Shown: positions 1-64,000 of the stretch, in pieces
How positions within the stretch are numbered: position 1 is the first letter of the stretch
Layout: each line of letters opens with the position of its first letter
DNA from: Lentisphaerota bacterium
Lineage (GTDB): Bacteria; Verrucomicrobiota; Kiritimatiellia; UBA8416; VGWJ01
Reading direction: 5' to 3'
Length of the DNA: 64,000 bases
NCBI GenBank assembly: GCA_016873635.1
Contig: VGWJ01000006.1
Coordinates: forward strand, 3,102 to 67,101
Made by a program: the position numbers and the translations under genes
Notes under the pieces: model-generated
What the model saw: the letters and a program-made list of their open reading frames with translations, nothing else
Told to the model about the DNA's origin: nothing
Databases searched by the model: none

Positions 1-3000
1 CGCTCCTGCTCGTCCTCGTGCAGGATGCGCCGCTGATCGAGCTCCTGCGTGGCGCGCTCCTGCTCTTCGCTCAGGGACAGCTGTTCCTGGCGGAGTTGCT
101 CGACCTGCAGGGCGAGCTCGTCCTCGCGCTGGCGGTTGCGGGCGCGCTCCTCTTCGGCCATGGATCTCTGCTGCTCGAGCTCCTGGGTGGCTTCCTCCAG
201 GCTCAGGGCGACGCCGCGGTGCTCGTCCTGCAGCTGGCTGAGGCGCGCGGCGAAGTCGGCCCGCTCCTGTTCGCCGCGCTGGCGCGTTTCGGAGGCCATG
301 GCCCGCTCCTGATCGAATTCGCGCCTGAGTTGATCGTAGCGGTCCTGCGCGTCCCGCAGGGCCTTCTCGTACGCGGCGAGCTTTTCCTCCGCGGTCTGTC
401 GCCGCTGCGCTTCGTCCTCGACCTGCGTGCGCGCGGAGGTGACCGCGTCTTCCCGCTGGGCGATGCGCTCGCGCTCCTCTTCGATCTGGCGGCGGGCCTG
501 CGCCAGCTCCTGCTCGCGCTTCCGGCGCAGCTTCTGCTCTTCGTCGAACAGCTTTCTCTGCCGGCCCAGTTCGTCGGCCTGCTGCTGCGCGCGCGTGCGT
601 TCGGTCTGGAAAATCCTGCGGTCTTCGTCGACCTTGACGTTGAGCGCGCGGTACCGCTCCTGGGTCTGTTCCATGGCCTTCTGGAAATCATCCTCGCGCC
701 GGGTGAGCTCCTGCTGCGCCGTTTCGTAGAGCTTCCGCAGCTCGGCCAGCTCCTGGTCCTTCTGCCGGAGGAGGGCCTCGGACGCCTCGACGCGCTCGGC
801 GCGCTGCGCCAGGTTCTCCTGCAGCGCCCGGTAGTCGGCTTGCGCCTGCGCGATGCGGTTCTCGGCTTCCGCCTGGCGCTCGGCCAGTTGCGCGCGCAGC
901 GCCTCGGCGGCCTCGGTCTGGCGGGCGGCCTGCTGCCGTGCGCCGTCGATCTCGGCCTGCAGCGACTGGAGCTTCTGCTCCGCCTGCTCGAGCCGATGCC
1001 GCGCCAGTCGCTCCTGCTCCGTCGACGTCTTGTCGAGTTCGGCGCTGAGCGTCTTCTGCTCGTCCAGCTCCGCGCGCGCCCTCCCGAGCTGCGCCTGCAT
1101 GTCCTCGCGCTCGCGCTGCAGGCGCGCGACGTGTTCGTTGAGCGCCTTTTCCCTGGTCTGGACGTTTTCCTCGGCCGAGGCATACAGCTCGGTCAGACGG
1201 GTCAGCTCGCGGCGTTCCTGGTCGAGGGCGAGGTGCAGTTCCTGCACCGTCTTGCGGCCCTCTTCAAGCTGCTCTTCGAGATAGGTCTTCTCGTTGCGCA
1301 GGCCCTCGATCTCGTCGCTCAGCGAGCTTTCGCGCTGGCGGCTGTCCCACTCGATCTGGTCCAGCCTGGCCGTGGTCTCGGCGCAGCGGCGCTGCAGCTC
1401 GTCGATGCGCGACTCGGCGGCGGCGTCGCGCGCGCGTCCTTCCTGGGCGGCCTGTTCGGCGGCGGCGCGCTGCTCGGCGAGATCCTCCTCGCGGCGCCGC
1501 AGCTCTTCGCGCGCGTCGTCCCGCAGCTTGGTCATTTCCTCGAGCTCGAGCTCCCTGTCGCCCAGGCGGCGCGTAAGCTCGCGGCACTCGTCCTGGACCT
1601 GGTCGAGGCGCTGCGCCAGCTCGTTGTCGGTCTTCTGCGCCCGCTCCTTCAGTTCGGCGACCACCGCGCGCTCCTGCCCCAGCTCCCTTTCCAGGGCGGC
1701 GGCGCGCGCGGCGCGCTGGTCGCGATCGGCGGCGAGCGCGCGCAGGCGCGCGCCGAGCTCGCCCTCCTTCTCGCTGCCGATGGCCATGGCGTCGTCGCGT
1801 TCGCGGCGCGCCAGATCCAGCTCGGCCTCCAGTTCGCCGATCTTCTCCAGCGCGGCCTTGCGGCGCTCGTAGAGCTTGCGGTGTTCCTCGAAATCGGTGC
1901 CGACAAGGCCTTGCAGGTCGAGTATGCGGTCCTGGAACGCCTTTTCGCGTTCGGCGAACGTCCGGCGCAGGCCCTCGAAAGCCTCGCGCTCGCGATCGAG
2001 ATCGGCGCCCAGGCGTTCGACCTCCTCGGCAAGCACGTGCTTGATGTGCTCGGTATGCGTCAGGCGCTCGGCTTCCAGCTCGCTGCTGCGCTGGAGGATG
2101 ACGTCGTAGCGGGCGCGCTCATCGCGGAGGTCGGCGCGCAAACCGTCCAGGGCCTTTGCCGCGCGCTGGCCCTGCGCCTGCAGGCCGTCAAGACGTCCGG
2201 CCAGGTCGCCCCGGCGCTCCTCGTCGCGTTTCGCGTCTGCGTCGGAAGCGGCGCGCAGGGCGGCCGCATGCGCCCTCGCCCCCGCGACTTCCTCAAGGGC
2301 CCGGCCGGCCGCCTGGCGCATGTCGCGGATGACCTCGCGCAGTCCCTGCTCCCGGGCGTGGCTTTCGTTGCGTATGCGCGCGAACTCGGTGATGCGCCGC
2401 TGGAGATCCTCTTCGGCGGCGCGCAGGCGCGCCGCGGCTTCGGTGGCCTTGCGCTCAAGCTCGGACGCCTGCCGCTTCATGTCGCCGACGCGAGTCTCGG
2501 TCTCCCGCGCCTGCGACTCCGTCCGGGCTCTCTCGGCTTCAAGCTCCGCGCGCGCGCGGTTGAGCTCTTCGGTGGCGCCGGCCAGCGCGGCCTTGAGCTG
2601 TTCGATGCGGGCGCTGAGGTCGCGGGCCTGCGCTTCGGCGTCGGCTCTCTCGGCCTCGAGCCGGCCGCGCGTCGCGCTCAGGTCTTCTACCGTCCCGGCC
2701 AGCGCGCGGTCCAGCTCCTCGATTCGCGCGTTGAGGTCGCGGGCCTGCGCTTCGGCGCGGTTCTTTTCGGTTTCGAGCTGCGCGCGGGCGTCCTCGCGTT
2801 CCTTTGTGGCGTCGGCGAGCGCGGCGTTGAGCTGTTCGATGCGGGCGTTGAGGTCGCGGGCCTGCGCTTCGGCGCGGTTCTTTTCGTCCTCGATCTGCTT
2901 CCTGATGCCGCTCAGATCGTCCTTGCTGCCGGCGAGCGCGCGGTTGAGCTGTTCGATCTGCGCGGCCCGGGCCGTGCTCTGGCGCTCGGCTTCGGTCAGC

Positions 3001-4013
3001 TTGGACGCCGTTTCCTGCGCCGAGCGTTCGAGTTCCGCGATCCGGTCGCGCATGGAGGTGAAGCGCGACTCCGTCTCCACCGCCATTCGCTCGCGGCCGG
3101 AGCCCATCGTCTCGATCTCGCGGCGCGCGGCAAGGAGGGCCTGCGTGGCCTGGTCGGCGTTCCGCCGGAGGGTATCGATTTCGCGGCGCAGCTCGTTCTC
3201 GCGTGTCCGGCTGCGTTCCTGCGCCTGCAAGCCGCTGGCCCGCTCGTCGCGCAGGGCTTTGCGGGCGCGGTCCAGGCGCGCGGCCGCGTCGGCCGCGCGG
3301 GACGCGAGGTCGTCGGCGGCGCGGCTCAGTCCGGCGAGTCGCTCGCCGTCGCCGCGTTTCGCGGCCGCCTGCTGCGCGCGTTCGGCCGCCAGGCGCTCGC
3401 GCGTCTGATCCAGCTCCTTCTCCATGGCGGCGGCGCCGGAGGAGATATCCTGGATGCGGCGCTGCAGGTCATGCTCGCGCGTGCGGCTCTCGGTCTGCAG
3501 CGCGTCAAGCCGTCGCGCGCGTTCCTGGAGGTCCTTCTCCGTCTCGCGCAGGCGGCCGGCCGCCTCGGCGGCCTGTCTTTCCAGCTCCGTCATCCTTTCG
3601 AGATTCTTCTTCAGCGCGGCCATGTCCTCGCCGGCGGGCGCCACGCCGAGAATGACCGCCTTCCGGGCGCCGACGGTGGTTTGCTCGCCGGTTTCCGCGT
3701 TGCGCAGGGGCGCGTCTTCGGTGATGGTCCCTTCCACCACGAGGTCGGCCAGGGCGCGGATGTTAAGCGGGCCGTACGGGGTTCCGTCGGCCAGGGTGAC
3801 CGTCCAGACCATGCGGAGTTCCCTGAGGTTTTCGACGGGAACCCACTTGCGATTGTCGGCGGAAACCTCGTTTCCGGGCGCAATGCGGCCCTGCTCGGCC
3901 CAGGCGATGAGGTCTTTGAGAGGGGCGGGTCCGAACACGGAACCGTCGTCGATCTTGAGGTACCACTGGTCGGCCGGGCCGGCCTTGTCTGTCGGTTTCA
4001 CTGGTTCGGGCAT
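1..4013 (-). CDS. Large coiled-coil protein, C-terminus beyond window. N-terminus has two tandem GYF-like/DUF4339 domains (WYLKIDDGSVFGPAPLKDLIAWAEQGRI... and MVWTVTLADGTPYGPLNIRALADLV...), followed by >1200 aa of E/R/A/Q/L-rich heptad-like coiled coil.
   Basis: I translated the reverse complement myself. It is open from the ATG at 4013..4011 (MPEPVKPTDKAGPADQWYLK...) through position 1 with no stop, and the composition is a typical coiled coil. The same-register + ORF 18..4073 is >30% Leu with almost no E/K, so it is the antisense shadow. The gene is absent from the ORF track, presumably because it has no stop inside the window. Confidence 0.7.
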   Translation of the reverse strand, partial: MPEPVKPTDKAGPADQWYLKIDDGSVFGPAPLKDLIAWAEQGRIAPGNEVSADNRKWVPVENLRELRMVWTVTLADGTPYGPLNIRALADLVVEGTITEDAPLRNAETGEQTTVGARKAVILGVAPAGEDMAALKKNLERMTELERQAAEAAGRLRETEKDLQERARRLDALQTESRTREHDLQRRIQDISSGAAAMEKELDQTRERLAAERAQQAAAKRGDGERLAGLSRAADDLASRAADAAARLDRARKALRDERASGLQAQERSRTRENELRREIDTLRRNADQATQALLAARREIETMGSGRERMAVETESRFTSMRDRIAELERSAQETASKLTEAERQSTARAAQIEQLNRALAGSKDDLSGIRKQIEDEKNRAEAQARDLNARIEQLNAALADATKEREDARAQLETEKNRAEAQARDLNARIEELDRALAGTVEDLSATRGRLEAERADAEAQARDLSARIEQLKAALAGATEELNRARAELEAERARTESQARETETRVGDMKRQASELERKATEAAARLRAAEEDLQRRITEFARIRNESHAREQGLREVIRDMRQAAGRALEEVAGARAHAAALRAASDADAKRDEERRGDLAGRLDGLQAQGQRAAKALDGLRADLRDERARYDVILQRSSELEAERLTHTEHIKHVLAEEVERLGADLDREREAFEGLRRTFAEREKAFQDRILDLQGLVGTDFEEHRKLYERRKAALEKIGELEAELDLARRERDDAMAIGSEKEGELGARLRALAADRDQRAARAAALERELGQERAVVAELKERAQKTDNELAQRLDQVQDECRELTRRLGDRELELEEMTKLRDDAREELRRREEDLAEQRAAAEQAAQEGRARDAAAESRIDELQRRCAETTARLDQIEWDSRQRESSLSDEIEGLRNEKTYLEEQLEEGRKTVQELHLALDQERRELTRLTELYASAEENVQTREKALNEHVARLQREREDMQAQLGRARAELDEQKTLSAELDKTSTEQERLARHRLEQAEQKLQSLQAEIDGARQQAARQTEAAEALRAQLAERQAEAENRIAQAQADYRALQENLAQRAERVEASEALLRQKDQELAELRKLYETAQQELTRREDDFQKAMEQTQERYRALNVKVDEDRRIFQTERTRAQQQADELGRQRKLFDEEQKLRRKREQELAQARRQIEEERERIAQREDAVTSARTQVEDEAQRRQTAEEKLAAYEKALRDAQDRYDQLRREFDQERAMASETRQRGEQERADFAARLSQLQDEHRGVALSLEEATQELEQQRSMAEEERARNRQREDELALQVEQLRQEQLSLSEEQERATQELDQRRILHEDEQE
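2581..2970 (-). repeat. Intragenic direct tandem repeats, 3-4 copies with a ~117-120 bp period, inside the coiled-coil gene. They encode repeated ~39-aa units (...KNRAEAQARDLNARIEQLNAALA...).
   Basis: Near-identical DNA blocks containing gagctgttcgatgcgggcg(c/t)tgaggtcgcgggcctgcgcttcggcg at ~2581, ~2698, ~2812 and a partial one at ~2929. Confidence 0.6.
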
Positions 4014-4097
4014 GCCACACCTCGTTGTTGCGAGCGTCTGCGCCACGGCGCCGGGGGCGGAGGGCCGTCATGATTCCGCGCCACTCAAGTACACGGT

Positions 4098-4400
4098 TCA
4101 AGGAGTGTCAAGCTGTTTTGCCATGCGGAAGTCATCCATCACGAATCCCTTCCCGATGTCCCGGACCGGTTCGCCGGTCACGGCGAACCCCAGGCGGCGG
4201 TAGAAAGCGATGGAGCCGGCGTCATGGCGGTTGACTGTCAGCCACAATTCCCGGATGCCCAGGCCGGTGCGGAGCTCTTCAACGAAGGCGCTCACGGCCG
4301 CGGCGAGCCGTTGCCGTTGCGCCGTTCCCAGGACCGCCGCTCGCGCGGCGGGTTGCGGCAGGGCTGGCGGTTCGCGGCGACGTACACGCTTTCCTCGCCC
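4098..4400 (-). pseudogene. GNAT-family N-acetyltransferase-like C-terminal region (motif A/B-like ...LRTGLGIRELWLTVNRHDAGSIAFYRRLGFAVTGEP...). Probably a fragment or remnant: its ORF 4098..4745 would overlap the 3' end of dnaE by several hundred bp.
   Basis: The last ~70-95 aa of minus ORF 4098..4745 have a clear GNAT motif-B signature (N..A..Y..LGF). The N-terminal 120 aa are Arg/Pro-rich junk and overlap the well-conserved dnaE C-terminus. Confidence 0.3.
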
Positions 4401-7400
4401 AGCGCGTGCTGCAGGCGCGCGATCAGCTCTTCCGACGGCGTGACCCGCATGCTCTCGTCGGCATCGAGAAAAACCTTCTCCCCCGACGGAAACAGCAGGC
4501 AGATGCCCACCGGGACGTTGCCCGGGTGCACGCGGAGCATTTCCCGCACGGTTGCGAGCCTCTGCTCGTCGAGGCCGGCCGCGGGGATGTGCAGGCTGAT
4601 GCGTTTGGCGAACAGCCGCGGCGCTTCGGACAGGGGGTAGATCTCGGCCGCGACGAGGCGCGGGGTATCCTCGCGCCTGGAGATTTCGCCGCACACCATC
4701 ACGGCGCTCTCGGGGACCAGCGCGGCGCCGTACTGGCGGTAGCATTCGGGGAAGACCAGGACTTCCATCGAGCCCTCCATGTCCTCCAGCGTGACCACGG
4801 CCATGGGCTCCTTCTTCTTGGTCATGCGCCTGGCGAGCTGGGCGACGATGCCGCCCACGCGCGTGGAGGCGCGGTCGTCCAGGGCGGCCGCGCCGGGGAT
4901 GTCGGCCAGGCGGTAGCGCATGAGAAGCGGCGCGTGCTCGGCGAGGGGGTGGCCGCTGAGATACATGCCCAGGAGCTCTTTCTCCCCCGCGAGGAGCTGG
5001 CTCTGCGGCCAGGGCGGGCGGTCGGGCAGGCCGGCGTCGACGCCGCGGTCCGGGCTGTCGGCGGCGAGCAGGTCGAAAAGCCGGCCCTGGCCCGTTTCCC
5101 GGTCGCGGACCGTCGCGCTCGCCCGCGCCATCGCGAATTCGATGCCGTTGAAGACCTTGGCCCGGTGCGCATCCAGCGAATCCATGGCCCCGCAGCGGGC
5201 GAGGCTTTCGATGGCCTTGCGGTTGACGAGCTGGCTGTCCAGGCGCGTGCAGAAATCCACGAGGCCGGCGTAGGGGCCGCCGCGCTGCCGCTCGCGCGCG
5301 ACCGCCTCGGCGGCGCCCGCCCCCACGTTCTTGACGCCGGCCAGCCCGAAGCGCACGGCGCTTTCCGACGGCGTGAAGCGCACGCCGCTGGCGTTCACGT
5401 CCGGGGGCAGCACGGCCAGGCCCATGGCCTGGGCTTCGGCAATGAATACGGGGATCTTGTCGGAATTGCCGATTTCGCTGGAAAGCAGCGCGGCCATGAA
5501 CTCGGACGGGAAATTCGCCTTCAGGTAGGCCGTCTGATAGGCGATCACGGCGTAGCCGGTGCTGTGGGCCTTGTTGAAGCCGTAGCCGGCGAACGATTCC
5601 ATGTTGTCGAAGATGCGGCCCGCCAGGGCCTTGGGAATCCGGTTGGCCTTCTCGCAGCCGGCCACGAACTTGGCGCGCTGCTGCCGCATGACTTCCGCCT
5701 TCTTCTTGCCCATGGCGCGGCGCAGGATGTCGGCCTCGCCCAGGGAATAGCCGGCCAGGACGTTGGCGGCCCGCTGCACCTGCTCCTGGTAGACCATCAC
5801 GCCGTACGTTTCCTTGAGGATCGGCTCGAGCAGGGGGTGGTCGTAGGCGATCGCGGCTTTCCCGCTCTTGCGCTCGATGTAGGCGGGAAGCATCTCCATG
5901 GGCCCCGGCCGGTAGAGGGCGATCATGGCGATGAGGTCCTCGACGCAGTTGATCCCGATGCGCCGGATCAGGTCGCGCATGCCCGTGCTTTCAAGCTGGA
6001 ACACGCCGACGGTGTCGCCGCGGTTCAGCAGGTCGTAGGTGGGCCGGTCGTCGAGCGGCAGGTTGTCGATGTCGACGGTCAGGCCCCTGGTCTCGCGCGC
6101 CAGCGCCACGGATTCCTGGATGACGTCGAGCGTCTTGAGCCCGAGGAAGTCCATCTTGAGCAGCCCGATCTCGCCCAGCGGCTCCATGGAAAACTGCGTA
6201 ACCGGCTCGCCGTCCTTGTCGCGGGCCAGCGGGATGATCTCCACGAGGGGTTTCTCGCCGATGACCACGCCCGCGGCGTGCGTGCCCGCGTTGCGGTAGA
6301 GCCCCTCCAGGGAGAGGCCCAGGTCCAGGATGCGGCGGCAATCGTCATCCGTCTCGTAGGCCTTGCGCAGCTCGGGGTTCAGGTCCAGGGCGCGCGGCAG
6401 AGTCATCTTGGGGTCTTCGGGCACCATCTTGGAGAGCTGGTCGCACTTGCCGTAGGGGATCTCGAGCACACGGCCGACGTCGCGGATGACCATCTTGGCG
6501 CCGAGCGAGCCGAAGGTGATGATCTGGGCCACGTTCTCGCGGCCGTACTTGCCCTTGACGTAGTCGATGACTTCCCCGCGGCGGGCCTGGCAGAAGTCGA
6601 TATCGAAGTCCGGCGGTGAGACGCGTTCGGGGTTGAGGAAGCGCTCGAAGATGAGCCCGTAGCGCAGGGGGTCGATGGCCACGATGCCCAGCGCGTAGGC
6701 CAGCAGGCTGCCGGCGCCGGAGCCGCGGCCGGGCCCCACGGGGATGCCGGCGTTGCGCGCCCAGTGCACGAAGTCCCAGACCACCAGGTAGTAGTTGATG
6801 TAGCCGGTCTTCTCGATCACGGCCAGCTCGTGCCGGAAGCGCTCGACGATCTCGCGCTCGCGCGCGTCGCGCGGCCGGTCGCAGTTCTCCACGCCGTACC
6901 TGGCGCGGATGCCTTCGCGGCACAGCCGCGTGAGATATTCCTTCTGGGTGAGGCCGTCCGGAGCGTGGTAGGCCGGGAAGTGCGGCCGGCCGAATTCAAG
7001 CTCGACATTGCAGCGCTCGGCGATGTCCGCCGTGCGGTCCAGGGCCTCGGGAACGTCGCCGAAGAGCCGCTCCATCTCGGCGCGGCTCTTCATGTAGAAC
7101 TGGTCGGTCTGGTAGCGCATGCGCTTGGGATCGCTCATCACGGTCTGGGTCTGCAGGCAGAGCAGCACCTCGTGGGCGGCGGCGTGTTCCTTTTCGAGGT
7201 AGTGCACGTCGTTGGTGGCCACCAGCGGCAGCCCGGTCCGGCGCGACAGCTCCACGGACAGCTTGTTCACCTGCCGCTGCTCGCGGATGCCGTGATCCTG
7301 GATCTCGAGGTAGAAGTTGTCCTTGCCCAGGATGTCCGCGTATGCGCCGGCGGCCTGCGCGGCGCGGGGCATGTCGCTGTCGAGCAGCCGCGACGCGACT

Positions 7401-7861
7401 TCGCCGTGCAGGCAGGACGACAGCCCGATCAGGCCCCCGGCGTGATCGGCGAGGATCTGTTTGTCGATGCGCGGCTTGTAGTAGAAGCCTTCGAGGTGCG
7501 CGGCGCTGACGAGTTTGATCAGATTATGGTAGCCGCGGTCGTCGGCGGCCAGGAGCACAAGGTGATAGTTGGAAGGCTTGCGGTCCTCGGCCCGGCGTTC
7601 GTGGCGGCTGCCCTCGGCCACGTAGACCTCGCAGCCGATTATGGGGCGCAGGCCGTGGGCGCGGGCCTCGCCGTAGAAGTCCACCACGCCGTACATGACC
7701 CCGTGATCGGTGATCGCCACGGCGGACATGTCGCTGGCCCGCGCCTTTTCCATTACCTGGGCCGGACGGCACGCGCCGTCAAGAAGGCTGTAGCACGTGT
7801 GGAGATGCAGATGGACGAACGGCTTGCTCACGGTGGGGCAGTGTAGCCGAACGCCCGGCAT
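4292..7861 (-). CDS. dnaE: DNA polymerase III alpha subunit DnaE (PHP domain HLHLHTCYSLLDGA, polymerase core, OB fold).
   Basis: 1189-aa product with canonical DnaE motifs throughout. Start is the ATG at 7861 (MPGVRLHCPTVSKPFVHLHLHT) or the GTG at 7831. The longer ORF to 8038 is an upstream extension. Confidence 0.9.
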   Translation of the reverse strand: MPGVRLHCPTVSKPFVHLHLHTCYSLLDGACRPAQVMEKARASDMSAVAITDHGVMYGVVDFYGEARAHGLRPIIGCEVYVAEGSRHERRAEDRKPSNYHLVLLAADDRGYHNLIKLVSAAHLEGFYYKPRIDKQILADHAGGLIGLSSCLHGEVASRLLDSDMPRAAQAAGAYADILGKDNFYLEIQDHGIREQRQVNKLSVELSRRTGLPLVATNDVHYLEKEHAAAHEVLLCLQTQTVMSDPKRMRYQTDQFYMKSRAEMERLFGDVPEALDRTADIAERCNVELEFGRPHFPAYHAPDGLTQKEYLTRLCREGIRARYGVENCDRPRDAREREIVERFRHELAVIEKTGYINYYLVVWDFVHWARNAGIPVGPGRGSGAGSLLAYALGIVAIDPLRYGLIFERFLNPERVSPPDFDIDFCQARRGEVIDYVKGKYGRENVAQIITFGSLGAKMVIRDVGRVLEIPYGKCDQLSKMVPEDPKMTLPRALDLNPELRKAYETDDDCRRILDLGLSLEGLYRNAGTHAAGVVIGEKPLVEIIPLARDKDGEPVTQFSMEPLGEIGLLKMDFLGLKTLDVIQESVALARETRGLTVDIDNLPLDDRPTYDLLNRGDTVGVFQLESTGMRDLIRRIGINCVEDLIAMIALYRPGPMEMLPAYIERKSGKAAIAYDHPLLEPILKETYGVMVYQEQVQRAANVLAGYSLGEADILRRAMGKKKAEVMRQQRAKFVAGCEKANRIPKALAGRIFDNMESFAGYGFNKAHSTGYAVIAYQTAYLKANFPSEFMAALLSSEIGNSDKIPVFIAEAQAMGLAVLPPDVNASGVRFTPSESAVRFGLAGVKNVGAGAAEAVARERQRGGPYAGLVDFCTRLDSQLVNRKAIESLARCGAMDSLDAHRAKVFNGIEFAMARASATVRDRETGQGRLFDLLAADSPDRGVDAGLPDRPPWPQSQLLAGEKELLGMYLSGHPLAEHAPLLMRYRLADIPGAAALDDRASTRVGGIVAQLARRMTKKKEPMAVVTLEDMEGSMEVLVFPECYRQYGAALVPESAVMVCGEISRREDTPRLVAAEIYPLSEAPRLFAKRISLHIPAAGLDEQRLATVREMLRVHPGNVPVGICLLFPSGEKVFLDADESMRVTPSEELIARLQHALGEESVYVAANRQPCRNPPRERRSWERRNGNGSPRP

Positions 7862-8030
7862 CGAACAAGAAATCGATCCGCGCCCCTCGCGAGGAACGAA
7901 GGCCGGAATGAGAATTGCCGTCTCTGTGCTTGGCAGAAGCGCGCGCCGCGGCCTATATTCGCTGAAACGCCCGCGACGGGCAGAGGTGCGTTTGAGAACG
8001 GCACATACGCTGCGCAGACGGCCGCGACGG

Positions 8031-8861
8031 ATGGTCATCGTCCCGTTCGCGCTGGCCGCGTGCCTTTCGGCGGCCGCGGGGGAGGTGGACGTCGGGCTCG
8101 AGCTGGAATACGACGGCTATCTGCAGTGCGAGCCGGTGATGGTCTTCCTCAAGCTGCACAACGACACGGCCGCTCCGCTGGTGATCGCCCCTGACCCCGG
8201 CGCCGGCGCCGACACCGCCGCGGTCACCTTCGAGGTCAAACGCTACACGCGCAACAGGACCGTGGATATCAAGCCGTCCGGCGCGGCGCCGGTGGTGAAA
8301 CGCGTCACGGTGCATCCCAACGGCGACCAGGAAATCCTGGCGGACATTTCCATGTTTTACGGGCTGGCAACGCTCGGGCGCTACAGCGTAACGGCCCGCG
8401 TGGAGTGGTTCGGCCGCCGCTACCAGTCGCCGGTGCGGAGCTTCGAGGTGGTGCGCGGGATCGACGTCGCGCACGCCGCGCGCACGGTGCCGGAATACCC
8501 GGATCGCCTGCGCGAATATGACCTGCGCTACTGGACGCGCCGCGGCGCGGAATATCTGTTTCTGACGGTTTCCGAAGAAGACGGGAAGATCAACTGCGGC
8601 GTGTTCCCGCTGGGCCGCATCGTGCGCATGGGCAAGCCCGTTTTGCGCGTCGACCGCGACGGCAACGTGGTCGTCGTGCACCAGTCCGGCCGGAACTGCC
8701 TGACGCGCTCGGCGTTCACCTCCACGCGGGAGGGGGTGCGGTTCGTGGACCAGACTTATCACCTGCCGGACGGCGGGCCCTATCCGTTCGTGCGCGGCGC
8801 GGAAGGCGTTCCCGCCGGCGGCACCAACGGGGCGTCCGCCAAGCCCCCGGCCGGCGGGTGA
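8031..8861 (+). CDS. Hypothetical secreted protein with N-terminal signal peptide (MVIVPFALAACLSAAAG).
   Basis: Internal ATG at 8031 of ORF 7797..8861. Product has diverse, non-low-complexity composition and is divergent from dnaE. Confidence 0.55.
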   Translation: MVIVPFALAACLSAAAGEVDVGLELEYDGYLQCEPVMVFLKLHNDTAAPLVIAPDPGAGADTAAVTFEVKRYTRNRTVDIKPSGAAPVVKRVTVHPNGDQEILADISMFYGLATLGRYSVTARVEWFGRRYQSPVRSFEVVRGIDVAHAARTVPEYPDRLREYDLRYWTRRGAEYLFLTVSEEDGKINCGVFPLGRIVRMGKPVLRVDRDGNVVVVHQSGRNCLTRSAFTSTREGVRFVDQTYHLPDGGPYPFVRGAEGVPAGGTNGASAKPPAGG

Positions 8862-9032
8862 GAGGCGGCGCCTTCGGCCCGGTCAGGTTTTGCCTGCCGA
8901 TTCTCAGGCGCGTCCGCCCGCGCCCGGCTGCCGTCGCGCCGAAGCGGCGCCATGGCGCGGCGCGAAGGCGGAAGGTCGCGGGCCACCTCGCTTCTTCCCC
9001 TGCGAAACCGGCGGGCCGCCGGGTTCCGTAGT

Positions 9033-9202
9033 GGGTCAGTTACGCGGTGGAAACACGCCGGCAGGGCGCGGCGTGCCGCCTTCGCCCGGAGGCTCCGGCG
9101 CGCCAAGCCGGCCGCGCCGCGGCGGACCGGGCTTGCCCGCCATAGCCCGCAGGGCGACGGCGGGACGGTCCGCCCTACCTCGCCTCCCTGCATGACTGAC
9201 CG
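9033..9202. mobile_element. MITE-like GC-rich repeat, copy 1 (~170 bp), with imperfect terminal inverted repeats (GGTCAGTTACGCGGTG ... CTGCATGACTGACC). Carries a ~35-bp insertion relative to copy 2.
   Basis: Matches 17621..17757 at >90% identity over ~135 bp. Lies in the intergenic region just upstream of tRNA-Leu. The ends are inverted complements and there are internal near-palindromes (CCGGAGGCTCCGG). Confidence 0.5.
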
Positions 9203-9274
9203 GTTGCCGGGTTCCTTTCATTCCCGTTGACCGTCTGCCGGGCATGCACTATGCTTTCTTCGGATGGTGTAACC

Positions 9275-9359
9275 GTGCACCCGTGGTGAAACTGGTATAC
9301 ACGCAAGGTTCAGGTCCTTGTGGCCGCTAAGGCCGTGGGGGTTCGAATCCCTCCGGGTG
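9275..9359 (+). tRNA. tRNA-Leu, anticodon CAG. Class II tRNA with a long variable arm, 85 nt, CCA not encoded.
   Basis: Hand-folded: acceptor GCACCCG/CGGGTGC; 3-bp D-stem GTG/CAC with a GG-containing loop; anticodon stem CAAGG/CCTTG with loop TTCAGGT (U33, CAG, G37); variable arm GGCC-loop-GGCC; T-arm GGGGG-TTCGAAT-CCCTC. Confidence 0.8.
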
Positions 9360-9431
9360 CACCCGCCTCCGCCCCGGCGGCGGCTGTGGCGGACGGATCC
9401 GGCGCGTTGCCCGAAGCGGACGAGGTGTCTG

Positions 9432-10376
9432 ATGGCTTTCGGCGAAGGCAAGATCTGGTATGACGGCCGTTTCGTGGACTGGGCTGACGCCACGTGCCAC
9501 GTGATGAGCCACGCCCTGCATTACGGCTCGTCGGTCTTCGAGGGCATCCGCTGCTACGCCCGGCCGGCGGGGCCGGCCGTATTCCGGCTGGACGACCATC
9601 TCCGGCGCCTGTACGACTCGGCCAAGATCTACCGCATGGAAATCCCGTTCGGCCTGGCGCAGCTGCGCCAGGCCGTCCTGGACACCGTGCGCGTCAACGG
9701 CCTGTCTTCCTGCTACATCCGGCCGCTGGCGTTCCGCGGCATGAAGGCCATGGGGGTCAACCCCCTGACCTGTCCGGTGAAGTGCGTCATCGCGGCCTGG
9801 GACTGGGGGAAGTACCTGGGCGAGGATTCCATGGTCGACGGCGTGTCGGTGCGCGTTTCGTCCTGGCGGCGCGCGGCGCCCGACACGTTCCCGGCGCTGG
9901 CCAAGGCCGGCGGGAACTACCTCAATTCGCAGCTGATCAAGATCGAGGCCACTCAGGACGGGTTCGACGAGGGCATCGCCCTGGACCACTACGGCTTTGT
10001 CTCGGAGGGCTCGGGCGAAAACATCTTCATGGTCCGCAACGGCGTGATATACACCCCGCCGTCCAGTTCCTCGATCCTGCCGGGCGTGACGCGGCACTGC
10101 GTGTTCACGCTGGCCCGCGAGATGGGCGTGCGCATCCACCAGCAGGTGATCCCGCGCGAGGCGCTGTATATCGCCGATGAGGTTTTCTTCTCGGGCACGG
10201 CCGCGGAGATCACGCCGGTGACGCGCATCGACAACATCGCCATCGGCGACGGCAGGCGCGGCCCGGTCACGGAGCGGATCCAGGGCGCGTTCTTCGAGAT
10301 CGTCGAGGGCGGCGCGGAAGACCGCCACAACTGGTTTACGCCCGTGGGCGCCGCCGCCCCGGGCGGCAAGGACTGA
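9432..10376 (+). CDS. ilvE: Branched-chain amino acid aminotransferase.
   Basis: Product MAFGEGKIWYDGRFVDW...; class IV aminotransferase motifs (ALHYGSSVFEGIRCY, SGTAAEITPV). Start is the internal ATG at 9432 of ORF 9318..10376. Confidence 0.9.
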   Translation: MAFGEGKIWYDGRFVDWADATCHVMSHALHYGSSVFEGIRCYARPAGPAVFRLDDHLRRLYDSAKIYRMEIPFGLAQLRQAVLDTVRVNGLSSCYIRPLAFRGMKAMGVNPLTCPVKCVIAAWDWGKYLGEDSMVDGVSVRVSSWRRAAPDTFPALAKAGGNYLNSQLIKIEATQDGFDEGIALDHYGFVSEGSGENIFMVRNGVIYTPPSSSSILPGVTRHCVFTLAREMGVRIHQQVIPREALYIADEVFFSGTAAEITPVTRIDNIAIGDGRRGPVTERIQGAFFEIVEGGAEDRHNWFTPVGAAAPGGKD

Positions 10377-10381
10377 CGGCC

Positions 10382-10888
10382 ATGCTGTGCGACGTGTGCA
10401 AGAAAAAGCCGGCCACGGTGCATTTCAAGGAGGCCTGCAACGGCCAGATCCGCGAGATGCACGTGTGCGAGGAGTGCGCCGTGCAGAGCGGGCTGGACGC
10501 GGGCGCGCCCGTTTCGCTGGCCGACCTGCTGTTCGGCGCGGCCGCCAAGCCGCCGCCGGAAAGCCTGCCGGACAAGTCGTGCCCCAACTGCCACATGCGG
10601 CAGCGCGACTTCTCCAAGACGTCGCGCCTGGGCTGCGCGCGGTGCTACGACGCGTTCCGCGAGGAAATGCGGCCGATGCTGGACGGCATGCAGAAAGGCC
10701 GGCAGCACGTCGGCAAGGTGCCGGCGCGGGTGCGCTGTGCGCAAAGCGCCGCGGTGCTGCGCCGGCGCCTGGACACGGCGGTGGCGGCGGAGAAATTCGA
10801 GGAGGCCGCGCACCTGCGCGACCGGATTGCGGAAAGCGAAGCGCGCGCGCGGCCGGCGCGCGGGCGAAACACGGCAGGCGTGGACTGA
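10382..10888 (+). CDS. mcsA: McsA-like activator of protein arginine kinase (N-terminal zinc-finger Cys pairs plus C-terminal UVR-like motif).
   Basis: CDVCKKK...CEEC...CPNC...CARC cysteine pairs and a ...AAEKFEEAAHLRDRI UVR motif. Sits immediately upstream of mcsB. Confidence 0.8.
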   Translation: MLCDVCKKKPATVHFKEACNGQIREMHVCEECAVQSGLDAGAPVSLADLLFGAAAKPPPESLPDKSCPNCHMRQRDFSKTSRLGCARCYDAFREEMRPMLDGMQKGRQHVGKVPARVRCAQSAAVLRRRLDTAVAAEKFEEAAHLRDRIAESEARARPARGRNTAGVD

Positions 10889-10889
10889 G

Positions 10890-11951
10890 ATGCTGGTTGA
10901 CGATCTGGTGCGAAACCCCGGCTCCTGGCTGTCGCACGGCCGGGATACCGGCGTTGTGGTCAGCAGCCGCGCGCGGCTGGCGCGGAACATCCGGGACGTC
11001 GCGTTTCCCGACTGGGCCGGCGAGGAGGAGCGGCTGCGGGTCTGGAGCGAAATGCGCGGGGTGCTGGCCGGGATGCCCGGCCTGGCCGACGCGCTGATCC
11101 TGGACATGGGCGAACTGGCTCCCGTGGACCGGGCCGTGCTGCGCGAGCGGCACCTGGCCAGCCTGGACCTCACGGAAAAGGGCGCCGGCAGCGGACTCGT
11201 GGTCAGCCAGAGCGAGCGCATCGCCGTGATGGTCAACGAGGAGGACCACCTCCGGCTGCAGGCCATCACGCCGGGCATGGAGCTGCTGGAGATGTGGCGC
11301 GAGCTGGACGCCCTGGACACGGCGCTGGAGGAGCGCGTGGAATACGCCTACCATCCGGAGCTGGGCTACCTGACGGCCTGCCCCACGAACGTGGGCACGG
11401 GCCTGCGGGGCAGCGTCATGCTGCACCTGGCGGGGCTGGCCCTGATGAACGAAGTCGAAGCCGTGATCAAGGGCCTCAACCGCATGGGCTACGAGGTCCG
11501 CGGGCTGTTGGGCGAAGGCTCCGAAGCTTCGGGCAACATGTACCAGATATCCAACCGCGTCACGCTGGGACAGAACGAAGAGGACACCGTGCGCGGCATC
11601 ATCGCCATGGCGGAAGAAGTCGTGCGGCACGAGACCAACGCGCGCCTGCGCCTGATGGAGGGCCGGCGCGTGAACGTGCTGGATCACGTCGGGCGGGCCT
11701 ACGGCATTCTCTCGCACGCGCGCGTGCTGTCGTCGGGCGAGGCCGTGCACCTGCTCTCCGCCCTGCGCCTGGGCGTGGATTTCGGCCTCGTGGAGAACCT
11801 GACTCCCGCGTCGATCAACGACGCCATGCTGCTGACCCAGCCGGGCCACCTGCAGAAAACCAGCAAGCGCAACCTGAGCCCGGGCGAAAGGGACGAACTC
11901 CGGGCCGGCATGATCAAGAAACACCTGAAGGGCGTGTGCATCGCGCGCTGA
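10890..11951 (+). CDS. mcsB: Protein arginine kinase McsB (ATP:guanido phosphotransferase family).
   Basis: Conserved ...CPTNVGTGLRGSVMLHLAGL... phosphagen-kinase active-site region. ATG at 10890 lies one nt after the mcsA stop. Confidence 0.9.
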   Translation: MLVDDLVRNPGSWLSHGRDTGVVVSSRARLARNIRDVAFPDWAGEEERLRVWSEMRGVLAGMPGLADALILDMGELAPVDRAVLRERHLASLDLTEKGAGSGLVVSQSERIAVMVNEEDHLRLQAITPGMELLEMWRELDALDTALEERVEYAYHPELGYLTACPTNVGTGLRGSVMLHLAGLALMNEVEAVIKGLNRMGYEVRGLLGEGSEASGNMYQISNRVTLGQNEEDTVRGIIAMAEEVVRHETNARLRLMEGRRVNVLDHVGRAYGILSHARVLSSGEAVHLLSALRLGVDFGLVENLTPASINDAMLLTQPGHLQKTSKRNLSPGERDELRAGMIKKHLKGVCIAR

Positions 11952-11958
11952 GGAAAAC

Positions 11959-14478
<2,520 letters not shown>

Positions 14479-14489
14479 CCTGTGGGTGT

Positions 14490-15626
14490 ATGAGCGCCAT
14501 CGACGCCGTCTTCGTCCACTGCGCGGACCTGGACCGGCTTCACTACCCGGCGGATTGCCCGTTCAAGACCTCGCGCGCCGGACGCACCCGCGACGCGGTT
14601 GCCGCCATGGGGCTGCTGAACGGCCCGCGCCGCAAGGTCGTCGAGCCGCGGCCGCTGACCCGGGCGGAACTCGAGGCCTTTCACGAACCGCGCTATCTCG
14701 ACGCCCTCCGGGCCGCGGCCGGCGGAGAACTGGGGCCGGAGGGCTTCGCGATGGGCCTCGGCACTCCGGACTGCCCCGTCTTTCCCGACATGTACGACTA
14801 CCCGGCCCTGGCCTGCGGCGCCACGGTCGAGGGCGCGCGCCTGCTCCTGGAAGGGGCGGCGCGCGTCGCGTTCAACCCTTCGGGCGGGTATCACCACGCC
14901 ATGCCCGACCGCGCGGGCGGCTTCTGCTACCTGAACGATATCGTGTTCGGGTGCCGCGCGCTGGCCGCGGCGGGGCGGCGGGTAGCGTTCCTGGACATCG
15001 ACGTGCACCATTGCGACGGCGTGCAGGCGGCCTTCTACGACCGGGCCGACGTCATGACCATTTCCCTGCACGAGACCGGGCACAGCCTCTTTCCGGGCAC
15101 GGGCTTCGAGGACCACATCGGCGAAGGCGCCGGGCGCGGCTACAGCGTGAACGTGCCGCTGCCGCCGGGCACGGACGACAGGGCCTACCTGGCCGCTTTC
15201 CACGCCGTGGCCTCGCCGCTCATGGAGGCTTTCGCGCCGGACGCGGTTGTCGTGGAGGCGGGCATGGACGCCTTGAGCGGCGATCCGCTGGCGCACCTGC
15301 GCCTTACCAACAACGCCTACGCCGAGATTGCGGAATGGGCCGTGGCCTTCGGGCGGCCGCTGCTGGTCACGGGCGGCGGCGGCTACAACGCCGACAACAC
15401 CGTGCGCGGCTGGTCGCTGCTGTGGAGCATCCTCTGCGGGGCGGGCGCCGACAACGAGATGAGCCTCGGGCTGGGCGGCGTCATGCTGGAAGGCACGGAA
15501 TGGCACGGCGGCCTGCGGGACCGGCCCATGCTCTCGCGCCCGGGAAGGATTCCGGGAATTGACGACGCGATCGCGCGGACCGTGGAGCGCGTGAAACGCC
15601 TGGTGTTTCCGTTGCACGGGATTTGA
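14490..15626 (+). CDS. Histone deacetylase-family protein (AcuC/acetoin-utilization-like deacetylase).
   Basis: HDAC signature GFCYLNDIV, DIDVHHCDGVQ, SLHE..H.FPGTG. Confidence 0.85.
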   Translation: MSAIDAVFVHCADLDRLHYPADCPFKTSRAGRTRDAVAAMGLLNGPRRKVVEPRPLTRAELEAFHEPRYLDALRAAAGGELGPEGFAMGLGTPDCPVFPDMYDYPALACGATVEGARLLLEGAARVAFNPSGGYHHAMPDRAGGFCYLNDIVFGCRALAAAGRRVAFLDIDVHHCDGVQAAFYDRADVMTISLHETGHSLFPGTGFEDHIGEGAGRGYSVNVPLPPGTDDRAYLAAFHAVASPLMEAFAPDAVVVEAGMDALSGDPLAHLRLTNNAYAEIAEWAVAFGRPLLVTGGGGYNADNTVRGWSLLWSILCGAGADNEMSLGLGGVMLEGTEWHGGLRDRPMLSRPGRIPGIDDAIARTVERVKRLVFPLHGI

Positions 15627-15674
15627 CGCATCGGCCTTGGCGTGGCCGGGGCCGCGTGGTAGTCTGGCGCGCAT

Positions 15675-17024
15675 ATGGCCTCTCTGCTGATAGTGGACGA
15701 CGACCAGTCGATCCAGACGCAGATGAAATGGTCGCTGGGCGGCGACTATTCCGTCGAACTGGCCGGAGACCGCCCCGGCGCGGTCGCGGCCGCCGCGGGC
15801 AGCGGGGCCGCGGTGATCCTGCTTGACCTGGGCCTGCCGCCGCGTCCCGATGAGCCCGAAGAAGGCATCGCCGCGATGCGCGAACTGCTGGAGGCCAACC
15901 CCCACCGCAAGATCATCGTCATCACCGGCCAGGGGGAAAAGGGCAACGCGCTGCGGGCCGTGGCCGAAGGCGCCTACGATTTCCTCAACAAGCCCATCGA
16001 CATGGATGAGTTGAAAATCATTCTCAAGCGGGCCTTCCACCTGGTGCGGCTGGAAGCGGAATACCGCGAGCTGCAGGGCAAGCTTGCGGCCGACGGCTTT
16101 GAGGGCATGCTGGGCACGAGCCCGCAGATGCAGGCCGTTTTCACGGCCGTTCGCAAGGTTGCGCTGGCCGATGCCCCGGTATTGATCCTGGGCGAGAGCG
16201 GCACGGGCAAGGAGATGGTGGCGCAAGCCATTCACCGCCGCAGCCGGCGGCAGGCGGGCCCTTTCGCGGCCATCAACTGCAGCGCAATTCCCGAAAACCT
16301 CCTGGAGAGCGAGCTCTTCGGGCACGAAAAGGGGGCCTTCACCGGCGCCCACGCCCAGCGGCCGGGCCGCATGGAGGCCGCCGCGGGAGGGACCCTGTTT
16401 CTGGATGAGATCGGGGAAGTCCCGCTCGCCCTGCAGGTCAAGCTGCTGCGCTTCCTGCAGGAGAAGAGCATCCAGCGCGTCGGCGGCCGCCGCCCGATCG
16501 AGATCGACGCGCGCGTGCTCGCGGCCACCAACGTCGACCTGAAACAGGCCATGGCCGCGGAGCGTTTCAGGGAAGACCTCTACTACCGGCTGGCGGTCGT
16601 GACCGTCAGCCTGCCGCCCCTGCGCGAGCGAACGGGGGACATCCCCGTCCTGGCCAAGGTCATCCTGCGCCGCTTTGCGCTGGAGAACAACCGCAAGCTG
16701 TCCGGCTTCAACGCGGAAGCGCTGCGCGTGATGTCGGCCTACGCCTGGCCCGGCAACGTGCGCGAAATGGAGAACCGCATACGCCGGGCGGCCATCATGG
16801 CGGAAGGCCGGCACGTCACGCCCGAGGACCTGGAACTCGATCCGGCCGCGGTGGGCCTCAAGATTACCACCTTGAAAGAAGCCCGCGAAAAGGTCGAGCG
16901 CGAGGCGATCAGGAGAGCCATGGCCCGCCACCGCAACAACCTCAGCCGCGCCGCCGAGGAGCTCGACGTCAGCCGGCCCACCCTGTACGAGCTGATGGAC
17001 AAGCTCGGCATCAGGCGGGAGTGA
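15675..17024 (+). CDS. Sigma54-dependent response regulator of the PrsR/PEP-CTERM-box type (REC + AAA+ sigma54 activator + C-terminal HTH).
   Basis: The receiver has the PrsR hallmark LLDLGLPPRPDEPEEG. GAFTG loop and [15 protein letters not shown] present. C-terminal Fis-type HTH. Confidence 0.85.
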   Translation: MASLLIVDDDQSIQTQMKWSLGGDYSVELAGDRPGAVAAAAGSGAAVILLDLGLPPRPDEPEEGIAAMRELLEANPHRKIIVITGQGEKGNALRAVAEGAYDFLNKPIDMDELKIILKRAFHLVRLEAEYRELQGKLAADGFEGMLGTSPQMQAVFTAVRKVALADAPVLILGESGTGKEMVAQAIHRRSRRQAGPFAAINCSAIPENLLESELFGHEKGAFTGAHAQRPGRMEAAAGGTLFLDEIGEVPLALQVKLLRFLQEKSIQRVGGRRPIEIDARVLAATNVDLKQAMAAERFREDLYYRLAVVTVSLPPLRERTGDIPVLAKVILRRFALENNRKLSGFNAEALRVMSAYAWPGNVREMENRIRRAAIMAEGRHVTPEDLELDPAAVGLKITTLKEAREKVEREAIRRAMARHRNNLSRAAEELDVSRPTLYELMDKLGIRRE

Positions 17025-17102
17025 GCGCCGGCGCCCGGCTTCCGGCGCCAGGCACTTGATCTGACGCAACCCGCGCGCTCTCGCGACGAAGATTCATGGA
17101 CA

Positions 17103-17528
17103 CTAGCCGGCGGCGCCGGAAAAATGCGTCACGAGGTAGGCGCAGGCGTCCTCCAGCGTGGGCAGGATCTTGGTGCAGTACCGCACCATCCACGGGCTGC
17201 AGTCCTTGAACTCGAACGGCGCGAAGGCGACCACGAACTTGCCCAGGTCGTGCGCGGCGTAGAACACCTCCATGCTCGTGCCGATGCTGGGCTTGCAGTA
17301 GTTCACCAGCGCGATGTCGCAGTCGCGCACGTCCTGCAGGTCGAACTCGACGATTTCGTTGGCCGAGTCCACCTCGCGATCCTTGAAATTCCTGCGCATC
17401 GGGTCGAGGATCTCGAACGCGGACGCAAGCAGCGCCCGCGCCGCGGCGCGCCACTGCCGGGCATCTCCGTCGCGCGCATCCATGATCGGCCCGCTCAAGT
17501 ACACGGTCTTTCTCGCGTGTTTCCGCAT
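17103..17528 (-). CDS. Nucleoside 2-deoxyribosyltransferase / DNPH1(Rcl)-like protein.
   Basis: Internal ATG at 17528 gives MRKHARKTVYLSGPIM... with NDT-family motifs (VYLSGPI; DIALVNYCKPSIGTSMEVFYAAHDLGKFVV). The longer ORF 17103..17603 has an Arg-rich extension. Confidence 0.65.
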   Translation of the reverse strand: MRKHARKTVYLSGPIMDARDGDARQWRAAARALLASAFEILDPMRRNFKDREVDSANEIVEFDLQDVRDCDIALVNYCKPSIGTSMEVFYAAHDLGKFVVAFAPFEFKDCSPWMVRYCTKILPTLEDACAYLVTHFSGAAG

Positions 17529-17620
17529 GTGCTCTGCCTCCGCCCGGGGCGCGTGCCGCCGCCCCCCGGTATACGCGCCGGCGTGCGGCCGGCGCGGCCG
17601 CACACCGGGATGGATGTAAG

Positions 17621-17757
17621 GGGTCAGTTACGCGGTGGAGACACGCCGGTAGGGCGCGGCGTGCCGCCTTCGCCCGGAGGCTCCGGCGCGCCAAGCCCGC
17701 CGCGCCGCGGCGGACCGGGACGGCCCGCCCTACCTCGCCTCACCGCGTGACTGACGG
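17621..17757. mobile_element. MITE-like GC-rich repeat, copy 2 (~137 bp), with terminal inverted repeats GGTCAGTTACGCGGTG ... CACCGCGTGACTGACG.
   Basis: Near-identical to 9033..9202. Sits in the divergent promoter region between the NDT-like gene and the NT5C gene. Confidence 0.5.
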
Positions 17758-17849
17758 GTTTCGTATGGATGCATTCTAGTATGGACGCCGCCCGTCTCAA
17801 GTGCAGAATGGCGTCCAAGGCAAGGTGCCGTCCGAAAAGGAGCTGCGCG

Positions 17850-18467
17850 GTGACGGAAGGCGTGCGCGTATACGTTGACCTGGACGACGTGATCTGCGAA
17901 ACGGCGCTCCGCCTGGCGGAGCTGGCGGAAACGCAATTCGGGCGGCGCATACCGTTCGAGGAAATCAGGGAGTTCGATCTCGCCTCATCCTTCGGGCTTA
18001 GCGCGCGGGAACACGCGGCGCTCATGGAAGCGGCGCACGCGCCCGAAGTGCTGCTTTCGTTCCGGGAGGTCCCGGGCGCCGTGGAGACAATCCGCCGCTG
18101 GGCGGCAAAGGGACGCCGCATCTGCGTCGTGACGGGACGGCCACCGGACACCGCCGACATATCGCGCGCGTGGCTGGAGCGGCACGGCGTGCCGGTCGCG
18201 GAGCTGATCTTCGTGGACAAGTACGGCCGGCACGACGGCGCGGCGGCCGGCTGCCGGAGCCTGACGCTCGAGCAGCTCGCCGGCCAGCGGTTCGACGCGG
18301 CCGTCGAGGACGAGCCGCGCACGGCGGACTTCCTGGCGCGGCGCCTGGGAGCGCCCGTTGCGGTGCTGCGACGGCCATGGAACGCGTGCGCCCGTTTCTC
18401 CGCCGGCGCCCGGGAGGCCATCGTGCGCTGCCGCGACTGGGCCGATATTGCCGCCCGCTGGCCGTAA
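17850..18467 (+). CDS. 5'(3')-deoxyribonucleotidase of the NT5C/HAD type (VYVDLDDVICE DxD motif).
   Basis: GTG at 17850, preceded by SD AAAAGGAG 7 nt upstream, gives VTEGVRVYVDLDDV.... The ATG at 17808 is an alternative start. Confidence 0.7.
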   Translation: MTEGVRVYVDLDDVICETALRLAELAETQFGRRIPFEEIREFDLASSFGLSAREHAALMEAAHAPEVLLSFREVPGAVETIRRWAAKGRRICVVTGRPPDTADISRAWLERHGVPVAELIFVDKYGRHDGAAAGCRSLTLEQLAGQRFDAAVEDEPRTADFLARRLGAPVAVLRRPWNACARFSAGAREAIVRCRDWADIAARWP

Positions 18468-18564
18468 ATCGCGGAGGGTCAACCCTGAAAATAGAAGTTA
18501 CCTGGTTTTGGGCCATGCCATGAGGCTTGGCGTTCCCGCCTCTTGTCGGTAACCCTATAGAGAG

Positions 18565-18612
18565 CAGTTCAGCCGCTTCGCGGCCGAACTGTTCTTGTTT
18601 TGTGCCTTTTTT
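18565..18612 (+). terminator. Rho-independent terminator downstream of the NT5C gene.
   Basis: 12-bp stem CAGTTCAGCCGC / GCGGCCGAACTG with loop TTC, followed by a T-rich tract TTCTTGTTTTGTGCCTTTTTTC. Local GC content drops here. Confidence 0.6.
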
Positions 18613-18679
18613 CGGGTTAGGCTTGCGATAGAGGATGGGGAGCGGAAAACGAAGGAGGCATAGCGTGTCTGGAGCAATC

Positions 18680-18922
18680 ATGCGGGGAATGCGGCTCATG
18701 CTCATCGGGGCCCTGGTTGGCGCGGGGGTGCTGGCCGGAGGGTGCGGCAAGAAGGAGGCGGCGGCGACGGAAGTGCCTCCGGCGGCGACGGAGGCGGCGG
18801 CTGCCGCCGAGGCGTCGATGCTGGATCTGACGTCGGACATTGAAGCGCGCAAGCCGGCGGCGGGGGCTGTCACGGAAGAGACCAAAGAGAAGGCGGAAGG
18901 CGCGCCCCGTTCCGACGGCTGA
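18680..18922 (+). CDS. Small putative lipoprotein (MRGMRLMLIGALVGAGVLAGGCGKKE lipobox LAGGC, followed by an Ala/Glu-rich tail).
   Basis: Signal peptide plus lipobox. Preceded by AAGGAGG-like sequence (gaaggaggcatagcgtg). Confidence 0.45.
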   Translation: MRGMRLMLIGALVGAGVLAGGCGKKEAAATEVPPAATEAAAAAEASMLDLTSDIEARKPAAGAVTEETKEKAEGAPRSDG

Positions 18923-18954
18923 ACCGGCGCGTTGAGACGGCCGCCCAATGCGAC

Positions 18955-20493
18955 TCACGGGCCCGGGGACTTGACGTAGATCAGCTTGTGGTCGCCGGGT
19001 TCGTAGAAATCCTCGACGACGCCGGCTTTGCGGAAGCCGTTGCGCTCGTAGAAACGGCGCGGCGGCTCGTAGTCGCTTCGCGATGACGTCTCGACCACGA
19101 TCAGGCGTCCCTGGCGGGCGCGGATCGAGGATTCGGCGCGGGCCAGGAGGGCGCGCGCCACTCCGCGTCGGTGGCATGCCGGGCTGACGGCTATCCAGTA
19201 CAGGTCGAAAGCGCCTGCCGTGCACGGCGTCGGGCCGTAGCAGGTCCACCCCACGACGGCGCCGTCGAGCGTGGCCGTGAATGACTGGTAATGCCCGCCC
19301 TCGCCCTTTGCGAGCGCGTCGTCGAGCACTTCCCTGGCCACGTCCAGTTCGGACGGCCGGAAGACGCCCGTTTCCTTGAGCAGGTTCAGAATGGGCTGCC
19401 GGTCGTGGGGCGCGGACCACGCAATCTGCAGATCCGCCGGGGGCGCGGACGTGCGCGACGGGGGCGGCTCCGGGGCCACGGGCTGGCCCGCGTTGGCAAG
19501 CAGCGCGGCCACGAACTGGGCAAAGCTGATTCCCGCGGCGTGCAGGGCGGAGGCGAAACCGGCGTCGGGCGCGATATCGGGGTTGGGATTCACTTCGATC
19601 ACGAACGGCCGGCCTTCGGCGTCGAGGCGCATGTCCACGCGCGCGTAGTCGCGGCATCCCATGCGCTTCCAGGCGGCCAGGGCCGCGGCGCGGATTGCAT
19701 CGGCCGCCAACTGATCGACGTCGGCCGGCACGCGGCGGATGGTGTGGGCGTATTCGAACGAATCCTCGATCCACTTTGCGCGGTAGTCCACGATGCGCGG
19801 CAGATGGCGCGGGAAGGCGCTGAAGTCGATTTCGGCCAGCGGCAGGACCGACACCTCGCCGCCTCGCTCCAGCAGCGCGACATTGAATTCGCGTCCCTCG
19901 ATGTAGCGCTCGATCAATGCGGGCTGATGCAATTCCCTGTGGATACGGGCGGCGCGTTCGAGCACGGCGGCGCGGTCGGCCCCGGACAGGACGGAAGAGG
20001 CGTCAATGCCTTCGCCGGCGTCGGCGCGCAGGGGTTTGACGATGACGGTCGCGGAGGGAACAAAGGCCGGCAGGTCGGTGTCGCCGGCGTCCAGGACCGC
20101 GGCGACGGGCACGGGGATGCCGGCCGCGCGCATTGCGACTTTGCTTTGCCATTTGTCAAGCGCCAGCAACTGGCAGGCCGTGCCGCTGCCGGTCCAGGCC
20201 TTGCCGAGGGCCGCGCACACGGCGGGCACGAGGCAGGCATCGGTCGCGGACCCGTCCAGGCTCTCGACCAGGTTGATGACGCAAGGTTCGCGGCCGGAGG
20301 ATATCTCCCGGCCGGCCTCGCGCAGCGTGCGCACGGCGGCCAGGCGGTGCGGCACGCCGAGCTCGGTCAGGCCCGCGGCGACGGCGGCGGCTTCGACGAG
20401 CACGCCGGCGTCGGATTCGGCGTCGCGGCGGCTGCCGTCGGCGGCCGGGCCGCGCGGCTGATTGTGGAGGACGAGGACGGGGGGGCGTTCCAC
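18955..20493 (-). CDS. Fusion protein: N-terminal D-Ala-D-Ala-ligase-family ATP-grasp enzyme plus C-terminal GNAT acetyltransferase domain.
   Basis: The ATP-grasp core (...KPLRADAGEGIDASSV..., EIDFSAF, IEVNPNPD) is followed by a ~150-aa GNAT domain (...YWIAVSPACHRRGVARALLARAE...RFYERNGF). Start overlaps the upstream stop. Confidence 0.85.
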   Translation of the reverse strand: MERPPVLVLHNQPRGPAADGSRRDAESDAGVLVEAAAVAAGLTELGVPHRLAAVRTLREAGREISSGREPCVINLVESLDGSATDACLVPAVCAALGKAWTGSGTACQLLALDKWQSKVAMRAAGIPVPVAAVLDAGDTDLPAFVPSATVIVKPLRADAGEGIDASSVLSGADRAAVLERAARIHRELHQPALIERYIEGREFNVALLERGGEVSVLPLAEIDFSAFPRHLPRIVDYRAKWIEDSFEYAHTIRRVPADVDQLAADAIRAAALAAWKRMGCRDYARVDMRLDAEGRPFVIEVNPNPDIAPDAGFASALHAAGISFAQFVAALLANAGQPVAPEPPPSRTSAPPADLQIAWSAPHDRQPILNLLKETGVFRPSELDVAREVLDDALAKGEGGHYQSFTATLDGAVVGWTCYGPTPCTAGAFDLYWIAVSPACHRRGVARALLARAESSIRARQGRLIVVETSSRSDYEPPRRFYERNGFRKAGVVEDFYEPGDHKLIYVKSPGP

Positions 20494-20495
20494 GG

Positions 20496-21500
20496 TCAGG
20501 CTCCCGCGCGCGTCGCGGCGGCGGGCGTCAGGCGTTGCGCGGCGCTGTCGATGATTGCGCCGATGAGTTGCACGTAGGGCATGCCTTCCTGCGTGGCGAT
20601 CATGGGCAGATCGGAGTGGGTGGGGTGCAGTCCGGGCAGGGCGTTCATTTCCATGAACGCCGGCTTGCCGCGGCGGTCCAGGCGAATGTCGACGCGGCCG
20701 GCGTCACGGCATTCCAGGGCCCGATAGGCCTTGAGCGCGAGGTCTTCGACGTCCGCCCGCAGCGCGCCGCGCTCCAGGGCCGCGTAGCGCACAACCGTCT
20801 CGCATTTCTCTTTGACGTCGAAGGAGTAGTCCGCGGAGGAGGCGTTGGGAAGCATGCTGATTTCCATGGTGCCGAGCACGCGCGCGTCCGGACCCGTGCC
20901 GAGCACGCCGGTGGTGAACTCCCGCCCGGGCAGGTACTCCTCCACCAGAACGGGCTGGCGCAGCCGCCGCAGCAGGGGCAGGGCCGTGCGCCGCAGATCC
21001 TGCGGGCCGGCCACGCGCGATTGATGGTCGATGCCCTTGCCGGTGCCCTCGGCGACGGGCTTGACGAAAAGGGGGTAGTCCAGGCTTACGGCGTCGAGGT
21101 CTGCGGGCCGGGATACAAGGCAGAAGCGCGGCGTGGGCAGGCCGCAGGCGAGCACGATGCGTTTGGCCACGGCCTTGTCCAGGGTGACGGCGCAGACCAG
21201 CGCGTCGGACATGGCGCAGGGCACGCCGTAGAGGTCGAGCAGGGCCGGGACCTGGGCTTCGCGGCTGCGTCCTTCCATGCCTTCGGCAATGCTGAACACG
21301 AGGTCCCAGCGGTCGCCCCCGACCAGGCGCGCCGCGAGGGCGCGTCCGCGTCCGACGGGATCGACTTCGTGGCCGCAGGCCCGGATGGCATCGGCCAGGG
21401 CGGCGATCGTGCTCTCGGAGTCGAACTCGGCCACGTCCTCCGCCGAGTAGCCCTCCGTGAGGTATTCGCTGCGCAAATCGTAGACCAGGCCGATTTTCAT
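20496..21500 (-). CDS. D-alanine--D-alanine ligase-family ATP-grasp protein (334 aa).
   Basis: MKIGLVYDLRSEY... with Ddl-like motifs (FVKPVAEGTGKGI, EEYLPGREFT, MEMNALPGL). The rest of ORF 20496..22799 upstream of this start is Arg-rich antisense junk. Confidence 0.85.
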   Translation of the reverse strand: MKIGLVYDLRSEYLTEGYSAEDVAEFDSESTIAALADAIRACGHEVDPVGRGRALAARLVGGDRWDLVFSIAEGMEGRSREAQVPALLDLYGVPCAMSDALVCAVTLDKAVAKRIVLACGLPTPRFCLVSRPADLDAVSLDYPLFVKPVAEGTGKGIDHQSRVAGPQDLRRTALPLLRRLRQPVLVEEYLPGREFTTGVLGTGPDARVLGTMEISMLPNASSADYSFDVKEKCETVVRYAALERGALRADVEDLALKAYRALECRDAGRVDIRLDRRGKPAFMEMNALPGLHPTHSDLPMIATQEGMPYVQLIGAIIDSAAQRLTPAAATRAGA

Positions 21501-21544
21501 TGGTTGCGGCGGCTGATTCGCATCGCGGCGCCCGCAAGCCGCCT

Positions 21545-22951
21545 TCAGGCCGTGTGCGGCCACAGCAACTGCTGGCCGGACACGGAGTCGCAGGCGGCCC
21601 GTCGCTGGACGGAACGGCGCCGGTTGCGATTGCTCCGTTGCGACGACCGGCCGCAGGCCAGGGCCCAGACGCCGCTGTTGTCCGCCGGGCCGCCGCCCGC
21701 ATAGAGCGGAAGATCGTTGCAGGGCTCCGGATAGCTGATCATGTCGCCGGCATAGTTGCGCAGCACGGTGTGGGTCGGGCTGGCGGAAATCACGTAGTTC
21801 GGCAGGACCGGGATCTTGCCGCCGCCGTGCGGGGCGTCCACGACGAACGTCGGTATGGCCAGCCCGCTCAGCCGGCCGCGCAGGTATTCCATGATTTCGA
21901 TGCCTTTGGCCACCGGCGTGCGGAAGTGCTCCACGCCCCGCACCAGGTCGCACTGGAACAGGTAGTACGGCCGCACGCGCGCGCGTACCAGGCGCCGGAA
22001 CAGGTCGGCGAGCAGCGGAGCGGAATCGTTGACCCCGCGCAGCAGCACGGTCTGGTTGCCCACGGGAACGCCGGCGTCGGCCAGGCGCGCGCAGGCGGCC
22101 TCGGAAGCGGGCGTGAGTTCCGCGGGGTGATTGAAGTGCGTGTTGACGTACAGCGGATGGTATTTGCGCAGCATCCGGACAAGCTCGTCGGTGATGCGCA
22201 TGGGGAGGACGACGGGAGTGCGCGTTCCGATGCGGATGATGTCCACGGAGGGCGCCTCGCGCACGGCCCGGATGACGCGTTCCAGCGCGTCCGTCGACAT
22301 GGTGAAGGGGTCGCCGCCGGATATGATCACGTCGCGGACTTCCGGATGGACCGAGAGGTATTCCGTGGTCTGCGTCAGGCGCACGCCGGTTATGCACTCT
22401 TCCGTGTGCCCGGCGACGCGCTTGCGCGTGCAGTGCCGGCAGTACGCGGCGCAGGCCGTGGTTGCGATCAGCAGCGCGCGATCGCGGTAGCGGTGCACCA
22501 GCCCCGGGACGGGCATGTCGCCGTCTTCGCCGAGCGGATCGTCCCTCAGGAAAGGCGGATCGACCAGTTCCTTGCCGTCCGGCACGCACATGGCGAACAC
22601 GGGGTCGGTGGCGTCCAGGCGGCGGATAAGCGAGGCATAGTAGGGGGTGATGGCCAGGGGGAACCGGTTGGCCGCGGCCGCCGTGGCAGCCGTGGTCCTC
22701 AGCGAAGGAAAGCGGCGCTTGAGCGCGGCGACGGAACGCACGCGGTGGCGAAGCTGCCACTGCCAGTCGTCCCAAACCGTGACGTCTCCGTCGGCGCAAA
22801 CCGCGGCGTCAGTCCCCGGCAGGGGGGATTGCGCGTTCCGCGGTGTGGCGTCTGACGGCGGAGGTTCCTCATCGGAGTCCCTCCTTTCATCCCGCGCGTT
22901 TGCCAGGGCAACTCCAGCGTCACGGCTGTCTTGCCTCGCACTCTCCTTCAT
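21545..22951 (-). CDS. kamA: Lysine 2,3-aminomutase (KamA/AblA family radical-SAM enzyme).
   Basis: CAAYCRHCTRKR CxxxCxxC motif, the WDDWQWQLRHRV N-terminal signature, and a PLP-binding region. ATG at 22951 is preceded by GGAGAA; the GTG at 22993 is possible. Confidence 0.9.
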   Translation of the reverse strand: MKESARQDSRDAGVALANARDERRDSDEEPPPSDATPRNAQSPLPGTDAAVCADGDVTVWDDWQWQLRHRVRSVAALKRRFPSLRTTAATAAAANRFPLAITPYYASLIRRLDATDPVFAMCVPDGKELVDPPFLRDDPLGEDGDMPVPGLVHRYRDRALLIATTACAAYCRHCTRKRVAGHTEECITGVRLTQTTEYLSVHPEVRDVIISGGDPFTMSTDALERVIRAVREAPSVDIIRIGTRTPVVLPMRITDELVRMLRKYHPLYVNTHFNHPAELTPASEAACARLADAGVPVGNQTVLLRGVNDSAPLLADLFRRLVRARVRPYYLFQCDLVRGVEHFRTPVAKGIEIMEYLRGRLSGLAIPTFVVDAPHGGGKIPVLPNYVISASPTHTVLRNYAGDMISYPEPCNDLPLYAGGGPADNSGVWALACGRSSQRSNRNRRRSVQRRAACDSVSGQQLLWPHTA

Positions 22952-23105
22952 TCTCGATTCTCCCATTGCGGTTTTCAGAATCAGCGGCTGCACTCTATGT
23001 CGCTTCCGTCACTGCCGCAACATATTTCGGCGCGGCAGGATAACGCCGCGACGCCTCGGCGCGGCAGGACTCCTGCGCGCTTCTGCTACTCGCGCGTCAG
23101 AGATC

Positions 23106-23121
23106 TGCAGGGGGCGTGCCA
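23106..23121 (-). promoter_or_regulatory. Sigma54 (-24/-12) promoter TGGCACG-CCCC-CTGCA, oriented toward kamA.
   Basis: Reverse complement of 23106..23121 reads TGGCACGCCCCCTGCA, matching consensus TGGCACG-N4-TTGCW at all positions but one. Lies ~150 bp upstream of the kamA start and immediately downstream of the sigma54 activator gene. Confidence 0.6.
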
Positions 23122-23250
23122 ATCCGCGCGCGGCGGGGCCCATCCTCTGCAACAAACTTGCGCGTAAAAGCTTAGGCGAGAACGGCGCGCGGTCGCCGGA
23201 GGCAGCAGGTTTCTTCGCCGCCGGGAATCGGAAAGGAGATCCGCGCGCAA

Positions 23251-23274
23251 CCGGAAAACGATTTCCTATTCCGG
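23251..23274. promoter_or_regulatory. Candidate enhancer/UAS palindrome CCGGAAAACGATTTCCTATTCCGG (GGAA..TTCC core) ~130 bp upstream of the kamA sigma54 promoter.
   Basis: Inverted repeat seen directly. A similar GGAA-N-TTCC palindrome sits at the equivalent distance from the second sigma54 promoter. Confidence 0.35.
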
Positions 23275-23287
23275 CGTGTCCGGCGGA

Positions 23288-24715
23288 TCATCGCGGAGGG
23301 GCGCGGAAGTCCTCCTTGCGCAGCCCGTAGCGTCTCATCTTGTTGAAGAGCGAGCGCGGCTCCAGTCCCGCGCGCCGGGCGGTTTCGCCTACGCGTCCGC
23401 CGGTGGCGGCGAGCAGCCTGGCAAGGTATGCGCGCTCGAAGCGCTCGACGGCGGTCTCGCGGATCTCCTTCAGCGGCCGTTCGATCCAGTCGTCGGGGAA
23501 GTCCTCGCCGCCGGGCAAGCGCGGCGCGGGCGCGCCTTCACGGCCGCCGGCGATTTCCGCCGGCAGGTCCGCGAGGCCGATCTGGTCTTCCTCGCACAGG
23601 AGCACGGCGCGTTCCAGAACGTTGATCAATTCGCGCACGTTGCCCGGCCAGGCGTATTCGCAGAGGGCGTCCATGGCTTCGGGCGCGATGCGCCTGGCGC
23701 CGCGTCCGATCCGCGCGAAAAGCCCTTCCATGATGGACGACGCCAGCGCGGGAATATCCCCGCTGCGCTCGCGCAGGGGGGGGACCTCGATGGCGACGAC
23801 TCCCAGGCGGTAGTAAAGGTCGCCGCGAAAACGCTTGTGCTCGACTTCTTCGCGGATATCCCGGTGCGTGGCGGCGATGACGCGCACGTCGACGGGTATC
23901 TTTTTTTCGCTGCCCACGGGCGCGACTTCGTAGTCCTGCAGCACGTGCAGCAGCTTGACCTGCAGGTGAAAGGGCATCTCGCCGATCTCGTCCAGGAAGA
24001 GCGTGCCGCCGTGGGCCAGCTCGAAGCATCCGCGCTGGGCGCGCGTGGCTCCGGTAAAAGCCCCTTTCTCGTGTCCGAAGAGCTGGCTTTCCAGGAGGTT
24101 CTCGGGAATGGCGCCGCAGTTCACGGAGATGAAAGGGCCGTCGGAGCGGCGGCCGTCGTTGTGAATGGCGCGCGCCAGCCGCTCCTTGCCCACGCCCGTC
24201 TCGCCGCTGATCAACAGCGGGGTGTCGCTGTCGGCCACGCGCGTCACGGTGCGCATGAAGCGCTGCATGGCGGGGCTGTCCGAAACGAAGTCGCCGAGGC
24301 CGGGGCGCGGCGTGGTGCGCCGTACGGCGACGGTCTTGCTCAGCAGTTCGCGGCGCTTCCTGGTGATCAGGCGGATGGCTTCCCAGATCACGTCGTCGGG
24401 CACGCCCGTGTAGATCGCCGCCTCGGCGCCCGCGGCGCGCAGGATGGCGAGGTCCTCGGCGTCGTCGTCGCCGGAAAGCACGATCAGGTCCGGGGCGTTG
24501 GCGGAGGACGTGAGGCGGCGGACGTTCTCCTCGACGGGTTCGGGAATCACGCGGTCGCAGACAATGAGGACGTCGGACAAAACCTGCCCGACGGTATCCC
24601 ACGCGGCCTCCCTGGCGACCGGAGCGCGCACGAATGCGTCCACGTCGCGCAGCAGGGCCAGCACGCGGGAGCGGAGCTTGATCTGGTCAACCAGCAGCAG
24701 AATGCGAAGCTGCAT
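23288..24715 (-). CDS. Sigma54-dependent Fis-family transcriptional activator (divergent receiver-like N-domain + AAA+ + HTH).
   Basis: GETGVGKE Walker [22 protein letters not shown], and a C-terminal HTH. ATG at 24715 ([11 protein letters not shown]). Confidence 0.9.
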
Positions 24716-24828
24716 CTGACGGTCCCGGCGTCCTGCGGACGATTCCCTTCGCGGCCGTGGCCGCGAAACGGACAATCACGCGGGTGAATCTATCGGAAGG
24801 CATGCGGGGGTCAATGGGAAAAGCGCGA

Positions 24829-24848
24829 CTCGGAACGCCCTTTCCGAG
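24829..24848. promoter_or_regulatory. Candidate UAS palindrome CTCGGAACGCCCTTTCCGAG. A second perfect palindrome ATGTCGTGCGACAT lies at 24901..24914.
   Basis: Inverted repeats read directly, 55-140 bp upstream of the 24968 sigma54 promoter. Confidence 0.3.
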
Positions 24849-24967
24849 GAAGTCGGAAACGGCGGCTGCGAGGCAAGGCGCGCGCGCGGCGGCGCGGATC
24901 ATGTCGTGCGACATAACAGACGGACAGGCAATACGTTGCATCAAACAGGCGGACTTCGGGCGAAGCT

Positions 24968-24983
24968 TGGCACGGTGCCTGCA
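24968..24983 (+). promoter_or_regulatory. Sigma54 promoter TGGCACG-GTGC-CTGCA, divergent from the activator gene and driving two small ORFs.
   Basis: TTGGCACGGTGCCTGCA has the same architecture as the kamA promoter. First downstream ATG is at 25019, ~36 bp after the -12 element. Confidence 0.6.
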
Positions 24984-25018
24984 CGGATTTCCGGCAGTTC
25001 GTATGTAAGGATGCCGGC

Positions 25019-25186
25019 ATGCCGAGGAAGACGAGCAAGACCGATGAGCCGCTGAAGAAACCGAAGCGGAAGCGCAAGGCGCGCGCGGCGGCGGGAGCGG
25101 CGGACGCCGCCGGGAACCGCTTCAAAGCCGACCAGTTCGAGCAGATGGACGGCGCCGAGTGCACCTGGTTCAAGAAGGCTTGAGCC
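25019..25186 (+). CDS. Small Lys/Arg-rich protein of 55 aa (MPRKTSKTDEPLKKPKRKRKARAAAGAADAAGNRFKADQFEQMDGAECTWFKKA).
   Basis: Below the ORF-track length cutoff. AAGGA sits 8 nt upstream of the ATG, directly downstream of the sigma54 promoter. Confidence 0.35.
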
Positions 25187-25223
25187 CGGTTCGAACGCCC
25201 GGGGTCGTTGCGGGAGGAAGCAG

Positions 25224-25406
25224 ATGCCCAACGGAACAAAGCCGAAGAAGAGGGCCGCGGCGCGGCGGAATGCCGTGCGGAAGCTTGCGCCCGAAGAGCG
25301 CTATCGCAAGATCCAGGAAGAAGCGTACCTGCGCGCCGAACGGGACGGCTTTCAGAAGGATCCCGTCGAGTACTGGCTCGCGGCCGAGTCCGTGTTCAAA
25401 GCCTAG
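25224..25406 (+). CDS. DUF2934-family small protein (EERYRKIQEEAYLRAERDGFQKDPVEYWLAAE).
   Basis: Matches the DUF2934 consensus E.IRERAY.LWE..G.P.G...EDWL.AE. 60 aa. Confidence 0.6.
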   Translation: MPNGTKPKKRAAARRNAVRKLAPEERYRKIQEEAYLRAERDGFQKDPVEYWLAAESVFKA

Positions 25407-26827
25407 CGCGGCTCCAGCCGACGGTAGAGGCCTATCGGAAAGAGCAGGAAACGCATCGGCCACGTGCCCATCAGCAGGTTCATGAGCTGAAGGGAACGCG
25501 CGGCCTTGGGTTCCCTGATGCGGCGCACCAGGGCGATGCATGCGATGCGCATGGGGATATTCAGCAGGAACAGCAGGTGGTAGTTGACCCACCGGTGTCC
25601 CATCGCCTCCAGATCGAACCCCGCCGTAAGCTTCAGAAATCCGCCGCCCGCGACGGCCCCCAGGCCGCCGCAGATGCCGGCAAGGCCGGTGATGGACGCA
25701 ATGAACATGGAACGGTTCCGCTGAGGCGCGATTTTGAGCATGTAGCCGTTGCCGGCGACCAGCAGCCCGGCCTCCCACATGCTGTCGAAGAAAAGCATCG
25801 CGGGGAGGAACCACAGGGCCGTTTCCCGGGTTGTCAATAGAAACGCCGCGATTACGAGCGATTTGAGGCCCATGCAGACGGACAGCACCGGCCGATGGCC
25901 GTGCCGGTCGGCGATCTTTCCCCAGAACGAAGAGACCAGCGCTATGCCCAGGCCGATGACCGACCACACCAGGGTGGCCTGCCACACGCTGAGACCGATG
26001 ACCTTGAGCACGTAGACCTGCATGAAAGACGCCGCGAAGAGCGCCGTCGCCGCCCAGGCGCACGAATAGACGACGAAAGGCCGGTACTCGGCGTGGCGCA
26101 AAGGCGCCAGCATGGTTTCGATGATGGGCCTGCCACGCATGACGACGTTCGGCGGTTCGTCCACCCACACGAACAGGCAGATGTCAAGGATGCCCGCCGC
26201 GCTTGCCACCGTCGCCAGGATGGGAAAAGTGATCGTGATGGGCGCGCGCACGAAGGAAACGTAGGCGGCGACCGCGAGGTACGAAAGCGTCCAGGTCGCG
26301 AAAAGCCATTGCTGGCGGCGGCCCCAGTAGCGGTTGAGCACGCGCCGCGGAATCAGGTCCGCCATCCACGACAGGAACAGGGGCCCGGACATGTTGACAA
26401 GCGCGCCGGAAAGAGCGGCCAGGAGCAGCACGAAGGCCACGCCCCGACTGCCGCGCAGGGAGGCAAAGAGCGCCGGCACGACGGCCATCGGGATGTACAG
26501 GAAACGTCCCGCGATCACGAGCGCCATGAACAACGCCTTGCGGCGCGGGACCACGTTGGTGATCACCGCCCCGAGGAACTGCAGCGCGAGCATGATCATG
26601 GGAATCCCGCCCAGCAGCCCGAACTGCGCGTCGGTCGCGCCGAGCGCTCGCAGGAATGCCACGAACGCGGGGCTGCCCGTGCCGACGACGAAGACCATCG
26701 CCAGGCAGCCGGCCGCGGTGATCAGCCGCAACGAGCGCGCGAGCGGAGAGGTGTGGGGTTTATCTTTCACCGTTTCATGCGCATAATCCGCATTGCCGGC
26801 CTTGAGAAGGCCGGCGGGAAGCGTCAC
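25403..26827 (-). CDS. MFS transporter (12 predicted TM segments).
   Basis: Hydrophobic periodicity throughout. Start uncertain: GTG at 26827, GTG at 26770 or ATG at 26698. Confidence 0.8.
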   Translation of the reverse strand: MTLPAGLLKAGNADYAHETVKDKPHTSPLARSLRLITAAGCLAMVFVVGTGSPAFVAFLRALGATDAQFGLLGGIPMIMLALQFLGAVITNVVPRRKALFMALVIAGRFLYIPMAVVPALFASLRGSRGVAFVLLLAALSGALVNMSGPLFLSWMADLIPRRVLNRYWGRRQQWLFATWTLSYLAVAAYVSFVRAPITITFPILATVASAAGILDICLFVWVDEPPNVVMRGRPIIETMLAPLRHAEYRPFVVYSCAWAATALFAASFMQVYVLKVIGLSVWQATLVWSVIGLGIALVSSFWGKIADRHGHRPVLSVCMGLKSLVIAAFLLTTRETALWFLPAMLFFDSMWEAGLLVAGNGYMLKIAPQRNRSMFIASITGLAGICGGLGAVAGGGFLKLTAGFDLEAMGHRWVNYHLLFLLNIPMRIACIALVRRIREPKAARSLQLMNLLMGTWPMRFLLFPIGLYRRLEPR

Positions 26828-26982
26828 TGTTGCGCCAAGTGCCTCGCGAGGAAAGAATAAAGAGGGGGAACGTCAGAACCACGGAAACCGTTCTTTCCAG
26901 GCTGAATCGTTCGGGCTGAGAGCGCGGTCGCCCCGAATCCGCGCAGGCGGCATGGACGACCGGAAACGGCCCCCTTCATACC

Positions 26983-28200
26983 TTACGACGCGGGCAGCGT
27001 CACGATTCCGAACCAGAAGCTGTCGATGGCCTGCACCACCTTCTCGAACTGCTCGAAGTCCACGGGTTTGGTGACGTAGCAGTTGGCGTTGAGGTTGTAA
27101 GCCCGCAGGATGTCTTCGTCCTGCGTCGAAGTGGTCAGCACGACTACGGGAATACGCTTGAGGTCGGGGTCGGCCTTGATCTCGGCCAGGACCTCGCGTC
27201 CGTCCTTCCTGGGAAGGTTCAGGTCCAGAAGGACCATGTCCGGGCGCGGCGCCTTCGTATAGGGAGGCTCCTTCCGCAGAAAAGCCATGGCCGCGACGCC
27301 GTCCTCGACGACGTGCAGCGTGTTGCACAGCTTGTTCTCCTTGAGAGCGATCCGAACCAGGTCGGCGTCGCCGGCATTGTCCTCAACCAGAAGGATGTCC
27401 GCCACATGCGCGTTTTTCATGTCAGGCCTCCTCTTTCGCCCGGGGCAGGGTGAAGTGGAAGGTTGAACCCTTTCCCGGCTCCGATTCAAGCCATATCTTG
27501 CCGCCATGCCGCTGAGTTCCTCCACGGGCCGTGACAGGCCGGCGGCGACGAAGACGGCAAGCAAGACGCCCGCGGCCAGGACGGCCCCGGCGATCAGCAG
27601 GCTGTCGCGCAGATGCTGTCGCAGCAGTACGACGACGAAATCCACTCCCACGCTTGCGCCCAGGCAGTACTTCCGGCCCCGCGCGTCCGTGCGGGGCACG
27701 AGCACCATCCGTCCGTGGCCCCACTCGTTCCGGAAGGAGCTGTAGGAGATGCGATTCTGGCCGAAGACGGCGTCAAAAGCGGAGGGGTCGCGGTGCGTCT
27801 CCCAGAACCTGGCGTGGTCCTGCCTGGTCACGTCATGGCCGGGCGAGGTGGACGTGGTGAAAACGATCCTGTCGTCAACCCGCATGCAGCTCCACAGGTA
27901 CTGCAGGCCCAACTCCCGGCACCGCCGGTTGTTCTCGGCGACGATCAGGCGGTCGTAATCCTCCGGCGAAATGGAATCCGGCCCGTCGAGCCCGTCGAAG
28001 AACTTCTCGTTCCCGGGCGGCACGTTGCCGGCCAGGACTGCCGCCATGAACAGCCGCCGGTCGATGCCTGCCAGCAGCTCGCGACGCATGGTCCGGCAGC
28101 TGACCGTGACCAGAATCGCCGAGACGACCGTGATCATGAGCGCGGCAGCCGCCGCGTACTGGCTGCGCAGGCTCAGGCGATCCATCAGCTTCCGCAACAT
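26983..28200 (-). CDS. Membrane protein with TM1, a periplasmic Cache-like sensor domain and TM2, fused in-frame to a C-terminal CheY-like receiver domain. No kinase or output domain.
   Basis: ORF is continuous from ATG 28200 ([11 protein letters not shown]..., SD GGAG) to 26983. The receiver portion also has its own ATG at 27420 with a strong SD (AAGAGGAGG), so it may additionally be translated alone. Confidence 0.65.
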
Positions 28201-28232
28201 GGCTTCCGCTCCATGCCCTTTCGCGCTGGGGC

Positions 28233-29138
28233 TCAGTTCATGGCCGGCTGCGCGGGTATCGTGAAATAGAAGCAGGCGCCGCGGCCCGGCTCGGACTCGA
28301 CCCACAGGCGCCCGCCATGACGCTCCACAATCGCCCGGCACAGCGCGAGCCCTGCCCCCAAGCCCGGGTATTCGCGCGCGGTGTGCAGGCGCTGGAAAAC
28401 GGCGAAGATGCGGTCGCGCCGCGCGGGATCAATGCCGATGCCGTTGTCGCTGACGGCGAAAAGGTATTCGCCGTTCCGCTCCGCGGCGCTGACGCGGATG
28501 CGCGGCGGCCGGTCTTTGGCCCTGAACTTGACGGCGTTGTCGAGCAGGCAGGCGAGGAGATCGCCAAGCTGCGCCGGGTCGCCGCTCAAGACCGGCAGGG
28601 GCGACTGCTCGATTTCGCCCCCGGCCGCCTCCAGGACCGGCGCCATGCGGCGCCGCACGGACTCGAGCAGAGCGTTGCAGTCCACGGGAGCCGGCGGCCG
28701 GTCGCAGGCCCACACGCGCGCGATCCGCAGGAGCCCGTCGAGCATAGCCTGGGCTTCGGCGGAGGCGCGCTCAACGTGACCGGCCAGGCGGGACAGTTCG
28801 GAGTCGGAGCCGTTCGCAAGGTGGCGGGCAATCAGTTCCGCGAAGGACCGCGCCTGACGGATGGGCCGCTGCAGATCGTGCGAGACGGCGTACACGAATT
28901 CCTTGAGCCTCGTTCCGGACGGCTCGCTGTCCCTGCCGGGCGGTGGACCTGCGCCGCGCGGCGCGGGCGAAGACGCGCCCGCGCAGGCCGACTTGTCGCT
29001 GGACGTCAACGTTCCTCCTTGGCTTGGCGCCTGCCGCGAGCCCCGGGGCGCACGGGGCCGGAAGTCCGCGTCATTTGTCCTCCAGGACTTCCGCCAGCAC
29101 CCGCTCCAGCTCGGCCATCCGGTACGGCTTGGGCACAA
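28233..29138 (-). CDS. Histidine kinase core (HisKA H-box [14 protein letters not shown] + HATPase_c), no TM or sensor domain. N-terminal boundary uncertain.
   Basis: H, N, G1 and G2 boxes are present. The first ~85 codons are Ser/Pro/Gly/Arg-rich and overlap the 3' end of the upstream hybrid kinase. Confidence 0.7.
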
Positions 29139-30615
29139 CGCCGCAGAACCCGTGCTCGCGCGGATTGCTCATGACGGGGTCGTCGCAGTAGCCGCTGGAC
29201 ACGATCGCCCGCGCCTGCGGGTCAATGGCCCGGAGACGCTGCATGAACTCGCGTCCGCCCATCCCGCCGGCGACGGTGAGGTCCGCGATCACGGCGCCGA
29301 AGGGCCGCCGCTCGGCCATGGCAACGCGGTAGGCCTCCAGCGCCGCGGCGCCATCGGCTGCGACAGTGACCTCGAAATGCAGGCGCTCGAGGTAGCGTTT
29401 GGCCAGGCGGCGCACGGCTTCTTCGTCATCCATGACCAGCAGCCTGCCGCCGCGCGCCGGTCGCGGCGTTCCCGCGGGCGGTTCGGCGACGGCCGCGGCG
29501 GAGGAGGCCGGCAGATAGACCGAAAAGGTGGCGCCGCATCCGAGAGTCGAGACCGCCGTGATCGTGCCGCCGTGCCTATGCACGATGGAAAACGCCGTGG
29601 CCAGCCCCAGTCCGCTGCCTTTCTGCTTCGTCGTGAAATACGGATCGAAAATCCGCGTGAGGTGCTCTTCGGGGATCCCGGGTCCCTGGTCCGCAAAAGT
29701 AATCCTCACGTACGCGCCGGGGCTCAGCGGCAGGCCGTCTCTTGCCGTGACGGCGGCGTTCTCCGCGCAAACACGGATCGTTCCGCCCTGGGGCATGGCC
29801 TGGTCGGCGTTCAGGACGATATTCCCGACGACCTGGGCGATCTGCCCGACGTCTACTTCGACGGCGCGGAGGTCCTGCGCAAGCTCGATCTGGGCGCGCA
29901 CGTCCGATCCGCGCAGCGCAAAGCTCACGGCGTCTTCGAGCACGCCGGAAAGCGCCGTGACCCTCTTTATCGGCACGCCGCCGCGCGCGAAGGTCAGGAG
30001 CTGACGCGTCAGGGACGTCGCGCGCGCCGCGGCGTTCTCCGCCTCGTTGAGCAGTTCGGCGCGCTGGTGGTCGGGCGCCGAGCGCGCCAGCGAGATGTTG
30101 CCGAGAATGCCCATCAGCAGGTTGTTGAAGTCGTGCGCGATGCCGCCGGCCAGGACGCCGAGGCTTTCCAGCTTCTCGATGCGCATGTTCTGCTCGCGTT
30201 CGCGCGCTTCCAGGATCTGCTGCTGCATGCGGTGGCGTTCGATCGCGTGCAGCAGGGCGCGTCGCACATCGTCGCGGTCGGCCTTGCCCTTGACGAGATA
30301 GTCCTGGGCGCCGTGGTGCACCGCTTCCAGGGCGACGCCCTCGTCGTCCATGCCGGTGATCACGACCACGGGCGCGGGGATGCCGGCTTCGTGAATTGTC
30401 TTGAGCGCGTCCAGGCCGCGCGCATCGGGCAGGGACAGGTCCAGCAGCACGGCGTCCGGCGTGGCCGCGCGCAGCGCTTCCAGCGCCGCGGCCAGCGAGG
30501 CGGCGGTCTTCACGGAAATGTGCGGCAGGGCGGAATCGGCCAGCATGGCCCGCACAAGGCTGGCGTCCCGGGGATCGTCCTCCACCAGCAGCACATGGAG
30601 CGTCTCGGCCTGCAT
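29071..30615 (-). CDS. Hybrid sensor histidine kinase/response regulator (REC - HisKA - HATPase_c - REC).
   Basis: MQAETLHVLLVEDD receiver, H-box GIAHDFNNLL, HATPase G-boxes, and a second receiver (LLVMDDEEAV...). ATG at 30615. Confidence 0.85.
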   Translation of the reverse strand: MQAETLHVLLVEDDPRDASLVRAMLADSALPHISVKTAASLAAALEALRAATPDAVLLDLSLPDARGLDALKTIHEAGIPAPVVVITGMDDEGVALEAVHHGAQDYLVKGKADRDDVRRALLHAIERHRMQQQILEAREREQNMRIEKLESLGVLAGGIAHDFNNLLMGILGNISLARSAPDHQRAELLNEAENAAARATSLTRQLLTFARGGVPIKRVTALSGVLEDAVSFALRGSDVRAQIELAQDLRAVEVDVGQIAQVVGNIVLNADQAMPQGGTIRVCAENAAVTARDGLPLSPGAYVRITFADQGPGIPEEHLTRIFDPYFTTKQKGSGLGLATAFSIVHRHGGTITAVSTLGCGATFSVYLPASSAAAVAEPPAGTPRPARGGRLLVMDDEEAVRRLAKRYLERLHFEVTVAADGAAALEAYRVAMAERRPFGAVIADLTVAGGMGGREFMQRLRAIDPQARAIVSSGYCDDPVMSNPREHGFCGVVPKPYRMAELERVLAEVLEDK

Positions 30616-30906
30616 GCCCTGTCTCGCGCAGCGGTTTCCCTGAACCTCTCCCGCCGGCGGAGCGCTCGACGCCGCGTCCCGCAAACAGGGTTTCGGACCG
30701 CTCGGGAAAGAATATAGCGGCTAAAACGTTGTGCTACAAGCGCTATCGACGGCCGCGCAGCCGTGGGCGACGGGCCGGTCGGCCATGCGGCGGGCGCCCT
30801 TGCTTCCCGGCTGTTTCTCCGCGGGCCAAAAGGGTGGCGGCGGCGCGCGCGCGCTGCTATGCTCGGGAGGCGAATCGGGTCCGGGCGGCGGCAAGGAGTA
30901 GCGGAC

Positions 30907-32025
30907 ATGACGGGGCATCGTAAGGCGGAGGTTCACCTCGTGCGGCTTCCCGCGCGGGCCGACGCGGAGCAACTGGCCGGCGCGGCGCGGGGCCTGTGGC
31001 GCGCCATGCGGCTTGAGCGGATTGTCGGCCGCGGCGCGCTGGTGGCGGTCAAGCAGCATTTCGGGGAGGAGGGCAGTCCGAACTACCTGCCGGCGGCGGT
31101 GGCGCGGACGATCGGCGCATGCGTGCGCGAGGCGGGGGGCAAGCCGTTCGCGACCGATTCGAACACGCTCTACAACGGGCGCCGGGCCAATGCCGTCGAC
31201 CACCTGGAGCTGGCCCGGCGGCACGGCTTTTCGCACGAGACCCTTGGTTTCCCGGTAATCATTGCCGACGGCCTGAAGGGCGAGGGGCAGCTGGCGCTGG
31301 ACGGCGAGGGTCCGGTGCTGGAAAAGGTTTTTCTCGCCGGCGCCGGATCGCTGGCCGACGCGGCGATCGTGCTGACGCACGTCACCGGCCACATGGCGGC
31401 CGGCATGGGCGGCAGCATCAAGAACGTGGCCATGGGCTTCGCGGGAAGGGCCGGCAAGCTGCAGCAACATCACGACGCGGAGCCCATATTCTCCAGCGGC
31501 CGGTGCAAGGCCTGCGGCCGTTGCGCAAGGCATTGCCCCACCGCGGCCGTCACCGTGAAGGAATACGCCGTGCTCGATGCCGCGCGCTGCATCGGCTGCG
31601 GCGAGTGTTACGCCTTCTGCCCGCACGGCGCGGTGTCGTTCGACTGGAGCGCCACCAGCGAGGGCCTGCAGCGGAAGATGGCCGAGTACTGCCGCGCGTT
31701 CCACGCGGAGAAGGACGGCCGGGCGGCGTACATGAACTTCGTGACCTGCGTCACGCGAAACTGCGACTGCATGGGCGAGTCGGAGGAGGGCTTGCCGGAC
31801 CTGGGCGTCCTCGGCGCGCTGGATCCGGTCGCCGCCGACGCCGCGGCGCTGGACCTGCTCAACCGGCGCGAAGGGCGGGACGTATTCGGCGACTTCTGGC
31901 CGCAGTGCGATGCGCGCGTGCAGCTCGCGCACGGCGAACGGATCGGCCTTGGCACGACCCGCTACGAGCTCATCGAGACGCCGGCGGCGGCTACTATGCG
32001 GTGTCCGCAAAAGGGAGGCGCATGA
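30907..32025 (+). CDS. DUF362-domain protein with a C-terminal 2x[4Fe-4S] ferredoxin-like segment (CKACGRCARHC ... CIGCGECYAFC).
   Basis: DUF362 core (VAVKQHFGEEGSPNYLP..., ATDSNTLY) plus two CxxCxxCxxxC motifs. ATG at 30907. Confidence 0.8.
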   Translation: MTGHRKAEVHLVRLPARADAEQLAGAARGLWRAMRLERIVGRGALVAVKQHFGEEGSPNYLPAAVARTIGACVREAGGKPFATDSNTLYNGRRANAVDHLELARRHGFSHETLGFPVIIADGLKGEGQLALDGEGPVLEKVFLAGAGSLADAAIVLTHVTGHMAAGMGGSIKNVAMGFAGRAGKLQQHHDAEPIFSSGRCKACGRCARHCPTAAVTVKEYAVLDAARCIGCGECYAFCPHGAVSFDWSATSEGLQRKMAEYCRAFHAEKDGRAAYMNFVTCVTRNCDCMGESEEGLPDLGVLGALDPVAADAAALDLLNRREGRDVFGDFWPQCDARVQLAHGERIGLGTTRYELIETPAAATMRCPQKGGA

Positions 32026-33539
32026 AAAAGGTCGGCTTCGACAACGAGAAGTACCTCGGGGAACAGTCACGGGCCATCATCGAGCGGGCGCAGAGCTTCG
32101 GCAACCGCCTCTACCTTGAATTCGGCGGCAAGCTGCTGTTCGACATGCACGCGTCACGCGTGCTGTCCGGCTTCGATCCCAACGTGAAGATGCGCCTGCT
32201 GCAGAAGCTCAGGGACTGCGCCGACATCCTGCTGTGCATTCACGCCGGCGACATCGAGCGCAAGAAGCTGCGGGCGGACTTCGGCATCACCTACGACGCG
32301 GACGCCCTCAAGCTGATCGACGATATCCGGGACTGGCAGCTCGACGTCGCGGGCGTGGTTGTCACGCGCTTTGACGACCAGCCTTCCGTGCGGCAGTTCA
32401 TGCGGCGGCTGGAGCGGCACGGCATACGCACCTACACGCACCGTCCGATCAAGGGGTATCCCGCCAACCTGGACCTCATCGTCAGCGACGAGGGCTACGG
32501 CGCGAACAGCTACATCGAGACGTCCAAGCCCATCCTGGTGGTGACCGGTCCGGGCCCCGGCAGCGGCAAGATGGCCACCTGCCTTTCGCAGCTCTACCAC
32601 GCGCACAGGCGCGGAATGCACTGCGGCTACGCGAAGTTCGAAACGTTCCCCATCTGGAACCTGCCGCTGAAACACCCCGTCAACGTGGCGTACGAAGCCG
32701 CGACCTGCGATATCGCGGACTTCAACCTGATCGACCCCTTCCACCTGGAGGCCTACGGCCAGACGGCCGTGAACTACAACCGCGACGTGGAGGCTTTTCC
32801 GCTGCTCAAGCGCATCCTGGGGCGGATCATGGGCGACAACGTCTGCTACCGTTCGCCCACGGACATGGGCGTCAACCGCGCCGGCTTCGCGATCAGCGAC
32901 GACGCGGCCGTGCGCCATTCCGCCAACCAGGAGATCATCCGGCGGTATTTTCGCTACCACTGCGAGTACGCCATGGGCTTCGCCGTGCGGGAGACGGTCG
33001 ACCGCATAGAGACGATCATGGAAGCCTGCGACCTGCAGCCGGAGATGCGCGATGTCGTGGGCGCGGCGCGCGAGGCCGCGGATGGGGCGCGGCGGGCCTC
33101 GGGCAAGGGGCACGACGGCGTATTCTGCGGCGCGGCGCTCGGTCTGGGGGAGGGGGCCATCGTGGCGGGCCGCAATTCGCCGCTGATGCACGCCTCTTCC
33201 AGCGTCGTGCTCAACGCCGTCAAGCGCCTGGCCGGCGTACCGCGCGAGATACCGCTGCTGTCGGAGCACGTGATCGAGTCCATCGCGCGCATGAAGCAGG
33301 AAGTGCTGGAATCCCGGAACGCGAGCCTGAGCCTGGACGAGACGCTCATCGCCCTGGCCATCAGCGCCACGCAGAATCCGACCGCGCGCGTGGCCATTGA
33401 AAAGCTGCGCGAGCTGCGCGACTGCGAGGTGCACCTCACGCACATGCCGGCGCCGGGCGACGAGGCCGGCCTGCGGCGCCTGGGCGTGAACCTGACCAGC
33501 GATCCGAACTACGCCAGCAGGGAGTTGTTCGTGACGTGA
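32022..33539 (+). CDS. UPF0371/DUF1846-family protein.
   Basis: MKKVGFDNEKYLGEQSRAIIERAQSFGNRLYLEFGGKLLFD... matches the family N-terminus. SD GGGAGG. The ATG overlaps the DUF362 stop (ATGA). Confidence 0.85.
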   Translation: MKKVGFDNEKYLGEQSRAIIERAQSFGNRLYLEFGGKLLFDMHASRVLSGFDPNVKMRLLQKLRDCADILLCIHAGDIERKKLRADFGITYDADALKLIDDIRDWQLDVAGVVVTRFDDQPSVRQFMRRLERHGIRTYTHRPIKGYPANLDLIVSDEGYGANSYIETSKPILVVTGPGPGSGKMATCLSQLYHAHRRGMHCGYAKFETFPIWNLPLKHPVNVAYEAATCDIADFNLIDPFHLEAYGQTAVNYNRDVEAFPLLKRILGRIMGDNVCYRSPTDMGVNRAGFAISDDAAVRHSANQEIIRRYFRYHCEYAMGFAVRETVDRIETIMEACDLQPEMRDVVGAAREAADGARRASGKGHDGVFCGAALGLGEGAIVAGRNSPLMHASSSVVLNAVKRLAGVPREIPLLSEHVIESIARMKQEVLESRNASLSLDETLIALAISATQNPTARVAIEKLRELRDCEVHLTHMPAPGDEAGLRRLGVNLTSDPNYASRELFVT

Positions 33540-33621
33540 CCGTGCCGCGGGGGATGCGCCGGCGGCGGTCCCGCGCGGGGAAACGTCAGAGGAGCATGGC
33601 GCCACGAAAGCGCGACCGAAC

Positions 33622-34578
33622 ATGCGGACCGGGCTTCACCGCGCGATCGTGGTGGCCAACCCGCACGGGTTCTGCGCGGGGGTGAGGCGCGCCGTCGCTT
33701 TGCTCGAGGCGGCGCTGCGCGATTCCGACGGTCCCGTCTACTGCCTGAACGAGATCGTCCACAACCGGCAGGTCGTGGAGCGACTGGGCGGGCGCGGCGT
33801 GCGCTTCGTGCGCGATCCGCGGGAAGTCCCGCGCGGAGCGCGCGTGGTGTTCAGCGCGCACGGGGTGGCTCCGGCCGTGAGGGAGGCGGCCCGCCGCCGC
33901 GGGCTGCGCGTGGTGGACGCCACCTGCCCCTTCGTGAGCAAGCTGCACGCCGAGGTGCGCGCGTATGCCTCCGCCGGCTATACCGTGCTGCTCATCGGCC
34001 ACCACGGCCATGACGAGATCGTCGGCATCCAGGGCGAGGCCCCCGCCAACGTGGTGGTGATCGCAAACGCCGCGGAAGCCCGTTCGGTCCGCGTGCCGGA
34101 TCGGGCAAGGTTGGCGGTGGTCACGCAAACCACGTTGAATATCGACGAAGCGGAGCGCGTCATGCGGGTTCTGCGCGGGCGTTTTCCGCGGCTTGAGACG
34201 CCGCCGACCAAGGGCATCTGCCGCGCGACGATCAACCGCCAGGAGGCCGCAAAGCTCCTGGCCGGCAGGGCGGGGCTGATCCTGGTGCTCGGCTCGCGCA
34301 ACAGCTCCAATACGCGCCGGCTGGTGGAGGTCGCGGAAGCCGCCGGCGCGAGAGCCTGTCTGGTCGACGCGCCGGAGGCGCTGCCGGACGCCGAACTGCG
34401 CGCGGCCGGGACAATCGGGATCACCGCCGGCGCGTCCACGCCGGAGGAATTCGTCGCCGCCGTGGTCGCGGAGCTCAGGCAACGCGGCTTCGATCGCGTT
34501 GAGCGCGTCGCGGGACCGGAAGAACGCATGCGTTTTCCCGTTCCGGACGCACTGCGCCGCGCCGCGAAACGCCGCTAG
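33622..34578 (+). CDS. ispH: 4-hydroxy-3-methylbut-2-enyl diphosphate reductase IspH/LytB.
   Basis: GFCAGV, the three Cys ligands (CAGV / ATCPFV / KGICRAT), SSNTRRL. Confidence 0.9.
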   Translation: MRTGLHRAIVVANPHGFCAGVRRAVALLEAALRDSDGPVYCLNEIVHNRQVVERLGGRGVRFVRDPREVPRGARVVFSAHGVAPAVREAARRRGLRVVDATCPFVSKLHAEVRAYASAGYTVLLIGHHGHDEIVGIQGEAPANVVVIANAAEARSVRVPDRARLAVVTQTTLNIDEAERVMRVLRGRFPRLETPPTKGICRATINRQEAAKLLAGRAGLILVLGSRNSSNTRRLVEVAEAAGARACLVDAPEALPDAELRAAGTIGITAGASTPEEFVAAVVAELRQRGFDRVERVAGPEERMRFPVPDALRRAAKRR

Positions 34579-35210
34579 GCCGCGATCAGCTGCTTGGCCA
34601 GGTCCGCCGCGGAGGCGGCGTCCGGCGCGTAGCCGTCGGCGCCGATCTCGTCGCAGAATGCCTGGGTCACGGGCGCGCCGCCGATCATGACCTTGGCCCG
34701 GGCGGCGATGTCCGACGCCTTCACCTGCTCGACCACGGCCTTCATGTTGGTCATGGTGGTGGTCAGCAGCGCCGAGACGCCGATAACCCCGGCCTTGTTG
34801 TCGCGGGCGCCGGACACGAACTTCTCGGGGGGAACGTCGATCCCGAGGTCGACGACCTTGAAGCCGGCGCCCTCCAGCATCATGGCCACGAGGTTCTTGC
34901 CGATATCGTGCAGGTCGCCCTTGACGGTTCCGATGACGGCCGTGGCCAACGGCTCGACGCCGGCGGCGGCCAGGCGCGGCTGCAGAACAGCCATGCCGGC
35001 TTTCATGGCGCGCGCGGCGATCAGCACTTCGGGCACGTAGACCTCGTTCTTCTTGAAGCGCTCGCCCACCACGCTCATGCCGGCCAGGAGCCCCTCGTTC
35101 AGGATCTTGCCGGGCGGCAGGTTCTCCGCCAGCGCCTTCTCCACCAGCGCCTTGACGTCGTTGGCCTTGCCCTTCATCAGGTTTTCCGCGATCTGCTCGA
35201 CTAGCGTCAT
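34575..35210 (-). CDS. Corrinoid (cobalamin)-binding protein, MtaC/MtbC-like: N-terminal helical cap plus B12-binding Rossmann domain with the DxHxxG motif (GDLHDIGKN).
   Basis: Motifs GTVKGDLHDIGKNLV, GVSALLTTT, MIGGAP. ATG at 35210. Confidence 0.8.
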   Translation of the reverse strand: MTLVEQIAENLMKGKANDVKALVEKALAENLPPGKILNEGLLAGMSVVGERFKKNEVYVPEVLIAARAMKAGMAVLQPRLAAAGVEPLATAVIGTVKGDLHDIGKNLVAMMLEGAGFKVVDLGIDVPPEKFVSGARDNKAGVIGVSALLTTTMTNMKAVVEQVKASDIAARAKVMIGGAPVTQAFCDEIGADGYAPDAASAADLAKQLIAA

Positions 35211-35365
35211 GGCTGCCTCCTCCTTCCGCGTTTGCGCGGGGTCATGGAAGCGGAATCGCGCCCGCGCGGATAGGCCGTCTTTTTCGTGAAGTATAACGAA
35301 TTTGTTGCTTTTGGATTGAAATACGCGCAAAGGTGTGAATATTTGAGCGGTCCGAAGGACTGAAT

Positions 35366-36562
35366 ATGGCGATTTTGTCGAAACGCATCCTGGCCGACGT
35401 GCGCCACGAGTATCACCGGCGTTTCGGGCTGCGTCCGCGGCTGATGGATTTCGCCGGGCGGACCGGCGGCGCCGCCGACCCGCTTGACGCTCTGGCCGGA
35501 GTGCGCCGGCGGCGCGACTACGCCCTGCAGCAGAGCATCGGCGAGGGGCGCGCCTTCGTTTACGAGGCGGCGCCCGGCGTGGCCGCCTGGGTTCTGGGGC
35601 TTGAGGACCGGCGCATGGTGCACGGCGGCCTGCTCGCCGGCGAGGTGCGGGCGGGTGCGGACGGGGAAGCCCCGGCGTGCCTGGCGCGGATGGGCATGGG
35701 CCGTCGCGAGGCCGAGCGTTTTGTGGCGCGGCTGCCCAGGTGGCCGGCGCAGCGCGTGACCGAGGCGGCGGACGCGCTCTACGAGGTCTTCTACGCCGTG
35801 AGCGGCTGGACGCCGGCGCTGTTGCGGGAGAACCGTTTGCGCGTCATGCAGGAGCGCCAGATCCAGGAGGCCGCGGAAGACCAGCGGCGGCGCGGGGGCC
35901 AGGCGTTGTATGCCTTCGAAAAGGAGCGCATGCTGCTGGCGAACATCAGGGCCGGCGACCGCAACGGCGCGCGACGGATCCTGAACGACATGCTGGCCGC
36001 GATCTACCTGTCGTCGCCGAAACTGGTGGTGCTGCGGGCGCGCGCCGTGGAACTGATGAGCTGTCTTACGCGCGCGGCGATAGAGGACAACCAGTTGCTG
36101 GAGCCGCTCATCGACCGCAACCACGCCTGGACCGAGCGGCTGGTGCACGCCGGGAGCTTCGAGGATCTGTCGGTGCAGTTGATGGACGCGCTCGATGAGT
36201 TCATCGACGGCATCTACCTGCACGGCATGAACCGCTCCAACGAAAAGGTGCGGGCGGCGCTGGACCTGATCGGGCGGGGATACGCCGGGCGCATCAGCCT
36301 GCGCACGGTGGCCGCGGGCGTGGGGTTGAGCCCGGTGCGCCTGTCACACCTCGTGAAGGCCTTGACGGGTCGCACCGTCGGCCAGGTGATCCGGGAAGTG
36401 CGCGTCAGGCATGCCCAGCAGATGCTGGAGCGCACGTCCAGAAGCTGCGCCGAGATTGGCTACGAAGCGGGCTTCGGCGATCAAAGCTACTTCATCAAAC
36501 ACTTCAAGCGGCTGACCGGCGTGACGCCGGCCCGCTACCGGCGCCGCCTGCAGGCCCCTTGA
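35366..36562 (+). CDS. AraC-family transcriptional regulator with an N-terminal ligand/sensing domain and C-terminal double HTH.
   Basis: C-terminal ...ISLRTVAAGVGLSPVRLSHLVKALTG...GFGDQSYFIKHFKRLTGVTPARYRR. Confidence 0.85.
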   Translation: MAILSKRILADVRHEYHRRFGLRPRLMDFAGRTGGAADPLDALAGVRRRRDYALQQSIGEGRAFVYEAAPGVAAWVLGLEDRRMVHGGLLAGEVRAGADGEAPACLARMGMGRREAERFVARLPRWPAQRVTEAADALYEVFYAVSGWTPALLRENRLRVMQERQIQEAAEDQRRRGGQALYAFEKERMLLANIRAGDRNGARRILNDMLAAIYLSSPKLVVLRARAVELMSCLTRAAIEDNQLLEPLIDRNHAWTERLVHAGSFEDLSVQLMDALDEFIDGIYLHGMNRSNEKVRAALDLIGRGYAGRISLRTVAAGVGLSPVRLSHLVKALTGRTVGQVIREVRVRHAQQMLERTSRSCAEIGYEAGFGDQSYFIKHFKRLTGVTPARYRRRLQAP

Positions 36563-36750
36563 CCGCCGCTCACTTTTCCGCCCGAATCGCATTGCGCAAC
36601 GGACGGGATGGTGGAAATATGATTCCGCAGCAGGGCGCGGTCGGCCCTCGCCGGGCCGCAACCGTTCGACGGGCGCAATCAGCGCGCCTTGCGGGATTTT
36701 CGGGGCGCGGGCGGCGGAGACGCCGGGGCGGCGGAAAGGAACAAGGCAAC

Positions 36751-37185
36751 ATGAAGATCGAATGCCGGGTCGGTTTGTTCGCGGTTCTGCTGGGGCTGGC
36801 GAGCATGCATTGCCGGGGAGAGGGGGCGGGGGGCGGCGGCGTCGGCTGGGAGGAGATTGACAAGATCTACGGCTTCGGCAGCGAGAGAACCGAAGAGCAG
36901 AAGGCGGAGCTGTGGGGGCAGTACAAGGGGAAGAAGGTGCAATGGAAAGGCACCGTCACAAGCGTGTCCGAGACGTGGGGCAACCTTGCCGTGCAGGTCA
37001 GAATGAATCCGGCGACGCTTACCTCCGACGTGCTGATAATCCTGAAGGAGTCGGAAAGAGACAAGGCTTCGCGGCTGAAGGTGGGCACCTCGGCGACCTT
37101 CGAGGGCTTGCTTGACGCATGGGGCGCGGTGATTCCGATCAGCCTCGTTCAGGGCGAAATCCTGCAGTGGGATCTGCTGCTTTAG
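36751..37185 (+). CDS. Hypothetical secreted/lipoprotein (MKIECRVGLFAVLLGLASMHC).
   Basis: ATG at 36751 with GGAAAGGAACAAGG upstream. Signal peptide present. Confidence 0.5.
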   Translation: MKIECRVGLFAVLLGLASMHCRGEGAGGGGVGWEEIDKIYGFGSERTEEQKAELWGQYKGKKVQWKGTVTSVSETWGNLAVQVRMNPATLTSDVLIILKESERDKASRLKVGTSATFEGLLDAWGAVIPISLVQGEILQWDLLL

Positions 37186-38852
37186 AACTCCCGCCGGGCG
37201 AGGGAGCGCGCGGCCAGCCGCAGGGGGAGGGCCGTGGCGAGAGCGGTGAGCGCCAGCAGCCAGGCCGACGCGGCGGCGAGCCCGAGGCGGAAGTGGAAGG
37301 GCGTCAGGGATCCGACGGCCCGCCAGTGAAACAGCGCCCCGAACGGGACGATAGCCGCCAGCATGAAGGCCAGGCTGAGCACAAGGTTCAGCGTTCCCCC
37401 GAAGCCGGAGACGATGGCGGCGGGATTGGACTGGCGCAGATCCAGGAAGACCGCGCCCAGTCCGGTCGACAGCCCGCACACGGCCAGGGTTACGGCCGAA
37501 GCCAGGGCCACGGCCGTCACGCGGGCGACCCACGCGACGTGCAGCATGGCGCCCGACAGCATGGTCAGGCTCACGGTAACGGCGGTCAGGCCGAGCGCGG
37601 AGCTGAGGAATTTCGTCAGCAGGATGCGGCCCAGGCGCGCCGGGGAAAGGCCCACGACCCAGAAGGCCTGGCCTTCCAGGCTGAGCTGGGGATAGACGAA
37701 CCGCGAGCCGAGCGAGCACATGACGGCCGACACGCTGAACACGTTGAGCAGCGAGATGGCGCTGCGCCAGACGTCAGGCAGCACGTGGTAGCGGAATGTC
37801 CGCAGGTTGGCGAAATACAGCGCCAGCAGGCCGAAGAAGATCAGCGCCTGCGACCACTGCAGGGGGTCGCGCAGGAATGACCGCAGATCCTTCGCCAGGA
37901 CGCCCCGGACGTCGCCGGGCAGGAAAGCCAGCCGGCGGCTGATGCCGTTCAGCAGGAAGGGGGCGTGCCGGGCGGAGGCGCCGCCGGCGGACCGTTCCCA
38001 CGCGGGATAGAAGAGCCGCCCGCCCAGCCATTCCACGAGCACCACGCCCAGGCAGGCCCAGGAAACCAGGGTGGCCAGCAGCAGCGCTCCGCGCGCGAGG
38101 CCACCCCGGGCCATGGTCAGGATGCCCTCCGCGATCCACCAGTTCGGCAGCAGGGGGTTGGAGGCCGCGGTGAAACCGGGCACGAGGCGCGTCAGGGCGA
38201 AGGTGGTATGCCCGGCGCCCAGCAGAACCGGGATGCTCGAGCGCCAGCGCCACAGGATAAAGGCCGCGGCGGCGATCACGGCCGCGGCGCACCACTGCAG
38301 CAGGCGGGCGCGCGGGAACCAGCGCACCAGCAGGAACGTGAACAGCGCGCCGACGGCGGAGCACAGCACCAGGAAAGGCGCCGAAAACACGAAAGCCCAC
38401 AGCGCGAAGAGCAAACTCATGCGCTGGTGCACCGCGTAGGCGCCGGCGAAGGGAATGACAATGATGAAGAAGGCCCAGGAAGAAAAAGCGGTCGACTCCA
38501 GGAACTTGTAGACGGTGATGGCGGACATGCGGAAGGGATGCACCAGCAGAAAGGGAATCTCCTCGGAGCGGAAGATCGTGGAATAGGCCGACACGACGCC
38601 CGACACGGCAAGCATGGCGCCCATGCCCAGGAAGAACACGCCGAACAGGCGGTCGATCAGGATGCCGCCGGCCCCGCCGATCTTGGCGAAGAACCGGAAA
38701 CCGTCCAGGAAAAGGAAAAACAGGCCGGATTCCATCAGCAGGGCGAACAGCAGGATGAACCAGAACTTGAGCGACGACTGCTCGCGCAGGATACGGCCGA
38801 GGTTGACGGCCGAGCGGCGGCACTTGAAGACGAGGGCGCTTCGGGCGCTCAT
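37182..38852 (-). CDS. Large ABC-2-type transporter permease (556 aa, >10 TM).
   Basis: Hydrophobic multi-TM composition. Start overlaps the upstream ATPase gene's stop. Confidence 0.8.
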   Translation of the reverse strand: MSARSALVFKCRRSAVNLGRILREQSSLKFWFILLFALLMESGLFFLFLDGFRFFAKIGGAGGILIDRLFGVFFLGMGAMLAVSGVVSAYSTIFRSEEIPFLLVHPFRMSAITVYKFLESTAFSSWAFFIIVIPFAGAYAVHQRMSLLFALWAFVFSAPFLVLCSAVGALFTFLLVRWFPRARLLQWCAAAVIAAAAFILWRWRSSIPVLLGAGHTTFALTRLVPGFTAASNPLLPNWWIAEGILTMARGGLARGALLLATLVSWACLGVVLVEWLGGRLFYPAWERSAGGASARHAPFLLNGISRRLAFLPGDVRGVLAKDLRSFLRDPLQWSQALIFFGLLALYFANLRTFRYHVLPDVWRSAISLLNVFSVSAVMCSLGSRFVYPQLSLEGQAFWVVGLSPARLGRILLTKFLSSALGLTAVTVSLTMLSGAMLHVAWVARVTAVALASAVTLAVCGLSTGLGAVFLDLRQSNPAAIVSGFGGTLNLVLSLAFMLAAIVPFGALFHWRAVGSLTPFHFRLGLAAASAWLLALTALATALPLRLAARSLARREF

Positions 38853-39604
38853 GCCCGCGGCTCCCCCCCGGCGGCCGACTTCTCGTCCTCGGCCGTCAGG
38901 TGCAGGAACGATTCCTCGAGGTTGCGCTTGCCGCCGGCCCGCACGGAGAGCTCGGAGAGCGTGCCGAGGGCGATCAGCCTGCCCCGCGAGACGATGCCGA
39001 TGCGGTCGGCCACGTCCTCCGCGAGCGACAGGATGTGCGTCGTGAGCATGATCGTGACGCCGTCGCGCGCCTTGCGCAGGAGCATGTCCTTGATGAGGCG
39101 GATCGTGTGCGGGTCGAGCCCCACGAGCGGCTCGTCGATGAAGAGCACCCGGGGATCGTGCAGGAAGGTGCAGGCGTAGATGAGGCGTTGCTTCATGCCG
39201 TGCGAGAGCTCCTTGATCAGCGCGGAACGGTAGTCCAGCAGGCCGAAGAGGGCGAAGGTTTCGCGCATGGCGCGGCGCACTTCGTCGCGCGGAAGATCGT
39301 ACAGGTCGCCGATGAACTCGAAAAACTCGCCCGGGGTGAGGCGGTCGTACAGGTAGGGCATGTCGGGGATATAGCCGATCAGGCGCTTGACCGCCTCCGG
39401 TTCGCGCTGGATGTCATGGCCGCCGATGAGCGCGCAGCCGGAAGTGGGGCGCAGGAGCCCGACGAGAATCTTCATGGTCGTGGTCTTGCCGGCGCCGTTG
39501 GGTCCGAGCAGGCAGAAGAGCTCGCCGCGGGGCACGCTGAGATCGAGGTCGCGCACGGCGTGCGTGCGCCCGAAGCGCTTGTTCAGTCCGCGGATTTCTA
39601 TCAT
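38849..39604 (-). CDS. ABC transporter ATP-binding protein (ABC-2 subfamily).
   Basis: Walker A GPNGAGKTT, signature LSHGMKQRL, Walker B LFIDEP. Confidence 0.9.
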   Translation of the reverse strand: MIEIRGLNKRFGRTHAVRDLDLSVPRGELFCLLGPNGAGKTTTMKILVGLLRPTSGCALIGGHDIQREPEAVKRLIGYIPDMPYLYDRLTPGEFFEFIGDLYDLPRDEVRRAMRETFALFGLLDYRSALIKELSHGMKQRLIYACTFLHDPRVLFIDEPLVGLDPHTIRLIKDMLLRKARDGVTIMLTTHILSLAEDVADRIGIVSRGRLIALGTLSELSVRAGGKRNLEESFLHLTAEDEKSAAGGEPRA

Positions 39605-39605
39605 C

Positions 39606-40454
39606 TCATGACTCCGGCGCCAGCAGGCGCCCGGTTATGATTTCGAGGAGTTCCACGCCCTTGCCCGTGCCCGCCGCCGCCGCCAGGGCTTCCTCCCGCG
39701 TGCACTTTTCCGCCACCCAGCCCAGCGGCGATTCCTGCCGGAGGATGTTGCCCTTCGCGTCGATCCAGGTGCGGAACTGCATGCCCTGGTAGGCGGCGGA
39801 GAGGACGGTGGCCTCGACCGGACCTTCGGGCCCGGCGACGCGTTCCACGCCGACCGCCTTGACGCGCACGGCGGTCTTCTTCAGCGTGAGGGGGTCGAGG
39901 GCCGCGAGCGACATCTCCTGCCCCGGACGCAGCCGCCTCAGCGCCAGGAAGGCGGTCGGAGAGTGGATGACGACGTCGTCGGGGATCTCGACGCGCATGT
40001 TCCGGATCTCGCCGCCCGTGTCGAGGGTGACGTCGAAGATGGCGCCCTCGGCGCGGCGGCCGCTGACGGCGACCCGCAGCGCCCCGGCGGTGAGGTTGAA
40101 CGCGAATTTCCGAAGGCGGTAGGCGGCGTCAAGGGCGGCCGTGCCCGCGGCGTAGAAGCTCTGCGGCTGTCCCATGAGCGTGACGTTCAGATCGGTGCGA
40201 TTGCTGAGCAGGTAGGAGTCCTCTCCGCCGTCGTCCGCGGTGTCGATGCCGGTGTGCGTATAGCCGACGTCCCTTCCGCCGTACTTGACTTTCATCCAGG
40301 AGTCCGACACGAGGACGTCCCGCCGCAGCAGCCGGGAGTAGCCGCGGATGGAACTGGTGAACAGCTCGGGAAAAGCCTCGTAGCGGACGAGCCACGAGGT
40401 CGTGGCGGCGCAGAACAGAACGGCGGCCGCCCTGATGAGACCCAGTTTCACCGC
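39606..40454 (-). CDS. Hypothetical membrane-anchored protein (single N-terminal TM, ~260-aa extracytoplasmic domain).
   Basis: GTG at 40454 overlaps the upstream gene's TGA (GTGA coupling). Product has diverse composition. Confidence 0.55.
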   Translation of the reverse strand, partial: AVKLGLIRAAAVLFCAATTSWLVRYEAFPELFTSSIRGYSRLLRRDVLVSDSWMKVKYGGRDVGYTHTGIDTADDGGEDSYLLSNRTDLNVTLMGQPQSFYAAGTAALDAAYRLRKFAFNLTAGALRVAVSGRRAEGAIFDVTLDTGGEIRNMRVEIPDDVVIHSPTAFLALRRLRPGQEMSLAALDPLTLKKTAVRVKAVGVERVAGPEGPVEATVLSAAYQGMQFRTWIDAKGNILRQESPLGWVAEKCTREEALAAAAGTGKGVELLEIITGRLLAPES

Positions 40455-41662
40455 CGCGGTTCCATTTCGCGCAGCCTGGCGTCCAGCGCGGCAATCTGCG
40501 TCTGCAGATCGGCCGGGACGGCGTTGGCGGGAGGCGCGGCGTGCTGCCTGTTCCATTCCTCGAAGCTCTCCCGGGCGGCCCGGAGCCGGGCGGAGAGATC
40601 CGTCTCGCGGTGCTTCAGGAGGCGCAGCCGGTCGCCGTAGGTCATGCGCTCGGCGCCTTCCGCGGCATCGTACCTGGCGCGCAGGTCCTTGACCTCCGCG
40701 TTGAAGGCGCGCGCTTCCGCCCGCAGGCGCTCGAATTCCGCGCGGTGCGGGTTGCCGCGCAGGGCGGCGTCGCGCGCGGCGGTCTGCGCGTCGGCGATGC
40801 GGGCCTCGACCTCGGCCTTGCGGCGCACGAGGGCCTTTTCCTCTTCGCCGGCTTCGTCAAAAGATCCGCGCCGCACCACGAGATCGGCGGTCTTGAGCAC
40901 GAAGGGCGAGGGCAGGTCGGGCGTTCCGGAAAGGCCGGTGCACACCGCCACGTCGCCGGACGCGGAGGCCACGAGCCTGGCAATGGCCACCGTCGTACCG
41001 GCCGCGAGTTTGCCCCTGGGCTGGCCGCCGGTGTCGTAGGCCGTTGCCTGGGCGGACTTGACGATCCCCCAGCGCGTTTCGTCGGACCGGTACGAACCGT
41101 CCGGTGTTTTGCGGGCCGGGGCGGGCCGCGCGGCGCGGGCATGCGCCAGGGCGACCGGATTGCCGGGATGGCGCGCGCGCAGGCGGCCGGCCACCGGCGC
41201 GAGGCGCGCGCCGTCGCCCCGCAACTCGGCAAGGAGGGCCTCGTATCCCGACCAGCGGGTGAAGCGGAGCGTGCCGCGCGTGTCCACGCAGGTATTGATG
41301 AAGGCGCGGGCCGGCGTCTGGATCGTTTCGAGAAGTCCGGCGCCGCCGGTGAAAGGCGTGACCGCGCTCCGCGCCATTTCCTCGGCCATTTGCTCGGCCC
41401 CCCCGATGTCGCCGGCGCGCGCGAAGCAACGGATCAACTCGCATTCGAGATCCTGGCGCAGCCGGGGATGCGGCTCGGCCCAGGGACGGGCCTGTTCGAG
41501 GCGCGAGGCGGCTGCCTGCCAGCGGCCGGAAGCAAGCAACTCCCGGGCGCGGCGCAGGTCCTCCCGGGCGGCGGCGAACCTGGCGTACGGAACCGCAAAA
41601 AGGGTAAAGGCGCAGCCGAGCAGGGCGAGCAGGTAGTAGTGCACGGCGGCTTTGAACAGCAT
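40448..41662 (-). CDS. Hypothetical protein: N-terminal TM, TPR-like helical region, C-terminal coiled coil.
   Basis: ATG at 41662, 8 bp after the upstream gene's stop. C-terminal heptad-rich Ala/Arg/Glu region. Confidence 0.6.
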   Translation of the reverse strand: MLFKAAVHYYLLALLGCAFTLFAVPYARFAAAREDLRRARELLASGRWQAAASRLEQARPWAEPHPRLRQDLECELIRCFARAGDIGGAEQMAEEMARSAVTPFTGGAGLLETIQTPARAFINTCVDTRGTLRFTRWSGYEALLAELRGDGARLAPVAGRLRARHPGNPVALAHARAARPAPARKTPDGSYRSDETRWGIVKSAQATAYDTGGQPRGKLAAGTTVAIARLVASASGDVAVCTGLSGTPDLPSPFVLKTADLVVRRGSFDEAGEEEKALVRRKAEVEARIADAQTAARDAALRGNPHRAEFERLRAEARAFNAEVKDLRARYDAAEGAERMTYGDRLRLLKHRETDLSARLRAARESFEEWNRQHAAPPANAVPADLQTQIAALDARLREMEPRR

Positions 41663-41670
41663 GGATTACC

Positions 41671-43164
41671 TCAACGGCTGTCGCCGGGGGCGGGCTCGCG
41701 CCGATAGCTTCGCGCGGAGACCCTGTATTGCCGCTCCAGACGCGTGTTGGCCGCCTCCATCTGCTCCGCGTCCAGCACCAGGTCCACGGCTACCGTGCGC
41801 AGCGTGAGGGCCTTCAGCATCCCGTCTTCGCCGGCTATCTTGAACACGTCCCTCATGTTGCTCACCGGACGGCCGTTGACGCGCGTGACCACCATGTTGC
41901 CGAAATGCTGGTACCCGACATTGATGGGGTCGGGAAGAACCGCGGCCAGGATAACGATCCGGTCGCCGGGGCGCTCGGGGGCCAGGCGGCTCGTGAGATA
42001 GAGGCTGGTGAGCCGCGAATCCACGCGGTTCATCCACTCGGGCCCGTGGGACTGAAGGTAACGGCCGGTGAGCTCGCGCAGGAGCAGGCCGCCCTCGAGC
42101 AGGTACTCGGGCCGTTCGCGGGCCGTGTTCTCGGGGATCAGCGCGTCGTCGTCGGACCAGCGGGCCAGTCGGACATCGGCTTCCCGCTCGCGGCCGTCGC
42201 GCAGCAGGCGCACGGGGACCTTGTCGCCGGGCCGCCGGCGCCCCATGATCAGATAGGCCAGGTTGAGGCGTCCGTAGTCGGGGTCGTCGTAGAAGCCGAG
42301 GTTGTCGATGTCGCGGCCGTCCCAGCTCAGCACCACGTCGCCCGGACGCAGCGCTTCGGCGGCGCCGGTGCCGGGCAGGCAGGTCATGATCTGCACCCCG
42401 CGTCCGTCGTCGGGAGCGCGCAGGTAGGCGCGCTTGGCGGGGTCGACCAGCTCCTTCCAGACGAACCCGGCCCACGCCACGCCTTCGTACGGCTCGGTCT
42501 GCGCGTCGGCCACGAAACGCGCCAGCGTGTTGTGCGGCAGCATCGCGCCGATGCGATCCTGGCGGCTGTAGGCGATGAGCACGCCCGCCAGTTTGCCGCC
42601 GTGGAACACGGGCGCGCCGGCGCGGCCGACGTTCAGCTCGGTCAGCACGCTGAAGGTCAGCGCGCCGTGCGGCGCGTGGGGGAGATCCTTGACCGCGATC
42701 TGCACGACGCGGCCGTCGCCGCGCTGCGGGCGGCGCGTCTCGTCGAGCTGCACGATGGCGACCTGCGCGTCCGGGGGGATGGTCTCCGCCACCGGCACCG
42801 CCGTGAGTCCTCCGGCCGCGGGCGCGGCGGTGTCGAAGCGCAACAGGGCGCAATCCAGCCGGCAGTCCGCCATGACGAGGCGCGCGGCGATCTTCTCGCC
42901 GCGGCCCGCGCGGCGCAGCTCGACCAGCGTCTGGTTGCGCACGAGACTCTCCGTCGTGAAGACGAGGCCGTCGCCCACGACCACGCCGTAGCCTTCGCGC
43001 TGGTCGGGCTGGCGTTTCTGCCACGGCAGGAAAGGGTCGTATTCCTGGAAGGTGACGAGCACTTCCACAAGGCTGTCTTCAACCGCGGCCCGCGCGGGCA
43101 GGGCGCGGCCGGCGGCCGCGAGCGCCGCGGCGGCGACAAACAGGCTGAACGCGAAGCTTTTCAT
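41671..43164 (-). CDS. Catalytically inactive paralog of the upstream S1C protease (trypsin-like fold plus PDZ-like region; His to Ser and Ser to Ala substitutions).
   Basis: Aligns with its neighbour. TNAHIV is replaced by FTTESLV and GNSGGPV by GRAGAPV. Signal peptide MKSFAFSLFVAAAALAAAG. The ATG at 43164 overlaps the upstream stop (ATGA). Confidence 0.75.
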   Translation of the reverse strand: MKSFAFSLFVAAAALAAAGRALPARAAVEDSLVEVLVTFQEYDPFLPWQKRQPDQREGYGVVVGDGLVFTTESLVRNQTLVELRRAGRGEKIAARLVMADCRLDCALLRFDTAAPAAGGLTAVPVAETIPPDAQVAIVQLDETRRPQRGDGRVVQIAVKDLPHAPHGALTFSVLTELNVGRAGAPVFHGGKLAGVLIAYSRQDRIGAMLPHNTLARFVADAQTEPYEGVAWAGFVWKELVDPAKRAYLRAPDDGRGVQIMTCLPGTGAAEALRPGDVVLSWDGRDIDNLGFYDDPDYGRLNLAYLIMGRRRPGDKVPVRLLRDGREREADVRLARWSDDDALIPENTARERPEYLLEGGLLLRELTGRYLQSHGPEWMNRVDSRLTSLYLTSRLAPERPGDRIVILAAVLPDPINVGYQHFGNMVVTRVNGRPVSNMRDVFKIAGEDGMLKALTLRTVAVDLVLDAEQMEAANTRLERQYRVSARSYRREPAPGDSR

Positions 43165-44669
43165 TCGCCGAGATACGCGGGCGCGGGGACCGCGTAGGCC
43201 TCCATGATCCGCGGGGCGGCGGCGGCGGCCGCTTCCGCGCCGATGATCAGCTCGTCTTCCATGCCCTCGAAACGGATCACGTGGAATCCGCCCGCCGGCG
43301 ACGCCAGGGCGCCGTTGAACTCGCGCAGATTGCGCACGCGCGTCCCGTTGACCGTCCCGACCACGCCGTACAGGAAACTTTCGCTGTAGGTGTTGACCGG
43401 ATGCGGCAGCCGGCGTGTAAGGACCACGAACTCGTCGCGGCCTTCGCACAGGCCGTCGATCTTGGCGTAGGTGAGGAAATACAGCAGGCGCCGCGCATTG
43501 GTCTCGGACGTGGAAGACTTGATCGTTTCGAGATAGTTGCGCGAGAGGGGCGCGAACACCAGTCCGGCCAAAATCGCGTAGGGCGGACGCTCGTCGTAGA
43601 TGCGGCGGTAGCCAAAGGGGTCCGCGGGACCGGTGAGCGGCACGCTCACGCTCTGCGCGCTTCCCTTGCGCCAGACCTTCAGATCGATCGCTTCGCCCCA
43701 CTGCTTGCGCTCGAGCAGTTCCGCGAAAAGCACGCCGTTGCCGTCGAGCCGGATGGTGCCGTCGTCCGCGATATCGTGGCCGTCGATCGCGAGCAGCACG
43801 TCGCCCTCTTCCAGGCGTCCCGCGCCGCAGCCGAACGGGTCCAGGTAGTGCACCGCCACGCCCGACCGGGAATCCGGCAGGCCGAGGGCGCGGCGGAGGG
43901 CGGCGTTGCGCAGTTCGAGCGTCGCGGCGCCGAGCTCCTGGTAGCCGTGGTACGCGCCGTCGGCGATGTCGTCGAGGAAGCGCCGGATCACGGGCACGGG
44001 GATGGCGTAGCCGATGTTCTCCGCCCACGCCAGTCCCTGGAAGGCCAGGCCGACGACGCGTCCTCTGAAAAGCACCGGCCCGCCGCTGTTGCCGGGATTG
44101 ATCGCGGCGTCGACCTGCAGCACGAGGTGATGATCGACGCCGCTGTGGGAGTAGACGCTGTAGTCGATGCGCGAGACCACGCCCCGGGTCAGCGAAAGCC
44201 GGTCGCCCCCCATGGGGTAGCCCAGCACGGTGACCGTGTCGCTCAGGCGCGGCAGGGCGCCGGCGAGTTCCAGCGAGGTCGTGCCTTCGAAGAAGGAGGG
44301 GTCGGCGACTTCCAGCGTGGCGAGGTCGCAGTCGTGGCCGGCGAAACGGACGGCGGCGTCATAGCGCCGCGGATCGCCGTCCTTCTGGATCTGGATGAAG
44401 CGGGCATTGGAGACGATGTGGGCGTTGGTCAGGATGCGGCGCCTGCCGATGATGAAGCCGGTGCCGGTGCCGTTCATCATGCGGCCGCCCTGCCAGGGCA
44501 GGCTGTAGTCGTCCTCCTGCTTCGTGACGTGGATCTTCACGACCGAGCGGCGCGCGGTCTGAAAGGGCACCGCCAGCCCCGCGGTGGCCGTGTCGGCGGC
44601 CGCGAGCGCGAGGGCGAGGGCGAGGGCGAAGGCCGGGTTGACCGTTGACTTCATCATGCGAAGAGGCAT
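43161..44669 (-). CDS. S1C-family (DegP/HtrA-like) serine protease with PDZ domain and signal peptide.
   Basis: Catalytic-triad motifs TNAHIV, D, GNSGGPV. N-terminal MMKSTVNPAFALALALALAAA. Confidence 0.85.
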   Translation of the reverse strand: MPLRMMKSTVNPAFALALALALAAADTATAGLAVPFQTARRSVVKIHVTKQEDDYSLPWQGGRMMNGTGTGFIIGRRRILTNAHIVSNARFIQIQKDGDPRRYDAAVRFAGHDCDLATLEVADPSFFEGTTSLELAGALPRLSDTVTVLGYPMGGDRLSLTRGVVSRIDYSVYSHSGVDHHLVLQVDAAINPGNSGGPVLFRGRVVGLAFQGLAWAENIGYAIPVPVIRRFLDDIADGAYHGYQELGAATLELRNAALRRALGLPDSRSGVAVHYLDPFGCGAGRLEEGDVLLAIDGHDIADDGTIRLDGNGVLFAELLERKQWGEAIDLKVWRKGSAQSVSVPLTGPADPFGYRRIYDERPPYAILAGLVFAPLSRNYLETIKSSTSETNARRLLYFLTYAKIDGLCEGRDEFVVLTRRLPHPVNTYSESFLYGVVGTVNGTRVRNLREFNGALASPAGGFHVIRFEGMEDELIIGAEAAAAAAPRIMEAYAVPAPAYLGE

Positions 44670-44746
44670 AGTAGAACAGGCGAGGGGCCGGAAGCAATGC
44701 CGGAGTCGTTCGTTGTTGGCGGAGTCATTTGTGTGTCGGCCTTGAT

Positions 44747-44878
44747 ATGGGCCTGAGCGATCGAGACTACATGCGCCCGGAATCGCGCGCGGCGCGGCGC
44801 GGACGGCGGCCGTCCGTCATGGACCGGCTGAAGTTCATGCTGTGGCGATGGGTCCGGCGCCTGCGCGAGGGGCGGTAG
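44747..44878 (+). CDS. Possible small basic protein of 43 aa (MGLSDRDYMRPESRAARRGRRPSVMDRLKFMLWRWVRRLREGR).
   Basis: Intergenic ORF below the track cutoff. No clear RBS. Composition is plausible but unsupported. Confidence 0.2.
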   Translation: MGLSDRDYMRPESRAARRGRRPSVMDRLKFMLWRWVRRLREGR

Positions 44879-44971
44879 CCGGATTTGCTCCCACGCGGAG
44901 GCGCACAGGCGGACCGGAAGGGGGCGGCGGGCGGGGATGCGCGCGCCTTGAGTCGTGCCGTAAGGCGCTTC

Positions 44972-45496
44972 TCAGAGGCTCAGGTTGAGCCAGATGCCGA
45001 ACTCAAGGTCCTTGAGATCGAATTCGCGGAGCGCCCGGCCGTTCTCGAAGACGTAGAACACCATCAGGTCGAAGTCTACGTGCTTGACCGGCAGGTTGAT
45101 GCCCGCGATGAACTGCCAGTAGAAACCGGTCCAGGGGTCGGCGTTGTCGCCGCGGTCAATGTAGGAATTCAGCACGCCCGCTCCGCCGCGCCAGATTCCG
45201 TCGTTGAAGATCAGGTTGAGCTGCGGCGTGTACACGGCCTCGACGGCATTGCTTCCCGTGAACGCCGGCACGTAGTCGAGGGCCACCTGCCAGTAGCCGG
45301 CTTCCTCGTGCCACTGGTAGGCCGCGGCGGCCGAAAAATTGCCGGTAAAGGGAAGGGCCTCGAAAGCCGAGTGGTCCACGTGGTAGCGGGACCCGACCGC
45401 AACGGAGCTGGAGGACGCAGACGAGGCGACAGACGGCCGGGACGGCAGTGACGTCGCCACAAGCGCGGCGGCGGCGATGGTAGTGATGGTCTTCAT
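44972..45496 (-). CDS. Hypothetical secreted protein, possibly a small outer-membrane beta-barrel (alternating aromatic/hydrophobic pattern).
   Basis: Signal peptide MKTITTIAAAALVATSL. Tyr/Trp/Phe-rich beta-strand-like periodicity. Confidence 0.55.
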   Translation of the reverse strand: MKTITTIAAAALVATSLPSRPSVASSASSSSVAVGSRYHVDHSAFEALPFTGNFSAAAAYQWHEEAGYWQVALDYVPAFTGSNAVEAVYTPQLNLIFNDGIWRGGAGVLNSYIDRGDNADPWTGFYWQFIAGINLPVKHVDFDLMVFYVFENGRALREFDLKDLEFGIWLNLSL

Positions 45497-45589
45497 GGCG
45501 CCGATTGTAGGAGGCGGCGACATCAGTGCAAGGTTTAAAGCAATGGGTTCATAGCAATGGGTCAGAAGCTGTAAGTTCCTCCGGGCGCG

Positions 45590-46021
45590 CTACGGGTACT
45601 CGGCCTGGACGGAGATGGCGATGCCCCCGCGCGGGTTGAAGATGCCGCTGACGTGCGCCCGCCTCGGTTTGACGGCGCGGACAAGGTCGTCCAGCACGCG
45701 GTTCACGACTTCCTCGTGGAAAGCGCCGTGGCTGCGGAAGGAGAAGAGATAGAGCTTCAGGGATTTGCTTTCGAGGCAGAGCTTGTCCGGGATGTAGCGG
45801 ATGGTCAGGCGTCCGAAGTCGGGCTGTCCGGTAACCGGGCAGAGCGCGGTGAATTCCGGGCATTCGAAGGTTATCCAGTAGTCCCGGCCGGGATGCGTGT
45901 TGCGGAAGGCCTCCAGGCGCGCCCTGCCCGGCGAAGCCGGATACGGCTGCCGGCTTCGCCCCAGGAGCGTGAGCCCGGCGGTGCCGGCCCGCGCCGCGGA
46001 TTTCTTGCTTGCCTGCGACAT
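45590..46021 (-). CDS. queF: NADPH-dependent 7-cyano-7-deazaguanine reductase QueF (unimodular type).
   Basis: Motifs FECPEFTALCPVTGQPDFG and E..SLKLYL. ATG at 46021. Confidence 0.85.
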   Translation of the reverse strand: MSQASKKSAARAGTAGLTLLGRSRQPYPASPGRARLEAFRNTHPGRDYWITFECPEFTALCPVTGQPDFGRLTIRYIPDKLCLESKSLKLYLFSFRSHGAFHEEVVNRVLDDLVRAVKPRRAHVSGIFNPRGGIAISVQAEYP

Positions 46022-46073
46022 GCGCCCTTCCGTTATCGTTCCCGGACAGCTACTATACGGGCGGCGGCCGTTT

Positions 46074-46574
46074 ATGAGAATGACAAAAGAAGGGAGTCCG
46101 ACGCCCGGTTGCGCGCGGAAGGCGCGGCGCGGCGGCCCGCCGTGGCGCTGGCTGCTGCTGCTGGCGCTGTGCGCGCCCATGGCCGGCTGCGCGCGCATCC
46201 GTCCGCCGCGGGGCGCCGACCCGATTGAGCGCGCGCTGATCGTGACGGGCTACTGCCGCTGCGGGAAATGCTGCGGATGGCGGCGCACGTGGTACGGGCG
46301 GCCGGTTTACTCGAGCGGGCCCAGCAAGGGGAAGACCAAGCTGGTGGGCCAGACCGCCAGCGGCACGATGGCCGTGCGGGGCACGATCGCGGCCGACACT
46401 TCCCGCTATCCCTTCGGCACGATCATGCATGTTCCCGGCTACGGCTACGGGCGGGTGGAGGACCGGGGCGGGGATGTCAAGGGCGACCACATTGACCTGT
46501 ATTTCCGCACGCACGCGGCCGCCCTGCGCTGGGGACGGCGCCAGCTGACCGTCAGGATCTGGCTCGCGCGCTGA
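46074..46574 (+). CDS. 3D-domain lipoprotein (MltA-like 3D domain ...TIAADTSRYPFGTIMHVPGYGYGRVEDRGGDVKGDHIDLYF).
   Basis: Signal/lipobox WRWLLLLALCAPMAGC. 3D-domain Asp triad. Confidence 0.7.
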   Translation: MRMTKEGSPTPGCARKARRGGPPWRWLLLLALCAPMAGCARIRPPRGADPIERALIVTGYCRCGKCCGWRRTWYGRPVYSSGPSKGKTKLVGQTASGTMAVRGTIAADTSRYPFGTIMHVPGYGYGRVEDRGGDVKGDHIDLYFRTHAAALRWGRRQLTVRIWLAR

Positions 46575-46719
46575 AGACCATCGACCAGGAGCCCGTCCAG
46601 CAATTGCCCCCTGGCGGCCGGGACGGAGCCCGACCATTCATTTCCTCGCAAAGAACGCCGGCTTCCCCCGGTTGGAGGGACCGCCTCCGTGCCGTCCGGG
46701 GCGATTCCCGGACCGAATC

Positions 46720-47280
46720 CTAGCGCGCGGCGGGCCGCATGCCGCGCGGCGGGCCGAGAATCTCGCGCAGGAGGACCGCGCGGCGCAGCGCGCCGGCCTC
46801 CGCCACGTCCGCCAGAATCTCCGGCCTGAGCTTCGCGGCGGCGGCGGAAGGACGGCCGCCTTGCTGGGCGTAGGCGTCGGCGGCCAGCGGAGCGGCGGCG
46901 GGCAGGGGAACGACGACGCCGGGCAGCGCGGGCGGAGCCGGGGGGCGCGGTTTGCGCGCGCGCGCCGCGGGGGCCGCGGGGCGTCCGGCTGCGCCTTGGC
47001 GCCGCTCCGCTCCGCCCCCGGCCGGGGCCGCAAATTCGCGCCCGGAAGACAGGGCGGAGGGCCCGGCTATCGCCGGCGCCGGGCGCGGTTGCGGCGGCGC
47101 GGGCGGCCGGGAGCGCGGTTGCGCCACGCCGGTTATTTCCTCCAGGAGACGACGCAGGGTCTCGTCCGGGTCCCGTTCCTCACGCGGCGCCGCGGGCGCC
47201 GGACCGCGGCGCCGCGACAGCTTGACGATCTGCGCCACGATGGTGGCCAGAACGATCAGCACCCAGAACAGGTTCTCCAC
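46720..47280 (-). CDS. Hypothetical membrane protein (N-terminal TM, Pro/Ala-rich tail), last gene of the flotillin operon.
   Basis: Starts 9 bp after the floA stop. Low-complexity composition keeps confidence low. Confidence 0.4.
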   Translation of the reverse strand: MENLFWVLIVLATIVAQIVKLSRRRGPAPAAPREERDPDETLRRLLEEITGVAQPRSRPPAPPQPRPAPAIAGPSALSSGREFAAPAGGGAERRQGAAGRPAAPAARARKPRPPAPPALPGVVVPLPAAAPLAADAYAQQGGRPSAAAAKLRPEILADVAEAGALRRAVLLREILGPPRGMRPAAR

Positions 47281-47288
47281 GTCCGACC

Positions 47289-48332
47289 TCAGCCCGCCGC
47301 CGGGCTTTCATGCCTGCCTTCGCCCGAGATGGACTTGCGCATGCCCGTGTCGGCTTCGATGTTCTGCAGACGGTAGAAATCCATCACGCCGAGATTGCCC
47401 TCGCGGAAAGCCTGGGCCATGGCGCGCGGCACTTCGGCCTGGGCCTCGACGACCTTGGCCTGCATCTCCTGCACGCGCGCGCGCATCTCCTGCTCCTGGG
47501 CCACGGCCATGGCGCGGCGGCCTTCGGCCTCGGCCTGGCGCATCTTCTTGTCGGCCTCGGCCCGTTCGGTCTCGAGCAGCGCGCCCACGTTGGCCACTTC
47601 GCGGGCGCCGCTGACGCCCGCGACGCTGACGTCGGCGATGTCGATGGAGACGATCTCGAACGCGGTCTGCGCGTCGAGGCCGCTGTCGAGAACGCGGCGG
47701 CTGATGTGGTCCGGGTTCTCCAGCACGGCCTTGTAGGTGCTGGCCGAGCCGATGGCGCTGACGATGCCCTGGCCCACGCGGGCGATGATCGTGTCTTCAG
47801 TCGCGCCGCCCACGAGGCGCTCGATATTGGCCCGGACCGTCACGCGGGCCTTCACCAGCAGGCGGATGCCGTCCTTGGCCACGGCGTCAAGCATGCCGAT
47901 GGACGTCTTGCTCGGATCGGGGCAGTCAATGACCTTGGGGTTGACGCTGGTCTTCACGGCATCCAGCACGTTGCGCCCGGCCAGGTCAATCGCGGCGGCG
48001 CGCTGGAACGACAGGTCAATATTGGCCTTGTCCGCCGCGATGAGGGCGTTGACCACGTTGATGACGTCGCCGCCCGCGAGGAAGTGGGCCTCGATCTGGT
48101 CCGTGGCCAGGTCCAGGCCCGCCTTGACCAGCCGGATGCGCGCGTCGACGATCAGCGACGGCGGAACGCGCCGCAGCTTCATGCCGATCAGCGACGCCAG
48201 CGAGACCGGAGCGCGCGACATGTACGCCCGGATCCAGACGTTGAGGAACTGCAGAAAGATCAGCACGAAGACGAATGCGCCGATGGCGAGAATGACCATC
48301 AGAACGGCAAGAAACTTTGATACTAGCGGCAT
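47289..48332 (-). CDS. floA: Flotillin-like protein FloA (UPF0365/SPFH family).
   Basis: [26 protein letters not shown]... plus the conserved SPFH body. Confidence 0.85.
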
Positions 48333-48394
48333 GGCTGTACTCCCCCTTGCTGGCTATTGGTTGTTGGCTGCATTTTCGCCGGCTGCTGAGATCC

Positions 48395-48880
48395 TCACGC
48401 GACCTTTCGCACCACGACGCGGTTGCTTTCCACGCGCACGACGCGCACGCGCGCGCCGCGGGCGAGCATCGCTCCTTCCGTTATCACGTCCACCCGCTTG
48501 CCGTCAATACGGGCGTAGCCGCCGGGGCGCAGATCGGAAAGCGCCTCGCCCTCCCGGCCCAGCAGCGCGGCCATGTCGGGATTGACGGCCTTGGCGTCGC
48601 CCAGGTCGCGGGAAGCGGCCATCTTGCGTCCGATGCCGGTGCGCGGAAAGAAGCGTATCCAGAGCACGATCGAAACGCCCGCGAGCATGACGATGGCCAG
48701 CGCGATGTACATGCCGGCCGCGGATCCGAAGGCGGCAAAGGCGACGCCCGCGGCGGCGACGAGCGCCAGGGCGCCCACGGTGCCCAGGATGCCTCCCGGA
48801 ACGAAGACCTCCGCGCCGACCAGCAGCAGCCCCGCGATCAGGGCCACGGCGAAAAGCTGAACGAGCGTTGCCTGGCTCAT
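48395..48880 (-). CDS. NfeD-family membrane protein, short form (TM bundle plus C-terminal OB fold).
   Basis: Start overlaps the upstream stop. C-terminal beta-rich ...RVRVVRVESNRVVV. Confidence 0.75.
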   Translation of the reverse strand: MSQATLVQLFAVALIAGLLLVGAEVFVPGGILGTVGALALVAAAGVAFAAFGSAAGMYIALAIVMLAGVSIVLWIRFFPRTGIGRKMAASRDLGDAKAVNPDMAALLGREGEALSDLRPGGYARIDGKRVDVITEGAMLARGARVRVVRVESNRVVVRKVA

Positions 48881-50325
48881 GACAAAGCCCGCGGCTCCTC
48901 CTTCTCCACGACCACGCGGTTGCCGCGCGTCTCGACGACCACCACGGGGGCGCCGGCGTCAATGAAGTCGCCGCGGGACACGACGTTCAGACGGCGCTCG
49001 CCGAAAACGGCGATGCCGGCGGGGCGCAGGGGGGTGTCGGCCCTGCCGCGCGCTCCGAGCAGGTCGGCCGGCGCGGCGGACGCGCTGAAGCCGGCCGCGG
49101 CGGTCTCGCTCGTCTCCAGGACCAGTCGCCGGAACAGCGTGGTCCGCGGAAGGAAACGCGACAGGACCAGCGCCGCGGCGATCAGGCCCGCCAGCGACCA
49201 GCCGACCGTCCGCATGGCGCGGTCGATCTGGATGTCCGGAAGGCGATAGACGGGCAGCCCGGGCGAGTGCTGCACCATCGCCATCAGCACCGCCAAGGCC
49301 ATCATCGCGATGCCCGCGCTGCCCACGAGACCGAAACCCGGTATGAAGAAGACCTCGACCAGCAGCAGGATCAGCCCCAGCGCGAAAAGAACCAGCTCGC
49401 CCATGCCGGCCAGGCCGGCCACGTGGTGGCCCCAGAACCAGATCGCAAGCAGGAGAATCCCCGCGATGCCCGGCAGCCCGAAGCCGGGCGTCTTGAACTC
49501 GACGTACAGGCCCAGCAGGCCGCCGATCAGCAGAAGGGCCGACAGCATCTCGATATAGCGGGCGATCTTCTCCGCGGGCGTGATGGTGATCGCGCGCAGT
49601 TCCGCTTCGCCGTGCCCGATGGCCTTCAGCAGGGCCGGCAGATCCTCCGCCGTTCCCTTCGAAAGCAGGGGCTCATCCCGGCCGTCGCGCGACACGACGC
49701 GCTCCGCCTCGACATTGGTCAGCGTGAGGAGCTGGCCGGCGGGGCTGATCACCTCGTCGCCGATCTTGTACTCCATCTCGCGCCGCACCATGGCTTCGGC
49801 GAGCAAGGGGTCGTGATGCTTGCGCTGCGCCGTGGAGCGGATCAGGCCCGCGACGTAGGAAACGGCCTTCTCCTGCATGGCCTCCGGCATCTCCTGGGCG
49901 CCGCCGAAAGGCGACACCATGATGGGCATGGCGTCGCCGATGCGGCTGCCCGGCGCCATGTAGATGCTGTCGGTGCCCATGGCGATGATCGCGCCGGCGG
50001 AGATGGCGTTGCGGTTGACGAAGGTGAAGGTGGGCACGCTTATGTTGGCGATGATGTCGATGATCTCTTCGGCGGCGTCCAGCCTTCCGCCGGGCGTATG
50101 CATGTCGAAGACGATGGCGCCGGCGCCTTGCGCCACCGCCTCGTTGACGCCGCGACGGATGACGTAGGTCAGCCCGCGCTCGATCATGTCGTGGACGGGC
50201 ACCACGTAGACCAGCCCGCGCGCGGACGCGGGCTCCGCCGCCGTCTCCTGCGCGGCGCCGTGCCGCGCGCAGAAAAGGAGGCCGAGCACGGCGCCGGCGA
50301 CGGAAATGACCAATCCCCTTTTCAT
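48877..50325 (-). CDS. NfeD-family membrane-bound ClpP-class serine protease, long form.
   Basis: ATG at 50325 (MKRGLVISVAGAVLGLL). ClpP-like N-domain, TM region, C-terminal OB fold. Confidence 0.8.
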   Translation of the reverse strand: MKRGLVISVAGAVLGLLFCARHGAAQETAAEPASARGLVYVVPVHDMIERGLTYVIRRGVNEAVAQGAGAIVFDMHTPGGRLDAAEEIIDIIANISVPTFTFVNRNAISAGAIIAMGTDSIYMAPGSRIGDAMPIMVSPFGGAQEMPEAMQEKAVSYVAGLIRSTAQRKHHDPLLAEAMVRREMEYKIGDEVISPAGQLLTLTNVEAERVVSRDGRDEPLLSKGTAEDLPALLKAIGHGEAELRAITITPAEKIARYIEMLSALLLIGGLLGLYVEFKTPGFGLPGIAGILLLAIWFWGHHVAGLAGMGELVLFALGLILLLVEVFFIPGFGLVGSAGIAMMALAVLMAMVQHSPGLPVYRLPDIQIDRAMRTVGWSLAGLIAAALVLSRFLPRTTLFRRLVLETSETAAAGFSASAAPADLLGARGRADTPLRPAGIAVFGERRLNVVSRGDFIDAGAPVVVVETRGNRVVVEKEEPRALS

Positions 50326-50346
50326 GACGGGGTCATTTAACCACCA

Positions 50347-50362
50347 GTGCCGCCGGCGGCAC
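50347..50362. promoter_or_regulatory. Perfect 16-bp palindrome GTGCCGCCGGCGGCAC, 22 bp upstream of the nfeD start codon.
   Basis: Read directly. Flanked by an A7 run on the + strand. Confidence 0.35.
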
Positions 50363-50392
50363 AGCAAAAAAAGGAGCTGCGGCGCCTGACGG

Positions 50393-50965
50393 TCACCAGT
50401 TTTCGGCCAGAATCTCGAAATGGGCGCGCGGATGCGCGCACGCCAGACACATTTCCGGAGCCTCGACGCCTTCGTGCAGGTAGCCGCAGTTGATGCAACG
50501 CCAGACCACCGGTTTCGCCTTCTTGAAGACCGTGCCCTGCTCGACGCCGCGGGCAAGGGCCAGAAAGCGTTTCTCGTGCTGCCGCTCCGCGACCGTTATG
50601 GCCTCGAACACGCGGGCCGCGGTCTCGAAGCCCTCTTCGCGGGCCGCGGCGGCGAACGACGGATACATCTCCGTCCACTCGTAGTGCTCGCCCGCGGCGC
50701 CGGCCTTGAGATTGTCGGCGGTGCCGCCGATGACGCCGAAAGGAAAGCTCGCGGCCACGTCAACTTCGCCGCCGTCCATGAGCTTGAAGAGGCGCTTGGC
50801 GTGTTCGCGTTCCTGGTTCGCGGTCTCCTCGAAGATATCGGCGATCTGGCGGTAGCCCTCCTTGCGGGCCTTGCCCGCGAAGAAGCTGTAGCGGTTGCGC
50901 GCCTGCGACTCGCCGGCAAAAGCGGTCATCAGGTTTCGCGCGGTCTTGCTGCCCTTGAGTTGCAT
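50393..50965 (-). CDS. rbr: Rubrerythrin (ferritin-like diiron domain plus C-terminal rubredoxin-like CxxC...CxxC).
   Basis: Motifs E..A..RY, EH.KRF, CINCGY...CLAC. Confidence 0.9.
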   Translation of the reverse strand: MQLKGSKTARNLMTAFAGESQARNRYSFFAGKARKEGYRQIADIFEETANQEREHAKRLFKLMDGGEVDVAASFPFGVIGGTADNLKAGAAGEHYEWTEMYPSFAAAAREEGFETAARVFEAITVAERQHEKRFLALARGVEQGTVFKKAKPVVWRCINCGYLHEGVEAPEMCLACAHPRAHFEILAENW

Positions 50966-51129
50966 GTGCGGCTCTCCTTATCCTTGATTTGTTTCACGGC
51001 GGAAATATGTAATCACGCTAAACCAACCGCCGGACAGGCGTCAAGCGCGCGCTTTCACGGCTTCTGACGGGTTGCCGCCGCGGGGCTGACCGGAAGTGAG
51101 CCAGAAAGAGCAGTTCCGCGGCAGAGGGG

Positions 51130-54100
51130 TCAGACGGCGTCGAAGAGCGAAAGCTGCTCCTGCGGGCGGCGGGCGGCGCGGCGGCGCGTTTGCGAGCGTT
51201 CCAGGAGCTGTTCCTCGATAGCTTCAAGGAAGCGCGACGGATGCATCGACTGCGCCGCGCCGCGCCAGCGCCGGCGCCCGGCGTGGCAGAGATACAGGCG
51301 GTCGCGCGCGCGCGTCATGCCGACAAAGAACAGGCGCCGCTCCTCCTCCGCGGCCGTCGCGTCGTCGCCGTCGCCGGCGTGCTGCAGCGGCAGAACGCCG
51401 TCCTCGCAGCCGACGATGAACACGACCGCGAACTCAAGGCCCTTGGCGGAGTGCAGCGTGAGCAGCGAGACCGCGTCTGCCCGCGGATCCCAGAGGTCGC
51501 CGTCCACGCCGAGCGCCAGCTCGCGCCGGAACTGATCCAGGCTTCCGCAGCGCGCGGCGAGCGGCCGCAGGATTGCGGCCGCCGCGGCCGCCGCGGCGCG
51601 CCGGTCGTCGGGCATCGCCGCGGCGACGGCGTCGAGCCGCGCCGCCACGGAAAGCGGCTCCGGCGGCGCGGGCGCCGCGCTCTCCGCCGCGGCCATGGCC
51701 TCGACGATCGCGCGCACCAGCGGCGTCTCCAGCAGGGGCGCGTGGGTGCGGTGCTGGAACGGCATGCCGGAGCGCGCGAAAGCCTTCTGCAGCAGGGGCG
51801 CCTGCGCCTCGGTGCGGTAGAACACGGCAAAGTCGGCGAAGGAGAAGGCCGTCCGGCCGTCCGCGGCATCGGCGCGGCCGCTGTCCAGGGAAAAGAACGT
51901 CGCGCCGCCGATGAGGCGTTCCACGGTGTGAACCACGAACTCGGCCTCGGCTTCGTCCGTGGCGGCGCGGTGAAGGACGATTTTCGGCGGTCCCTCGAGC
52001 ACGGCGCGCAAGTCGCGGTTGCTGACGAGCGTGGCCGGGGCGATCGCCTGCAGGGCGGCGGCGACGATGGCGCGGCTGGAGCGGTAGTTGCGGGCCAGCG
52101 TCACGACGCGCGCCGCCGGGAAATCCCGCGTGAACCGCTGGAAGAAGCGCACGTCGCCGCCGCGGAAGCCGTAGATCGCCTGGTCGGGGTCGCCGATGGC
52201 GCACAGGTTGCCGTGCGGCGGCACGAGGCGCTTGATCAGGCGGTACTGGAGCGCGTCGATGTCCTGGTATTCGTCCACGCAGACCCACCGGTAGCGATCC
52301 CGGTAGGTGTCGGTCAGCGCGCGGCTCGCTTCGAGCAGGCGCAAGGGCATGAGGATCAGGTCGTCGAAGTCGACGCTGCCGGATTCGCGCAGGGCCCGCT
52401 CGTAGGCTTCGCGCGCCGCGGCGATCTCGGGGTCGGGAGGGGGGCGCGCCGCTTCGGGCGCATTGCCCGGGACCGCGCGGCGGGAGGCCGCGATCGCCCG
52501 CAGGAGGCGCGCGGCCTTGCGGCCGGAGGCGCCGGTGGCGGCCGCGACGAGCGCCAGTTGCTCGTGCGGCGCCAGGACGCGGGGCGGACGGGGCCAGCCC
52601 AGCGCCGCGGCGTTTTCGGCCAGGATGGCGCAGCCGAGCGCGTGGAACGTCATGACGGGCACCCGCGGGGCCTGCTGCGGTATGAGCCGGTCGAGGCGCG
52701 CGCGCATCTCGGCCGCGGCGCGGCGGGTGAACGTGACGGCCAGGCATCGCTCCGGCGGCACGTTCTGGTCCTGCACGAGGTAGGCGATGCGGTGCGTGAG
52801 GGTGCGGGTCTTGCCCGTGCCGGGGCCGGCCACGACCAACAGCGGACCCTTCACGACGCTGGCGGCGAGCCGCTGCTCGGGATCGAGACGGAAGAGGACG
52901 CCGAAAAGCTCGGGCCCGCTGGGCGGGGCAGGGGATTCGCGGACCGCCGCGTGGCGGGGGGGGAAAGCGGCGGGCGGGGGGCGGGAGGCGGCGGGCGGCG
53001 CGGGGCGGGGGGACGGCCTTGACGCCGGGGGCTCCGGGAGGCTGAAGAGCAGGGCGTGCCGCTGTTCGGGCTTGAGTTCGGACGGGTCGAAGACGCGAAT
53101 CGCGCCGTAGGCGCCGTCATACCCGGCGCGCCGGATGACGCGCCCGCTCCGCATGCGCTCGACGGCCTCGGCCAGGAGCGGCGACCCGATGCGGCGCAGG
53201 TCGTCGAGCGGGGCGCGTTCCAGCACGAACAGCTCGGGGCCAACGGCCGCGGCGAGGGCCTCGCGGGCGAGGCGCACCTGCTTCGACGCCGCGCCGACCC
53301 CGAAGATCTCGCCAAGGATTTCGTCCAGCGGTATCAGGCTGCGGAACGGCGCCGCGCCCGGGCGCCGCTCGCCCGCCGGCCGGTCGGCCAGTTCTTCGAC
53401 CCGGTGCATGACGCCGACCGTGACCGGCTTGCCGCACACCGGGCAGAGGCCGTTGCCGGCGCGGGTCTCGGCGGGGGTGAGGCGGACGTCGCACTTGCGG
53501 TGACCGTCGAGGTGGTATTTGCCTTCCTCGGGGAAGAACTCGACGGTGCCGCCGTAGCCTCTGCCCGTGGCGAGGGCGCGGCGCATGGCGTGGTAGTCCA
53601 CGCCGGTCTCGAACACGCAGGCTTCGCGCGCCAGCTTCTCCGGGGAATGCGCGTCGGAGTTCGAGACGAGACGGTAGCGGTCAAGCGCGGACAGGCGCCA
53701 GTTCATGGGCGGGTCGGAGGAGAGCCCGGTTTCCACGGCGAAGACCTGGCCGGCCATGTCCGCGTAGCAGTCGGCGATGCTGTCGAATCCGGACTTGGAT
53801 CCGAGCGCGGAGAACCACGGCGTCCAGACGTGGGCCGGGACCAGGAACGCGCCTTCGCCGGCCTGCAGAACGATTTCCAGGAGGTTGCGCGAATCCAGGC
53901 CGAGGATGGGCCTTCCGTCGGCGGCGATGTTGCCGATCCGCGCCAGCGGCGCGACGATGCGTTCGGCGATCTCCAGCGTGGGGGCGTAGACCAGGTGGTG
54001 GACCTTGCGGGTGCGGTCGTCCCTTTTGTAAATGGTGGAGATCTCCGCCTGGAGCATGAAGCGCACGGCGCGGCGGCAGGTCGGCGGCACCTGTTCCTGG

Positions 54101-54324
54101 ACGCGGCGGTCGAAAAGGTTGTTGAGGCGGAAGAGCCCCGGCTCGGCCGGCACGAGGTCGCGCCGGATTTCGCTCAGCCATCCCGGGTGCGTGAAGTCGC
54201 CGGTGCCCATGACGGCCAGGCCCTTGCGCAGTCCCCAGCGGGCGAGGTTGGGGAGGTCGCAGTCGCGGCTCGTGGCGCGCGAGAACCTGGAATGCACGTG
54301 CAGGTCGGCGTAGAAGGAGCTCAT
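51130..54324 (-). CDS. Fusion of an N-terminal PHP-domain (polymerase/histidinol-phosphatase) nuclease-like module with a zinc-ribbon (CPVCGKP) and a C-terminal UvrD/PcrA-type superfamily-1 helicase.
   Basis: ATG at 54324 (MSSFYADLHVHSRFS..., ...NSDAHSPEKL). Helicase motifs GPGTGKTRTL, VCVDEYQDID, NYRSSRAIV, HSAKGLEFAVVFI, VGMTRARDRLYL. Confidence 0.85.
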   Translation of the reverse strand: MSSFYADLHVHSRFSRATSRDCDLPNLARWGLRKGLAVMGTGDFTHPGWLSEIRRDLVPAEPGLFRLNNLFDRRVQEQVPPTCRRAVRFMLQAEISTIYKRDDRTRKVHHLVYAPTLEIAERIVAPLARIGNIAADGRPILGLDSRNLLEIVLQAGEGAFLVPAHVWTPWFSALGSKSGFDSIADCYADMAGQVFAVETGLSSDPPMNWRLSALDRYRLVSNSDAHSPEKLAREACVFETGVDYHAMRRALATGRGYGGTVEFFPEEGKYHLDGHRKCDVRLTPAETRAGNGLCPVCGKPVTVGVMHRVEELADRPAGERRPGAAPFRSLIPLDEILGEIFGVGAASKQVRLAREALAAAVGPELFVLERAPLDDLRRIGSPLLAEAVERMRSGRVIRRAGYDGAYGAIRVFDPSELKPEQRHALLFSLPEPPASRPSPRPAPPAASRPPPAAFPPRHAAVRESPAPPSGPELFGVLFRLDPEQRLAASVVKGPLLVVAGPGTGKTRTLTHRIAYLVQDQNVPPERCLAVTFTRRAAAEMRARLDRLIPQQAPRVPVMTFHALGCAILAENAAALGWPRPPRVLAPHEQLALVAAATGASGRKAARLLRAIAASRRAVPGNAPEAARPPPDPEIAAAREAYERALRESGSVDFDDLILMPLRLLEASRALTDTYRDRYRWVCVDEYQDIDALQYRLIKRLVPPHGNLCAIGDPDQAIYGFRGGDVRFFQRFTRDFPAARVVTLARNYRSSRAIVAAALQAIAPATLVSNRDLRAVLEGPPKIVLHRAATDEAEAEFVVHTVERLIGGATFFSLDSGRADAADGRTAFSFADFAVFYRTEAQAPLLQKAFARSGMPFQHRTHAPLLETPLVRAIVEAMAAAESAAPAPPEPLSVAARLDAVAAAMPDDRRAAAAAAAAILRPLAARCGSLDQFRRELALGVDGDLWDPRADAVSLLTLHSAKGLEFAVVFIVGCEDGVLPLQHAGDGDDATAAEEERRLFFVGMTRARDRLYLCHAGRRRWRGAAQSMHPSRFLEAIEEQLLERSQTRRRAARRPQEQLSLFDAV

Positions 54325-54669
54325 GGCGCCGGTTTCTCCGCGTCCGGTTCCGCGCCCGCCAGCAGGGCCTTGAGGAAAAAGAAGATCTCGGCGGCGCCCA
54401 GCTCCTTGGCCAGTTTCCCCCTCACGCGGCTCCCTCCCTGACGGCCATGCGCCCGTGCCCGTGCCCATGCCGCCCGTGCGCCGGGCCGGCAGGAGAAGTG
54501 TCCAAGGTTCGACGCGTTTCGTCAAGCGGCGCGACCCGACAACTCCGGGGGGGTGTTCGCGCCGGACCTGAAGCGGACAGACCCCTCCGCTTGCGGGAGG
54601 GGAGGATTCCGCGCAGGGCTTGGCCGCCGCGTGGCGGCTGCAGGCGTGCGCGCGGTCCGGCCGCGGCGC

Positions 54670-54981
54670 CTACCAGCGGCGATCGTTGTCGCCGCCGCCG
54701 CCGCCGCGACGGCCGCCGAAGTCGTTTCCTTCGCGACGCGGCTTCGGCTGGGACTCGTTCACGCGCAGCCGGCGCCCCATGAAATCGGCGCCGTTGGTCT
54801 TTTCGATCGCGCTGAGGGCCTCGTTGCGCTCGGGCATTTCAACGAACCCGAATCCCCTCGACTGACCGGAGAAGCGGTCCATGACTACGCGGGCCGAGGC
54901 GACTTGGCCGTAGCTCTCAAAGAGCGTCCGCAGGTCCGCGTCGCTCGCGCTGTAGGGGAGGTTGCCAACATAGATGTCCAT
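54670..54981 (-). CDS. RRM-domain glycine-rich RNA-binding protein.
   Basis: RNP2 IYVGNL and RNP1 RGFGFVEM motifs, plus a Gly/Arg-rich tail. Confidence 0.85.
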   Translation of the reverse strand: MDIYVGNLPYSASDADLRTLFESYGQVASARVVMDRFSGQSRGFGFVEMPERNEALSAIEKTNGADFMGRRLRVNESQPKPRREGNDFGGRRGGGGGDNDRRW

Positions 54982-55299
54982 CCGTCTTCCTCTCTCGTGT
55001 CATGCTGCCTTCCGACCGATACCTCAACCATGACACAAGATGAAGCCCGGCCATCACCTGCACGACCGGTCGAGGCGGGCTGCAAGACCGCGCTCCGCCC
55101 GGCGTGCCGGCCCCAGCGCCGCGCTCCAAGCGGAGCGGCGTGCGCATGAAGACCGGCGGAATAATATCTCGACGGCCAAAAGCTGAAAACAGAAAAAGAA
55201 GCTTTTTTGACGGCGGGTATTCGGGTATGGGAGCCGCTGCCGCGGGCGGAAGGACCCGGCGGCGGGCGGAATAGACGGGAGCGAGTTTCGGCCGTGCCA

Positions 55300-56502
55300 A
55301 TGCGTGATCCCAGCGACGGCGTGCCGCGCATCGACCTGATGGGCGCGGGCGGGGACGGTCTTGCGCGCGCGCCGGCCGCGGCCCCGGACGCGCACATGAC
55401 GGCGGAGGCTCTTTTCCGCAACTACACGTCCATCGTGGAGTCGCGCGCCATATACTATCCGCTCGCCTACCGCTTCCTGCGCAGCCTCGGGCGCGGGCGT
55501 CAGGGCGAGGTCTTTCTCGGCCTGCGCCAGGGCGCGCGGGGTTGCGCAACGGAGCACGCGATCAAGGTCTTCGATCCTTCGCTCTACCGCAACCCGGCCG
55601 AGTACTGGACCGATATGGGGCGCATCGCGTCGCAGGTTTCGCGCCTGCAGCGCGTCCAGAGCCCCCACCTCGTGACGGGCAACAGCTACGAGGAGACCTA
55701 CGGCGTCGGCTACGTGGAGATGGAGCCGGTGGACGGCGTGGACCTGCGGTATCTGCTCTCGTCGCGCCACTTCTACTACGCCATGAAGCGCGCCCGGACT
55801 TCGGAATGGAGCCGGCTTTCGGGCGCGCTGTTTCAGGAGGACAAGGGCCGCCTGCGGTTCCAGCCGGGACTGGTGGTGTACATCCTGCACGGAATCCTGC
55901 GCGGGCTGGAGCGGCTGCACGCCATGAGCTTTCTGCATTCGGACGTCAAGCCCGGCAACGTGATGATCGACCGGCTGGGGTTCGTGAAGCTCGTCGATTT
56001 CGGCCGCGCGGTGGCGGTGGGCGAGCGGCTGACGCTGCTGCTGGGATCGCCGCCGTACATGGCGCCCGAGATCCACCGGCGCGAAGCCGGCGCGCCGTCG
56101 TCCGACATCTACAGCGCGGGCATCATGGCGCTCGAAATGCTGCGCGGCGTGCCGGTCGACGCGGGGCCGCAGCCGGACGAAGCCGCGCTTCTGGAAGCGA
56201 AGCTCGGGCTGTCCGGGCGCCTGGCGGGCCTGCTGCCGGCGCGCGTGGCCGAGAACCGCTGGCTGGTGGACATCCTGCGGCGCATGATCGAGCCGGAAGC
56301 GCAACGGCGCTTCCGCAGCGCCAAGGAGGCGGATTCCGCGGACTACGGCCTGCGGATCATCGACAAGCAGCTGGTGCGGGCCGACCTGGACAGCGAGCAC
56401 GCGCGCGACCTGGCGGACTACCTGGCGCTGTTCGTGGACGCGGATACGGACCGCGTGGACATGAAACGCCACCTCGACGGCGACGGCGGGCAGCGGGGCT
56501 GA
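55300..56502 (+). CDS. Eukaryotic-like Ser/Thr protein kinase.
   Basis: Motifs HSDVKPGNVMI, DFG, and APE-like PYMAPE. Start is the ATG at 55300, or possibly 55207. Confidence 0.8.
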   Translation: MRDPSDGVPRIDLMGAGGDGLARAPAAAPDAHMTAEALFRNYTSIVESRAIYYPLAYRFLRSLGRGRQGEVFLGLRQGARGCATEHAIKVFDPSLYRNPAEYWTDMGRIASQVSRLQRVQSPHLVTGNSYEETYGVGYVEMEPVDGVDLRYLLSSRHFYYAMKRARTSEWSRLSGALFQEDKGRLRFQPGLVVYILHGILRGLERLHAMSFLHSDVKPGNVMIDRLGFVKLVDFGRAVAVGERLTLLLGSPPYMAPEIHRREAGAPSSDIYSAGIMALEMLRGVPVDAGPQPDEAALLEAKLGLSGRLAGLLPARVAENRWLVDILRRMIEPEAQRRFRSAKEADSADYGLRIIDKQLVRADLDSEHARDLADYLALFVDADTDRVDMKRHLDGDGGQRG

Positions 56503-56532
56503 CCGCCCGCGGCCGGAAGGCAATCCGGCGGG

Positions 56533-57756
56533 CTATGCCCCCGTCCGGCGGCCGAACAGCAAATTCATCAGGTCGCCGTTGCGCATGGCGCCGAGACTGC
56601 CTTGCCGGCAGGCGACCTCGTCGAAGGTCCGGACCCCGTCCGGCGCGCGGCCGGACAGGCGCACGGCCACCGGCACGGGGGTGCGCGTGTGTTTGCCGAG
56701 CGCCACGGGCACGGGATGGTCCGGCAGCACGCACGCGTTCAGGTCCGCGCCGAACGCGTTCAGAACGGGGGCGACCACGCGGGAATCGAAGTCCTCGATG
56801 GCGGCGAGTTTCCTGCCCAGGTTGCGCTCGTGCGAGACTTCGTCGATCGCTTCCACGTGGAGGTAGACCAGGTCGTGCGCGCGCAGGGCCTCGATCGCGG
56901 CGCGCGCCTTGCCTTCGTAGTTGGTGTCGATGTAGCCGGTCGCCCCGGGCACGCGGATCACGTCCATGCCGAGGCAGCGGCCCAGGCCCATGATCACGTC
57001 GACCGCCGAGATGACCGCGCCGGTGATGCCGTACTTTTCCGCCAGGGTGCGCAGCGCCCCGGCGCGTCCGCCGCTCCAGGGCCAGACGCCGTTGGCCGGG
57101 CTCTTTCCGCTCGCGGCCAGCCGGCGGTTCGCGGGCGCCGCCTCCAGCACGGCGGGCGCCTCGGCGATCAGGCGGCGCAGGAACGCGGCGGTTCCGGCGG
57201 CCTCGTCCGCGACGGCCGCGGGCAGGTGCTCCGCGACGCGCTCGCCGTGGTTGTCGTCGGGTTTGTCGGTGCGCACGCGCTCCGAGAAGCGCGGCCCGGA
57301 GAGCACCAGTATGTTGCGGTAGCCGACGCCGGCGTGGAAGCGGACGTCGGGCGCGCCGAAGGCGGCGTTGAGCGCCGCGACGAGCTCCTCCGCCGCGGCC
57401 TGCGGCAGGTGCCCGGCGGAATAGTCTTTGAGGATTCCGTCTTCCACGCTCACCAGGTTGAGCCGGAAGGCCACGTCCCCCGGCCCGAGCGCCACGCCGC
57501 GTCCCGCCGCTTCGAGGGGGCCGCGGCCGCAGAACTCCGTGGGCAGGTCGCAGCCCAGCACCGACATGTTGGCGACCTCGCTGCTGGTGGGAAAGCCCTC
57601 GGGCAAAGTCAAAAGGGTGCCGCTGCAGCCTTCGCGCGCGATGCTGTCCATGGCCGGCGTGCGCGCGGCCTGGAGGGGGGTGCGGCCGCCAAGCGCGGCG
57701 ACCGGCTCGTCGGCCATGCCGTCGGGCAGAAAGATGACGGTGTGCGGTCGGGACAT
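56533..57756 (-). CDS. apgM: 2,3-bisphosphoglycerate-independent phosphoglycerate mutase, archaeal-type ApgM.
   Basis: MSRPHTVIFLPDGMADEP... with family motifs throughout. Confidence 0.85.
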   Translation of the reverse strand: MSRPHTVIFLPDGMADEPVAALGGRTPLQAARTPAMDSIAREGCSGTLLTLPEGFPTSSEVANMSVLGCDLPTEFCGRGPLEAAGRGVALGPGDVAFRLNLVSVEDGILKDYSAGHLPQAAAEELVAALNAAFGAPDVRFHAGVGYRNILVLSGPRFSERVRTDKPDDNHGERVAEHLPAAVADEAAGTAAFLRRLIAEAPAVLEAAPANRRLAASGKSPANGVWPWSGGRAGALRTLAEKYGITGAVISAVDVIMGLGRCLGMDVIRVPGATGYIDTNYEGKARAAIEALRAHDLVYLHVEAIDEVSHERNLGRKLAAIEDFDSRVVAPVLNAFGADLNACVLPDHPVPVALGKHTRTPVPVAVRLSGRAPDGVRTFDEVACRQGSLGAMRNGDLMNLLFGRRTGA

Positions 57757-58025
57757 AGCGCGGGAAGTGTGTCACACGACGCGGAGGCTGTCGAGGATTT
57801 CGGCTATTCCCGCGCGAGGCCGAGGGCGATGATGGCGTCGAGCAGGCGGTCGTAGGACATGCCGTCCCTGGCCGCCGAATCCCAGTGCTTTTCGCCGGCG
57901 GGTTTGCGCGGCGGAAGGGGCCCGATCTCGCGCATGAGCAGGTCCACGTATTCGAGCTTCTTCAGCGCGCCCCATCCGCAAGCCTATACTGGGGCCGGGG
58001 GCCGGCGCTTCACGAACGGGCCGGG

Positions 58026-58964
58026 CTACGGCGGGCATTCGGCGCAGACGGAGCGGAACAGGTTGGTGGAAAGGTAGCGGTCGCCGCGGTCGCAGAGGAT
58101 CGTGACCACCGTGTCGGAAGGCGCGAGCTCGCTCGCCACGCGCACCGCCGCCCACACCGCCGCGCCGCTGCTCATGCCCGCGAACAGCCCCTCCTCGAGC
58201 GCCAGGCGCTCGGTCATGGCGAACGCGGGCCGGTCCTCGACGGTCATGACGCGATCCAGGCGCGCGCGCTCGAAGATGCCGGGCACAATGGACTCCGACA
58301 TGTTCTTCAGGCCCTGGATGGCGTGTCCCGGCGTGGGTTCGACGCCGACGATCAGGACGCCGGGATTGCGCTCCTTCAGGCGCCGGCCCACGCCCATGAG
58401 CGTGCCGGTGGTGCCCATGCCGGCCACGAAGGCGGTGACCTCGCCGCCGGTCTGCGCGAGGATCTCGGCCCCGGTGGTCGCGTAGTGACTTCGCCAGTTG
58501 GCCTCGTTGTCGAACTGGTTGGGCATGTAGTAGCGGTCGGGCGCCTCGGCCAGGATGCGGCGGGCCTCGCGGATCGCGCCGTCGGTGCGCTCGTGCGCGG
58601 GCGTGAGCACCAGCTCGGCGCCGAAGGCCTGCAGGACCAGGCGGCGCTCCGTGCTGACGCATTCCGGCATGGTCAGCTTGACCCGGTAGCCCTTGCACGC
58701 GCCCACCATGGCCAGCCCGATGCCGGTGTTTCCCGAGGTCGGCTCCAGGATGACCTTGCCCGGCGTGAGCAGGCCGGACGCCTCCGCGGCGTTGACCATC
58801 CAGAGCGCGGGGCGGTCCTTGAGCGATCCCCCGGGGTTGTTGCCCTCCAGCTTGGCGAGGATGCGGGCGCCGTGTTCGGGCCGCACGCGGCGCAACTCGA
58901 CCAGCGGCGTGTTGCCGATCGAGTCCAGCAGGCCGCGGGCGGCGGAATCGGATTGCGAAACCAT
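58026..58964 (-). CDS. cysK: Cysteine synthase (O-acetylserine sulfhydrylase, PLP-dependent).
   Basis: LLDSIGNTPLVEL, PTSGNTGIGLAM, GMGTTGT. ATG at 58964. Confidence 0.9.
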   Translation of the reverse strand: MVSQSDSAARGLLDSIGNTPLVELRRVRPEHGARILAKLEGNNPGGSLKDRPALWMVNAAEASGLLTPGKVILEPTSGNTGIGLAMVGACKGYRVKLTMPECVSTERRLVLQAFGAELVLTPAHERTDGAIREARRILAEAPDRYYMPNQFDNEANWRSHYATTGAEILAQTGGEVTAFVAGMGTTGTLMGVGRRLKERNPGVLIVGVEPTPGHAIQGLKNMSESIVPGIFERARLDRVMTVEDRPAFAMTERLALEEGLFAGMSSGAAVWAAVRVASELAPSDTVVTILCDRGDRYLSTNLFRSVCAECPP

Positions 58965-59100
58965 GCGGCAACGATACGCCCCGCACGGGGTACCGTCGAC
59001 GCTAAAACTGACCCACAACGCGGCCGTCCCCTCCGGCGCTTGACGCGCTTCGCCGCGCTGTGTGAATATGCGCCGACACGCGAGGGAAAGGAGGAGCGCG

Positions 59101-60096
59101 ATGAACAGAAAGGCATGTGTTCTGACCTTGGCACTCGCCGCGGGCGCCGTGACGGGCTGCGGGAAGCGGCCGGCGGAGGAAGCGGCGCGCCCGCGGGTGA
59201 TCGCCGTGATTCCCAAGGGCACCACGCACGAGTTCTGGAAGTCCATTCACGCCGGCGCGGCGCGCGCGGCGCGGGAATGCGGCGTGGAGATCATCTGGAA
59301 AGGGCCGCTGAAGGAGGACGACCGCGACGCGCAGATCGAGGTCGTCGAGAACATGATCGGGCGCGGCGTGGACGGGATCGTGCTGGCGCCGCTGGACGAC
59401 ACGGCGCTGCGGCAGCCGGTGGCCTCGGCCAGGGCGGCCGGCATCCCGGTGGTAATCATCGATTCGGACCTGAAGAGCGAAGACTACGTCAGCTTCGTGG
59501 CCACGGACAACCGCGTGGGCGGCGAAAAGGGCGGGCGGCGCCTGGCCGAGATGCTGGGAGGCAGGGGCAAGGTGGTCATGCTGCGCTACCAGGAGGGGTC
59601 GGCCAGCACCATGAACCGCGAGCAGGGCTTCATGGACGCCATGCGGGCGTTCCCGGAGATCGAAGTCGTCAGCGCCAACCAGTACGGCGGCGCCACGACG
59701 GAGAGCGCCTACCGGGCCAGCGAGAACCTTCTGGCGCCGTACAAGCAGGACGGCGGTCTGACGGTGGACGGCATCTTCTGCCCGAATGAGTCAACCACGT
59801 TCGGGATGCTGCGGGCCCTGCAGGACGGCGGAGTGGCGGGCAAGGTCAAGTACGTGGGCTTCGACAGTTCGGACAAGCTCGTGCAGGCCCTCGCGGGCGG
59901 CGAGATCCACGGCCTGGTGCTGCAGGATCCGATGAACATGGGCTACCTGGGCGTGAAGACCATGGTGGCGCACCTCGACGGGAAGCCGGTGGAGAAGCGC
60001 ATCGACACGGGGTCCTCGGTGGCCACGCCGGAGAACATGAACGAGGCCCGGACCCGGGAGCTGCTCAAGCCCGACTTCGCGCAATGGTTGAAGTGA
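59101..60096 (+). CDS. Sugar ABC transporter periplasmic substrate-binding lipoprotein (ribose/RbsB-like).
   Basis: Lipobox LALAAGAVTGC. Periplasmic binding protein fold motifs. Confidence 0.85.
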   Translation: MNRKACVLTLALAAGAVTGCGKRPAEEAARPRVIAVIPKGTTHEFWKSIHAGAARAARECGVEIIWKGPLKEDDRDAQIEVVENMIGRGVDGIVLAPLDDTALRQPVASARAAGIPVVIIDSDLKSEDYVSFVATDNRVGGEKGGRRLAEMLGGRGKVVMLRYQEGSASTMNREQGFMDAMRAFPEIEVVSANQYGGATTESAYRASENLLAPYKQDGGLTVDGIFCPNESTTFGMLRALQDGGVAGKVKYVGFDSSDKLVQALAGGEIHGLVLQDPMNMGYLGVKTMVAHLDGKPVEKRIDTGSSVATPENMNEARTRELLKPDFAQWLK

Positions 60097-61604
60097 CCAT
60101 GCCGCCCTGTTTCGAAATGCGGGGCCTGAGCAAGCGGTTCGGGGCCACGGCGGCCCTGGACGGCGTCGACTTATGCGTGGCCCCCGGCGAAGCGCACGCG
60201 CTGGTGGGCGAGAACGGCGCGGGCAAGAGCACGCTGATGAAGATCCTCGCCGGCGCGGAGCGCGCCGACGCCGGCGAGATGCGCCTGGCCGGGCGCGCCT
60301 ACCGCCCGTCCGATCCCCTGGACGCGCGGCGCCGCGGCATCGCCATGATCTACCAGGAGCTGTCGCTCGCCGATCACCTCACCGTGGAAGAGAACATCTC
60401 CCTCGGCCTGGAGCCGTCGCGCGGCGGCGTGGTGCGCTTCCGCTTCGCGCGGGAGCGCGCCCGCGCGGCGCTGGCGCAGCTCGGGCACGGCGATCTTCCC
60501 GCCGGCGCGCGCACGGGCGGCCTGTCCGTGGCGGAGCGGCAGGTCGTGGAGATCGCGCGCGCGGTGGCCACGGGGTGCCGGGTGCTGGTGCTGGACGAGC
60601 CGACCAGCAGCCTGGGGCAGGCCGACGTGGTCCGCCTTTTCGCCCTGATCGGCCGGCTGAAGAAGCAGGACGTGGGCGTGGTCTATATTTCGCATTTCAT
60701 CGAGGAGGTCAAGCGGGTGGGCGACCGCTACACGGTGCTGCGCGACGGCGCCGTGGCCGGCGGGGGGCGGACGGAAGAGGCGACCGTTGACGGCATCGTG
60801 AGCCTCATGATCGGGCGGCGGCTCGAGCGCCTGTACCCGCGCACGCGCCGCGCGCCGGGCGAGGAAGTCCTGCGGCTGGAGAATCTGTCGGGCGTTGAAC
60901 GGCCGACGGGCGCGTGCCTCGCGCTGCGGCGCGGCGAAGTGCTGGGCATCGCGGGCCTGATCGGCGCCGGGCGCACGGAGCTTCTGCGGGCGGTCTTCGG
61001 GCTGGACGCGGTGAAGTCGGGCCGCGTGGCGGTGGGCGCGGCGGCGTTCCGCCCTTCGCCGCCGGACATGTTGAAGGCCGGCGCGGGGTTCTTGAGCGAG
61101 GACCGCAAGGGCGAGGGACTGGCCGTCGGCATGAGCGTGGCCGAGAACATGGTGCTCTCGCGGCCGGGCGGGGTGGGGCGCTTCGGTTTCGTTGCCCCGC
61201 GGCGCGTCCGCGCCGCGGCCGGGGCATGGTCGGCGCGCCTGGGCATCCGCTGCCGCGACACGTCCGACGCCTGCGCGGCGCTCTCCGGCGGCAACCAGCA
61301 GAAGGTGGCCATGGCGCGGCTGCTCTATCAGGACGCGGACGTGCTCCTCCTGGACGAGCCCACGCGCGGCATCGACGTGGCCAGCAAGGCGCAGATATAC
61401 GGCTTGATCGACCGCCTGGCCTGCGGCGCGGACCGCGCCCGCGCCTGCGCCGTGCTGATGGTGAGCAGCTACCTGCCCGAGCTGCTCGGCATGTGCGACC
61501 GCATCGCGGTCATGTGCCGCGGCCGGCTGGGCGAAGCCAGGCCGGCCGCGGAGTGGGACGAGCAATCCCTGCTGCGGGCGGCCGCGGCCGGGGAGGCGGC
61601 ATGA
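60084..61604 (+). CDS. Sugar ABC transporter ATP-binding protein with duplicated ABC domains (RbsA-like).
   Basis: Walker A GENGAGKST and a second ABC cassette. Start is 60084 (GTG) or the ATG at 60099. Confidence 0.9.
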   Translation: MVEVTMPPCFEMRGLSKRFGATAALDGVDLCVAPGEAHALVGENGAGKSTLMKILAGAERADAGEMRLAGRAYRPSDPLDARRRGIAMIYQELSLADHLTVEENISLGLEPSRGGVVRFRFARERARAALAQLGHGDLPAGARTGGLSVAERQVVEIARAVATGCRVLVLDEPTSSLGQADVVRLFALIGRLKKQDVGVVYISHFIEEVKRVGDRYTVLRDGAVAGGGRTEEATVDGIVSLMIGRRLERLYPRTRRAPGEEVLRLENLSGVERPTGACLALRRGEVLGIAGLIGAGRTELLRAVFGLDAVKSGRVAVGAAAFRPSPPDMLKAGAGFLSEDRKGEGLAVGMSVAENMVLSRPGGVGRFGFVAPRRVRAAAGAWSARLGIRCRDTSDACAALSGGNQQKVAMARLLYQDADVLLLDEPTRGIDVASKAQIYGLIDRLACGADRARACAVLMVSSYLPELLGMCDRIAVMCRGRLGEARPAAEWDEQSLLRAAAAGEAA

Positions 61605-62563
61605 GCGGCGGGGCGCGCAGAGGCGGATTCAGGCTGCCGGGCGCGCTGGGCCCGATGCTGGGTCTGGGGGCGGTGCTGCTCTTCTTCGGTTTCCTGGCGC
61701 CGCCGAGCTTCGCCACGCTGGCGAACATGCAGACCGTCGCGCGGCAGTCCGCCATCGTGGGCACGGCCGCGCTGGGCATGACGCTGGTCATCATCTCCGG
61801 CGGGATCGACCTGTCCGTCGGATCGGTCATCGCCCTGACCACGGTGGTGATCGCCTACCTGCTGAAAACCGCGGGCATGCATCCGCTGGCCGCGGCGCTG
61901 CTGGGCGTGGGCGCGGGCGCGTGGTGCGGACTGGTCACCGGACTGCTGGTGACGCAGTTGCGCATGGTGCCCTTCATCGTGACGCTGGGCATGATGCTGG
62001 TCATCCGCGGCGTGGCCAAGAACATCGCCGACGAGAAGAAGATCGACGCGCCGCTGACCGGCCTGAACAGGCTGCTGGCCGCCGGCGGGGCGTGGGACTG
62101 GCCCCCGGGCGTATGGCTGGTGATCGGCATGGCCGTGATCGTGGCCGGCCTGCTGCGCTACACGGTCTTCGGGCGCCACGTTTTCGCCGTGGGATCCAAC
62201 GCGCAGACGGCGCGGCTGTGCGGCGTGCGGGTTGACGAGGTCAGGGCGCTGGTGTACACGCTTGGCGGAACGTTCGCGGGTCTGGCGGGCGTGATGCAGT
62301 TCTCGCGGCTGACGGTGGGCGATCCGACCGTGGCGATCGGCAAGGAGCTGGACGTGATCGCGGCGGTGGTGATCGGCGGGGGCAGCCTGGCCGGCGGCGA
62401 AGGGTCCGTGCCCGGGAGCCTGATCGGCGCGCTGATCATGACCGTGATCCGCAACGGATGCTCGCAGATGGGCCTTCCGACGTGGGTGCAGGAGGTCGTG
62501 ACGGGCGGGATCATCGTGCTGGCCGTGGCCGTGGACAGCCTGCGGCACAGGCTGCGGAGGTAG
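61601..62563 (+). CDS. Sugar ABC transporter permease (RbsC-like).
   Basis: The ATG overlaps the upstream stop (ATGA). Multi-TM product. Confidence 0.85.
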   Translation: MSGGARRGGFRLPGALGPMLGLGAVLLFFGFLAPPSFATLANMQTVARQSAIVGTAALGMTLVIISGGIDLSVGSVIALTTVVIAYLLKTAGMHPLAAALLGVGAGAWCGLVTGLLVTQLRMVPFIVTLGMMLVIRGVAKNIADEKKIDAPLTGLNRLLAAGGAWDWPPGVWLVIGMAVIVAGLLRYTVFGRHVFAVGSNAQTARLCGVRVDEVRALVYTLGGTFAGLAGVMQFSRLTVGDPTVAIGKELDVIAAVVIGGGSLAGGEGSVPGSLIGALIMTVIRNGCSQMGLPTWVQEVVTGGIIVLAVAVDSLRHRLRR

Positions 62564-62580
62564 GGGAGGAGGAAAGGAAT

Positions 62581-64000
62581 ATGCCGAAACGCACGGACAT
62601 CAAGAAGGTCATGATCATCGGGTCGGGCCCCATCGTCATCGGGCAGGCCTGCGAATTCGACTACTCGGGGACCCAGGCCTGCAAGGCGCTGCGAAGCCTC
62701 GGCTACGAAATCGTGCTGGTTAATTCCAATCCGGCCACGATCATGACCGACCCGGGCATGGCGGACTTCACGTACATCGAGCCCCTCACGCTGGAGACGG
62801 TGTCGGAGATCGTGGCCAGGGAGAAGCCCGACGCGCTTCTGCCCAACCTGGGCGGGCAGTCCGGCCTCAACCTTTCGTCGGAACTGGCGCGCGCGGGCGT
62901 GCTGGAGAAGCACGGGGTGCGCGTGATCGGCGTGCAGGTGGACGCCATCAAGCGCGGCGAAGACCGCCAGGCGTTCAAGGATACGATGGCCAGTCTCGGC
63001 ATCGACGTGCCGCGCAGCGCCATTGCCAATTCGCCGGAAGAGGCGGAGAAAGCGCTGGCCGAGGTCGGTCTGCCGTGCGTCATACGCCCGGCCTACACCA
63101 TGGGCGGAACGGGCGGGGGCTTCGCGTACAACGTCCAGGAGTTCAACGCGCTGGTCGAGCGCGGGCTGCGGGCGAGCCTGGTGGGCCAGATCCTGGTCGA
63201 GGAATCCGTCCTGGGATGGGAGGAACTCGAGCTGGAGGTGGTGCGCGACGGCGGGAACCGGATGATCACGGTCTGCTTCATCGAGAACGTCGACGCCATG
63301 GGCGTGCACACCGGGGACAGCTACTGCACGGCCCCCATGCTGACCATCGCCCCCGAGCTGCAGGAGCGTCTGCGGAAGTATTCCTACGCCATCGTCGAGG
63401 CCATCGGGGTCATCGGCGGCACGAACATTCAGTTCGCCCACGACCCGAAAAGCGGGCGCGTCGTGGCGATCGAAATCAATCCGCGCACCTCGCGCTCCTC
63501 CGCCCTGGCTTCGAAAGCCACGGGCTTTCCCATCGCCTACGTATCCGCGCTGCTGGCCGGCGGACTCACCCTGGACGAGATCCCGTACTGGCGCGACGGA
63601 ACGCTGGACAAGTATACGCCGTCGGGCGACTACGTGGTCGTCAAGTTCGCGCGCTGGGCCTTCGAGAAGTTCCCCGCGCTGCCGGACCGGCTGGGCACGC
63701 AGATGCGCGCCGTGGGCGAGGTGATGAGCATCGGCAAAACCTACAAGGAGGCCCTGCAGAAGGCCGTGCGCTCCCGGGAAGACGGCCGCTACGGGCTGGG
63801 TTTCGCCCGGGACTACAACCGCAAGACGCTGGACGAGCTCATGCTGATGCTGGCCGAGCCGTCGAGCGAACGGCAGTTCATCATGTACGAGGCCCTCCGC
63901 AAGGGCGCCGACGTGCGGAAGCTGTACGCGAAGACCTACATCAAGCCCTGGTTCATCACGCAGATGAAGGAGCTGGTCGAGCTCGAGGAACGGATCCTCG
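62581..64000 (+). CDS. carB: Carbamoyl-phosphate synthase large subunit CarB, N-terminal part; continues beyond the window.
   Basis: MPKRTDIKKVMIIGSGPIVIGQACEFDYSGTQACKAL..., canonical CarB. SD GGAGGAGGAAAGGAA. Not in the ORF track because it has no stop in the window. Confidence 0.9.
   Translation, partial: MPKRTDIKKVMIIGSGPIVIGQACEFDYSGTQACKALRSLGYEIVLVNSNPATIMTDPGMADFTYIEPLTLETVSEIVAREKPDALLPNLGGQSGLNLSSELARAGVLEKHGVRVIGVQVDAIKRGEDRQAFKDTMASLGIDVPRSAIANSPEEAEKALAEVGLPCVIRPAYTMGGTGGGFAYNVQEFNALVERGLRASLVGQILVEESVLGWEELELEVVRDGGNRMITVCFIENVDAMGVHTGDSYCTAPMLTIAPELQERLRKYSYAIVEAIGVIGGTNIQFAHDPKSGRVVAIEINPRTSRSSALASKATGFPIAYVSALLAGGLTLDEIPYWRDGTLDKYTPSGDYVVVKFARWAFEKFPALPDRLGTQMRAVGEVMSIGKTYKEALQKAVRSREDGRYGLGFARDYNRKTLDELMLMLAEPSSERQFIMYEALRKGADVRKLYAKTYIKPWFITQMKELVELEERIL

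Follow-up and report, generated by a model that had tools for sequence, protein, structure and literature searches.

The canonical eukaryotic GYF signature is GP[YF]xxxx[MV]xxWxxxGYF, and its G-Y-F triad forms the proline-binding pocket. Scy and FilP of Streptomyces, crescentin of Caulobacter, and AglZ are long non-enzymatic heptad rods, variable in length and carrying stuttered internal repeats; such IF-like scaffold proteins are defined in addition by self-assembly into filaments that needs no nucleotide. A GYF domain and a coiled-coil protein meet in the Agl-Glt gliding machinery of Myxococcus xanthus, where the GYF domain of GltJ binds a proline-rich sequence of AglZ with micromolar affinity, using a non-canonical beta-sheet surface (PDB 7z3c; PMC11135422). 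The binding surface of bacterial GYF domains differs from the eukaryotic one (PMC11135422). GYF domains are widespread in bacteria, the double GYF module having 1,590 cluster representatives at E <= 0.001, and GltJ alone has a known ligand.

The window, a stretch of 64,000 nucleotides from a Lentisphaerota bacterium, carries at its left edge a gene that unites a pair of GYF modules and a very long rod in one protein. The features found are as follows.

1 to 4013, minus strand: gene for the GYF-coiled-coil protein, covering residues 1-1337, with the 3' end cut by the window edge (open frame, GC3 0.88, homologous heads)
4020 to 4023, minus strand: Shine-Dalgarno-like GAGG, 6 nt before the ATG at 4013-4011, read from the sequence
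3816 to 3965, minus strand: GYF_2 module 1, residues 17-66 (Pfam GYF_2), the better conserved of the two modules
3660 to 3806, minus strand: GYF_2-like module 2 (residues 70-118), a divergent copy of module 1 (hhalign, model topology)
3 to 3635, minus strand: coiled-coil rod, residues 127-1337 (Pro-free, period 3.5, hydrophobic residues at a/d)
2547 to 2897, minus strand: three tandem 39-residue repeats, residues 373-489 (TRF, protein repeat comparison)
3 to 176, minus strand: first part of the C-terminal rod block conserved in orthologs, residues 1280-1337 (ortholog profile match)
18 to 4073, plus strand: antisense shadow ORF of 1,351 codons, not a gene (GC1 0.877 above GC3 0.791, codon-aligned with the minus frame)
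4292 to 8038, minus strand: dnaE (DNA polymerase III alpha subunit), upstream neighbour (NCBIfam PRK06826, 1461 bits)

The original prediction of an unlisted minus-strand gene was borne out by translating the reverse complement. From the ATG at 4013, 1,337 codons run without a stop off the left edge; the frame is closed by a stop 20 codons before the ATG, and the N-terminus MPE/MPD is common to the protein and its relatives. The gene is missing from the ORF list because ORFs running off the end of the source are not listed. The 1,351-codon frame listed on the plus strand had been taken for its antisense shadow, and rightly so. The two frames are codon-aligned, the boundaries of both falling at multiples of 3, so that a stop in the plus frame would correspond to a sense codon TTA, CTA or TCA, and the plus ORF is open because the gene opposite has none of these. 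Values of GC1/2/3 are 0.795/0.444/0.880 in the minus frame, against 0.877/0.451/0.791 in the plus ORF, a mirror image of the pattern seen in the real genes of the window. The minus frame is in line with dnaE (0.688/0.443/0.908) and with the window's 37 other ORFs selected by GC3, in which GC3 ranges from 0.82 to 0.93. The composition initially ascribed to the shadow has to be amended, as Leu makes up 20.9% of it, not more than 30%, with Asp plus Glu at 9.1% and Lys at 0.8%. The chance that the plus ORF is a real gene, or that neither strand is coding, is negligible: homology to a protein family, Pfam matches and structural evidence all fall on the minus frame, and with the GC pattern they lead to rejection of the plus ORF. 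Positions 1 to 4013 thus encode most of a real protein, the whole of which is estimated at about 1,550-1,600 residues.

The head is a compact pair of GYF-fold modules at the N-terminus. Two tandem GYF-like (DUF4339) repeats had been proposed, and the first passes Pfam GYF_2 (PF14237) at 30.6 bits (cut-off 25.8), covering profile positions 1-50 of 50; the isolated head scores 26.4 bits. Module 2 alone reaches 15.7 bits (E 0.013), under the cut-off, though it is homologous to module 1 by comparison of the two family profiles, built from 68 family heads (hhalign, 97.1% probability, E 5e-11), and second modules of relatives match GYF_ATXR3 above cut-off. An AlphaFold model of the head, based on a 38-row alignment of database proteins, has mean pLDDT 85.7 and pTM 0.70. 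In this predicted structure the two modules have identical topology, strand-strand-helix-strand-strand, with pLDDT >90 in both; the small beta-beta-alpha-beta-beta fold is superposable on solved GYF domains. The window sequence GPAPLKDLIAWAEQGRI has G-R-I (G42-R43-I44) where canonical GYF domains have G-Y-F, and the Pfam search gave no match to canonical GYF (PF02213) at E <= 1 in the window protein.

Everything visible after the head is rod. The protein is made up of A (16%), E (15.5%), R (15%), L (11%) and Q (8%). The coiled coil foreseen from the sequence is evident in a Fourier power at period 3.5 that exceeds shuffles by z = 26. In the best register 81% of hydrophobic residues fall at a/d positions, against 54% in shuffles, and 35-residue windows with >=60% of their hydrophobic residues at a/d cover 99% of the rod. 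No Pro occurs across its 1,211 residues, P126 being the only one after the head in the visible part. At a rise of about 0.148 nm per residue, the visible rod has a calculated length of about 180 nm. The 39-residue repeats are 59-67% identical to one another, and a degenerate fourth copy reaches position 2430; TRF gives a period of 117 nt and 3.1-3.3 copies. Neither signal peptide, nor TM segment, nor Walker A motif is present in the visible 1,337 residues, and Pfam and NCBIfam searches of the visible protein identified no catalytic domain. The visible protein is a cytoplasmic GYF pair followed by an uninterrupted heptad coiled-coil rod, and it shares such a long continuous rod, lacking a catalytic domain, with IF-like bacterial scaffold proteins.

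The rod attracts matches to SMC and Rad50 models, the best being to NCBIfam SMC_prok_B (E 1.8e-18, 65.8 bits), and a C-terminal fragment of one relative is named 'chromosome segregation ATPase' by JGI. It is most unlikely that the protein is an ATPase of this kind. SMC/Rad50 ATPases have N- and C-terminal ABC half-heads (Walker A/B, signature motif) and a hinge. All the matches fall far short of the curated cut-offs (567 bits for the best one) and are confined to the coiled-coil arms of the models. A GYF pair stands at the N-terminus in place of an ABC ATPase head, and orthologs have no ABC-type C-terminal half-head. Sub-cut-off scores and the lack of Walker A refute SMC/Rad50 membership for the visible 1,337 residues, and the JGI name is wrong. 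High-GC coiled-coil genes draw false names such as 'SMC' or 'chromosome segregation ATPase', and give rise to full-length antisense shadow ORFs; both pitfalls are seen here and offer a practical lesson.

A long alpha-helical rod with internal repeats could also belong to a fibrillar protein that is secreted or displayed on the surface, for instance an M-protein-like adhesin or an S-layer stalk, and orthologous loci feature envelope-related neighbours (a LysM lipoprotein and, in some, MurG). This is very improbable, since sorting motif and autotransporter domain are missing along with signal peptide and TM segment, the hydrophilic N-terminus leads straight into the GYF fold, and the one characterised bacterial GYF domain works in the cytoplasm (PMC11135422). 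A secreted adhesin is rejected on the hydrophilic N-terminus and the lack of a signal peptide.

Related loci number 72 and, one weak match excepted, all are found in genomes of uncultured Kiritimatiellia, Lentisphaerae and Verrucomicrobiota. The closest relatives are proteins of 1,427-2,752 aa, to whose heads the window head is 47-62% identical, and the window protein shares with this GYF-rod group both the homologous tandem head and the conserved rod block preceding the C-terminus. Searches of the protein database with the head only or with the C-terminal profile matched only short fragments, and a search with the full length, whose filter of 8,000 word candidates is saturated by coiled-coil words, matched P0001 alone. 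Apart from the misnamed JGI fragment, relatives are publicly called 'hypothetical protein', and GltJ was the sole studied bacterial GYF domain retrieved by literature searches; the architecture is, as had been suggested, an uncharacterised one. The proteins make up an unstudied family, conserved among Kiritimatiellia/Lentisphaerae-type bacteria.

What follows on C-terminal blocks, tail and partner gene concerns parts that would lie outside the window, and is drawn from orthologs with heads 47-62% identical. Residues 1280-1337 match positions 1-58 of the 190-position ortholog profile at 41.4 bits (hmmsearch). The visible protein ends with ILHEDEQE at the window edge; the protein at locus L074 shares this octapeptide, then continues for 268 residues ending in FRPRPWMRLK. 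In orthologs a first C-terminal block, KEQVLxRRIEQLQRDWR..KLEQAQREL, and a second, PLxxLEAEAQxELxxWQ, are followed by a third, in which a Pro-rich linker leads to FRPxPWMKLK at the very C-terminus. Some 220-270 codons are probably missing past the left edge, where the tail FRPxPWMKLK would be expected. Pro is enriched at the C-terminus of family members, where it accounts for 11.7% of the final 60 residues compared with 2.3% in the middle.

Downstream of the rod gene, on the same strand, 16 of the 18 tail-bearing loci have an adjoining gene, X, at a gap of -18 to +38 nt, and an X-related ORF is found within 5 kb in 17 of the 18. X is unannotated, lacks a Pfam match and an NCBIfam match above cut-off, and is predicted to be a small bitopic (single-pass) membrane protein, whose conserved motif SLPVLEAFQEFLExERRRxRRR directly precedes the single hydrophobic segment.

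These data are consistent with the scaffold or tether role first suggested for the protein, as orthologs have both a conserved membrane-protein partner and a Pro-rich basic tail. There is about an even chance that the protein is a cytoplasmic rod-shaped scaffold or tether whose GYF head docks proline-rich partners and which is tied to the membrane. The window protein would run for about 220-270 residues past the left edge and carry the tail of its orthologs, forming a rod about 200 nm long, probably as a dimer. By analogy with GltJ and its coiled-coil ligand AglZ, the head would dock a proline-rich sequence, candidate ligands being the protein's own Pro-rich tail and the LPPK region at the N-terminus of X. 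Either X or the basic aromatic tail, or both, may tie the rod to the inner face of the cytoplasmic membrane, the link through X being suggested by gene order only. The role would be that of a scaffold or tether of defined length, not of an enzyme.

Alternatively, the head might bind the Pro-rich basic tail of the next rod, resulting in a self-assembling head-to-tail filament or lattice, a cytoskeletal element for which X would serve only in nucleation or anchoring. Long orthologs have both the head and a Pro-rich/basic tail, and short paralogs keep the same layout of head, rod and Pro-rich basic tail; at L004, L049 and L065 the gene is split in two, and each piece retains its own head. The binding of a proline-rich sequence of a coiled-coil protein by GltJ (PMC11135422) fits as well. 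Against self-assembly, module 2 and the tail vary considerably. Regular expressions detected neither type of tail in 34 of 70 complete family proteins, a figure that includes several near-variants, and a Pro-rich tail is missing from P0001 (988 aa), the full-length protein most closely related in the protein database; both observations also count against the scaffold or tether. A filament is on balance unlikely, if worth keeping in view. It overlaps the scaffold or tether, and differs from it in which ligand is the main one.

Upstream lies dnaE, the product of which has the Pfam domains PHP/DNA_pol3_alpha/finger/HHH_6/OB. The rod gene had been placed downstream of dnaE on the same strand; this is correct, but the two are not immediately adjacent, as a spacer of 278 nt separates the rod gene from the end of dnaE at 4292. 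The spacer contains a GNAT-like fragment; an intact GNAT gene is rejected, there being room for the C-terminal half of the domain only. A functional tie to dnaE would make the protein a tether organising or anchoring the replication machinery or the nucleoid. In its favour, dnaE precedes the rod gene in the same orientation both in the window and in 14 related loci, the window has no terminator-like site between the two genes, and a ParB_N-like ORF, a weak match under the cut-off, is found downstream in one clade. Of the 59 loci with sufficient DNA on the upstream side, however, just 14 have dnaE next to the rod gene, as do 7 of 13 tail-bearing orthologs; the others are preceded by unrelated metabolic genes, often in divergent orientation. 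The neighbourhood, being only partly conserved, is therefore weak evidence for function, and an operon with dnaE as a general rule is rejected. Neither DNA-binding nor clamp-binding motifs were detected by Pfam and NCBIfam, and the regular partner X is a membrane protein. A replisome- or chromosome-linked tether is hence improbable.

One speculation, with a small chance of being right, puts the family at the core of a cytoskeletal or 'molecular ruler' system that is undescribed, anchored to the envelope and specific to PVC bacteria of the Kiritimatiellia/Lentisphaerae type. Rods of 200-400 nm, of genome-specific length, would polymerise or bridge via contacts between GYF modules and proline-rich sequences; bitopic X would fix them to the membrane, and the conserved neighbouring LysM lipoprotein might link them to peptidoglycan. 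Such a system, if real, could set cell shape, compartment spacing or division-site geometry. Two GYF modules on a giant rod, a conserved tail peptide and a dedicated membrane partner offer a small number of candidate interactions open to testing, in a lineage, uncultured Kiritimatiellia and Lentisphaerae, that has been little studied.

Set against known systems, the protein has coiled-coil arms similar in composition to those of SMC and Rad50, with sub-threshold profile matches, but is not a member of either group, as it lacks ATPase head, hinge and Walker A. In comparison with eukaryotic GYF domains (CD2BP2, GIGYF1/2, Smy2; PF02213), the G-Y-F triad is replaced by G42-R43-I44. In the GltJ/AglZ pair the GYF domain is on the membrane protein, whereas in the window family tandem GYF modules are on the coiled-coil protein itself. 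The family also differs in having no ZnR domain, receiver domain or detected link to MglA or Glt genes, and in belonging to PVC bacteria, not to Myxococcota; the window protein is not AglZ-like, having no Response_reg match and a GYF pair at the N-terminus. The rod is long, heptad and non-enzymatic like those of Scy, FilP, crescentin and AglZ, and its 39-residue repeat, five heptads plus four residues, is a stutter of the same kind. It has no detectable sequence homology to these proteins, and to their plan the family adds a tandem-GYF head, a conserved C-terminal peptide and an adjacent gene for a bitopic membrane protein.

On the minus strand, the reverse complement of positions 1..4013 translates as a stop-free run of 1,337 codons, from the ATG at 4013 past the left edge of the window, in agreement with the original prediction. 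The frame, which encodes the GYF-rod protein, is missing from the ORF list because the listing omits frames running off an end. An in-frame stop lies 20 codons upstream of the ATG, and a GAGG is found 6 nt ahead of it. The start is well placed, since an MPE/MPD N-terminus is common to the window protein and its relatives.

A comparison of codon-position GC on both strands, proposed earlier as a check, settles the coding strand as minus. The minus frame (GC1/2/3 0.795/0.444/0.880) resembles dnaE (0.688/0.443/0.908) and the window's remaining GC3-selected ORFs (GC3 0.82-0.93). The values of the listed plus-strand ORF 18..4073 (0.877/0.451/0.791) mirror those of the minus frame, and this ORF is rejected as a gene. 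The two frames are codon-aligned, and stops in the plus frame would require TTA, CTA or TCA sense codons. As the GYF-rod gene has none of these, the plus frame is open over its full length as an antisense shadow. The composition attributed to the shadow was wrong on two counts, as leucine amounts to 20.9% rather than >30%, and acidic residues, held to be almost absent, to 9.1% (Asp+Glu).

The N-terminal head (residues 1-126) had been described as two GYF-like repeats. The first (module 1, residues 17-66) matches Pfam GYF_2 (PF14237, formerly DUF4339) end to end, at 30.6 bits against a cut-off of 25.8. Module 2 (about residues 70-118), scanned alone, reaches only 15.7 bits, below the cut-off. 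Its homology is nevertheless supported: profiles of the two modules, built from 68 family heads, align with 97.1% probability (E 5e-11), the GYF_ATXR3 model recognizes second modules in relatives, and AlphaFold models give both modules a strand-strand-helix-strand-strand topology. Together, these data indicate that module 2 is a diverged duplicate of module 1. The AlphaFold model of the head (38-row alignment; mean pLDDT 85.7, pTM 0.70, 100 of 133 residues at >= 90) suggests that the modules form one fixed unit. Module 1 is better conserved than module 2 (mean frequency of the commonest residue 0.59 vs 0.47), and W17, G28, P29, W38, R43, W57, W70, G81 and P82 are near-invariant. G42-R43-I44 replaces the canonical G-Y-F triad, and the Pfam search gave no match to the canonical GYF model PF02213 in the window protein. 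Absence of the canonical triad is reported as the rule in bacterial GYF domains (PMC11135422).

The long heptad-like coiled coil that was predicted to follow is evident in residues 127-1337, which include no proline. The best a/d register, in 35-residue windows, holds 81% of hydrophobic residues vs 54% in shuffles, and Fourier power at period 3.5 exceeds that of shuffles by 26 standard deviations, with no signal at periods 3.0 and 4.0. The rod has a net charge of -54 and includes a short repeated tract:

Window 2547-2897 (residues 373-489): three 39-residue repeats, 59-67% mutual identity

With the textbook rise of about 0.148 nm per residue, the part of the rod seen here would span about 180 nm. 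No TM-like segment is found in the window protein (19-residue hydropathy maximum 0.81), which is predicted to be cytoplasmic; secretion was rejected. Membership of the SMC/Rad50 group was also rejected, as NCBIfam matches are far under cut-off and restricted to the coiled-coil arms of the models, and the visible protein has no Walker A motif.

A head-profile search of a species-representative genome set identified 72 loci with a related head, all in MAGs or SAGs and none in a cultured host. All are labelled Kiritimatiellia, Lentisphaerae, Victivallales or Verrucomicrobiota, except for a weak Pirellulaceae match. The window dnaE is 52-65% identical to dnaE of these loci, and on these grounds the source of the window is a high-GC (~70%) member of the same PVC group. 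Proteins of 1,427-2,752 aa carry the heads most similar to that of the window protein (47-62% identity). Eighteen long orthologs share a conserved C-terminus, made up of a last rod stretch (..QQKKFYDEEREQRR..KEQVLxRRIEQLQRDWR..KLEQAQREL), a short helix (PLxxLEAEAQxELxxWQ), an acidic Pro-rich linker and the extreme terminal peptide FRPxPWMKLK. The last 58 residues of the window protein match positions 1-58 of the 190-position profile of this region (41.4 bits), and a metagenome relative, L074, has an identical ILHEDEQE followed by 268 residues down to an FRPRPWMRLK end. From this match and this continuation, the window protein is probably short of some 220-270 residues, for a full length of about 1,550-1,600 aa. 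Its most informative end falls outside the window.

The family is conserved and lineage-restricted. PVC loci also hold shorter paralogs (~220-700 aa), featuring the head, a coiled coil, a Pro-rich stretch and a short basic tail, often (G/K)P(R/K/Q)(I/V)(R/K)L. Among the 70 complete proteins of loci L001-L072, 20 have the FRPxPWMKLK tail and 16 the (G/K)P(R/K/Q)(I/V)(R/K)L(x0-2) tail, near-variants besides; both recurring types are basic. In three loci (L004 8032-12121, L049 804-3592, L065 8949-11578) the family gene is represented by two adjacent genes, each of which starts with a double-GYF head. Of the L049 and L065 pairs, the first gene ends near a LEAQAQRE/LEEQLQRE-type block and the second in an FRxxPW-type tail. 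The double module itself is widespread: exhaustive HMMER searching with the profile of the head retrieved 1,590 cluster representatives (E <= 0.001), of which 1,051 remain at E <= 1e-10. One to four copies are found per protein, at either end or internal, and sampled double-module proteins have no Pfam domains other than GYF types.

Genes on the upstream side of the GYF-rod gene include:

4292..8038, minus strand: dnaE, 278 nt from the GYF-rod gene
9276..9364, plus strand: tRNA-Leu (anticodon CAG)
9318..10376: class IV aminotransferase ORF
10737..14478, plus strand: McsB-like protein arginine kinase (ATP:guanido phosphotransferase domain), directly followed by a ClpC-like ATPase (Clp_N, AAA, AAA_2, ClpB_D2-small)
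14490..17024, plus strand: histone-deacetylase-family protein, then an NtrC-type sigma-54 response regulator (Response_reg, Sigma54_activat, HTH_8)
18955..20493, minus strand: fusion of an N-terminal ATP-grasp/D-Ala-D-Ala-ligase-like part to a C-terminal GNAT acetyltransferase domain

The aminotransferase ORF overlaps the 3' part of the tRNA, so its true start is further downstream than 9318. The McsB-ClpC pairing is best known from Firmicutes, and is found here in a PVC-type genome.

The order and strand predicted for dnaE are correct, with a spacer intervening that hosts the C-terminal half of a GNAT domain (4098..4334, minus strand; Acetyltransf_1 positions 66-116 of 116, 21.9 bits). Beyond this half-domain the ORF extends to 4745, overlapping the 3' end of dnaE in a different frame, and shows no GNAT match there; the fragment is probably what remains of a gene. 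The corresponding interval is only ~80-230 nt in orthologous loci. No terminator-like site was found between the two genes in the window. Directly upstream, dnaE is found in 14 of 59 related loci with enough upstream DNA and in 7 of 13 tail-bearing orthologs; the remaining loci have unrelated metabolic genes, often divergent. A functional link of the GYF-rod gene to dnaE is weak.

The robust genomic partner lies downstream. In 16 of 18 tail-bearing loci an ORF of 230-336 aa, denominated X, begins -18 to +38 nt past the rod-gene stop on the same strand, and an X-related ORF is found within 5 kb in 17 of 18. Next, in 15 loci, comes a convergent gene for a lipoprotein that combines a coiled coil with a LysM domain at its C-terminus. 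Both are exemplified by locus L003:

14820-15653, plus strand: X (equivalents in 15 other loci)
15640-16209, minus strand: LysM lipoprotein, with signal peptide and lipobox LISGC (equivalents in 14 other loci)

A mannose-6-phosphate isomerase gene is next in nine loci, and MurG is present in some. X, a "hypothetical protein" at NCBI, has no Pfam match and no NCBIfam match over cut-off. It is a bitopic membrane protein with an LPPK motif at the N-terminus and one TM. The strikingly conserved motif SLPVLEAFQEFLExERRRxRRR abuts the single hydrophobic segment. As this basic motif precedes the segment, the positive-inside rule puts the N-terminus in the cytoplasm. X also has a coiled coil and a Pro-rich part, and its end, ISPRG..WRLPIPE, is conserved.

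The window protein thus combines a tandem GYF head with a very long heptad rod, and its orthologs also have a conserved tail and, encoded alongside, a bitopic membrane protein. The architecture had been regarded as not well characterised, and rightly: nothing on the family was found in the literature, and relatives are publicly named "hypothetical protein", once "chromosome segregation ATPase", which is wrong. The family is real and well conserved, with clear testable interaction candidates. The rod would form a dimeric coiled coil, and the head, by analogy to Myxococcus GltJ, may bind a proline-rich sequence. Its main ligand could be X, the protein's own tail, in a head-to-tail assembly, or a third protein. 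The complex may be tied to the membrane via X, the basic aromatic tail, or both, and the rod would then serve as a fixed-length scaffold or tether. A coiled-coil scaffold with a GYF-type adaptor is known in kind; this architecture and its operon partner X have not been previously described. The only bacterial GYF domain studied, that of GltJ, binds a proline-rich sequence of AglZ with micromolar affinity via a beta-sheet surface (PMC11135422), and AglZ is likewise a coiled-coil protein.

Follow-up and report, generated by a model that had tools for sequence, protein, structure and literature searches.

[quoted passage not shown] These elements are short, non-coding, multi-copy, intergenic, and hairpin-prone; they have terminal inverted repeats (TIRs), are flanked by target-site duplications (TSDs) of fixed length, and share their ends with an autonomous insertion sequence (IS). 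The repeat family analyzed here has all of these properties. In contrast to the known families, it has IS66-type ends with an 8-bp duplication, and its interior is modular, with two hairpin cassettes of ~33 nt.

The inverted repeats of IS66-family elements (especially the single-transposase, ISBst12-group-like members, e.g., ISDge4) start with 5'-GTAA or 5'-GTAG, and their insertion duplicates 8 bp of the target (PMC12898284, PMC3281130, PMC12888890). Eight-bp direct repeats are given for ISPpa5a and ISPpa7 (PMC3281130, Table 2), the 8-bp duplication is reported for the family (PMC12898284, PMC3281130), and published inverted repeats are GTAAGCGTCC... and GTAACCGTCC..., i.e., GTAAGCG... and GTAACCG... 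(PMC12888890). Members of the IS66 family typically have GTAA-type ends and duplicate 8 bp. Our repeats share both features, and their putative partner IS encodes a DDE_Tnp_IS66/NF033517 transposase; unlike an IS, the repeats themselves carry no transposase. We found no IS66-derived MITE described in the searchable literature (ISfinder lay outside that search) and claim no priority; MITEs with IS66-type ends seem to be rarely described.

The window, i.e., the whole 64-kb stretch of DNA analyzed here (69% GC), is part of the 115-kb contig Ga0194125_10000118 of JGI metagenome 3300020222. It contains two copies of the repeat, which lie among the following features.

9020..9027, unstranded: left TSD of copy 1, CGGGTTCC, with the same 8-mer at 9208-9215
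9028..9207, + strand: copy 1 of the putative MITE, 180 nt, long form (core, module 1, and module 2), aligned with 11 other subfamily-A copies; nhmmer E=2.9e-41
9028..9051, + strand: left TIR of copy 1, GTAGTGGGTCAGTTACGCGGTGGA, 23/24 nt identical to the IS ends in contigs L024 and L074, GTAATGGGTCAGTTACGCGGTGGA
9075..9107, + strand: module 1 of copy 1, 33 nt, GCCGCCTTCGCCCGGAGGCTCCGGCGCGCCAAG, containing the palindrome CCGGAGGCTCCGG; in 6/12 aligned copies
9128..9160, + strand: module 2 of copy 1, 33-34 nt, CGGGCTTGCCCGCCATAGCCCGCAGGGCGACGG; in 6/12 aligned copies
9184..9207, + strand: right TIR of copy 1, degenerate, reverse complement GCAACCGGTCAGTCATGCAGGGAG; other copies end ...CTGACCGGTTAC
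9208..9215, unstranded: right TSD of copy 1, CGGGTTCC, 8/8 match to the left one
9227..9255, + strand: promoter-like site outside the element, TTGACC, 17-nt spacer, TATGCT; its first hexamer starts 20 nt past the end of copy 1
9276..9364, + strand: tRNA-Leu(CAG), downstream of copy 1 (ARAGORN; Rfam RF00005, 52 bits)
17608..17615, unstranded: left TSD of copy 2, GGATGGAT, 7/8 match to 17763-17770
17616..17762, + strand: copy 2 of the putative MITE, 147 nt, medium form (core and module 1); nhmmer E=1.4e-41
17616..17639, + strand: left TIR of copy 2, GTAAGGGGTCAGTTACGCGGTGGA, 24/24 nt identical to end B of the L074 IS
17663..17695, + strand: module 1 of copy 2
17739..17762, + strand: right TIR of copy 2, reverse complement GAAACCCGTCAGTCACGCGGTGAG
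17763..17770, unstranded: right TSD of copy 2, GTATGGAT, 7/8 match to the left one

Both copies are on the + strand, and their similarity breaks off exactly at the TIR termini. The first 118 nt are 92% identical and the last 31-45 nt ~90%, in agreement with the earlier note, which had reported a repeat occurring twice at >90% identity. The window has exactly two occurrences of the 18-nt left end and exactly two of a 27-nt core motif (~0 expected), and an nhmmer profile built from 12 family members found no third copy there. The note had placed the copies at 9033-9202 and 17621-17757; the place was right, but the extent was too short, since comparison with 14 further copies moved the left terminus outward by 6 nt and the right one by 5 nt. 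The inverted ends that it described are real: the left-end 16-mer GGTCAGTTACGCGGTG, compared with the reverse complement of the right end, agrees with it at 14/16 positions for copy 2 and at 12/16 for copy 1. So is the internal palindrome, CCGGAGGCTCCGG, and the internal insertion of ~35 bp in copy 1 is the 33-nt block missing from copy 2, named module 2 above. Read from the flanks of the metagenome copies, the left terminus of the family is 5'-GTA(A/G)(T/G)G-GGTCAGTTACGCGGTGGA... and the right terminus ...(C/T)(A/G)T(A/G)ACTGAC(C/G)GGTTAC-3', and GTA...TAC termini are common to both ends across copies.

The repeat is multi-copy. The 18-nt left end was scanned against JGI metagenome contigs at exact-18-mer sensitivity and matched 38 loci, comprising ~22 real elements and ~16 chance matches inside unrelated genes. 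All real elements were from the Lake Tanganyika samples Ga0194111/113/125, which also contain the window's contig, and they lay on many different contigs. After removal of duplicates, at least 16 full copies (12 of subfamily A and 4 of subfamily B) and 2 truncated ones remained, giving at least 18 distinct loci with unrelated flanks, a count that refers to the population or metagenome and not to a closed genome. The full copies are 111-181 nt long, and every one of the 16 is intergenic. They vary by 33/34-nt indels and have no coding capacity, as had been proposed. The subfamily B copies (140-141 nt; L009:267-406, L013:1805-1945, L020:2915-3054 (-), and L028:8977-9116 (-)) have the same IS66-type termini and perfect 8-bp TSDs. 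Their interior, a 28-nt perfect inverted repeat around GGACATGTACGTGCGCCTGGACTGCGTTT, is unrelated to that of subfamily A, which indicates that the same transposase ends captured at least two interiors.

Searched with the 18-mer, 185,579 species-representative genomes (GTDB representatives) yielded no MITE: 27 loci matched, all but one of them by chance in coding sequence. The remaining one, on contig L069 of a Lake Tanganyika MAG, is a real match to an IS end. No viral contig matched the 18-mer. Within these collections, at exact-18-mer sensitivity, the two subfamilies are confined to this lake population. The MITE loci have 67-72% GC, and their tetranucleotide correlation with the window is 0.85-0.94, versus 0.63-0.86 for unrelated high-GC controls; this composition fits, but does not prove, an origin in one genome or closely related genomes. 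Look-ups of the genes flanking copy 1 returned only MITE-bearing alleles or contigs broken inside the MITE, and hence no empty-site allele in the population, and exact-protein look-ups for both genes flanking copy 2 returned no record. Logan short-read contigs from several runs (L005-L007 at their start, L079-L082 at their end) reach 27 nt into copy 1 from either side and then break off, the behavior expected when a repeat exceeds the assembly k-mer.

TSDs, which the earlier note had proposed to look for, are present at most copies and are 8 bp long. The 8-nt flanks are identical at all positions in 10 of the 16 full copies and match at 7/8 in three more. If the right end of the L021 copy is read 2 nt shorter, a fourth copy joins the latter group, and 14 of 16 match at 7/8 or better. 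TSDs are missing in 3/16 full copies, or in 2/16 with L021 read in this way. The clear cases are L029:120-266 (= L038) and L041:10433-10613, the right end of which is degenerate; recombination between copies, or a decayed end in L041, could explain them. The chance of an 8/8 match is P=1.05e-4, as estimated by drawing pairs of 8-mers at random from the window with the spacing kept, and 10 such matches in 16 copies correspond to a binomial P of ~1e-36. The duplicated 8-mers vary from site to site and are therefore a property of the target, not of the element.

The repeat shares its ends with an IS of ~1.97 kb. Over its first 24-25 nt, GTA[A/G][T/G]GGGTCAGTTACGCGGTGGA, the left end agrees with the inverted repeats of this IS, and the left TIR of the MITE is identical at 23-24 of 24 nt to the IS in L024, L074, and L069. 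L024, a 2256-nt contig from the window's own sample, contains this terminus twice, in inverted orientation and 1973 bp apart. The termini enclose a 106-aa DUF6788 ORF and a 509-aa ORF, which is an "IS66 family transposase" by NCBIfam (NF033517; 229.5 bits, cutoff 180) and DDE_Tnp_IS66 by Pfam (PF03050; 1.3e-36, 126.9 bits versus a cutoff of 23.1). A transposase 94% identical to that of L024 (P0001) was found on longer contigs. In two of these, L074 and L077, the IS is complete: it measures 1969 bp, its TIR has 28 bp (GTAAKGGGTCAGTTACGCGGTGGAGCGA), and it is flanked by perfect TSDs of 8 bp, CGGCGCGG and GGTTGGCC. Contigs L075 and L076 look like chimeric assemblies that join the flanks of different IS copies.

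The IS ends start with GTAATG, GTAAGG, or GTAACC, and the MITE copies with GTAAGG, GTAATG, or GTAGTG. The right ends of the MITE have diverged from the IS TIR, with ~13 to 20 of 24 positions matching, so that current mobility is uncertain; they begin with GTAACC, a start shared with one end of a related IS on contig L035. Canonical IS66 has tnpA and tnpB ORFs, which are missing from the partner IS; there, only the 106-aa DUF6788 ORF precedes the transposase, an organization found in the single-transposase ISBst12-like group. The partner transposase is ~26% identical to annotated plasmid-borne IS66 transposases. This identity and the missing tnpA and tnpB characterize the IS as a distant, single-transposase-type member of IS66. 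We also observed that the DUF6788 ORF (L024:1784-2104 (-); L074:165-485), which stands in place of tnpA/tnpB, overlaps the start of the transposase gene by ~38 nt.

The IS clade is widespread, with thousands of transposase relatives in metagenomes, nearly all of them on ~2-kb contigs, which is typical of a multi-copy IS. No full-length IS is present in the 64-kb window or on any MITE-bearing contig. The IS contigs are likewise ~2 kb long and unlinked to the host, their GC content is 61% versus 69% for the host, and one was binned in an "Alphaproteobacteria" MAG. The IS may reside in the same genome as the MITEs, to judge only from the common sample and the similar composition.

These results make it very probable that both repeats in the window are copies of a non-autonomous MITE that bears the terminal inverted repeats of an IS66-family IS and was most likely mobilized in trans by the ~1.97-kb IS of the same samples. 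The family is multi-copy, with 8-bp TSDs and ends that match an IS with an IS66-family transposase, and it has no Rfam match; the MITE reading of the earlier note thus held. In the mechanism that we propose, a full-length IS of ~1.97 kb with the same ends would supply the IS66-type DDE transposase in trans. The transposase would bind the 24-28-bp termini (5'-GTAAKGGGTCAGTTACGCGGTGGA) and join them, and the MITE would be inserted at staggered cuts 8 bp apart, the repair of which would leave the 8-bp direct repeats. The interior is free of genes and consists of a GC-rich hairpin core plus two optional hairpin modules of ~33 nt, and the copies that remain all lie between genes. The repeat family itself, its TIR identity to the IS, the 8-bp duplications, the missing coding capacity, and the sites between genes were observed directly; we infer that this particular IS shares a genome with the MITE and that its transposase mobilizes it, and any effect on neighboring genes would likewise be an inference.

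The interior of subfamily A is modular. In the alignment of 12 copies, the core of 111-114 nt runs from the left TIR through a subterminal GGTAGGGCG motif and a small hairpin in the center to the complementary CGCCCTACC and then the right TIR. Modules 1 and 2 are additions to this core, and the placement of module 2 is ambiguous by up to 4 nt owing to the flanking CGGG repeat. Four forms were found.

Core only, 111-114 nt: 5 copies
Core and module 1, 147 nt: copy 2 of the window
Core and module 2, 147 nt: L029, the sole copy with module 2 but without module 1
Core and both modules, 179-181 nt: copy 1 of the window and 4 others

All four combinations of presence and absence therefore exist, and L029 indicates that the modules vary independently. 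Short direct repeats border each module (GCCGCC/CCCGCC and CGGG/CGGG), and gain or loss between copies probably occurred by slippage or recombination at such CCGCC-like and CGGG repeats. Hairpins resembling module 1 (…GCCGCCTTCGCCCGGCGGCTACGGCGCGCCAAGCC…) also stand alone, without IS66-type termini, at L022:23-84 and L046:9255-9300, the latter ~225 nt upstream of a tRNA-Val gene. The interior of the MITE may have come from a small palindromic repeat that exists independently in this genome.

The copies and the features around them are arranged in the following order: dnaE (-), a gene for a 276-aa protein without a Pfam match (+), copy 1, the promoter-like site, tRNA-Leu, an ilvE-like aminotransferase gene, mcsA, mcsB, clpC, a deacetylase gene, a sigma-54 response regulator gene, a nucleoside deoxyribosyltransferase-like gene (-), copy 2, and an NT5C/HAD nucleotidase gene (+). 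Copy 2 thus sits between the last two genes, which are divergent. The best named relatives of the window's DnaE are from Lentisphaerae, Kiritimatiellae, and Verrucomicrobiota MAGs (63-67% identity), indicating that the host is an uncultured member of the PVC group. A relative, L084 (DnaE 68% identical, 62% GC), has kept tRNA-Leu(CAG)-ilvE-mcsA-mcsB-clpC, with 136 nt and no MITE upstream of the tRNA. This fits a lineage-specific insertion in the window, the relative being too distant to provide a true empty site. The conservation of this arrangement (window 9276-14478; L084:973-6192) also indicates that the McsA/McsB arginine-kinase-ClpC module, familiar mainly from Firmicutes, is present in this PVC-group lineage.

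The earlier note had placed copy 1 next to the tRNA gene and called the site a classic insertion hotspot. Copy 1 does lie upstream of tRNA-Leu(CAG), ending 68 nt before it. The hotspot does not apply, since the insertion is upstream of the tRNA promoter, has an 8-bp duplication, and is of the DDE type, whereas the targets of tyrosine-integrase islands are the 3' ends of tRNA genes. Nevertheless, three of the 16 full copies are followed, 53-82 nt downstream, by a co-oriented tRNA gene, with the following gaps.

Window 9207-9276: copy 1 to tRNA-Leu-CAG
L022:4067-4121: MITE to tRNA-Met-CAT
L015:10115-10198 (= L033): MITE to tRNA-Thr-TGT

This excess is suggestive of a bias toward sites upstream of tRNA genes, with a binomial P of ~1e-3 that rests on an assumed genome in which ~50 of ~4000 intergenic regions precede a tRNA. 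At three loci, a -35-like hexamer (TTGACC or TTGACA) begins exactly 20 nt from a MITE end, i.e., 12 nt beyond the 8-bp duplication.

Window 9227: hexamer beside copy 1
L041:14288: hexamer at the same spacing
L009, left flank of the copy at 267: hexamer at the same spacing

The exact spacing could reflect a target preference or a coincidence. Promoter enrichment beside the right ends, seen by eye as TTGAC...TAnnnT, was rejected: under a strict sigma-70 rule, the 16 copies have 2 promoters on the right, 2 on the left, and 1 pointing inward. Beside four copies, a crude GC3-based caller called no gene over ~1.5 kb, and Rfam found no rRNA or other RNA there; these gaps are taken as missed genes. 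One may speculate that the IS66-type transposase prefers sites just upstream of strong promoters, notably those of tRNA genes, and that the hairpins were kept as insulators or terminators against read-through, making the elements exapted, promoter-proximal MITEs. We regard this as unlikely.

It is also improbable that the repeats act as a regulatory hairpin (a terminator, an insulator, or a stabilizer of mRNA) or as a structured non-coding RNA and are kept for their fold, so that the family reflects function and not transposition. In the fold check that the earlier note had proposed, both copies do form long hairpins that beat shuffled controls. Copy 1 folds into a single long hairpin of -107.5 kcal/mol (z=-3.8) and copy 2 into one of -90 kcal/mol (z=-5.0). 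Either strand of both copies folds better than the controls (z -3.7 to -5.0), and the two strands fold equally well, as expected for any DNA palindrome. In the RNAalifold analysis of the 12-copy subfamily-A alignment, three of 37 pairs have changed on both sides and still pair, but the covariation term, at +0.33 kcal/mol, is unfavorable. The two polymorphic TIR pairs are both G-U wobbles on the + strand, a point for an RNA that, with only two sites, is within chance. By coarse gene calls, ~12/16 copies point with their right end toward the start of a co-oriented gene or tRNA, which would also suit a regulatory role.

Other results argue against such an RNA. Rfam gave no match on either copy at gathering thresholds or at E<=1, and tRNA-Leu(CAG) is the sole match in the whole window. 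Neither copy has a called terminator-like site. Copies can do without an entire 33-nt module, and subfamily B combines the same termini with an unrelated interior. A function in the fold would also leave the 8-bp TSDs and the IS-identical ends unexplained. The structured intergenic RNA that had been offered as an option alongside the MITE thus found no support. We also considered the covariation as evidence for a functional RNA and rejected it as too weak; hairpin DNA would act alike. The fold looks like a property of a palindromic transposon, not of a conserved RNA. The three double-sided pairs may reflect some selection on the fold or repair of it; a role of the fold would be at most secondary and exapted.

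It is very unlikely that the elements are extragenic palindromes of the REP/BIME type, which would be spread by a RAYT (HUH/Y1) and not by a DDE transposase. REPs are ~20-40 nt long, make no target-site duplications, and are linked to a RAYT gene. Like them, our elements are GC-rich intergenic palindromes, and many copies start with GTAG, which we take to resemble the conserved tetranucleotide of REPs; module 2 contains GGGCTTGCCCGC, presumably similar to Pseudomonas REP cores, and the lone hairpins in L022 and L046 described above would be REP-like in having no TIRs. In contrast to REPs, which are shorter and lack long TIRs, the elements here are 111-181 nt long, their termini match an IS66-family IS over 24-25 nt, and their 8-bp TSDs already contradict this explanation; no RAYT gene came up in the general annotation of the window. 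That a GC-rich intergenic stretch was duplicated by chance or segmentally, or that a tRNA-targeting integrase-type island left an attachment-site remnant, as the mere two copies in the window and the tRNA gene beside one of them might suggest, can be dismissed: at least 18 dispersed loci with unrelated flanks and the TSDs refute it, the similarity ends at the TIR termini, the element lies 68 nt from the 5' end of the tRNA without overlapping its 3' end, and the neighbors are the 276-aa protein gene and ilvE-mcsA-mcsB-clpC, with no integrase nearby.

Two other repeats were observed in the window. Three tandem copies of a 117-nt unit (70-76% identical) at 2503-2893 lie in a large - strand ORF (1-4067) that runs off the window start; they look like a repetitive protein domain. 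The segments 16561-16769 and 23627-23835 are similar in inverted orientation, at 71% over 107 nt and 93% over 30 nt. The first segment lies within the sigma-54 response regulator gene (15675-17024); the second, ~7 kb away, probably belongs to a paralogous sigma-54 activator gene read from the other strand.

The IS66-derived MITE that we favor has practical consequences. Spurious ORFs across the elements should not be called genes, and the repeats explain the breaks in short-read assemblies at these sites. Otherwise, the family is an ordinary selfish repeat, and only its modular hairpins and its bias toward sites upstream of tRNA genes may be worth more work. Transposition in the IS66 family is poorly characterized; a substrate of 111-181 nt with defined ends would therefore be convenient for binding and transposition assays. 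Our analysis provides a clean sequence-level case, from an uncultured PVC-group bacterium of high GC content, of a MITE family on IS66-family ends with a candidate for its autonomous partner.

Follow-up and report, generated by a model that had tools for sequence, protein, structure and literature searches.

The operon described here combines a lysine 2,3-aminomutase (KamA), two ATP-grasp ligases of the D-Ala-D-Ala ligase (Ddl) type and a GNAT acetyltransferase, and it most likely makes an acetylated small molecule that contains beta-lysine. We give somewhat better than even chances to the fuller reading, in which it is a self-contained, inducible route to a small, amide-linked, N-acetylated beta-lysine metabolite assembled without the ribosome. 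The operon lies in a 64,000-nt stretch (the window) of contig VGWJ01000006.1 from a Lentisphaerota bacterium (assembly GCA_016873635.1). It is uncharacterised and occurs in hundreds of bacterial species. The features are collected in Table 1.

Table 1. Features of the operon and its upstream region (positions in the window).
Feature	Position	Strand	Remarks
KamA	21545..22951	(-)	468 aa; Pfam Radical_SAM + LAM_C
ATP-grasp ligase 1 ('Ddl2')	20496..21500	(-)	334 aa; Pfam Dala_Dala_lig_C, 99 bits; Ddl fold
ATP-grasp+GNAT fusion	18955..20493	(-)	512 aa; GTG start; Dala_Dala_lig_C aa 150-332, GNAT aa 391-492
ATP-grasp ligase 2 ('g2'), N-terminal fusion domain, ~aa 1-335	19489..20493	(-)	Dala_Dala_lig_C 84 bits
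GNAT domain, fusion ~aa 356-512 + stop codon	18955..19428	(-)	Pfam Acetyltransf_7/_1/_10
Sigma54 enhancer-binding protein (EBP) gene	23288..24775	(-)	Pfam Sigma54_activat 238 bits, AAA_lid_14, HTH_8
Sigma54-type -24/-12 site TGGCACGCCCCCTGCA	23106..23121	(-)	GG-N10-GC element, ~155 nt upstream of KamA ATG
Candidate upstream activator sites, blocks CGTTTTCCGGTT and TTTCCG	23229..23260	(-)	~110-140 nt upstream of -24 element

On the source contig JGI calls exactly the same three open reading frames, in agreement with the first-pass annotation, which had described three tightly linked minus-strand genes with KamA first, a Ddl-like ligase next and the ATP-grasp+GNAT fusion third. Their boundaries had been called overlapping or adjacent; they are adjacent but do not overlap, with gaps of 44 nt between KamA and Ddl2 and 2 nt between Ddl2 and the fusion.

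KamA matches the lysine 2,3-aminomutase (LAM) structure 2A5H with an E-value of 6e-129. When the two are aligned, the CxxxCxxC motif (C125, C129 and C132) and the PLP-binding K337 are present, and none of the 61 operon-linked orthologues deviates at any of them. The lysine-specific residues D293 (QCD(293)L) and D330 (VVD(330)AP), together with R134, are likewise kept in the window and in 61 of 61 orthologues. In the 2A5H structure Asp293 and Asp330 bind the epsilon-ammonium group of lysine, and Lys/Asn occupy these positions in glutamate 2,3-aminomutase; their role in the latter enzyme was reportedly addressed by Ruzicka and Frey. Retention of both aspartates makes beta-lysine the expected product, and KamA is predicted to form it from lysine, as had been proposed from its radical-SAM motif. 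Its best NCBIfam model is the AblA equivalog TIGR03820, for which it scores under the cut-off (478.3 against 525.4 bits), while it exceeds that of the KamA subfamily model TIGR00238 (307 against 199 bits). It is therefore a KamA-family, AblA-like protein that is not automatically assignable as an equivalog. An identity as EpmB was considered and rejected, the LAM_C domain being present, the TIGR03821 score of 242 bits lying under the cut-off (369), and the neighbourhood containing neither efp nor epmA.

Both ATP-grasp proteins have the Ddl fold and find their best PDB matches among Ddl enzymes, with a TM of 0.84 in the Foldseek search with g2. Weak matches to Pfam TTL and a weak similarity to the ATP-grasp domain of cyanophycin synthetase (E 0.006) were also obtained. 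Against the best NCBIfam Ddl model (NF002378, cut-off 243) Ddl2 scores 155 bits and the fusion 115 bits, and every other Ddl/Van model scores lower. When the proteins are aligned to the DdlB sequence, which was checked to be identical to 1IOV/2DLN, the equivalents of K97, K144, E180, E187, K215, R255, D257, E270 and N272 show no variation among 61 Ddl2 and 46 fusion orthologues. Ddl2 also retains E15; in the fusion this column is ambiguous, as an invariant Glu lies one position off. The residues that specify D-Ala are replaced in Ddl2 (S150T, Y216E, L282D) and in g2 (S150A, Y216W, G276D, S281A, L282G), so that the two ligases differ from Ddl and from one another, and S150, Y216 and L282 are substituted across all orthologues of both proteins. 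Judged by these residues, read from an alignment to DdlB at ~30% identity, both ATP-grasps are catalytically intact with an altered substrate pocket; by the residues and by scores far under the cut-offs, they are not D-Ala-D-Ala ligases.

The GNAT domain is closest to the stand-alone GNAT Dde_3044 (PDB 2R7H; E=7e-37, 41% identity, TM 0.91), and its acetyl-CoA motif R-x-x-G-x-A is invariant along with many further residues. Compared alone with NCBIfam (E<=1), the domain gives only weak matches, the best to RimI (39 bits, under the cut-off) and others to PRK03624 and AAC models; no AblB model is among these matches, although that release may not hold one. Eleven of 80 operons, and L090, have a fusion of a GNAT to an acetylpolyamine-amidohydrolase-like (APAH) domain between KamA and the ligases. 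The HDAC part of this operon-embedded protein best matches acetylpolyamine amidohydrolases (243 bits), enzymes that act on small-molecule N-acetyl-amines. A sirtuin gene is associated with the operon at two loci. The window itself has no GNAT~APAH protein; its nearby HDAC gene at 14490..15626 is of class I, RPD3/HDAC8-like, and probably has no connection with the operon.

Relatives of the fusion family number 1169 cluster representatives (50% identity, E<=1e-30) and occur in at least 592 species genomes. Of the 61 related loci with enough upstream sequence to be evaluated, 48 contain the full triad in the same order and on the same strand, and the arrangement is not a matter of chance. The triad occurs in Planctomycetota, Verrucomicrobiota (Kiritimatiellia, Lentisphaeria), Acidobacteriota, Desulfobacterota, Myxococcota and other phyla. 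At six of the 61 loci the fusion stands by itself, and at four there is no KamA within 8 kb; coupling to beta-lysine is therefore frequent, not absolute, over that distance. Elsewhere the modules are split, g2 being a separate gene in L083-L088, with the order Ddl2-g2-GNAT-KamA (L083-85, L088) or KamA-Ddl2-g2-GNAT (L086/87), and in other cases Ddl2 and g2 form an alternative tandem fusion (P0472, P0478, P0486, L090, L091). This separation, reordering and refusion constitutes Rosetta-stone evidence that all modules act together. In every version seen the GNAT is joined to an ATP-grasp, either covalently or by translational coupling.

The first-pass annotation had made conservation of KamA adjacency the point to check, and the adjacency extends across phyla and through the split, reordered and differently fused versions. 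Its authoring model did not recognise the gene combination, and full-text searches of the accessible literature likewise gave no description of a KamA + Ddl-like + ATP-grasp-GNAT combination or of a pathway for the triad. The only conserved neighbours of the operon are regulators and the GNAT~HDAC protein, so that the other substrates must be common metabolites. An exporter, importer or salt-related gene conserved with the operon was not found, and the carriers span freshwater, groundwater, digester, soil and marine habitats; an osmolyte role is therefore not specifically indicated.

The EBP gene lies directly upstream of the operon; its product carries an AAA+ Sigma54_activat domain and a Fis-type HTH behind a receiver-like N-terminus of atypical form. 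JGI places the gene start at 24715, and the protein scores under every NCBIfam equivalog cut-off. Whereas shuffles give an expectation of 0.09 sigma54-type sites, the window has two, one of them upstream of KamA. In the closest relative, L002, an EBP orthologue (68% identical) is immediately upstream of KamA and the same sigma54-type motif lies at the equivalent place (3761-3776). The CGTTTTCCGGTT and TTTCCG blocks are also kept between the two EBP-kamA intergenic regions and may be activator binding sites. Predicted sigma54 control of the operon is thus supported in this genome and in L002, in keeping with the promoter and dedicated adjacent activator first noted here. Such control is lineage-specific, since 22 other loci have a TetR regulator instead.

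In the proposed pathway KamA would convert L-lysine to (3S)-beta-lysine, as its conserved active-site residues suggest, and after an acetylation step Ddl2 and g2 would each create a single amide bond by way of an acyl-phosphate. The acidic E216 (omega-loop) and D282 (second-substrate position) of Ddl2 suggest a cationic nucleophile, e.g. (beta-)lysine. In that acetylation the GNAT would modify one amino group with acetyl-CoA; the likeliest target is the epsilon-amine, by analogy to AblB and to the acetyl-aminoalkyl specificity of the APAH-type deacetylase of some lineages, where the GNAT~APAH protein could reset or remove the acetyl group. Transcription here would be driven from the sigma54 promoter by the neighbouring EBP, with TetR acting in other lineages. 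The product may be an acetylated di- or tri-'peptide' or short oligomer with beta-lysine, serving as a compatible solute or polyamine-like cytoplasmic metabolite; we infer both this acetylated di- or oligopeptide and its role.

Enzymes of the ATP-grasp and GNAT types can also take proteins or polymers as substrates. Working like RimK, TTL or LysX, the ATP-grasps might attach beta-lysine to a carboxylate or lysine on a protein, with the GNAT acetylating it and an HDAC or sirtuin reversing the mark, as a functional analogue of EF-P beta-lysylation. The sub-threshold RimI match of the GNAT, the TTL matches, and the HDAC-family deacetylases at 11 loci and sirtuin at two agree with this, but no target gene (efp, ribosomal protein or carrier protein) is conserved beside the operon, the HDAC domain best fits small-molecule amidohydrolases, and KamA, a LAM of the long type that includes the C-terminal domain, falls short of the EpmB cut-off; we regard such protein modification as unlikely. 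A shade less likely is a longer polyamide (oligo- or poly-beta-lysine or a cyanophycin-like copolymer) that one ligase elongates and the GNAT caps, as a nitrogen store or polycation. Two amide ligases are present for a single dedicated building-block enzyme, cyanophycin synthetase is weakly similar, sigma54 regulation is commonly coupled to nitrogen status, and the L084 operon adjoins glutamate synthase, PII and ammonium transporter genes. However, that neighbourhood is seen at this one locus only, no CphA-like primer-binding or Mur-like domain and no conserved dedicated depolymerase were found, and Ddl-type enzymes usually form a single bond.

An ordinary N-epsilon-acetyl-beta-lysine osmolyte pathway, with the ATP-grasps accessory or unrelated, would account for AblA being the best model for KamA and for the constant presence of a GNAT, and clusters of AblA with AblB have been described in bacteria (PMC2821294, PMC3543383). 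It is made improbable by the 2R7H type of the GNAT, with no AblB model among its matches, by the constant coupling of this domain to an ATP-grasp, and by the conservation of both ATP-grasps with intact active sites. Over the aligned region KamA is 55-60% identical to the catabolic LAM of Clostridium subterminale, as would suit the first step of lysine fermentation; this is nevertheless very improbable, given ATP-consuming ligases at odds with such a route and a neighbourhood without conserved kamDE, kdd, kce or kal homologues or another catabolic gene. Least credible is that the ligases are peptidoglycan D-Ala-D-Ala (or D-Ala-D-X) paralogues beside KamA by accident. Fold and best PDB matches point that way, and NCBI names an identical protein 'D-alanine--D-alanine ligase [Lentisphaerae bacterium]', as JGI does its relatives. 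Against it stand the sub-cut-off scores, the loss of the D-Ala residues in all orthologues, the association with KamA and GNAT that persists in different phyla and fusion types, and a position outside any mur/dcw context. The proteins thus do not behave as bona fide Ddl enzymes, and in this respect the initial interpretation is supported.

Returning to the acetylated beta-lysine metabolite, it is conceivable, at rather less than even odds, that the four-module set makes an undescribed and very widespread class of primary or stress metabolite: an N-acetylated oligo-amide of beta-lysine that functions as compatible solute or polyamine-like cation, its charge tuned by GNAT~APAH in some lineages. 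If so, this class would be present in hundreds of species from at least seven phyla, and the set would currently be mis-annotated as cell-wall D-Ala-D-Ala ligase.

The ATP-grasps share with the Ddl/VanA family the fold, the three-domain architecture and all ATP/Mg/acyl-phosphate residues, but differ in their low identity and sub-threshold scores, in the replacement of S150, Y216 and L282 (and G276 and S281 in the fusion), and in a context of KamA and GNAT without cell-wall genes. The GNAT~APAH-like fusions recall polyamine acetylation and deacetylation (SpeG-type GNAT + APAH), although the window lacks such a protein. The operon may be considered analogous to PylB/PylC of pyrrolysine biosynthesis, but KamA is a PLP-dependent 2,3-aminomutase and not a PylB-type carbon-skeleton mutase, PylD is missing, and two ligases and a GNAT are present. 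Ngg/AsnO makes an N-acetylated dipeptide solute, N-acetylglutaminylglutamine amide (NAGGN), without ribosomes or NRPS, and likewise joins GNAT and ATP-grasp in one polypeptide with an acetylate-and-ligate logic. The domain order is reversed, however, with ATP-grasp preceding GNAT here, and the Ngg ATP-grasp is RimK-like and of another lineage; the Ngg equivalog TIGR03103 gives the fusion 27 bits against a cut-off of 569, over the ATP-grasp part only. The present operon also has no amidotransferase and draws its building block from a radical-SAM aminomutase. AblA/AblB, including YodP-KamA of B. subtilis, shares the long-form lysine 2,3-aminomutase and GNAT in one operon, with beta-lysine as committed intermediate. 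Here the GNAT is of another subfamily and two obligatory ATP-grasp amide ligases, fused to it or to each other, are added, so that a product exceeding acetyl-beta-lysine in size is expected. On the best reading, the operon's proposed synthesis of an N-acetylated, amide-linked beta-lysine metabolite is analogous to AblAB, Ngg and PylB/PylC.

The operon at 18955..22951 comprises three genes on the minus strand, all in one direction, encoding KamA, the ATP-grasp ligase Ddl2, and a fusion of a second ATP-grasp ligase (g2) to a GNAT acetyltransferase. Open reading frames, Pfam domains and JGI gene calls with identical boundaries (metagenome 3300020222, 115-kb contig Ga0194125_10000118) confirm the three-gene cassette of the first-pass annotation. 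The genes had been described as overlapping or adjacent; with intergenic gaps of 44 nt and 2 nt they are adjacent, and the overlap does not hold. GC content in the window is ~69%. At its start, strong AT skew (-0.44 and -0.39) is explained by a minus-strand gene that the window boundary cuts; a long plus-strand frame there is its antisense shadow, with no Pfam match. The small convergent ORF downstream of the operon likewise gave no Pfam match.

Features of the operon and its surroundings in the window
Feature	Position	Strand	Description
KamA gene (gene 1)	21545..22951	-	468 aa; Pfam Radical_SAM + LAM_C
Ddl2 gene (gene 2)	20496..21500	-	334 aa; Pfam Dala_Dala_lig_C, 99 bits
Fusion gene (gene 3)	18955..20493	-	512 aa, GTG start; Dala_Dala_lig_C 84 bits (aa 150-332), then GNAT (aa 391-492)
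Sigma54-type -24/-12 element TGGCACGCCCCCTGCA	23106..23121	-	~155 nt upstream of KamA ATG
Sigma54 enhancer-binding protein (EBP) gene	23288..24775	-	Directly upstream of operon; Sigma54_activat 238 bits
Second sigma54-type site TGGCACGGTGCCTGCA	24968..24983	+	Between EBP and MFS transporter genes
MFS transporter gene	25403..26827	-	
Kinase/regulator cluster	26983..31000	-	Hybrid histidine kinase + response regulator; = L081 1..3511; upstream of MFS gene
Small convergent ORF	18635..18922	+	95 aa; LAGGC lipobox-like motif, Ala/Glu-rich tail; stop 33 nt from fusion-gene stop codon
NT5C-type 5'-nucleotidase	17769..18467	+	Divergent pair with next, just downstream of operon
Nucleoside 2-deoxyribosyltransferase-like	17103..17603	-	
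Class I deacetylase (HDAC) gene	14490..15626		RPD3/HDAC8-like
HDAC gene and PEP-CTERM-box response regulator	14490..17024		PrsR equivalog, 603 bits (cut-off 502)
Truncated gene	1..4067	-	>1340 aa; rich in Ala, Glu, Arg, Leu, Gln; coiled-coil-like
Antisense ORF	18..4073	+	1351 aa

The alignment of KamA to Clostridium subterminale LAM (PDB 2A5H; E=6e-129) shows the CxxxCxxC cluster, Arg134, the PLP lysine K337, Asp293 and Asp330, all of them invariant in 61 alignable operon-linked orthologues, including the short forms of split operons. Asp293 and Asp330 bind the epsilon-ammonium group of lysine, with Lys/Asn in their place in glutamate 2,3-aminomutase. The top NCBIfam model is AblA (478 bits, just below the 525-bit cut-off); scores lie far below the cut-offs of the EpmB, glutamate 2,3-aminomutase and arginine 2,3-aminomutase models. 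By every available residue test KamA is a lysine 2,3-aminomutase, and the retained lysine-specific residues together with the model scores lead us to expect beta-lysine as its product, in agreement with the first-pass annotation.

Sequence identity is ~30% between Ddl2 and the fusion, and again ~30% when either is compared with E. coli DdlB. On their best Ddl family models Ddl2 reaches 155 bits and the fusion 115 bits, short of the cut-off of 243, and the AlphaFold models of both proteins are confident (pLDDT 86.6 and 90.2), with LysX/ArgX, RimK, L-amino-acid ligases, DcsG, BacD and PylC as further structural neighbours. Residues were compared by alignment of 61 Ddl2 and 46 fusion orthologues to DdlB, the sequence of which was checked to be identical to 1IOV/2DLN. 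Residues for ATP, Mg and the acyl-phosphate (K97, K144, E180, E187, K215, R255, D257, E270 and N272; DdlB numbering) are invariant in both families. Those that recognize D-Ala are changed, in Ddl2 by S150T, Y216E and L282D, and in the fusion by S150A, Y216W, G276D, S281A and L282G. The E15 column, where the fusion has Ser yet an invariant Glu lies one residue off, was therefore left out of the conclusions. Both ATP-grasps have the Ddl fold but, scoring below the Ddl cut-offs and with the D-Ala residues replaced, are not Ddl enzymes. Invariant catalytic residues combined with replaced recognition residues predict that Ddl2 and g2 are active amide ligases with new, mutually different specificities; speculatively, the acidic substitutions at the omega-loop and second-substrate positions of Ddl2 would suit a cationic nucleophile. 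A tblastn search of the whole window with DdlB found the two operon genes and no genuine Ddl elsewhere.

The C-terminal 170 residues of the fusion match PDB 2R7H (E=7e-37, 41% identity, TM 0.91), a stand-alone 177-aa GNAT (Dde_3044, Desulfovibrio G20) from structural genomics without known function. The GNAT domain retains the acetyl-CoA-binding motif; a scan of this domain by itself yielded no AblB match and, below threshold, only RimI and AAC-type ones.

The strongest evidence for the system is its conservation. In a pattern and tblastn scan that took one genome for each GTDB species, at least 592 genomes had relatives of the fusion, and an exhaustive HMMER search gave 1169 cluster representatives (50% identity) at E<=1e-30. 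Carriers include Planctomycetota (Phycisphaerae, Pirellulales, Gimesia, Blastopirellula, Fuerstiella), Verrucomicrobiota (Kiritimatiellia, Lentisphaeria/Victivallales), Acidobacteriota, Desulfobacterota (Desulfobacterales, Syntrophales), Myxococcota, Eisenbacteria and others, with fusion identities as low as 34%; Gimesia maris and Blastopirellula marina are two of the named carriers. Gemmatimonadota are also among the phyla with the ligase family. Of the best 80 loci, 61 extend 3.5 kb or more upstream of the fusion gene, and 48 of these carry kamA, ddl2 and the fusion in the same order and on the same strand; the remainder have kamA and the fusion (3/61), ddl2 and the fusion (4/61) or the fusion alone (6/61). 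Stand-alone GNAT homologues led to split operons in which the same four modules are separate, overlapping genes, ordered ddl2-g2-GNAT-kamA (loci L083, L084, L085 (Longimicrobiales) and L088) or kamA-ddl2-g2-GNAT (L086, L087). Ddl2 and g2 are also fused in tandem (proteins P0472, P0478, P0486); this fusion precedes a GNAT in L091, and lies between kamA and a GNAT-HDAC fusion in L090. One module set is kept through two different types of Rosetta-stone fusion and three gene orders, which shows that KamA, Ddl2, g2 and GNAT work together. The KamA adjacency of the first-pass annotation extends to split, reordered and differently fused forms. The catalytic modules are identified, intact and associated, and the ligases have non-Ddl pockets.

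Apart from regulators and one accessory protein, no further gene family is conserved around the operon, so that lysine, acetyl-CoA, ATP and common metabolites are all that the pathway requires. For four loci lacking kamA (L021, L055, L062, L065), a different building-block enzyme in place of KamA was considered and rejected, the neighbours (sirtuin, enolase-like, glutamate dehydrogenase, TPR, oxidoreductase) being unrelated. In L022 and L033 the fusion directly follows kamA with no Ddl2 between, so a minimal two-gene version may exist, perhaps with a smaller product. In the split operon of L084 (8849..14501) genes for glutamate synthase, PII and an ammonium transporter come after kamA, a single hint of a link to nitrogen metabolism.

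The accessory protein (~580 aa) lies between kamA and ddl2 in 11/80 loci from five phyla, including L002, the locus most closely related to that of the window, from a Lentisphaerae MAG. For its N-terminal GNAT, neither PDB nor NCBIfam offered an informative match; its C-terminal HDAC-family domain best matches the acetylpolyamine amidohydrolases (APAH) 9GKZ, 6PHR and 3Q9B (up to 243 bits), enzymes that deacetylate small N-acetyl-aminoalkyl compounds. This likeness points to a small cationic amine as product, the acetylation state of which is relevant, with the acetyl group as protecting group or charge switch. The window has neither the accessory protein nor any APAH-type gene. Its own HDAC gene was rejected as a system member, being of class I and unlike the APAH-like domains embedded in operons, and is probably not related to the operon; the PEP-CTERM regulator beside it and the McsA/McsB-like and ClpC-like genes upstream of that pair (JGI calls) are probably also unconnected. 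Sirtuins (2 loci) and PIG-L (one organism) were too sparse to count as recurrent partners; these sporadic neighbours (PIG-L/LmbE, sirtuins; L086 992..2407, L021 2514..3821, L078 4896..5660) echo the GNAT-APAH association and are too rare for interpretation.

A sigma54-type promoter element and an adjacent activator gene, as in the first-pass annotation, were both found and are both kept in L002. From shuffles, 0.09 copies of the sigma54 pattern would be expected in the window, which has two. In L002 the EBP is 68% identical and in the same position, the same promoter motif lies between its gene and kamA, and upstream blocks CGTTTTCCGNTT and TTTCCG, common to both loci, are candidate activator sites. 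Elsewhere (22 loci) it is a TetR-family gene that precedes kamA; sigma54 control of the operon is lineage-specific. Between 18400 and 25500 a search of Rfam at E<=1 gave one chance sRNA match and nothing else; the fold of the 155-nt 5' UTR is not unusual (z = -0.57), and the idea of a riboswitch or structured leader there was rejected. Scans of the operon region for sigma70 promoters and intrinsic terminators gave nothing above shuffle expectation. The second sigma54-type site faces two tiny plus-strand genes (JGI calls; 54 aa, and a 60-aa DUF2934 protein), and the same EBP may therefore also drive a divergent small-protein transcript. The kinase/response-regulator cluster could provide the input for the activator's atypical receiver-like N-terminus.

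For the substrates, order of steps, regiochemistry and physiological role of the pathway we infer the following. KamA would form (3S)-beta-lysine, one amine of which would be acetylated by the GNAT; the GNAT-linked ATP-grasp and Ddl2 would then each form one amide bond via an acyl-phosphate, giving an N-acetylated beta-lysine di- or tripeptide-like compound or a short oligomer. The earlier reading of an acetylated beta-lysine peptide is supported as far as computation goes. A beta-lysine polymer as product is quite unlikely. Modification of a protein would fit the structural neighbours LysX and RimK, the likeness of the GNAT to RimI and the deacetylases that accompany the operon, yet no target gene is conserved near the operon and the associated deacetylase is of small-molecule type, so that we consider it unlikely. 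Bacterial ablA-ablB clusters are noted in passages of PMC2821294 and PMC3543383, but a plain acetyl-beta-lysine pathway would leave two conserved, intact, GNAT-fused ligases unexplained and is decidedly improbable. The residue, score and context data contradict both lysine fermentation, which is highly improbable, and a cell-wall Ddl role for the ATP-grasps, which is scarcely credible.

The gene combination was not recognized in the first-pass annotation, and a full-text literature search found no description of the KamA, Ddl-like and ATP-grasp-GNAT triad; the passages it led to deal with AblA-AblB, YjeK-efp or genes without connection to the system. Databases label the ligases as Ddl (an NCBI protein 100% identical to gene 2 is named 'D-alanine--D-alanine ligase [Lentisphaerae bacterium]'); if the acetylated-peptide reading is true, a large, broad family (the 1169 clusters at 50% identity, spread over PVC bacteria, Acidobacteriota, Desulfobacterota, Gemmatimonadota and others) is systematically mis-annotated. 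It would also represent a new way of making beta-amino-acid peptides without ribosome or NRPS, and add a metabolite to the short list known for beta-lysine (acetyl-beta-lysine, EF-P beta-lysyl-lysine and streptothricin-type antibiotics). Two new ATP-grasp specificities would be useful for biocatalysis of beta-peptide bonds, and in environmental phyla that have been little studied the operon would provide a physiological marker (stress or nitrogen response) open to testing. The pathway is large, cross-phylum, uncharacterized and directly testable, with the fused, split and reordered variants as ready-made constructs for reconstitution.

The system is not categorically new, as its enzymes belong to well-known superfamilies and its chemical logic has precedents. 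AblA/AblB pair an aminomutase with a GNAT to produce the solute acetyl-beta-lysine; Ngg combines GNAT and ATP-grasp in one protein that produces the acetylated dipeptide solute N-acetylglutaminylglutamine amide (NAGGN); and PylB/PylC join a radical-SAM lysine mutase to a Ddl-like ligase. These systems support the proposed chemistry, yet as chemical precedents, none being a family match to the operon proteins.

Follow-up and report, generated by a model that had tools for sequence, protein, structure and literature searches.

A predicted sigma-54 promoter and a candidate enhancer ahead of a kamA cassette in an uncultured Lentisphaerota bacterium

Sigma-54 polymerase is held at its promoters as a closed complex on the -24 and -12 elements, until an oligomer of an enhancer-binding protein (EBP) reaches it by DNA looping and drives opening with ATP. 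In promoters of the NtrC/ZraR type (glnAp2, zraP-zraSR), a palindromic enhancer lies about 100–140 bp upstream of GG-N10-GC, the activator joins an AAA+ domain with a GAFTGA loop to a Fis-type helix-turn-helix (HTH), and one target lies next to the EBP gene in divergent orientation. In Bacillus thuringiensis HD73, experiments established that the kamA promoter requires sigma-54 (SigL) and the activator KamR (Zhang et al. 2014, via PMC4428206). There kamA directly follows the co-oriented EBP gene, a -24/-12 promoter lies in the interval between the two, KamR carries a PAS sensor domain, and the locus, which has a role in lysine metabolism, is transcribed by sigma-K as well (PMC4428206). In a 2025 in-silico survey, the GroEL/ES, IbpA and Usp genes of Planctomycetota were enriched in predicted sigma-54 sites; in its accessible text the survey ties lysine 2,3-aminomutase to sigma-54 in Bacilli only, is a promoter scan that names no EBP or enhancer, and does not cover Lentisphaerota (PMC12316311). 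In the methanogen AblA/AblB pair, which makes the osmolyte N-epsilon-acetyl-beta-lysine, a KamA-family aminomutase is likewise followed by an acetyltransferase function. To our knowledge, Archaea are without sigma-54.

The locus described here lies in a 64-kb stretch of Lentisphaerota DNA, called the window throughout, whose source organism is known solely as a metagenome-assembled genome. It works like KamR-kamA, with a co-oriented EBP gene directly upstream of kamA and a -24/-12 promoter between them, but does not belong to that system: two ATP-grasp ligases and a GNAT domain come after kamA here, the host is a Lentisphaerota, the EBP has further targets, and its N-terminus is divergent and receiver-like where KamR has a PAS domain. 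All of the NtrC/ZraR traits listed above recur, and ZraR is the best solved match of the EBP; the TCGGAA half-site and the target genes differ from that type, and the receiver domain is without a clear Pfam match. The arrangement is thus a classical one, found in a new organism and with a new gene set.

The predicted promoter, TGGCACGCCCCCTGCA, is a -24/-12 motif at positions 23106–23121 of the minus strand, intergenic and facing kamA within the 336-nt spacer that separates kamA from the EBP gene. Its GG (-25/-24, 23120–23119) and GC (-13/-12, 23108–23107) are spaced by exactly 10 bp, and its single departure from TGGCACG-N4-TTGCW is a C instead of T at -15, which makes the -12 element CTGCA rather than TTGCA. 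An earlier note on this DNA had reported a match to that consensus, which is exact in the GG, the GC and their spacing and fails at this one base. The same note had put the site about 150 bp upstream of the kamA ATG and just after the EBP stop codon. We measure 155 nt to the ATG (22951), on the same strand, and 167 nt from the stop codon (23288–23290) to the site. Transcription is predicted to start near 23095, about 12 nt past the GC, which gives kamA a predicted leader of about 144 nt.

Taken alone, the bare consensus match is not significant and is weak evidence. Searched over the whole 64-kb window with at most one mismatch, TGGCACG-N4-TTGCW matches twice against 1.28 expected, and at least two matches occurred in 39 of 100 shuffles. 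We therefore give more weight to position and context. A matrix scan for RpoN sites, which the earlier note had named as a check, scores the kamA site at 16.14 bits on a heuristic matrix drawn from approximate consensus frequencies and not from a curated set; this is the joint top score in the window, ahead of a runner-up at 12.53. The two 16.14-bit sites flank the EBP gene, each facing the gene downstream of it. On an independent-base background, sites with this score are expected 0.12 times per window and 3e-4 times on the minus strand of the EBP–kamA spacer. The promoter call becomes convincing because the site is conserved in other genomes and paired with an enhancer.

Contig look-ups of EBP orthologues provided six loci (L161–L166), or seven with the window, and the order EBP, kamA, ATP-grasp, ATP-grasp/GNAT is kept in three of them, with an extra GNAT/histone-deacetylase-like gene after kamA in L161 and L166. 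All three carry a palindrome followed 140 nt later by a sigma-54 site: L161 (EBP 75% identical to that of the window) has the palindrome at 6902–6919 and TGGCACGCCGCATGCG at 7051–7066 (+), L164 (73%) has them at 5368–5385 and 5517–5532 (+, TGGCACGCGGTATGCA), and L166 (69%) at 4682–4699 and 4831–4846 (+, TGGCACGCTCCCTGCA). When the four EBP–kamA spacers are aligned (A1), only two islands are conserved against a diverged background, namely a palindrome block, tCGGaAt-N5-TTTCCGrTT with a second TTTCCG about 22 nt further on, and TGGCACGC-N4-TGC. These four syntenic loci are relatives and hence not independent events. As a control we took 22 PVC kamA/ATP-grasp cassettes from a genome scan with KamA, fetched with up to 6 kb of upstream DNA and without an EBP there; coming from other PVC phyla, they serve as a negative control and not as footprinting. 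Within 600 nt upstream of kamA, no sense-strand site reaches a score of 9 in 21 of the 22, so that a sigma-54 site precedes kamA in 4/4 loci with an adjacent EBP and in 1/22 cassettes without one. The lone exception, L001, has TGGCACGACAGTCGCT at 5827–5842 (+, 14.8 bits) with no TCGGAA palindrome upstream.

The candidate enhancer, or upstream activating sequence, of the kamA promoter is an 18-bp palindrome at 23251–23268, located by motif scan and in alignment A1, which reads TAGGAA-N6-TTCCGG on the minus strand and differs from the consensus TCGGAA-N6-TTCCGA at two positions. At up to two mismatches, this consensus occurs just twice in the window, here and, in perfect form, at 24830–24847. 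With distances counted between the centre of the palindrome and the first base of TGGCAC, the two copies lie 138 nt (kamA) and 130 nt (divergent) upstream of their sigma-54 sites, and the kamA distance stays within 138–140 nt across the four kamA loci. Among the 18 palindromes of L161–L166, 17 have a -24/-12 site no more than 240 nt downstream, which for 14 of them lies at 96–140 nt: 140 nt before kamA in each of L161, L164 and L166, 138 and 140 nt before groES in L163 and L165, 126–130 nt before the divergent small ORF, and 96–108 or 132 nt for the rest of the fourteen. The distances fall loosely in helical phase (Rayleigh p ~0.03 at the level of promoter classes), which is suggestive only.

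Two further features lie between enhancer and promoter. An extra half-site, TTTCCGA, at 23228–23234 (minus strand) is about 23 nt promoter-proximal of the palindrome and falls in a TTTCCG/TTCTG block aligned in A1 and in a second alignment, A4. Closer to the promoter, G+C drops to about 45% at 23140–23185 (minus strand) against 69% for the genome, a dip that recurs at the corresponding place in most of the other kamA and divergent modules. This stretch may be a bending or IHF-type site, which again is suggestive only. An IHF site is not claimed as a feature, the signs being the consistent G+C dip and one perfect IHF consensus, WATCAANNNNTTR, in the divergent module of L161.

The EBP gene occupies 23288–24775 (minus strand) as a longest ORF beginning with TTG at 24775; the NCBI-style start is ATG 24715, for a protein of 475 aa. 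Pfam matches to Sigma54_activat (PF00158, E = 6e-71), AAA_lid_14 and HTH_8, the last a C-terminal Fis-type HTH (PF02954, E = 4e-7, residues 443–483), are joined by a GAFTGA loop, Walker A and Walker B (DEIG) that align to ZraR (1OJL). Judged by these domains, it is a complete NtrC-family enhancer-binding protein. Its N-terminal ~140 residues are receiver-like in appearance; PF00072 has no match in the window protein and is precomputed for some homologues that are 51–55% identical, and the NtrC model aligns from residue 10, far below its cut-off. Pfam finds no PAS domain in the protein. A protein search returned a 100% identical protein named from a Lentisphaerae MAG and many orthologues at 60–75% identity. 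The 64-kb window contains no rpoN gene or RpoN box, and RpoN is present in both Lentisphaerae genomes of a published survey (Table 1 of PMC3372290). A second EBP gene in the window, at 15675–17024 (+), encodes an NtrC-type protein with GAFTGA and a clear receiver domain; 59 nt before its ATG lies a weak sigma-54-like site, TGGTGTTTCCGTTGCA, at 15601–15616 (+, 11.25 bits), which could reflect autoregulation or a chance match.

On the far side of the EBP gene, the second top-scoring site, TGGCACGGTGCCTGCA at 24968–24983 (+), is a putative sigma-54 promoter conserved in the seven loci. It lies 35 nt upstream of its presumed target, a conserved basic 54-aa ORF (25019–25183, +) that ends in DQFxQMDGAE(S/C)T(Y/W)FKKA and has no Pfam or NCBIfam match, followed by a gene for a small DUF2934 protein (25224–25406, +), assigned by family match. 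Its candidate enhancer at 24830–24858, identified by motif scan and alignment, reads TCGGAA-N6-TTCCGA-N5-TCGGAA with every half-site perfect. When the regions upstream of the EBP gene are aligned (A2), TCGGAA-N6-TTCCGA-N5-yCGGAA is invariant in 7/7 loci, the window included, and TTGGCAC-N5-rTGC follows about 105 nt after this enhancer; behind the promoter, an ORF of about 55 aa, of a family ending in DQFxQMDGAESTYFKKA, starts in 5/7. It is with this divergent enhancer–promoter pair, and not with kamA, that the EBP has a conserved association across the seven loci. The enhancer is abutted by a sigma-70-like promoter of the EBP gene, TTGACC-16-TAGATT at 24787–24814 (minus strand), proposed from its consensus match, and this contact makes autoregulation of the EBP possible.

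The genes around the orthologues point beyond kamA. The three loci where kamA does not adjoin the EBP gene have hsp20, usp, DUF2934, groES-groEL and a RimK/MATCAP/FGase operon as neighbours; DUF2934 genes also adjoin the EBP orthologues in L163 and L166. In L164 the cassette is succeeded by three hsp20 genes that have a -24/-12 site to themselves. Across related Lentisphaerota and Kiritimatiellota, this type of enhancer–promoter module stands ahead of groES-groEL and hsp20 genes, with usp genes in the operons that it heads. A palindrome and a -24/-12 site precede groES-groEL at 11999–12161 in L163 (3430–3592 in L012, the same DNA) and at 3877–4040 in L165, spaced by 138–140 nt, and the Kiritimatiellae enhancer and promoter have the same architecture as those of kamA (A4). 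On that Kiritimatiellae contig, the kamA cassette sits directly downstream of groEL, about 7 kb from the EBP gene. As in the Planctomycetota survey (PMC12316311), PVC bacteria here have -24/-12 sites ahead of groES/groEL, small heat-shock and usp genes. Gene neighbourhoods in six loci thus suggest that the EBP probably runs a stress regulon, which the kamA cassette joined in this lineage; the inducing signal may be heat, osmotic or general stress.

In the mechanism that we propose, sigma-54 holoenzyme would contact the GG at -24 and the GC at -12 of 23106–23121 and rest there as a closed complex. The adjacent EBP would bind the palindrome at 23251–23268 and the nearby half-site through its Fis-type HTH, probably in the form of dimers that come together as a hexamer, and the DNA would loop over the stretch of lower G+C to bring the EBP to the polymerase. 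ATP hydrolysis and the GAFTGA loop would then open the complex, and transcription would begin at about 23095. From the divergent promoter at 24968–24983, this EBP would likewise activate the genes for the 54-aa and DUF2934 proteins.

We consider it highly probable, on the comparative and positional evidence, that 23106–23121 (minus strand) functions as a sigma-54 (RpoN) promoter of the kamA, ATP-grasp and ATP-grasp/GNAT operon, detected by pattern and matrix scans and conserved in L161, L164 and L166. The central proposal of the earlier note, a sigma54 promoter between activator gene and kamA, is borne out by a site that is intergenic, correctly oriented, joint best in the window and conserved in relatives. 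Its wider claim, that the beta-lysine cassette is under RpoN control, gains support that is computational in kind, from the conserved site, the paired enhancer and the adjacent GAFTGA-bearing EBP. That reading did not extend to the enhancer, the second sigma-54 promoter beyond the EBP gene or the broader stress regulon.

Three other accounts of the kamA site bear on this view. The promoter could be genuine and answer to another EBP, such as the NtrC-type response regulator encoded at 15675–17024. A second complete EBP is indeed encoded in the window, the pairing of the adjacent EBP with this promoter draws on adjacency and shared motifs only, and on the Kiritimatiellae contig the cassette is some 7 kb from the EBP gene. 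However, the kamA palindrome matches the one that is invariant beside the adjacent EBP gene in all seven loci, the window scan places no TCGGAA palindrome near the second EBP gene, and the site before kamA tracks EBP adjacency in the control comparison, all of which makes a foreign activator unlikely. The adjacent EBP remains the activator that we favour.

Alternatively, kamA could be transcribed mainly together with the EBP gene from the sigma-70-like promoter, leaving the -24/-12 site silent or minor. A scan of the 336-nt spacer predicts no intrinsic terminator between the EBP gene and kamA, a crude result for a genome of 69% G+C, and since none was found, transcripts that start at the EBP promoter may run on and add to kamA expression. 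As the main route such read-through seems very unlikely, since by itself it leaves unexplained why a -24/-12 element and an enhancer should keep their distance constant while the four spacers around them diverged. Least probable of all is that the motif arose by chance in G+C-rich intergenic DNA. The counts for the loose pattern given above, with about 1.3 one-mismatch matches expected per window, are what such an origin would produce; yet the same element stands in the same place in three further genomes, paired with a palindrome, it has a twin beyond the EBP gene, and the spacer itself should hold only 3e-4 sites of its score. The comparative data effectively refute a chance match, and a functional sigma-54 promoter activated by the neighbouring EBP is the reading carried forward here.

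The best start of kamA is ATG 22951, with a GGGAGA Shine-Dalgarno sequence 8 nt upstream. At Rfam gathering thresholds, no riboswitch or leader matches the 144-nt kamA 5′ UTR, and a structured leader was rejected as a candidate, its fold being no stabler than shuffled sequence (z = -0.57). The predicted leader does hold a perfect 14-nt direct repeat, TCCTGCCGCGCCGA, at 23027–23040 and 23056–23069 (minus strand), 29 nt apart, in an insertion that L161, L164 and L166 do not have.

The cassette opens with kamA (21545–22951, minus strand), a KamA-family radical-SAM 2,3-aminomutase by its Pfam LAM_C and Radical_SAM matches. A D-Ala-D-Ala-ligase-type ATP-grasp gene (20496–21500, minus strand), in an order kept in 22 PVC loci, begins 44 nt after it, and is abutted by an ATP-grasp/GNAT acetyltransferase fusion gene (18955–20493, minus strand), assigned by family matches and conserved order, that ends the cassette; spacings this short (44 and 0 nt) point to an operon. 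The trio is conserved in MAGs of Planctomycetota, Kiritimatiellae, Victivallales and Verrucomicrobiota (L001–L022, with the kamA match at about 6001 in most of them), and our literature search returned nothing on the kamA/ATP-grasp/GNAT cassette itself. KamA passes the NCBIfam KamA subfamily model TIGR00238 (307 bits vs 199) and aligns with the solved lysine 2,3-aminomutase 2A5H at 434 bits, retaining Asp293 and Asp330 (QCD, VVDAP), which we take to be the residues that bind the lysine epsilon-amino group in that Clostridium enzyme. It falls below the cut-off of the AblA equivalog (TIGR03820; 478.3 vs 525.4 bits), which leaves beta-lysine as a likely product of the enzyme and not a proven one. 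Stress or osmotic adaptation is a likely context that the cassette shares with AblA/AblB; besides the lower KamA score, the cassette differs from that pair in having the GNAT domain fused to an ATP-grasp and a second ATP-grasp gene.

The linkage of the cassette to chaperone and stress genes points away from lysine fermentation and towards stress protection as its role, and its product may be an uncharacterised beta-lysine-derived solute, e.g. an acylated beta-lysine peptide. More tentatively, and as a proposal that we hold plausible but somewhat short of probable, this EBP family and the TCGGAA-N6-TTCCGA enhancer would define an undescribed sigma-54 stress regulon of Lentisphaerota/Kiritimatiellota, comprising groESL, hsp20, usp, DUF2934 and the 54-aa protein, into which one lineage recruited the kamA/double ATP-grasp/GNAT cassette. 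The promoter mechanism itself is textbook. What the locus offers is testable wiring for an uncultured PVC bacterium, namely the DNA target of an activator, a transcription start and the genes expected to respond together, and it ties a widespread uncharacterised cassette to genes for chaperones and stress proteins. As a by-product of modest novelty, this EBP family in uncultured Lentisphaerota/Kiritimatiellota gains a candidate enhancer motif and a candidate stress regulon.

Some observations lie outside this argument. The sole Rfam match in the window is a tRNA gene at 9277–9361 (+). A metagenome scan with the EBP returned a single distant orthologue, L081, at 47% identity and with a different divergent operon; there the EBP gene (3179–4678, minus strand) is divergent from a sigma-54-like site, and the translations of the operon look, by eye, like peptidoglycan-binding, AdoMet-decarboxylase, acyltransferase and ATP-grasp proteins, together with two small, LysW-like zinc-ribbon proteins with acidic tails. 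In the Firmicutes loci L048, L062, L073 and L074 (~4500–4830), an EBP gene is followed by a strong -24/-12 site (e.g. TGGCACGGATCTTGCT) about 1.2–1.5 kb upstream of kamA, and these loci probably parallel the KamR-type arrangement.
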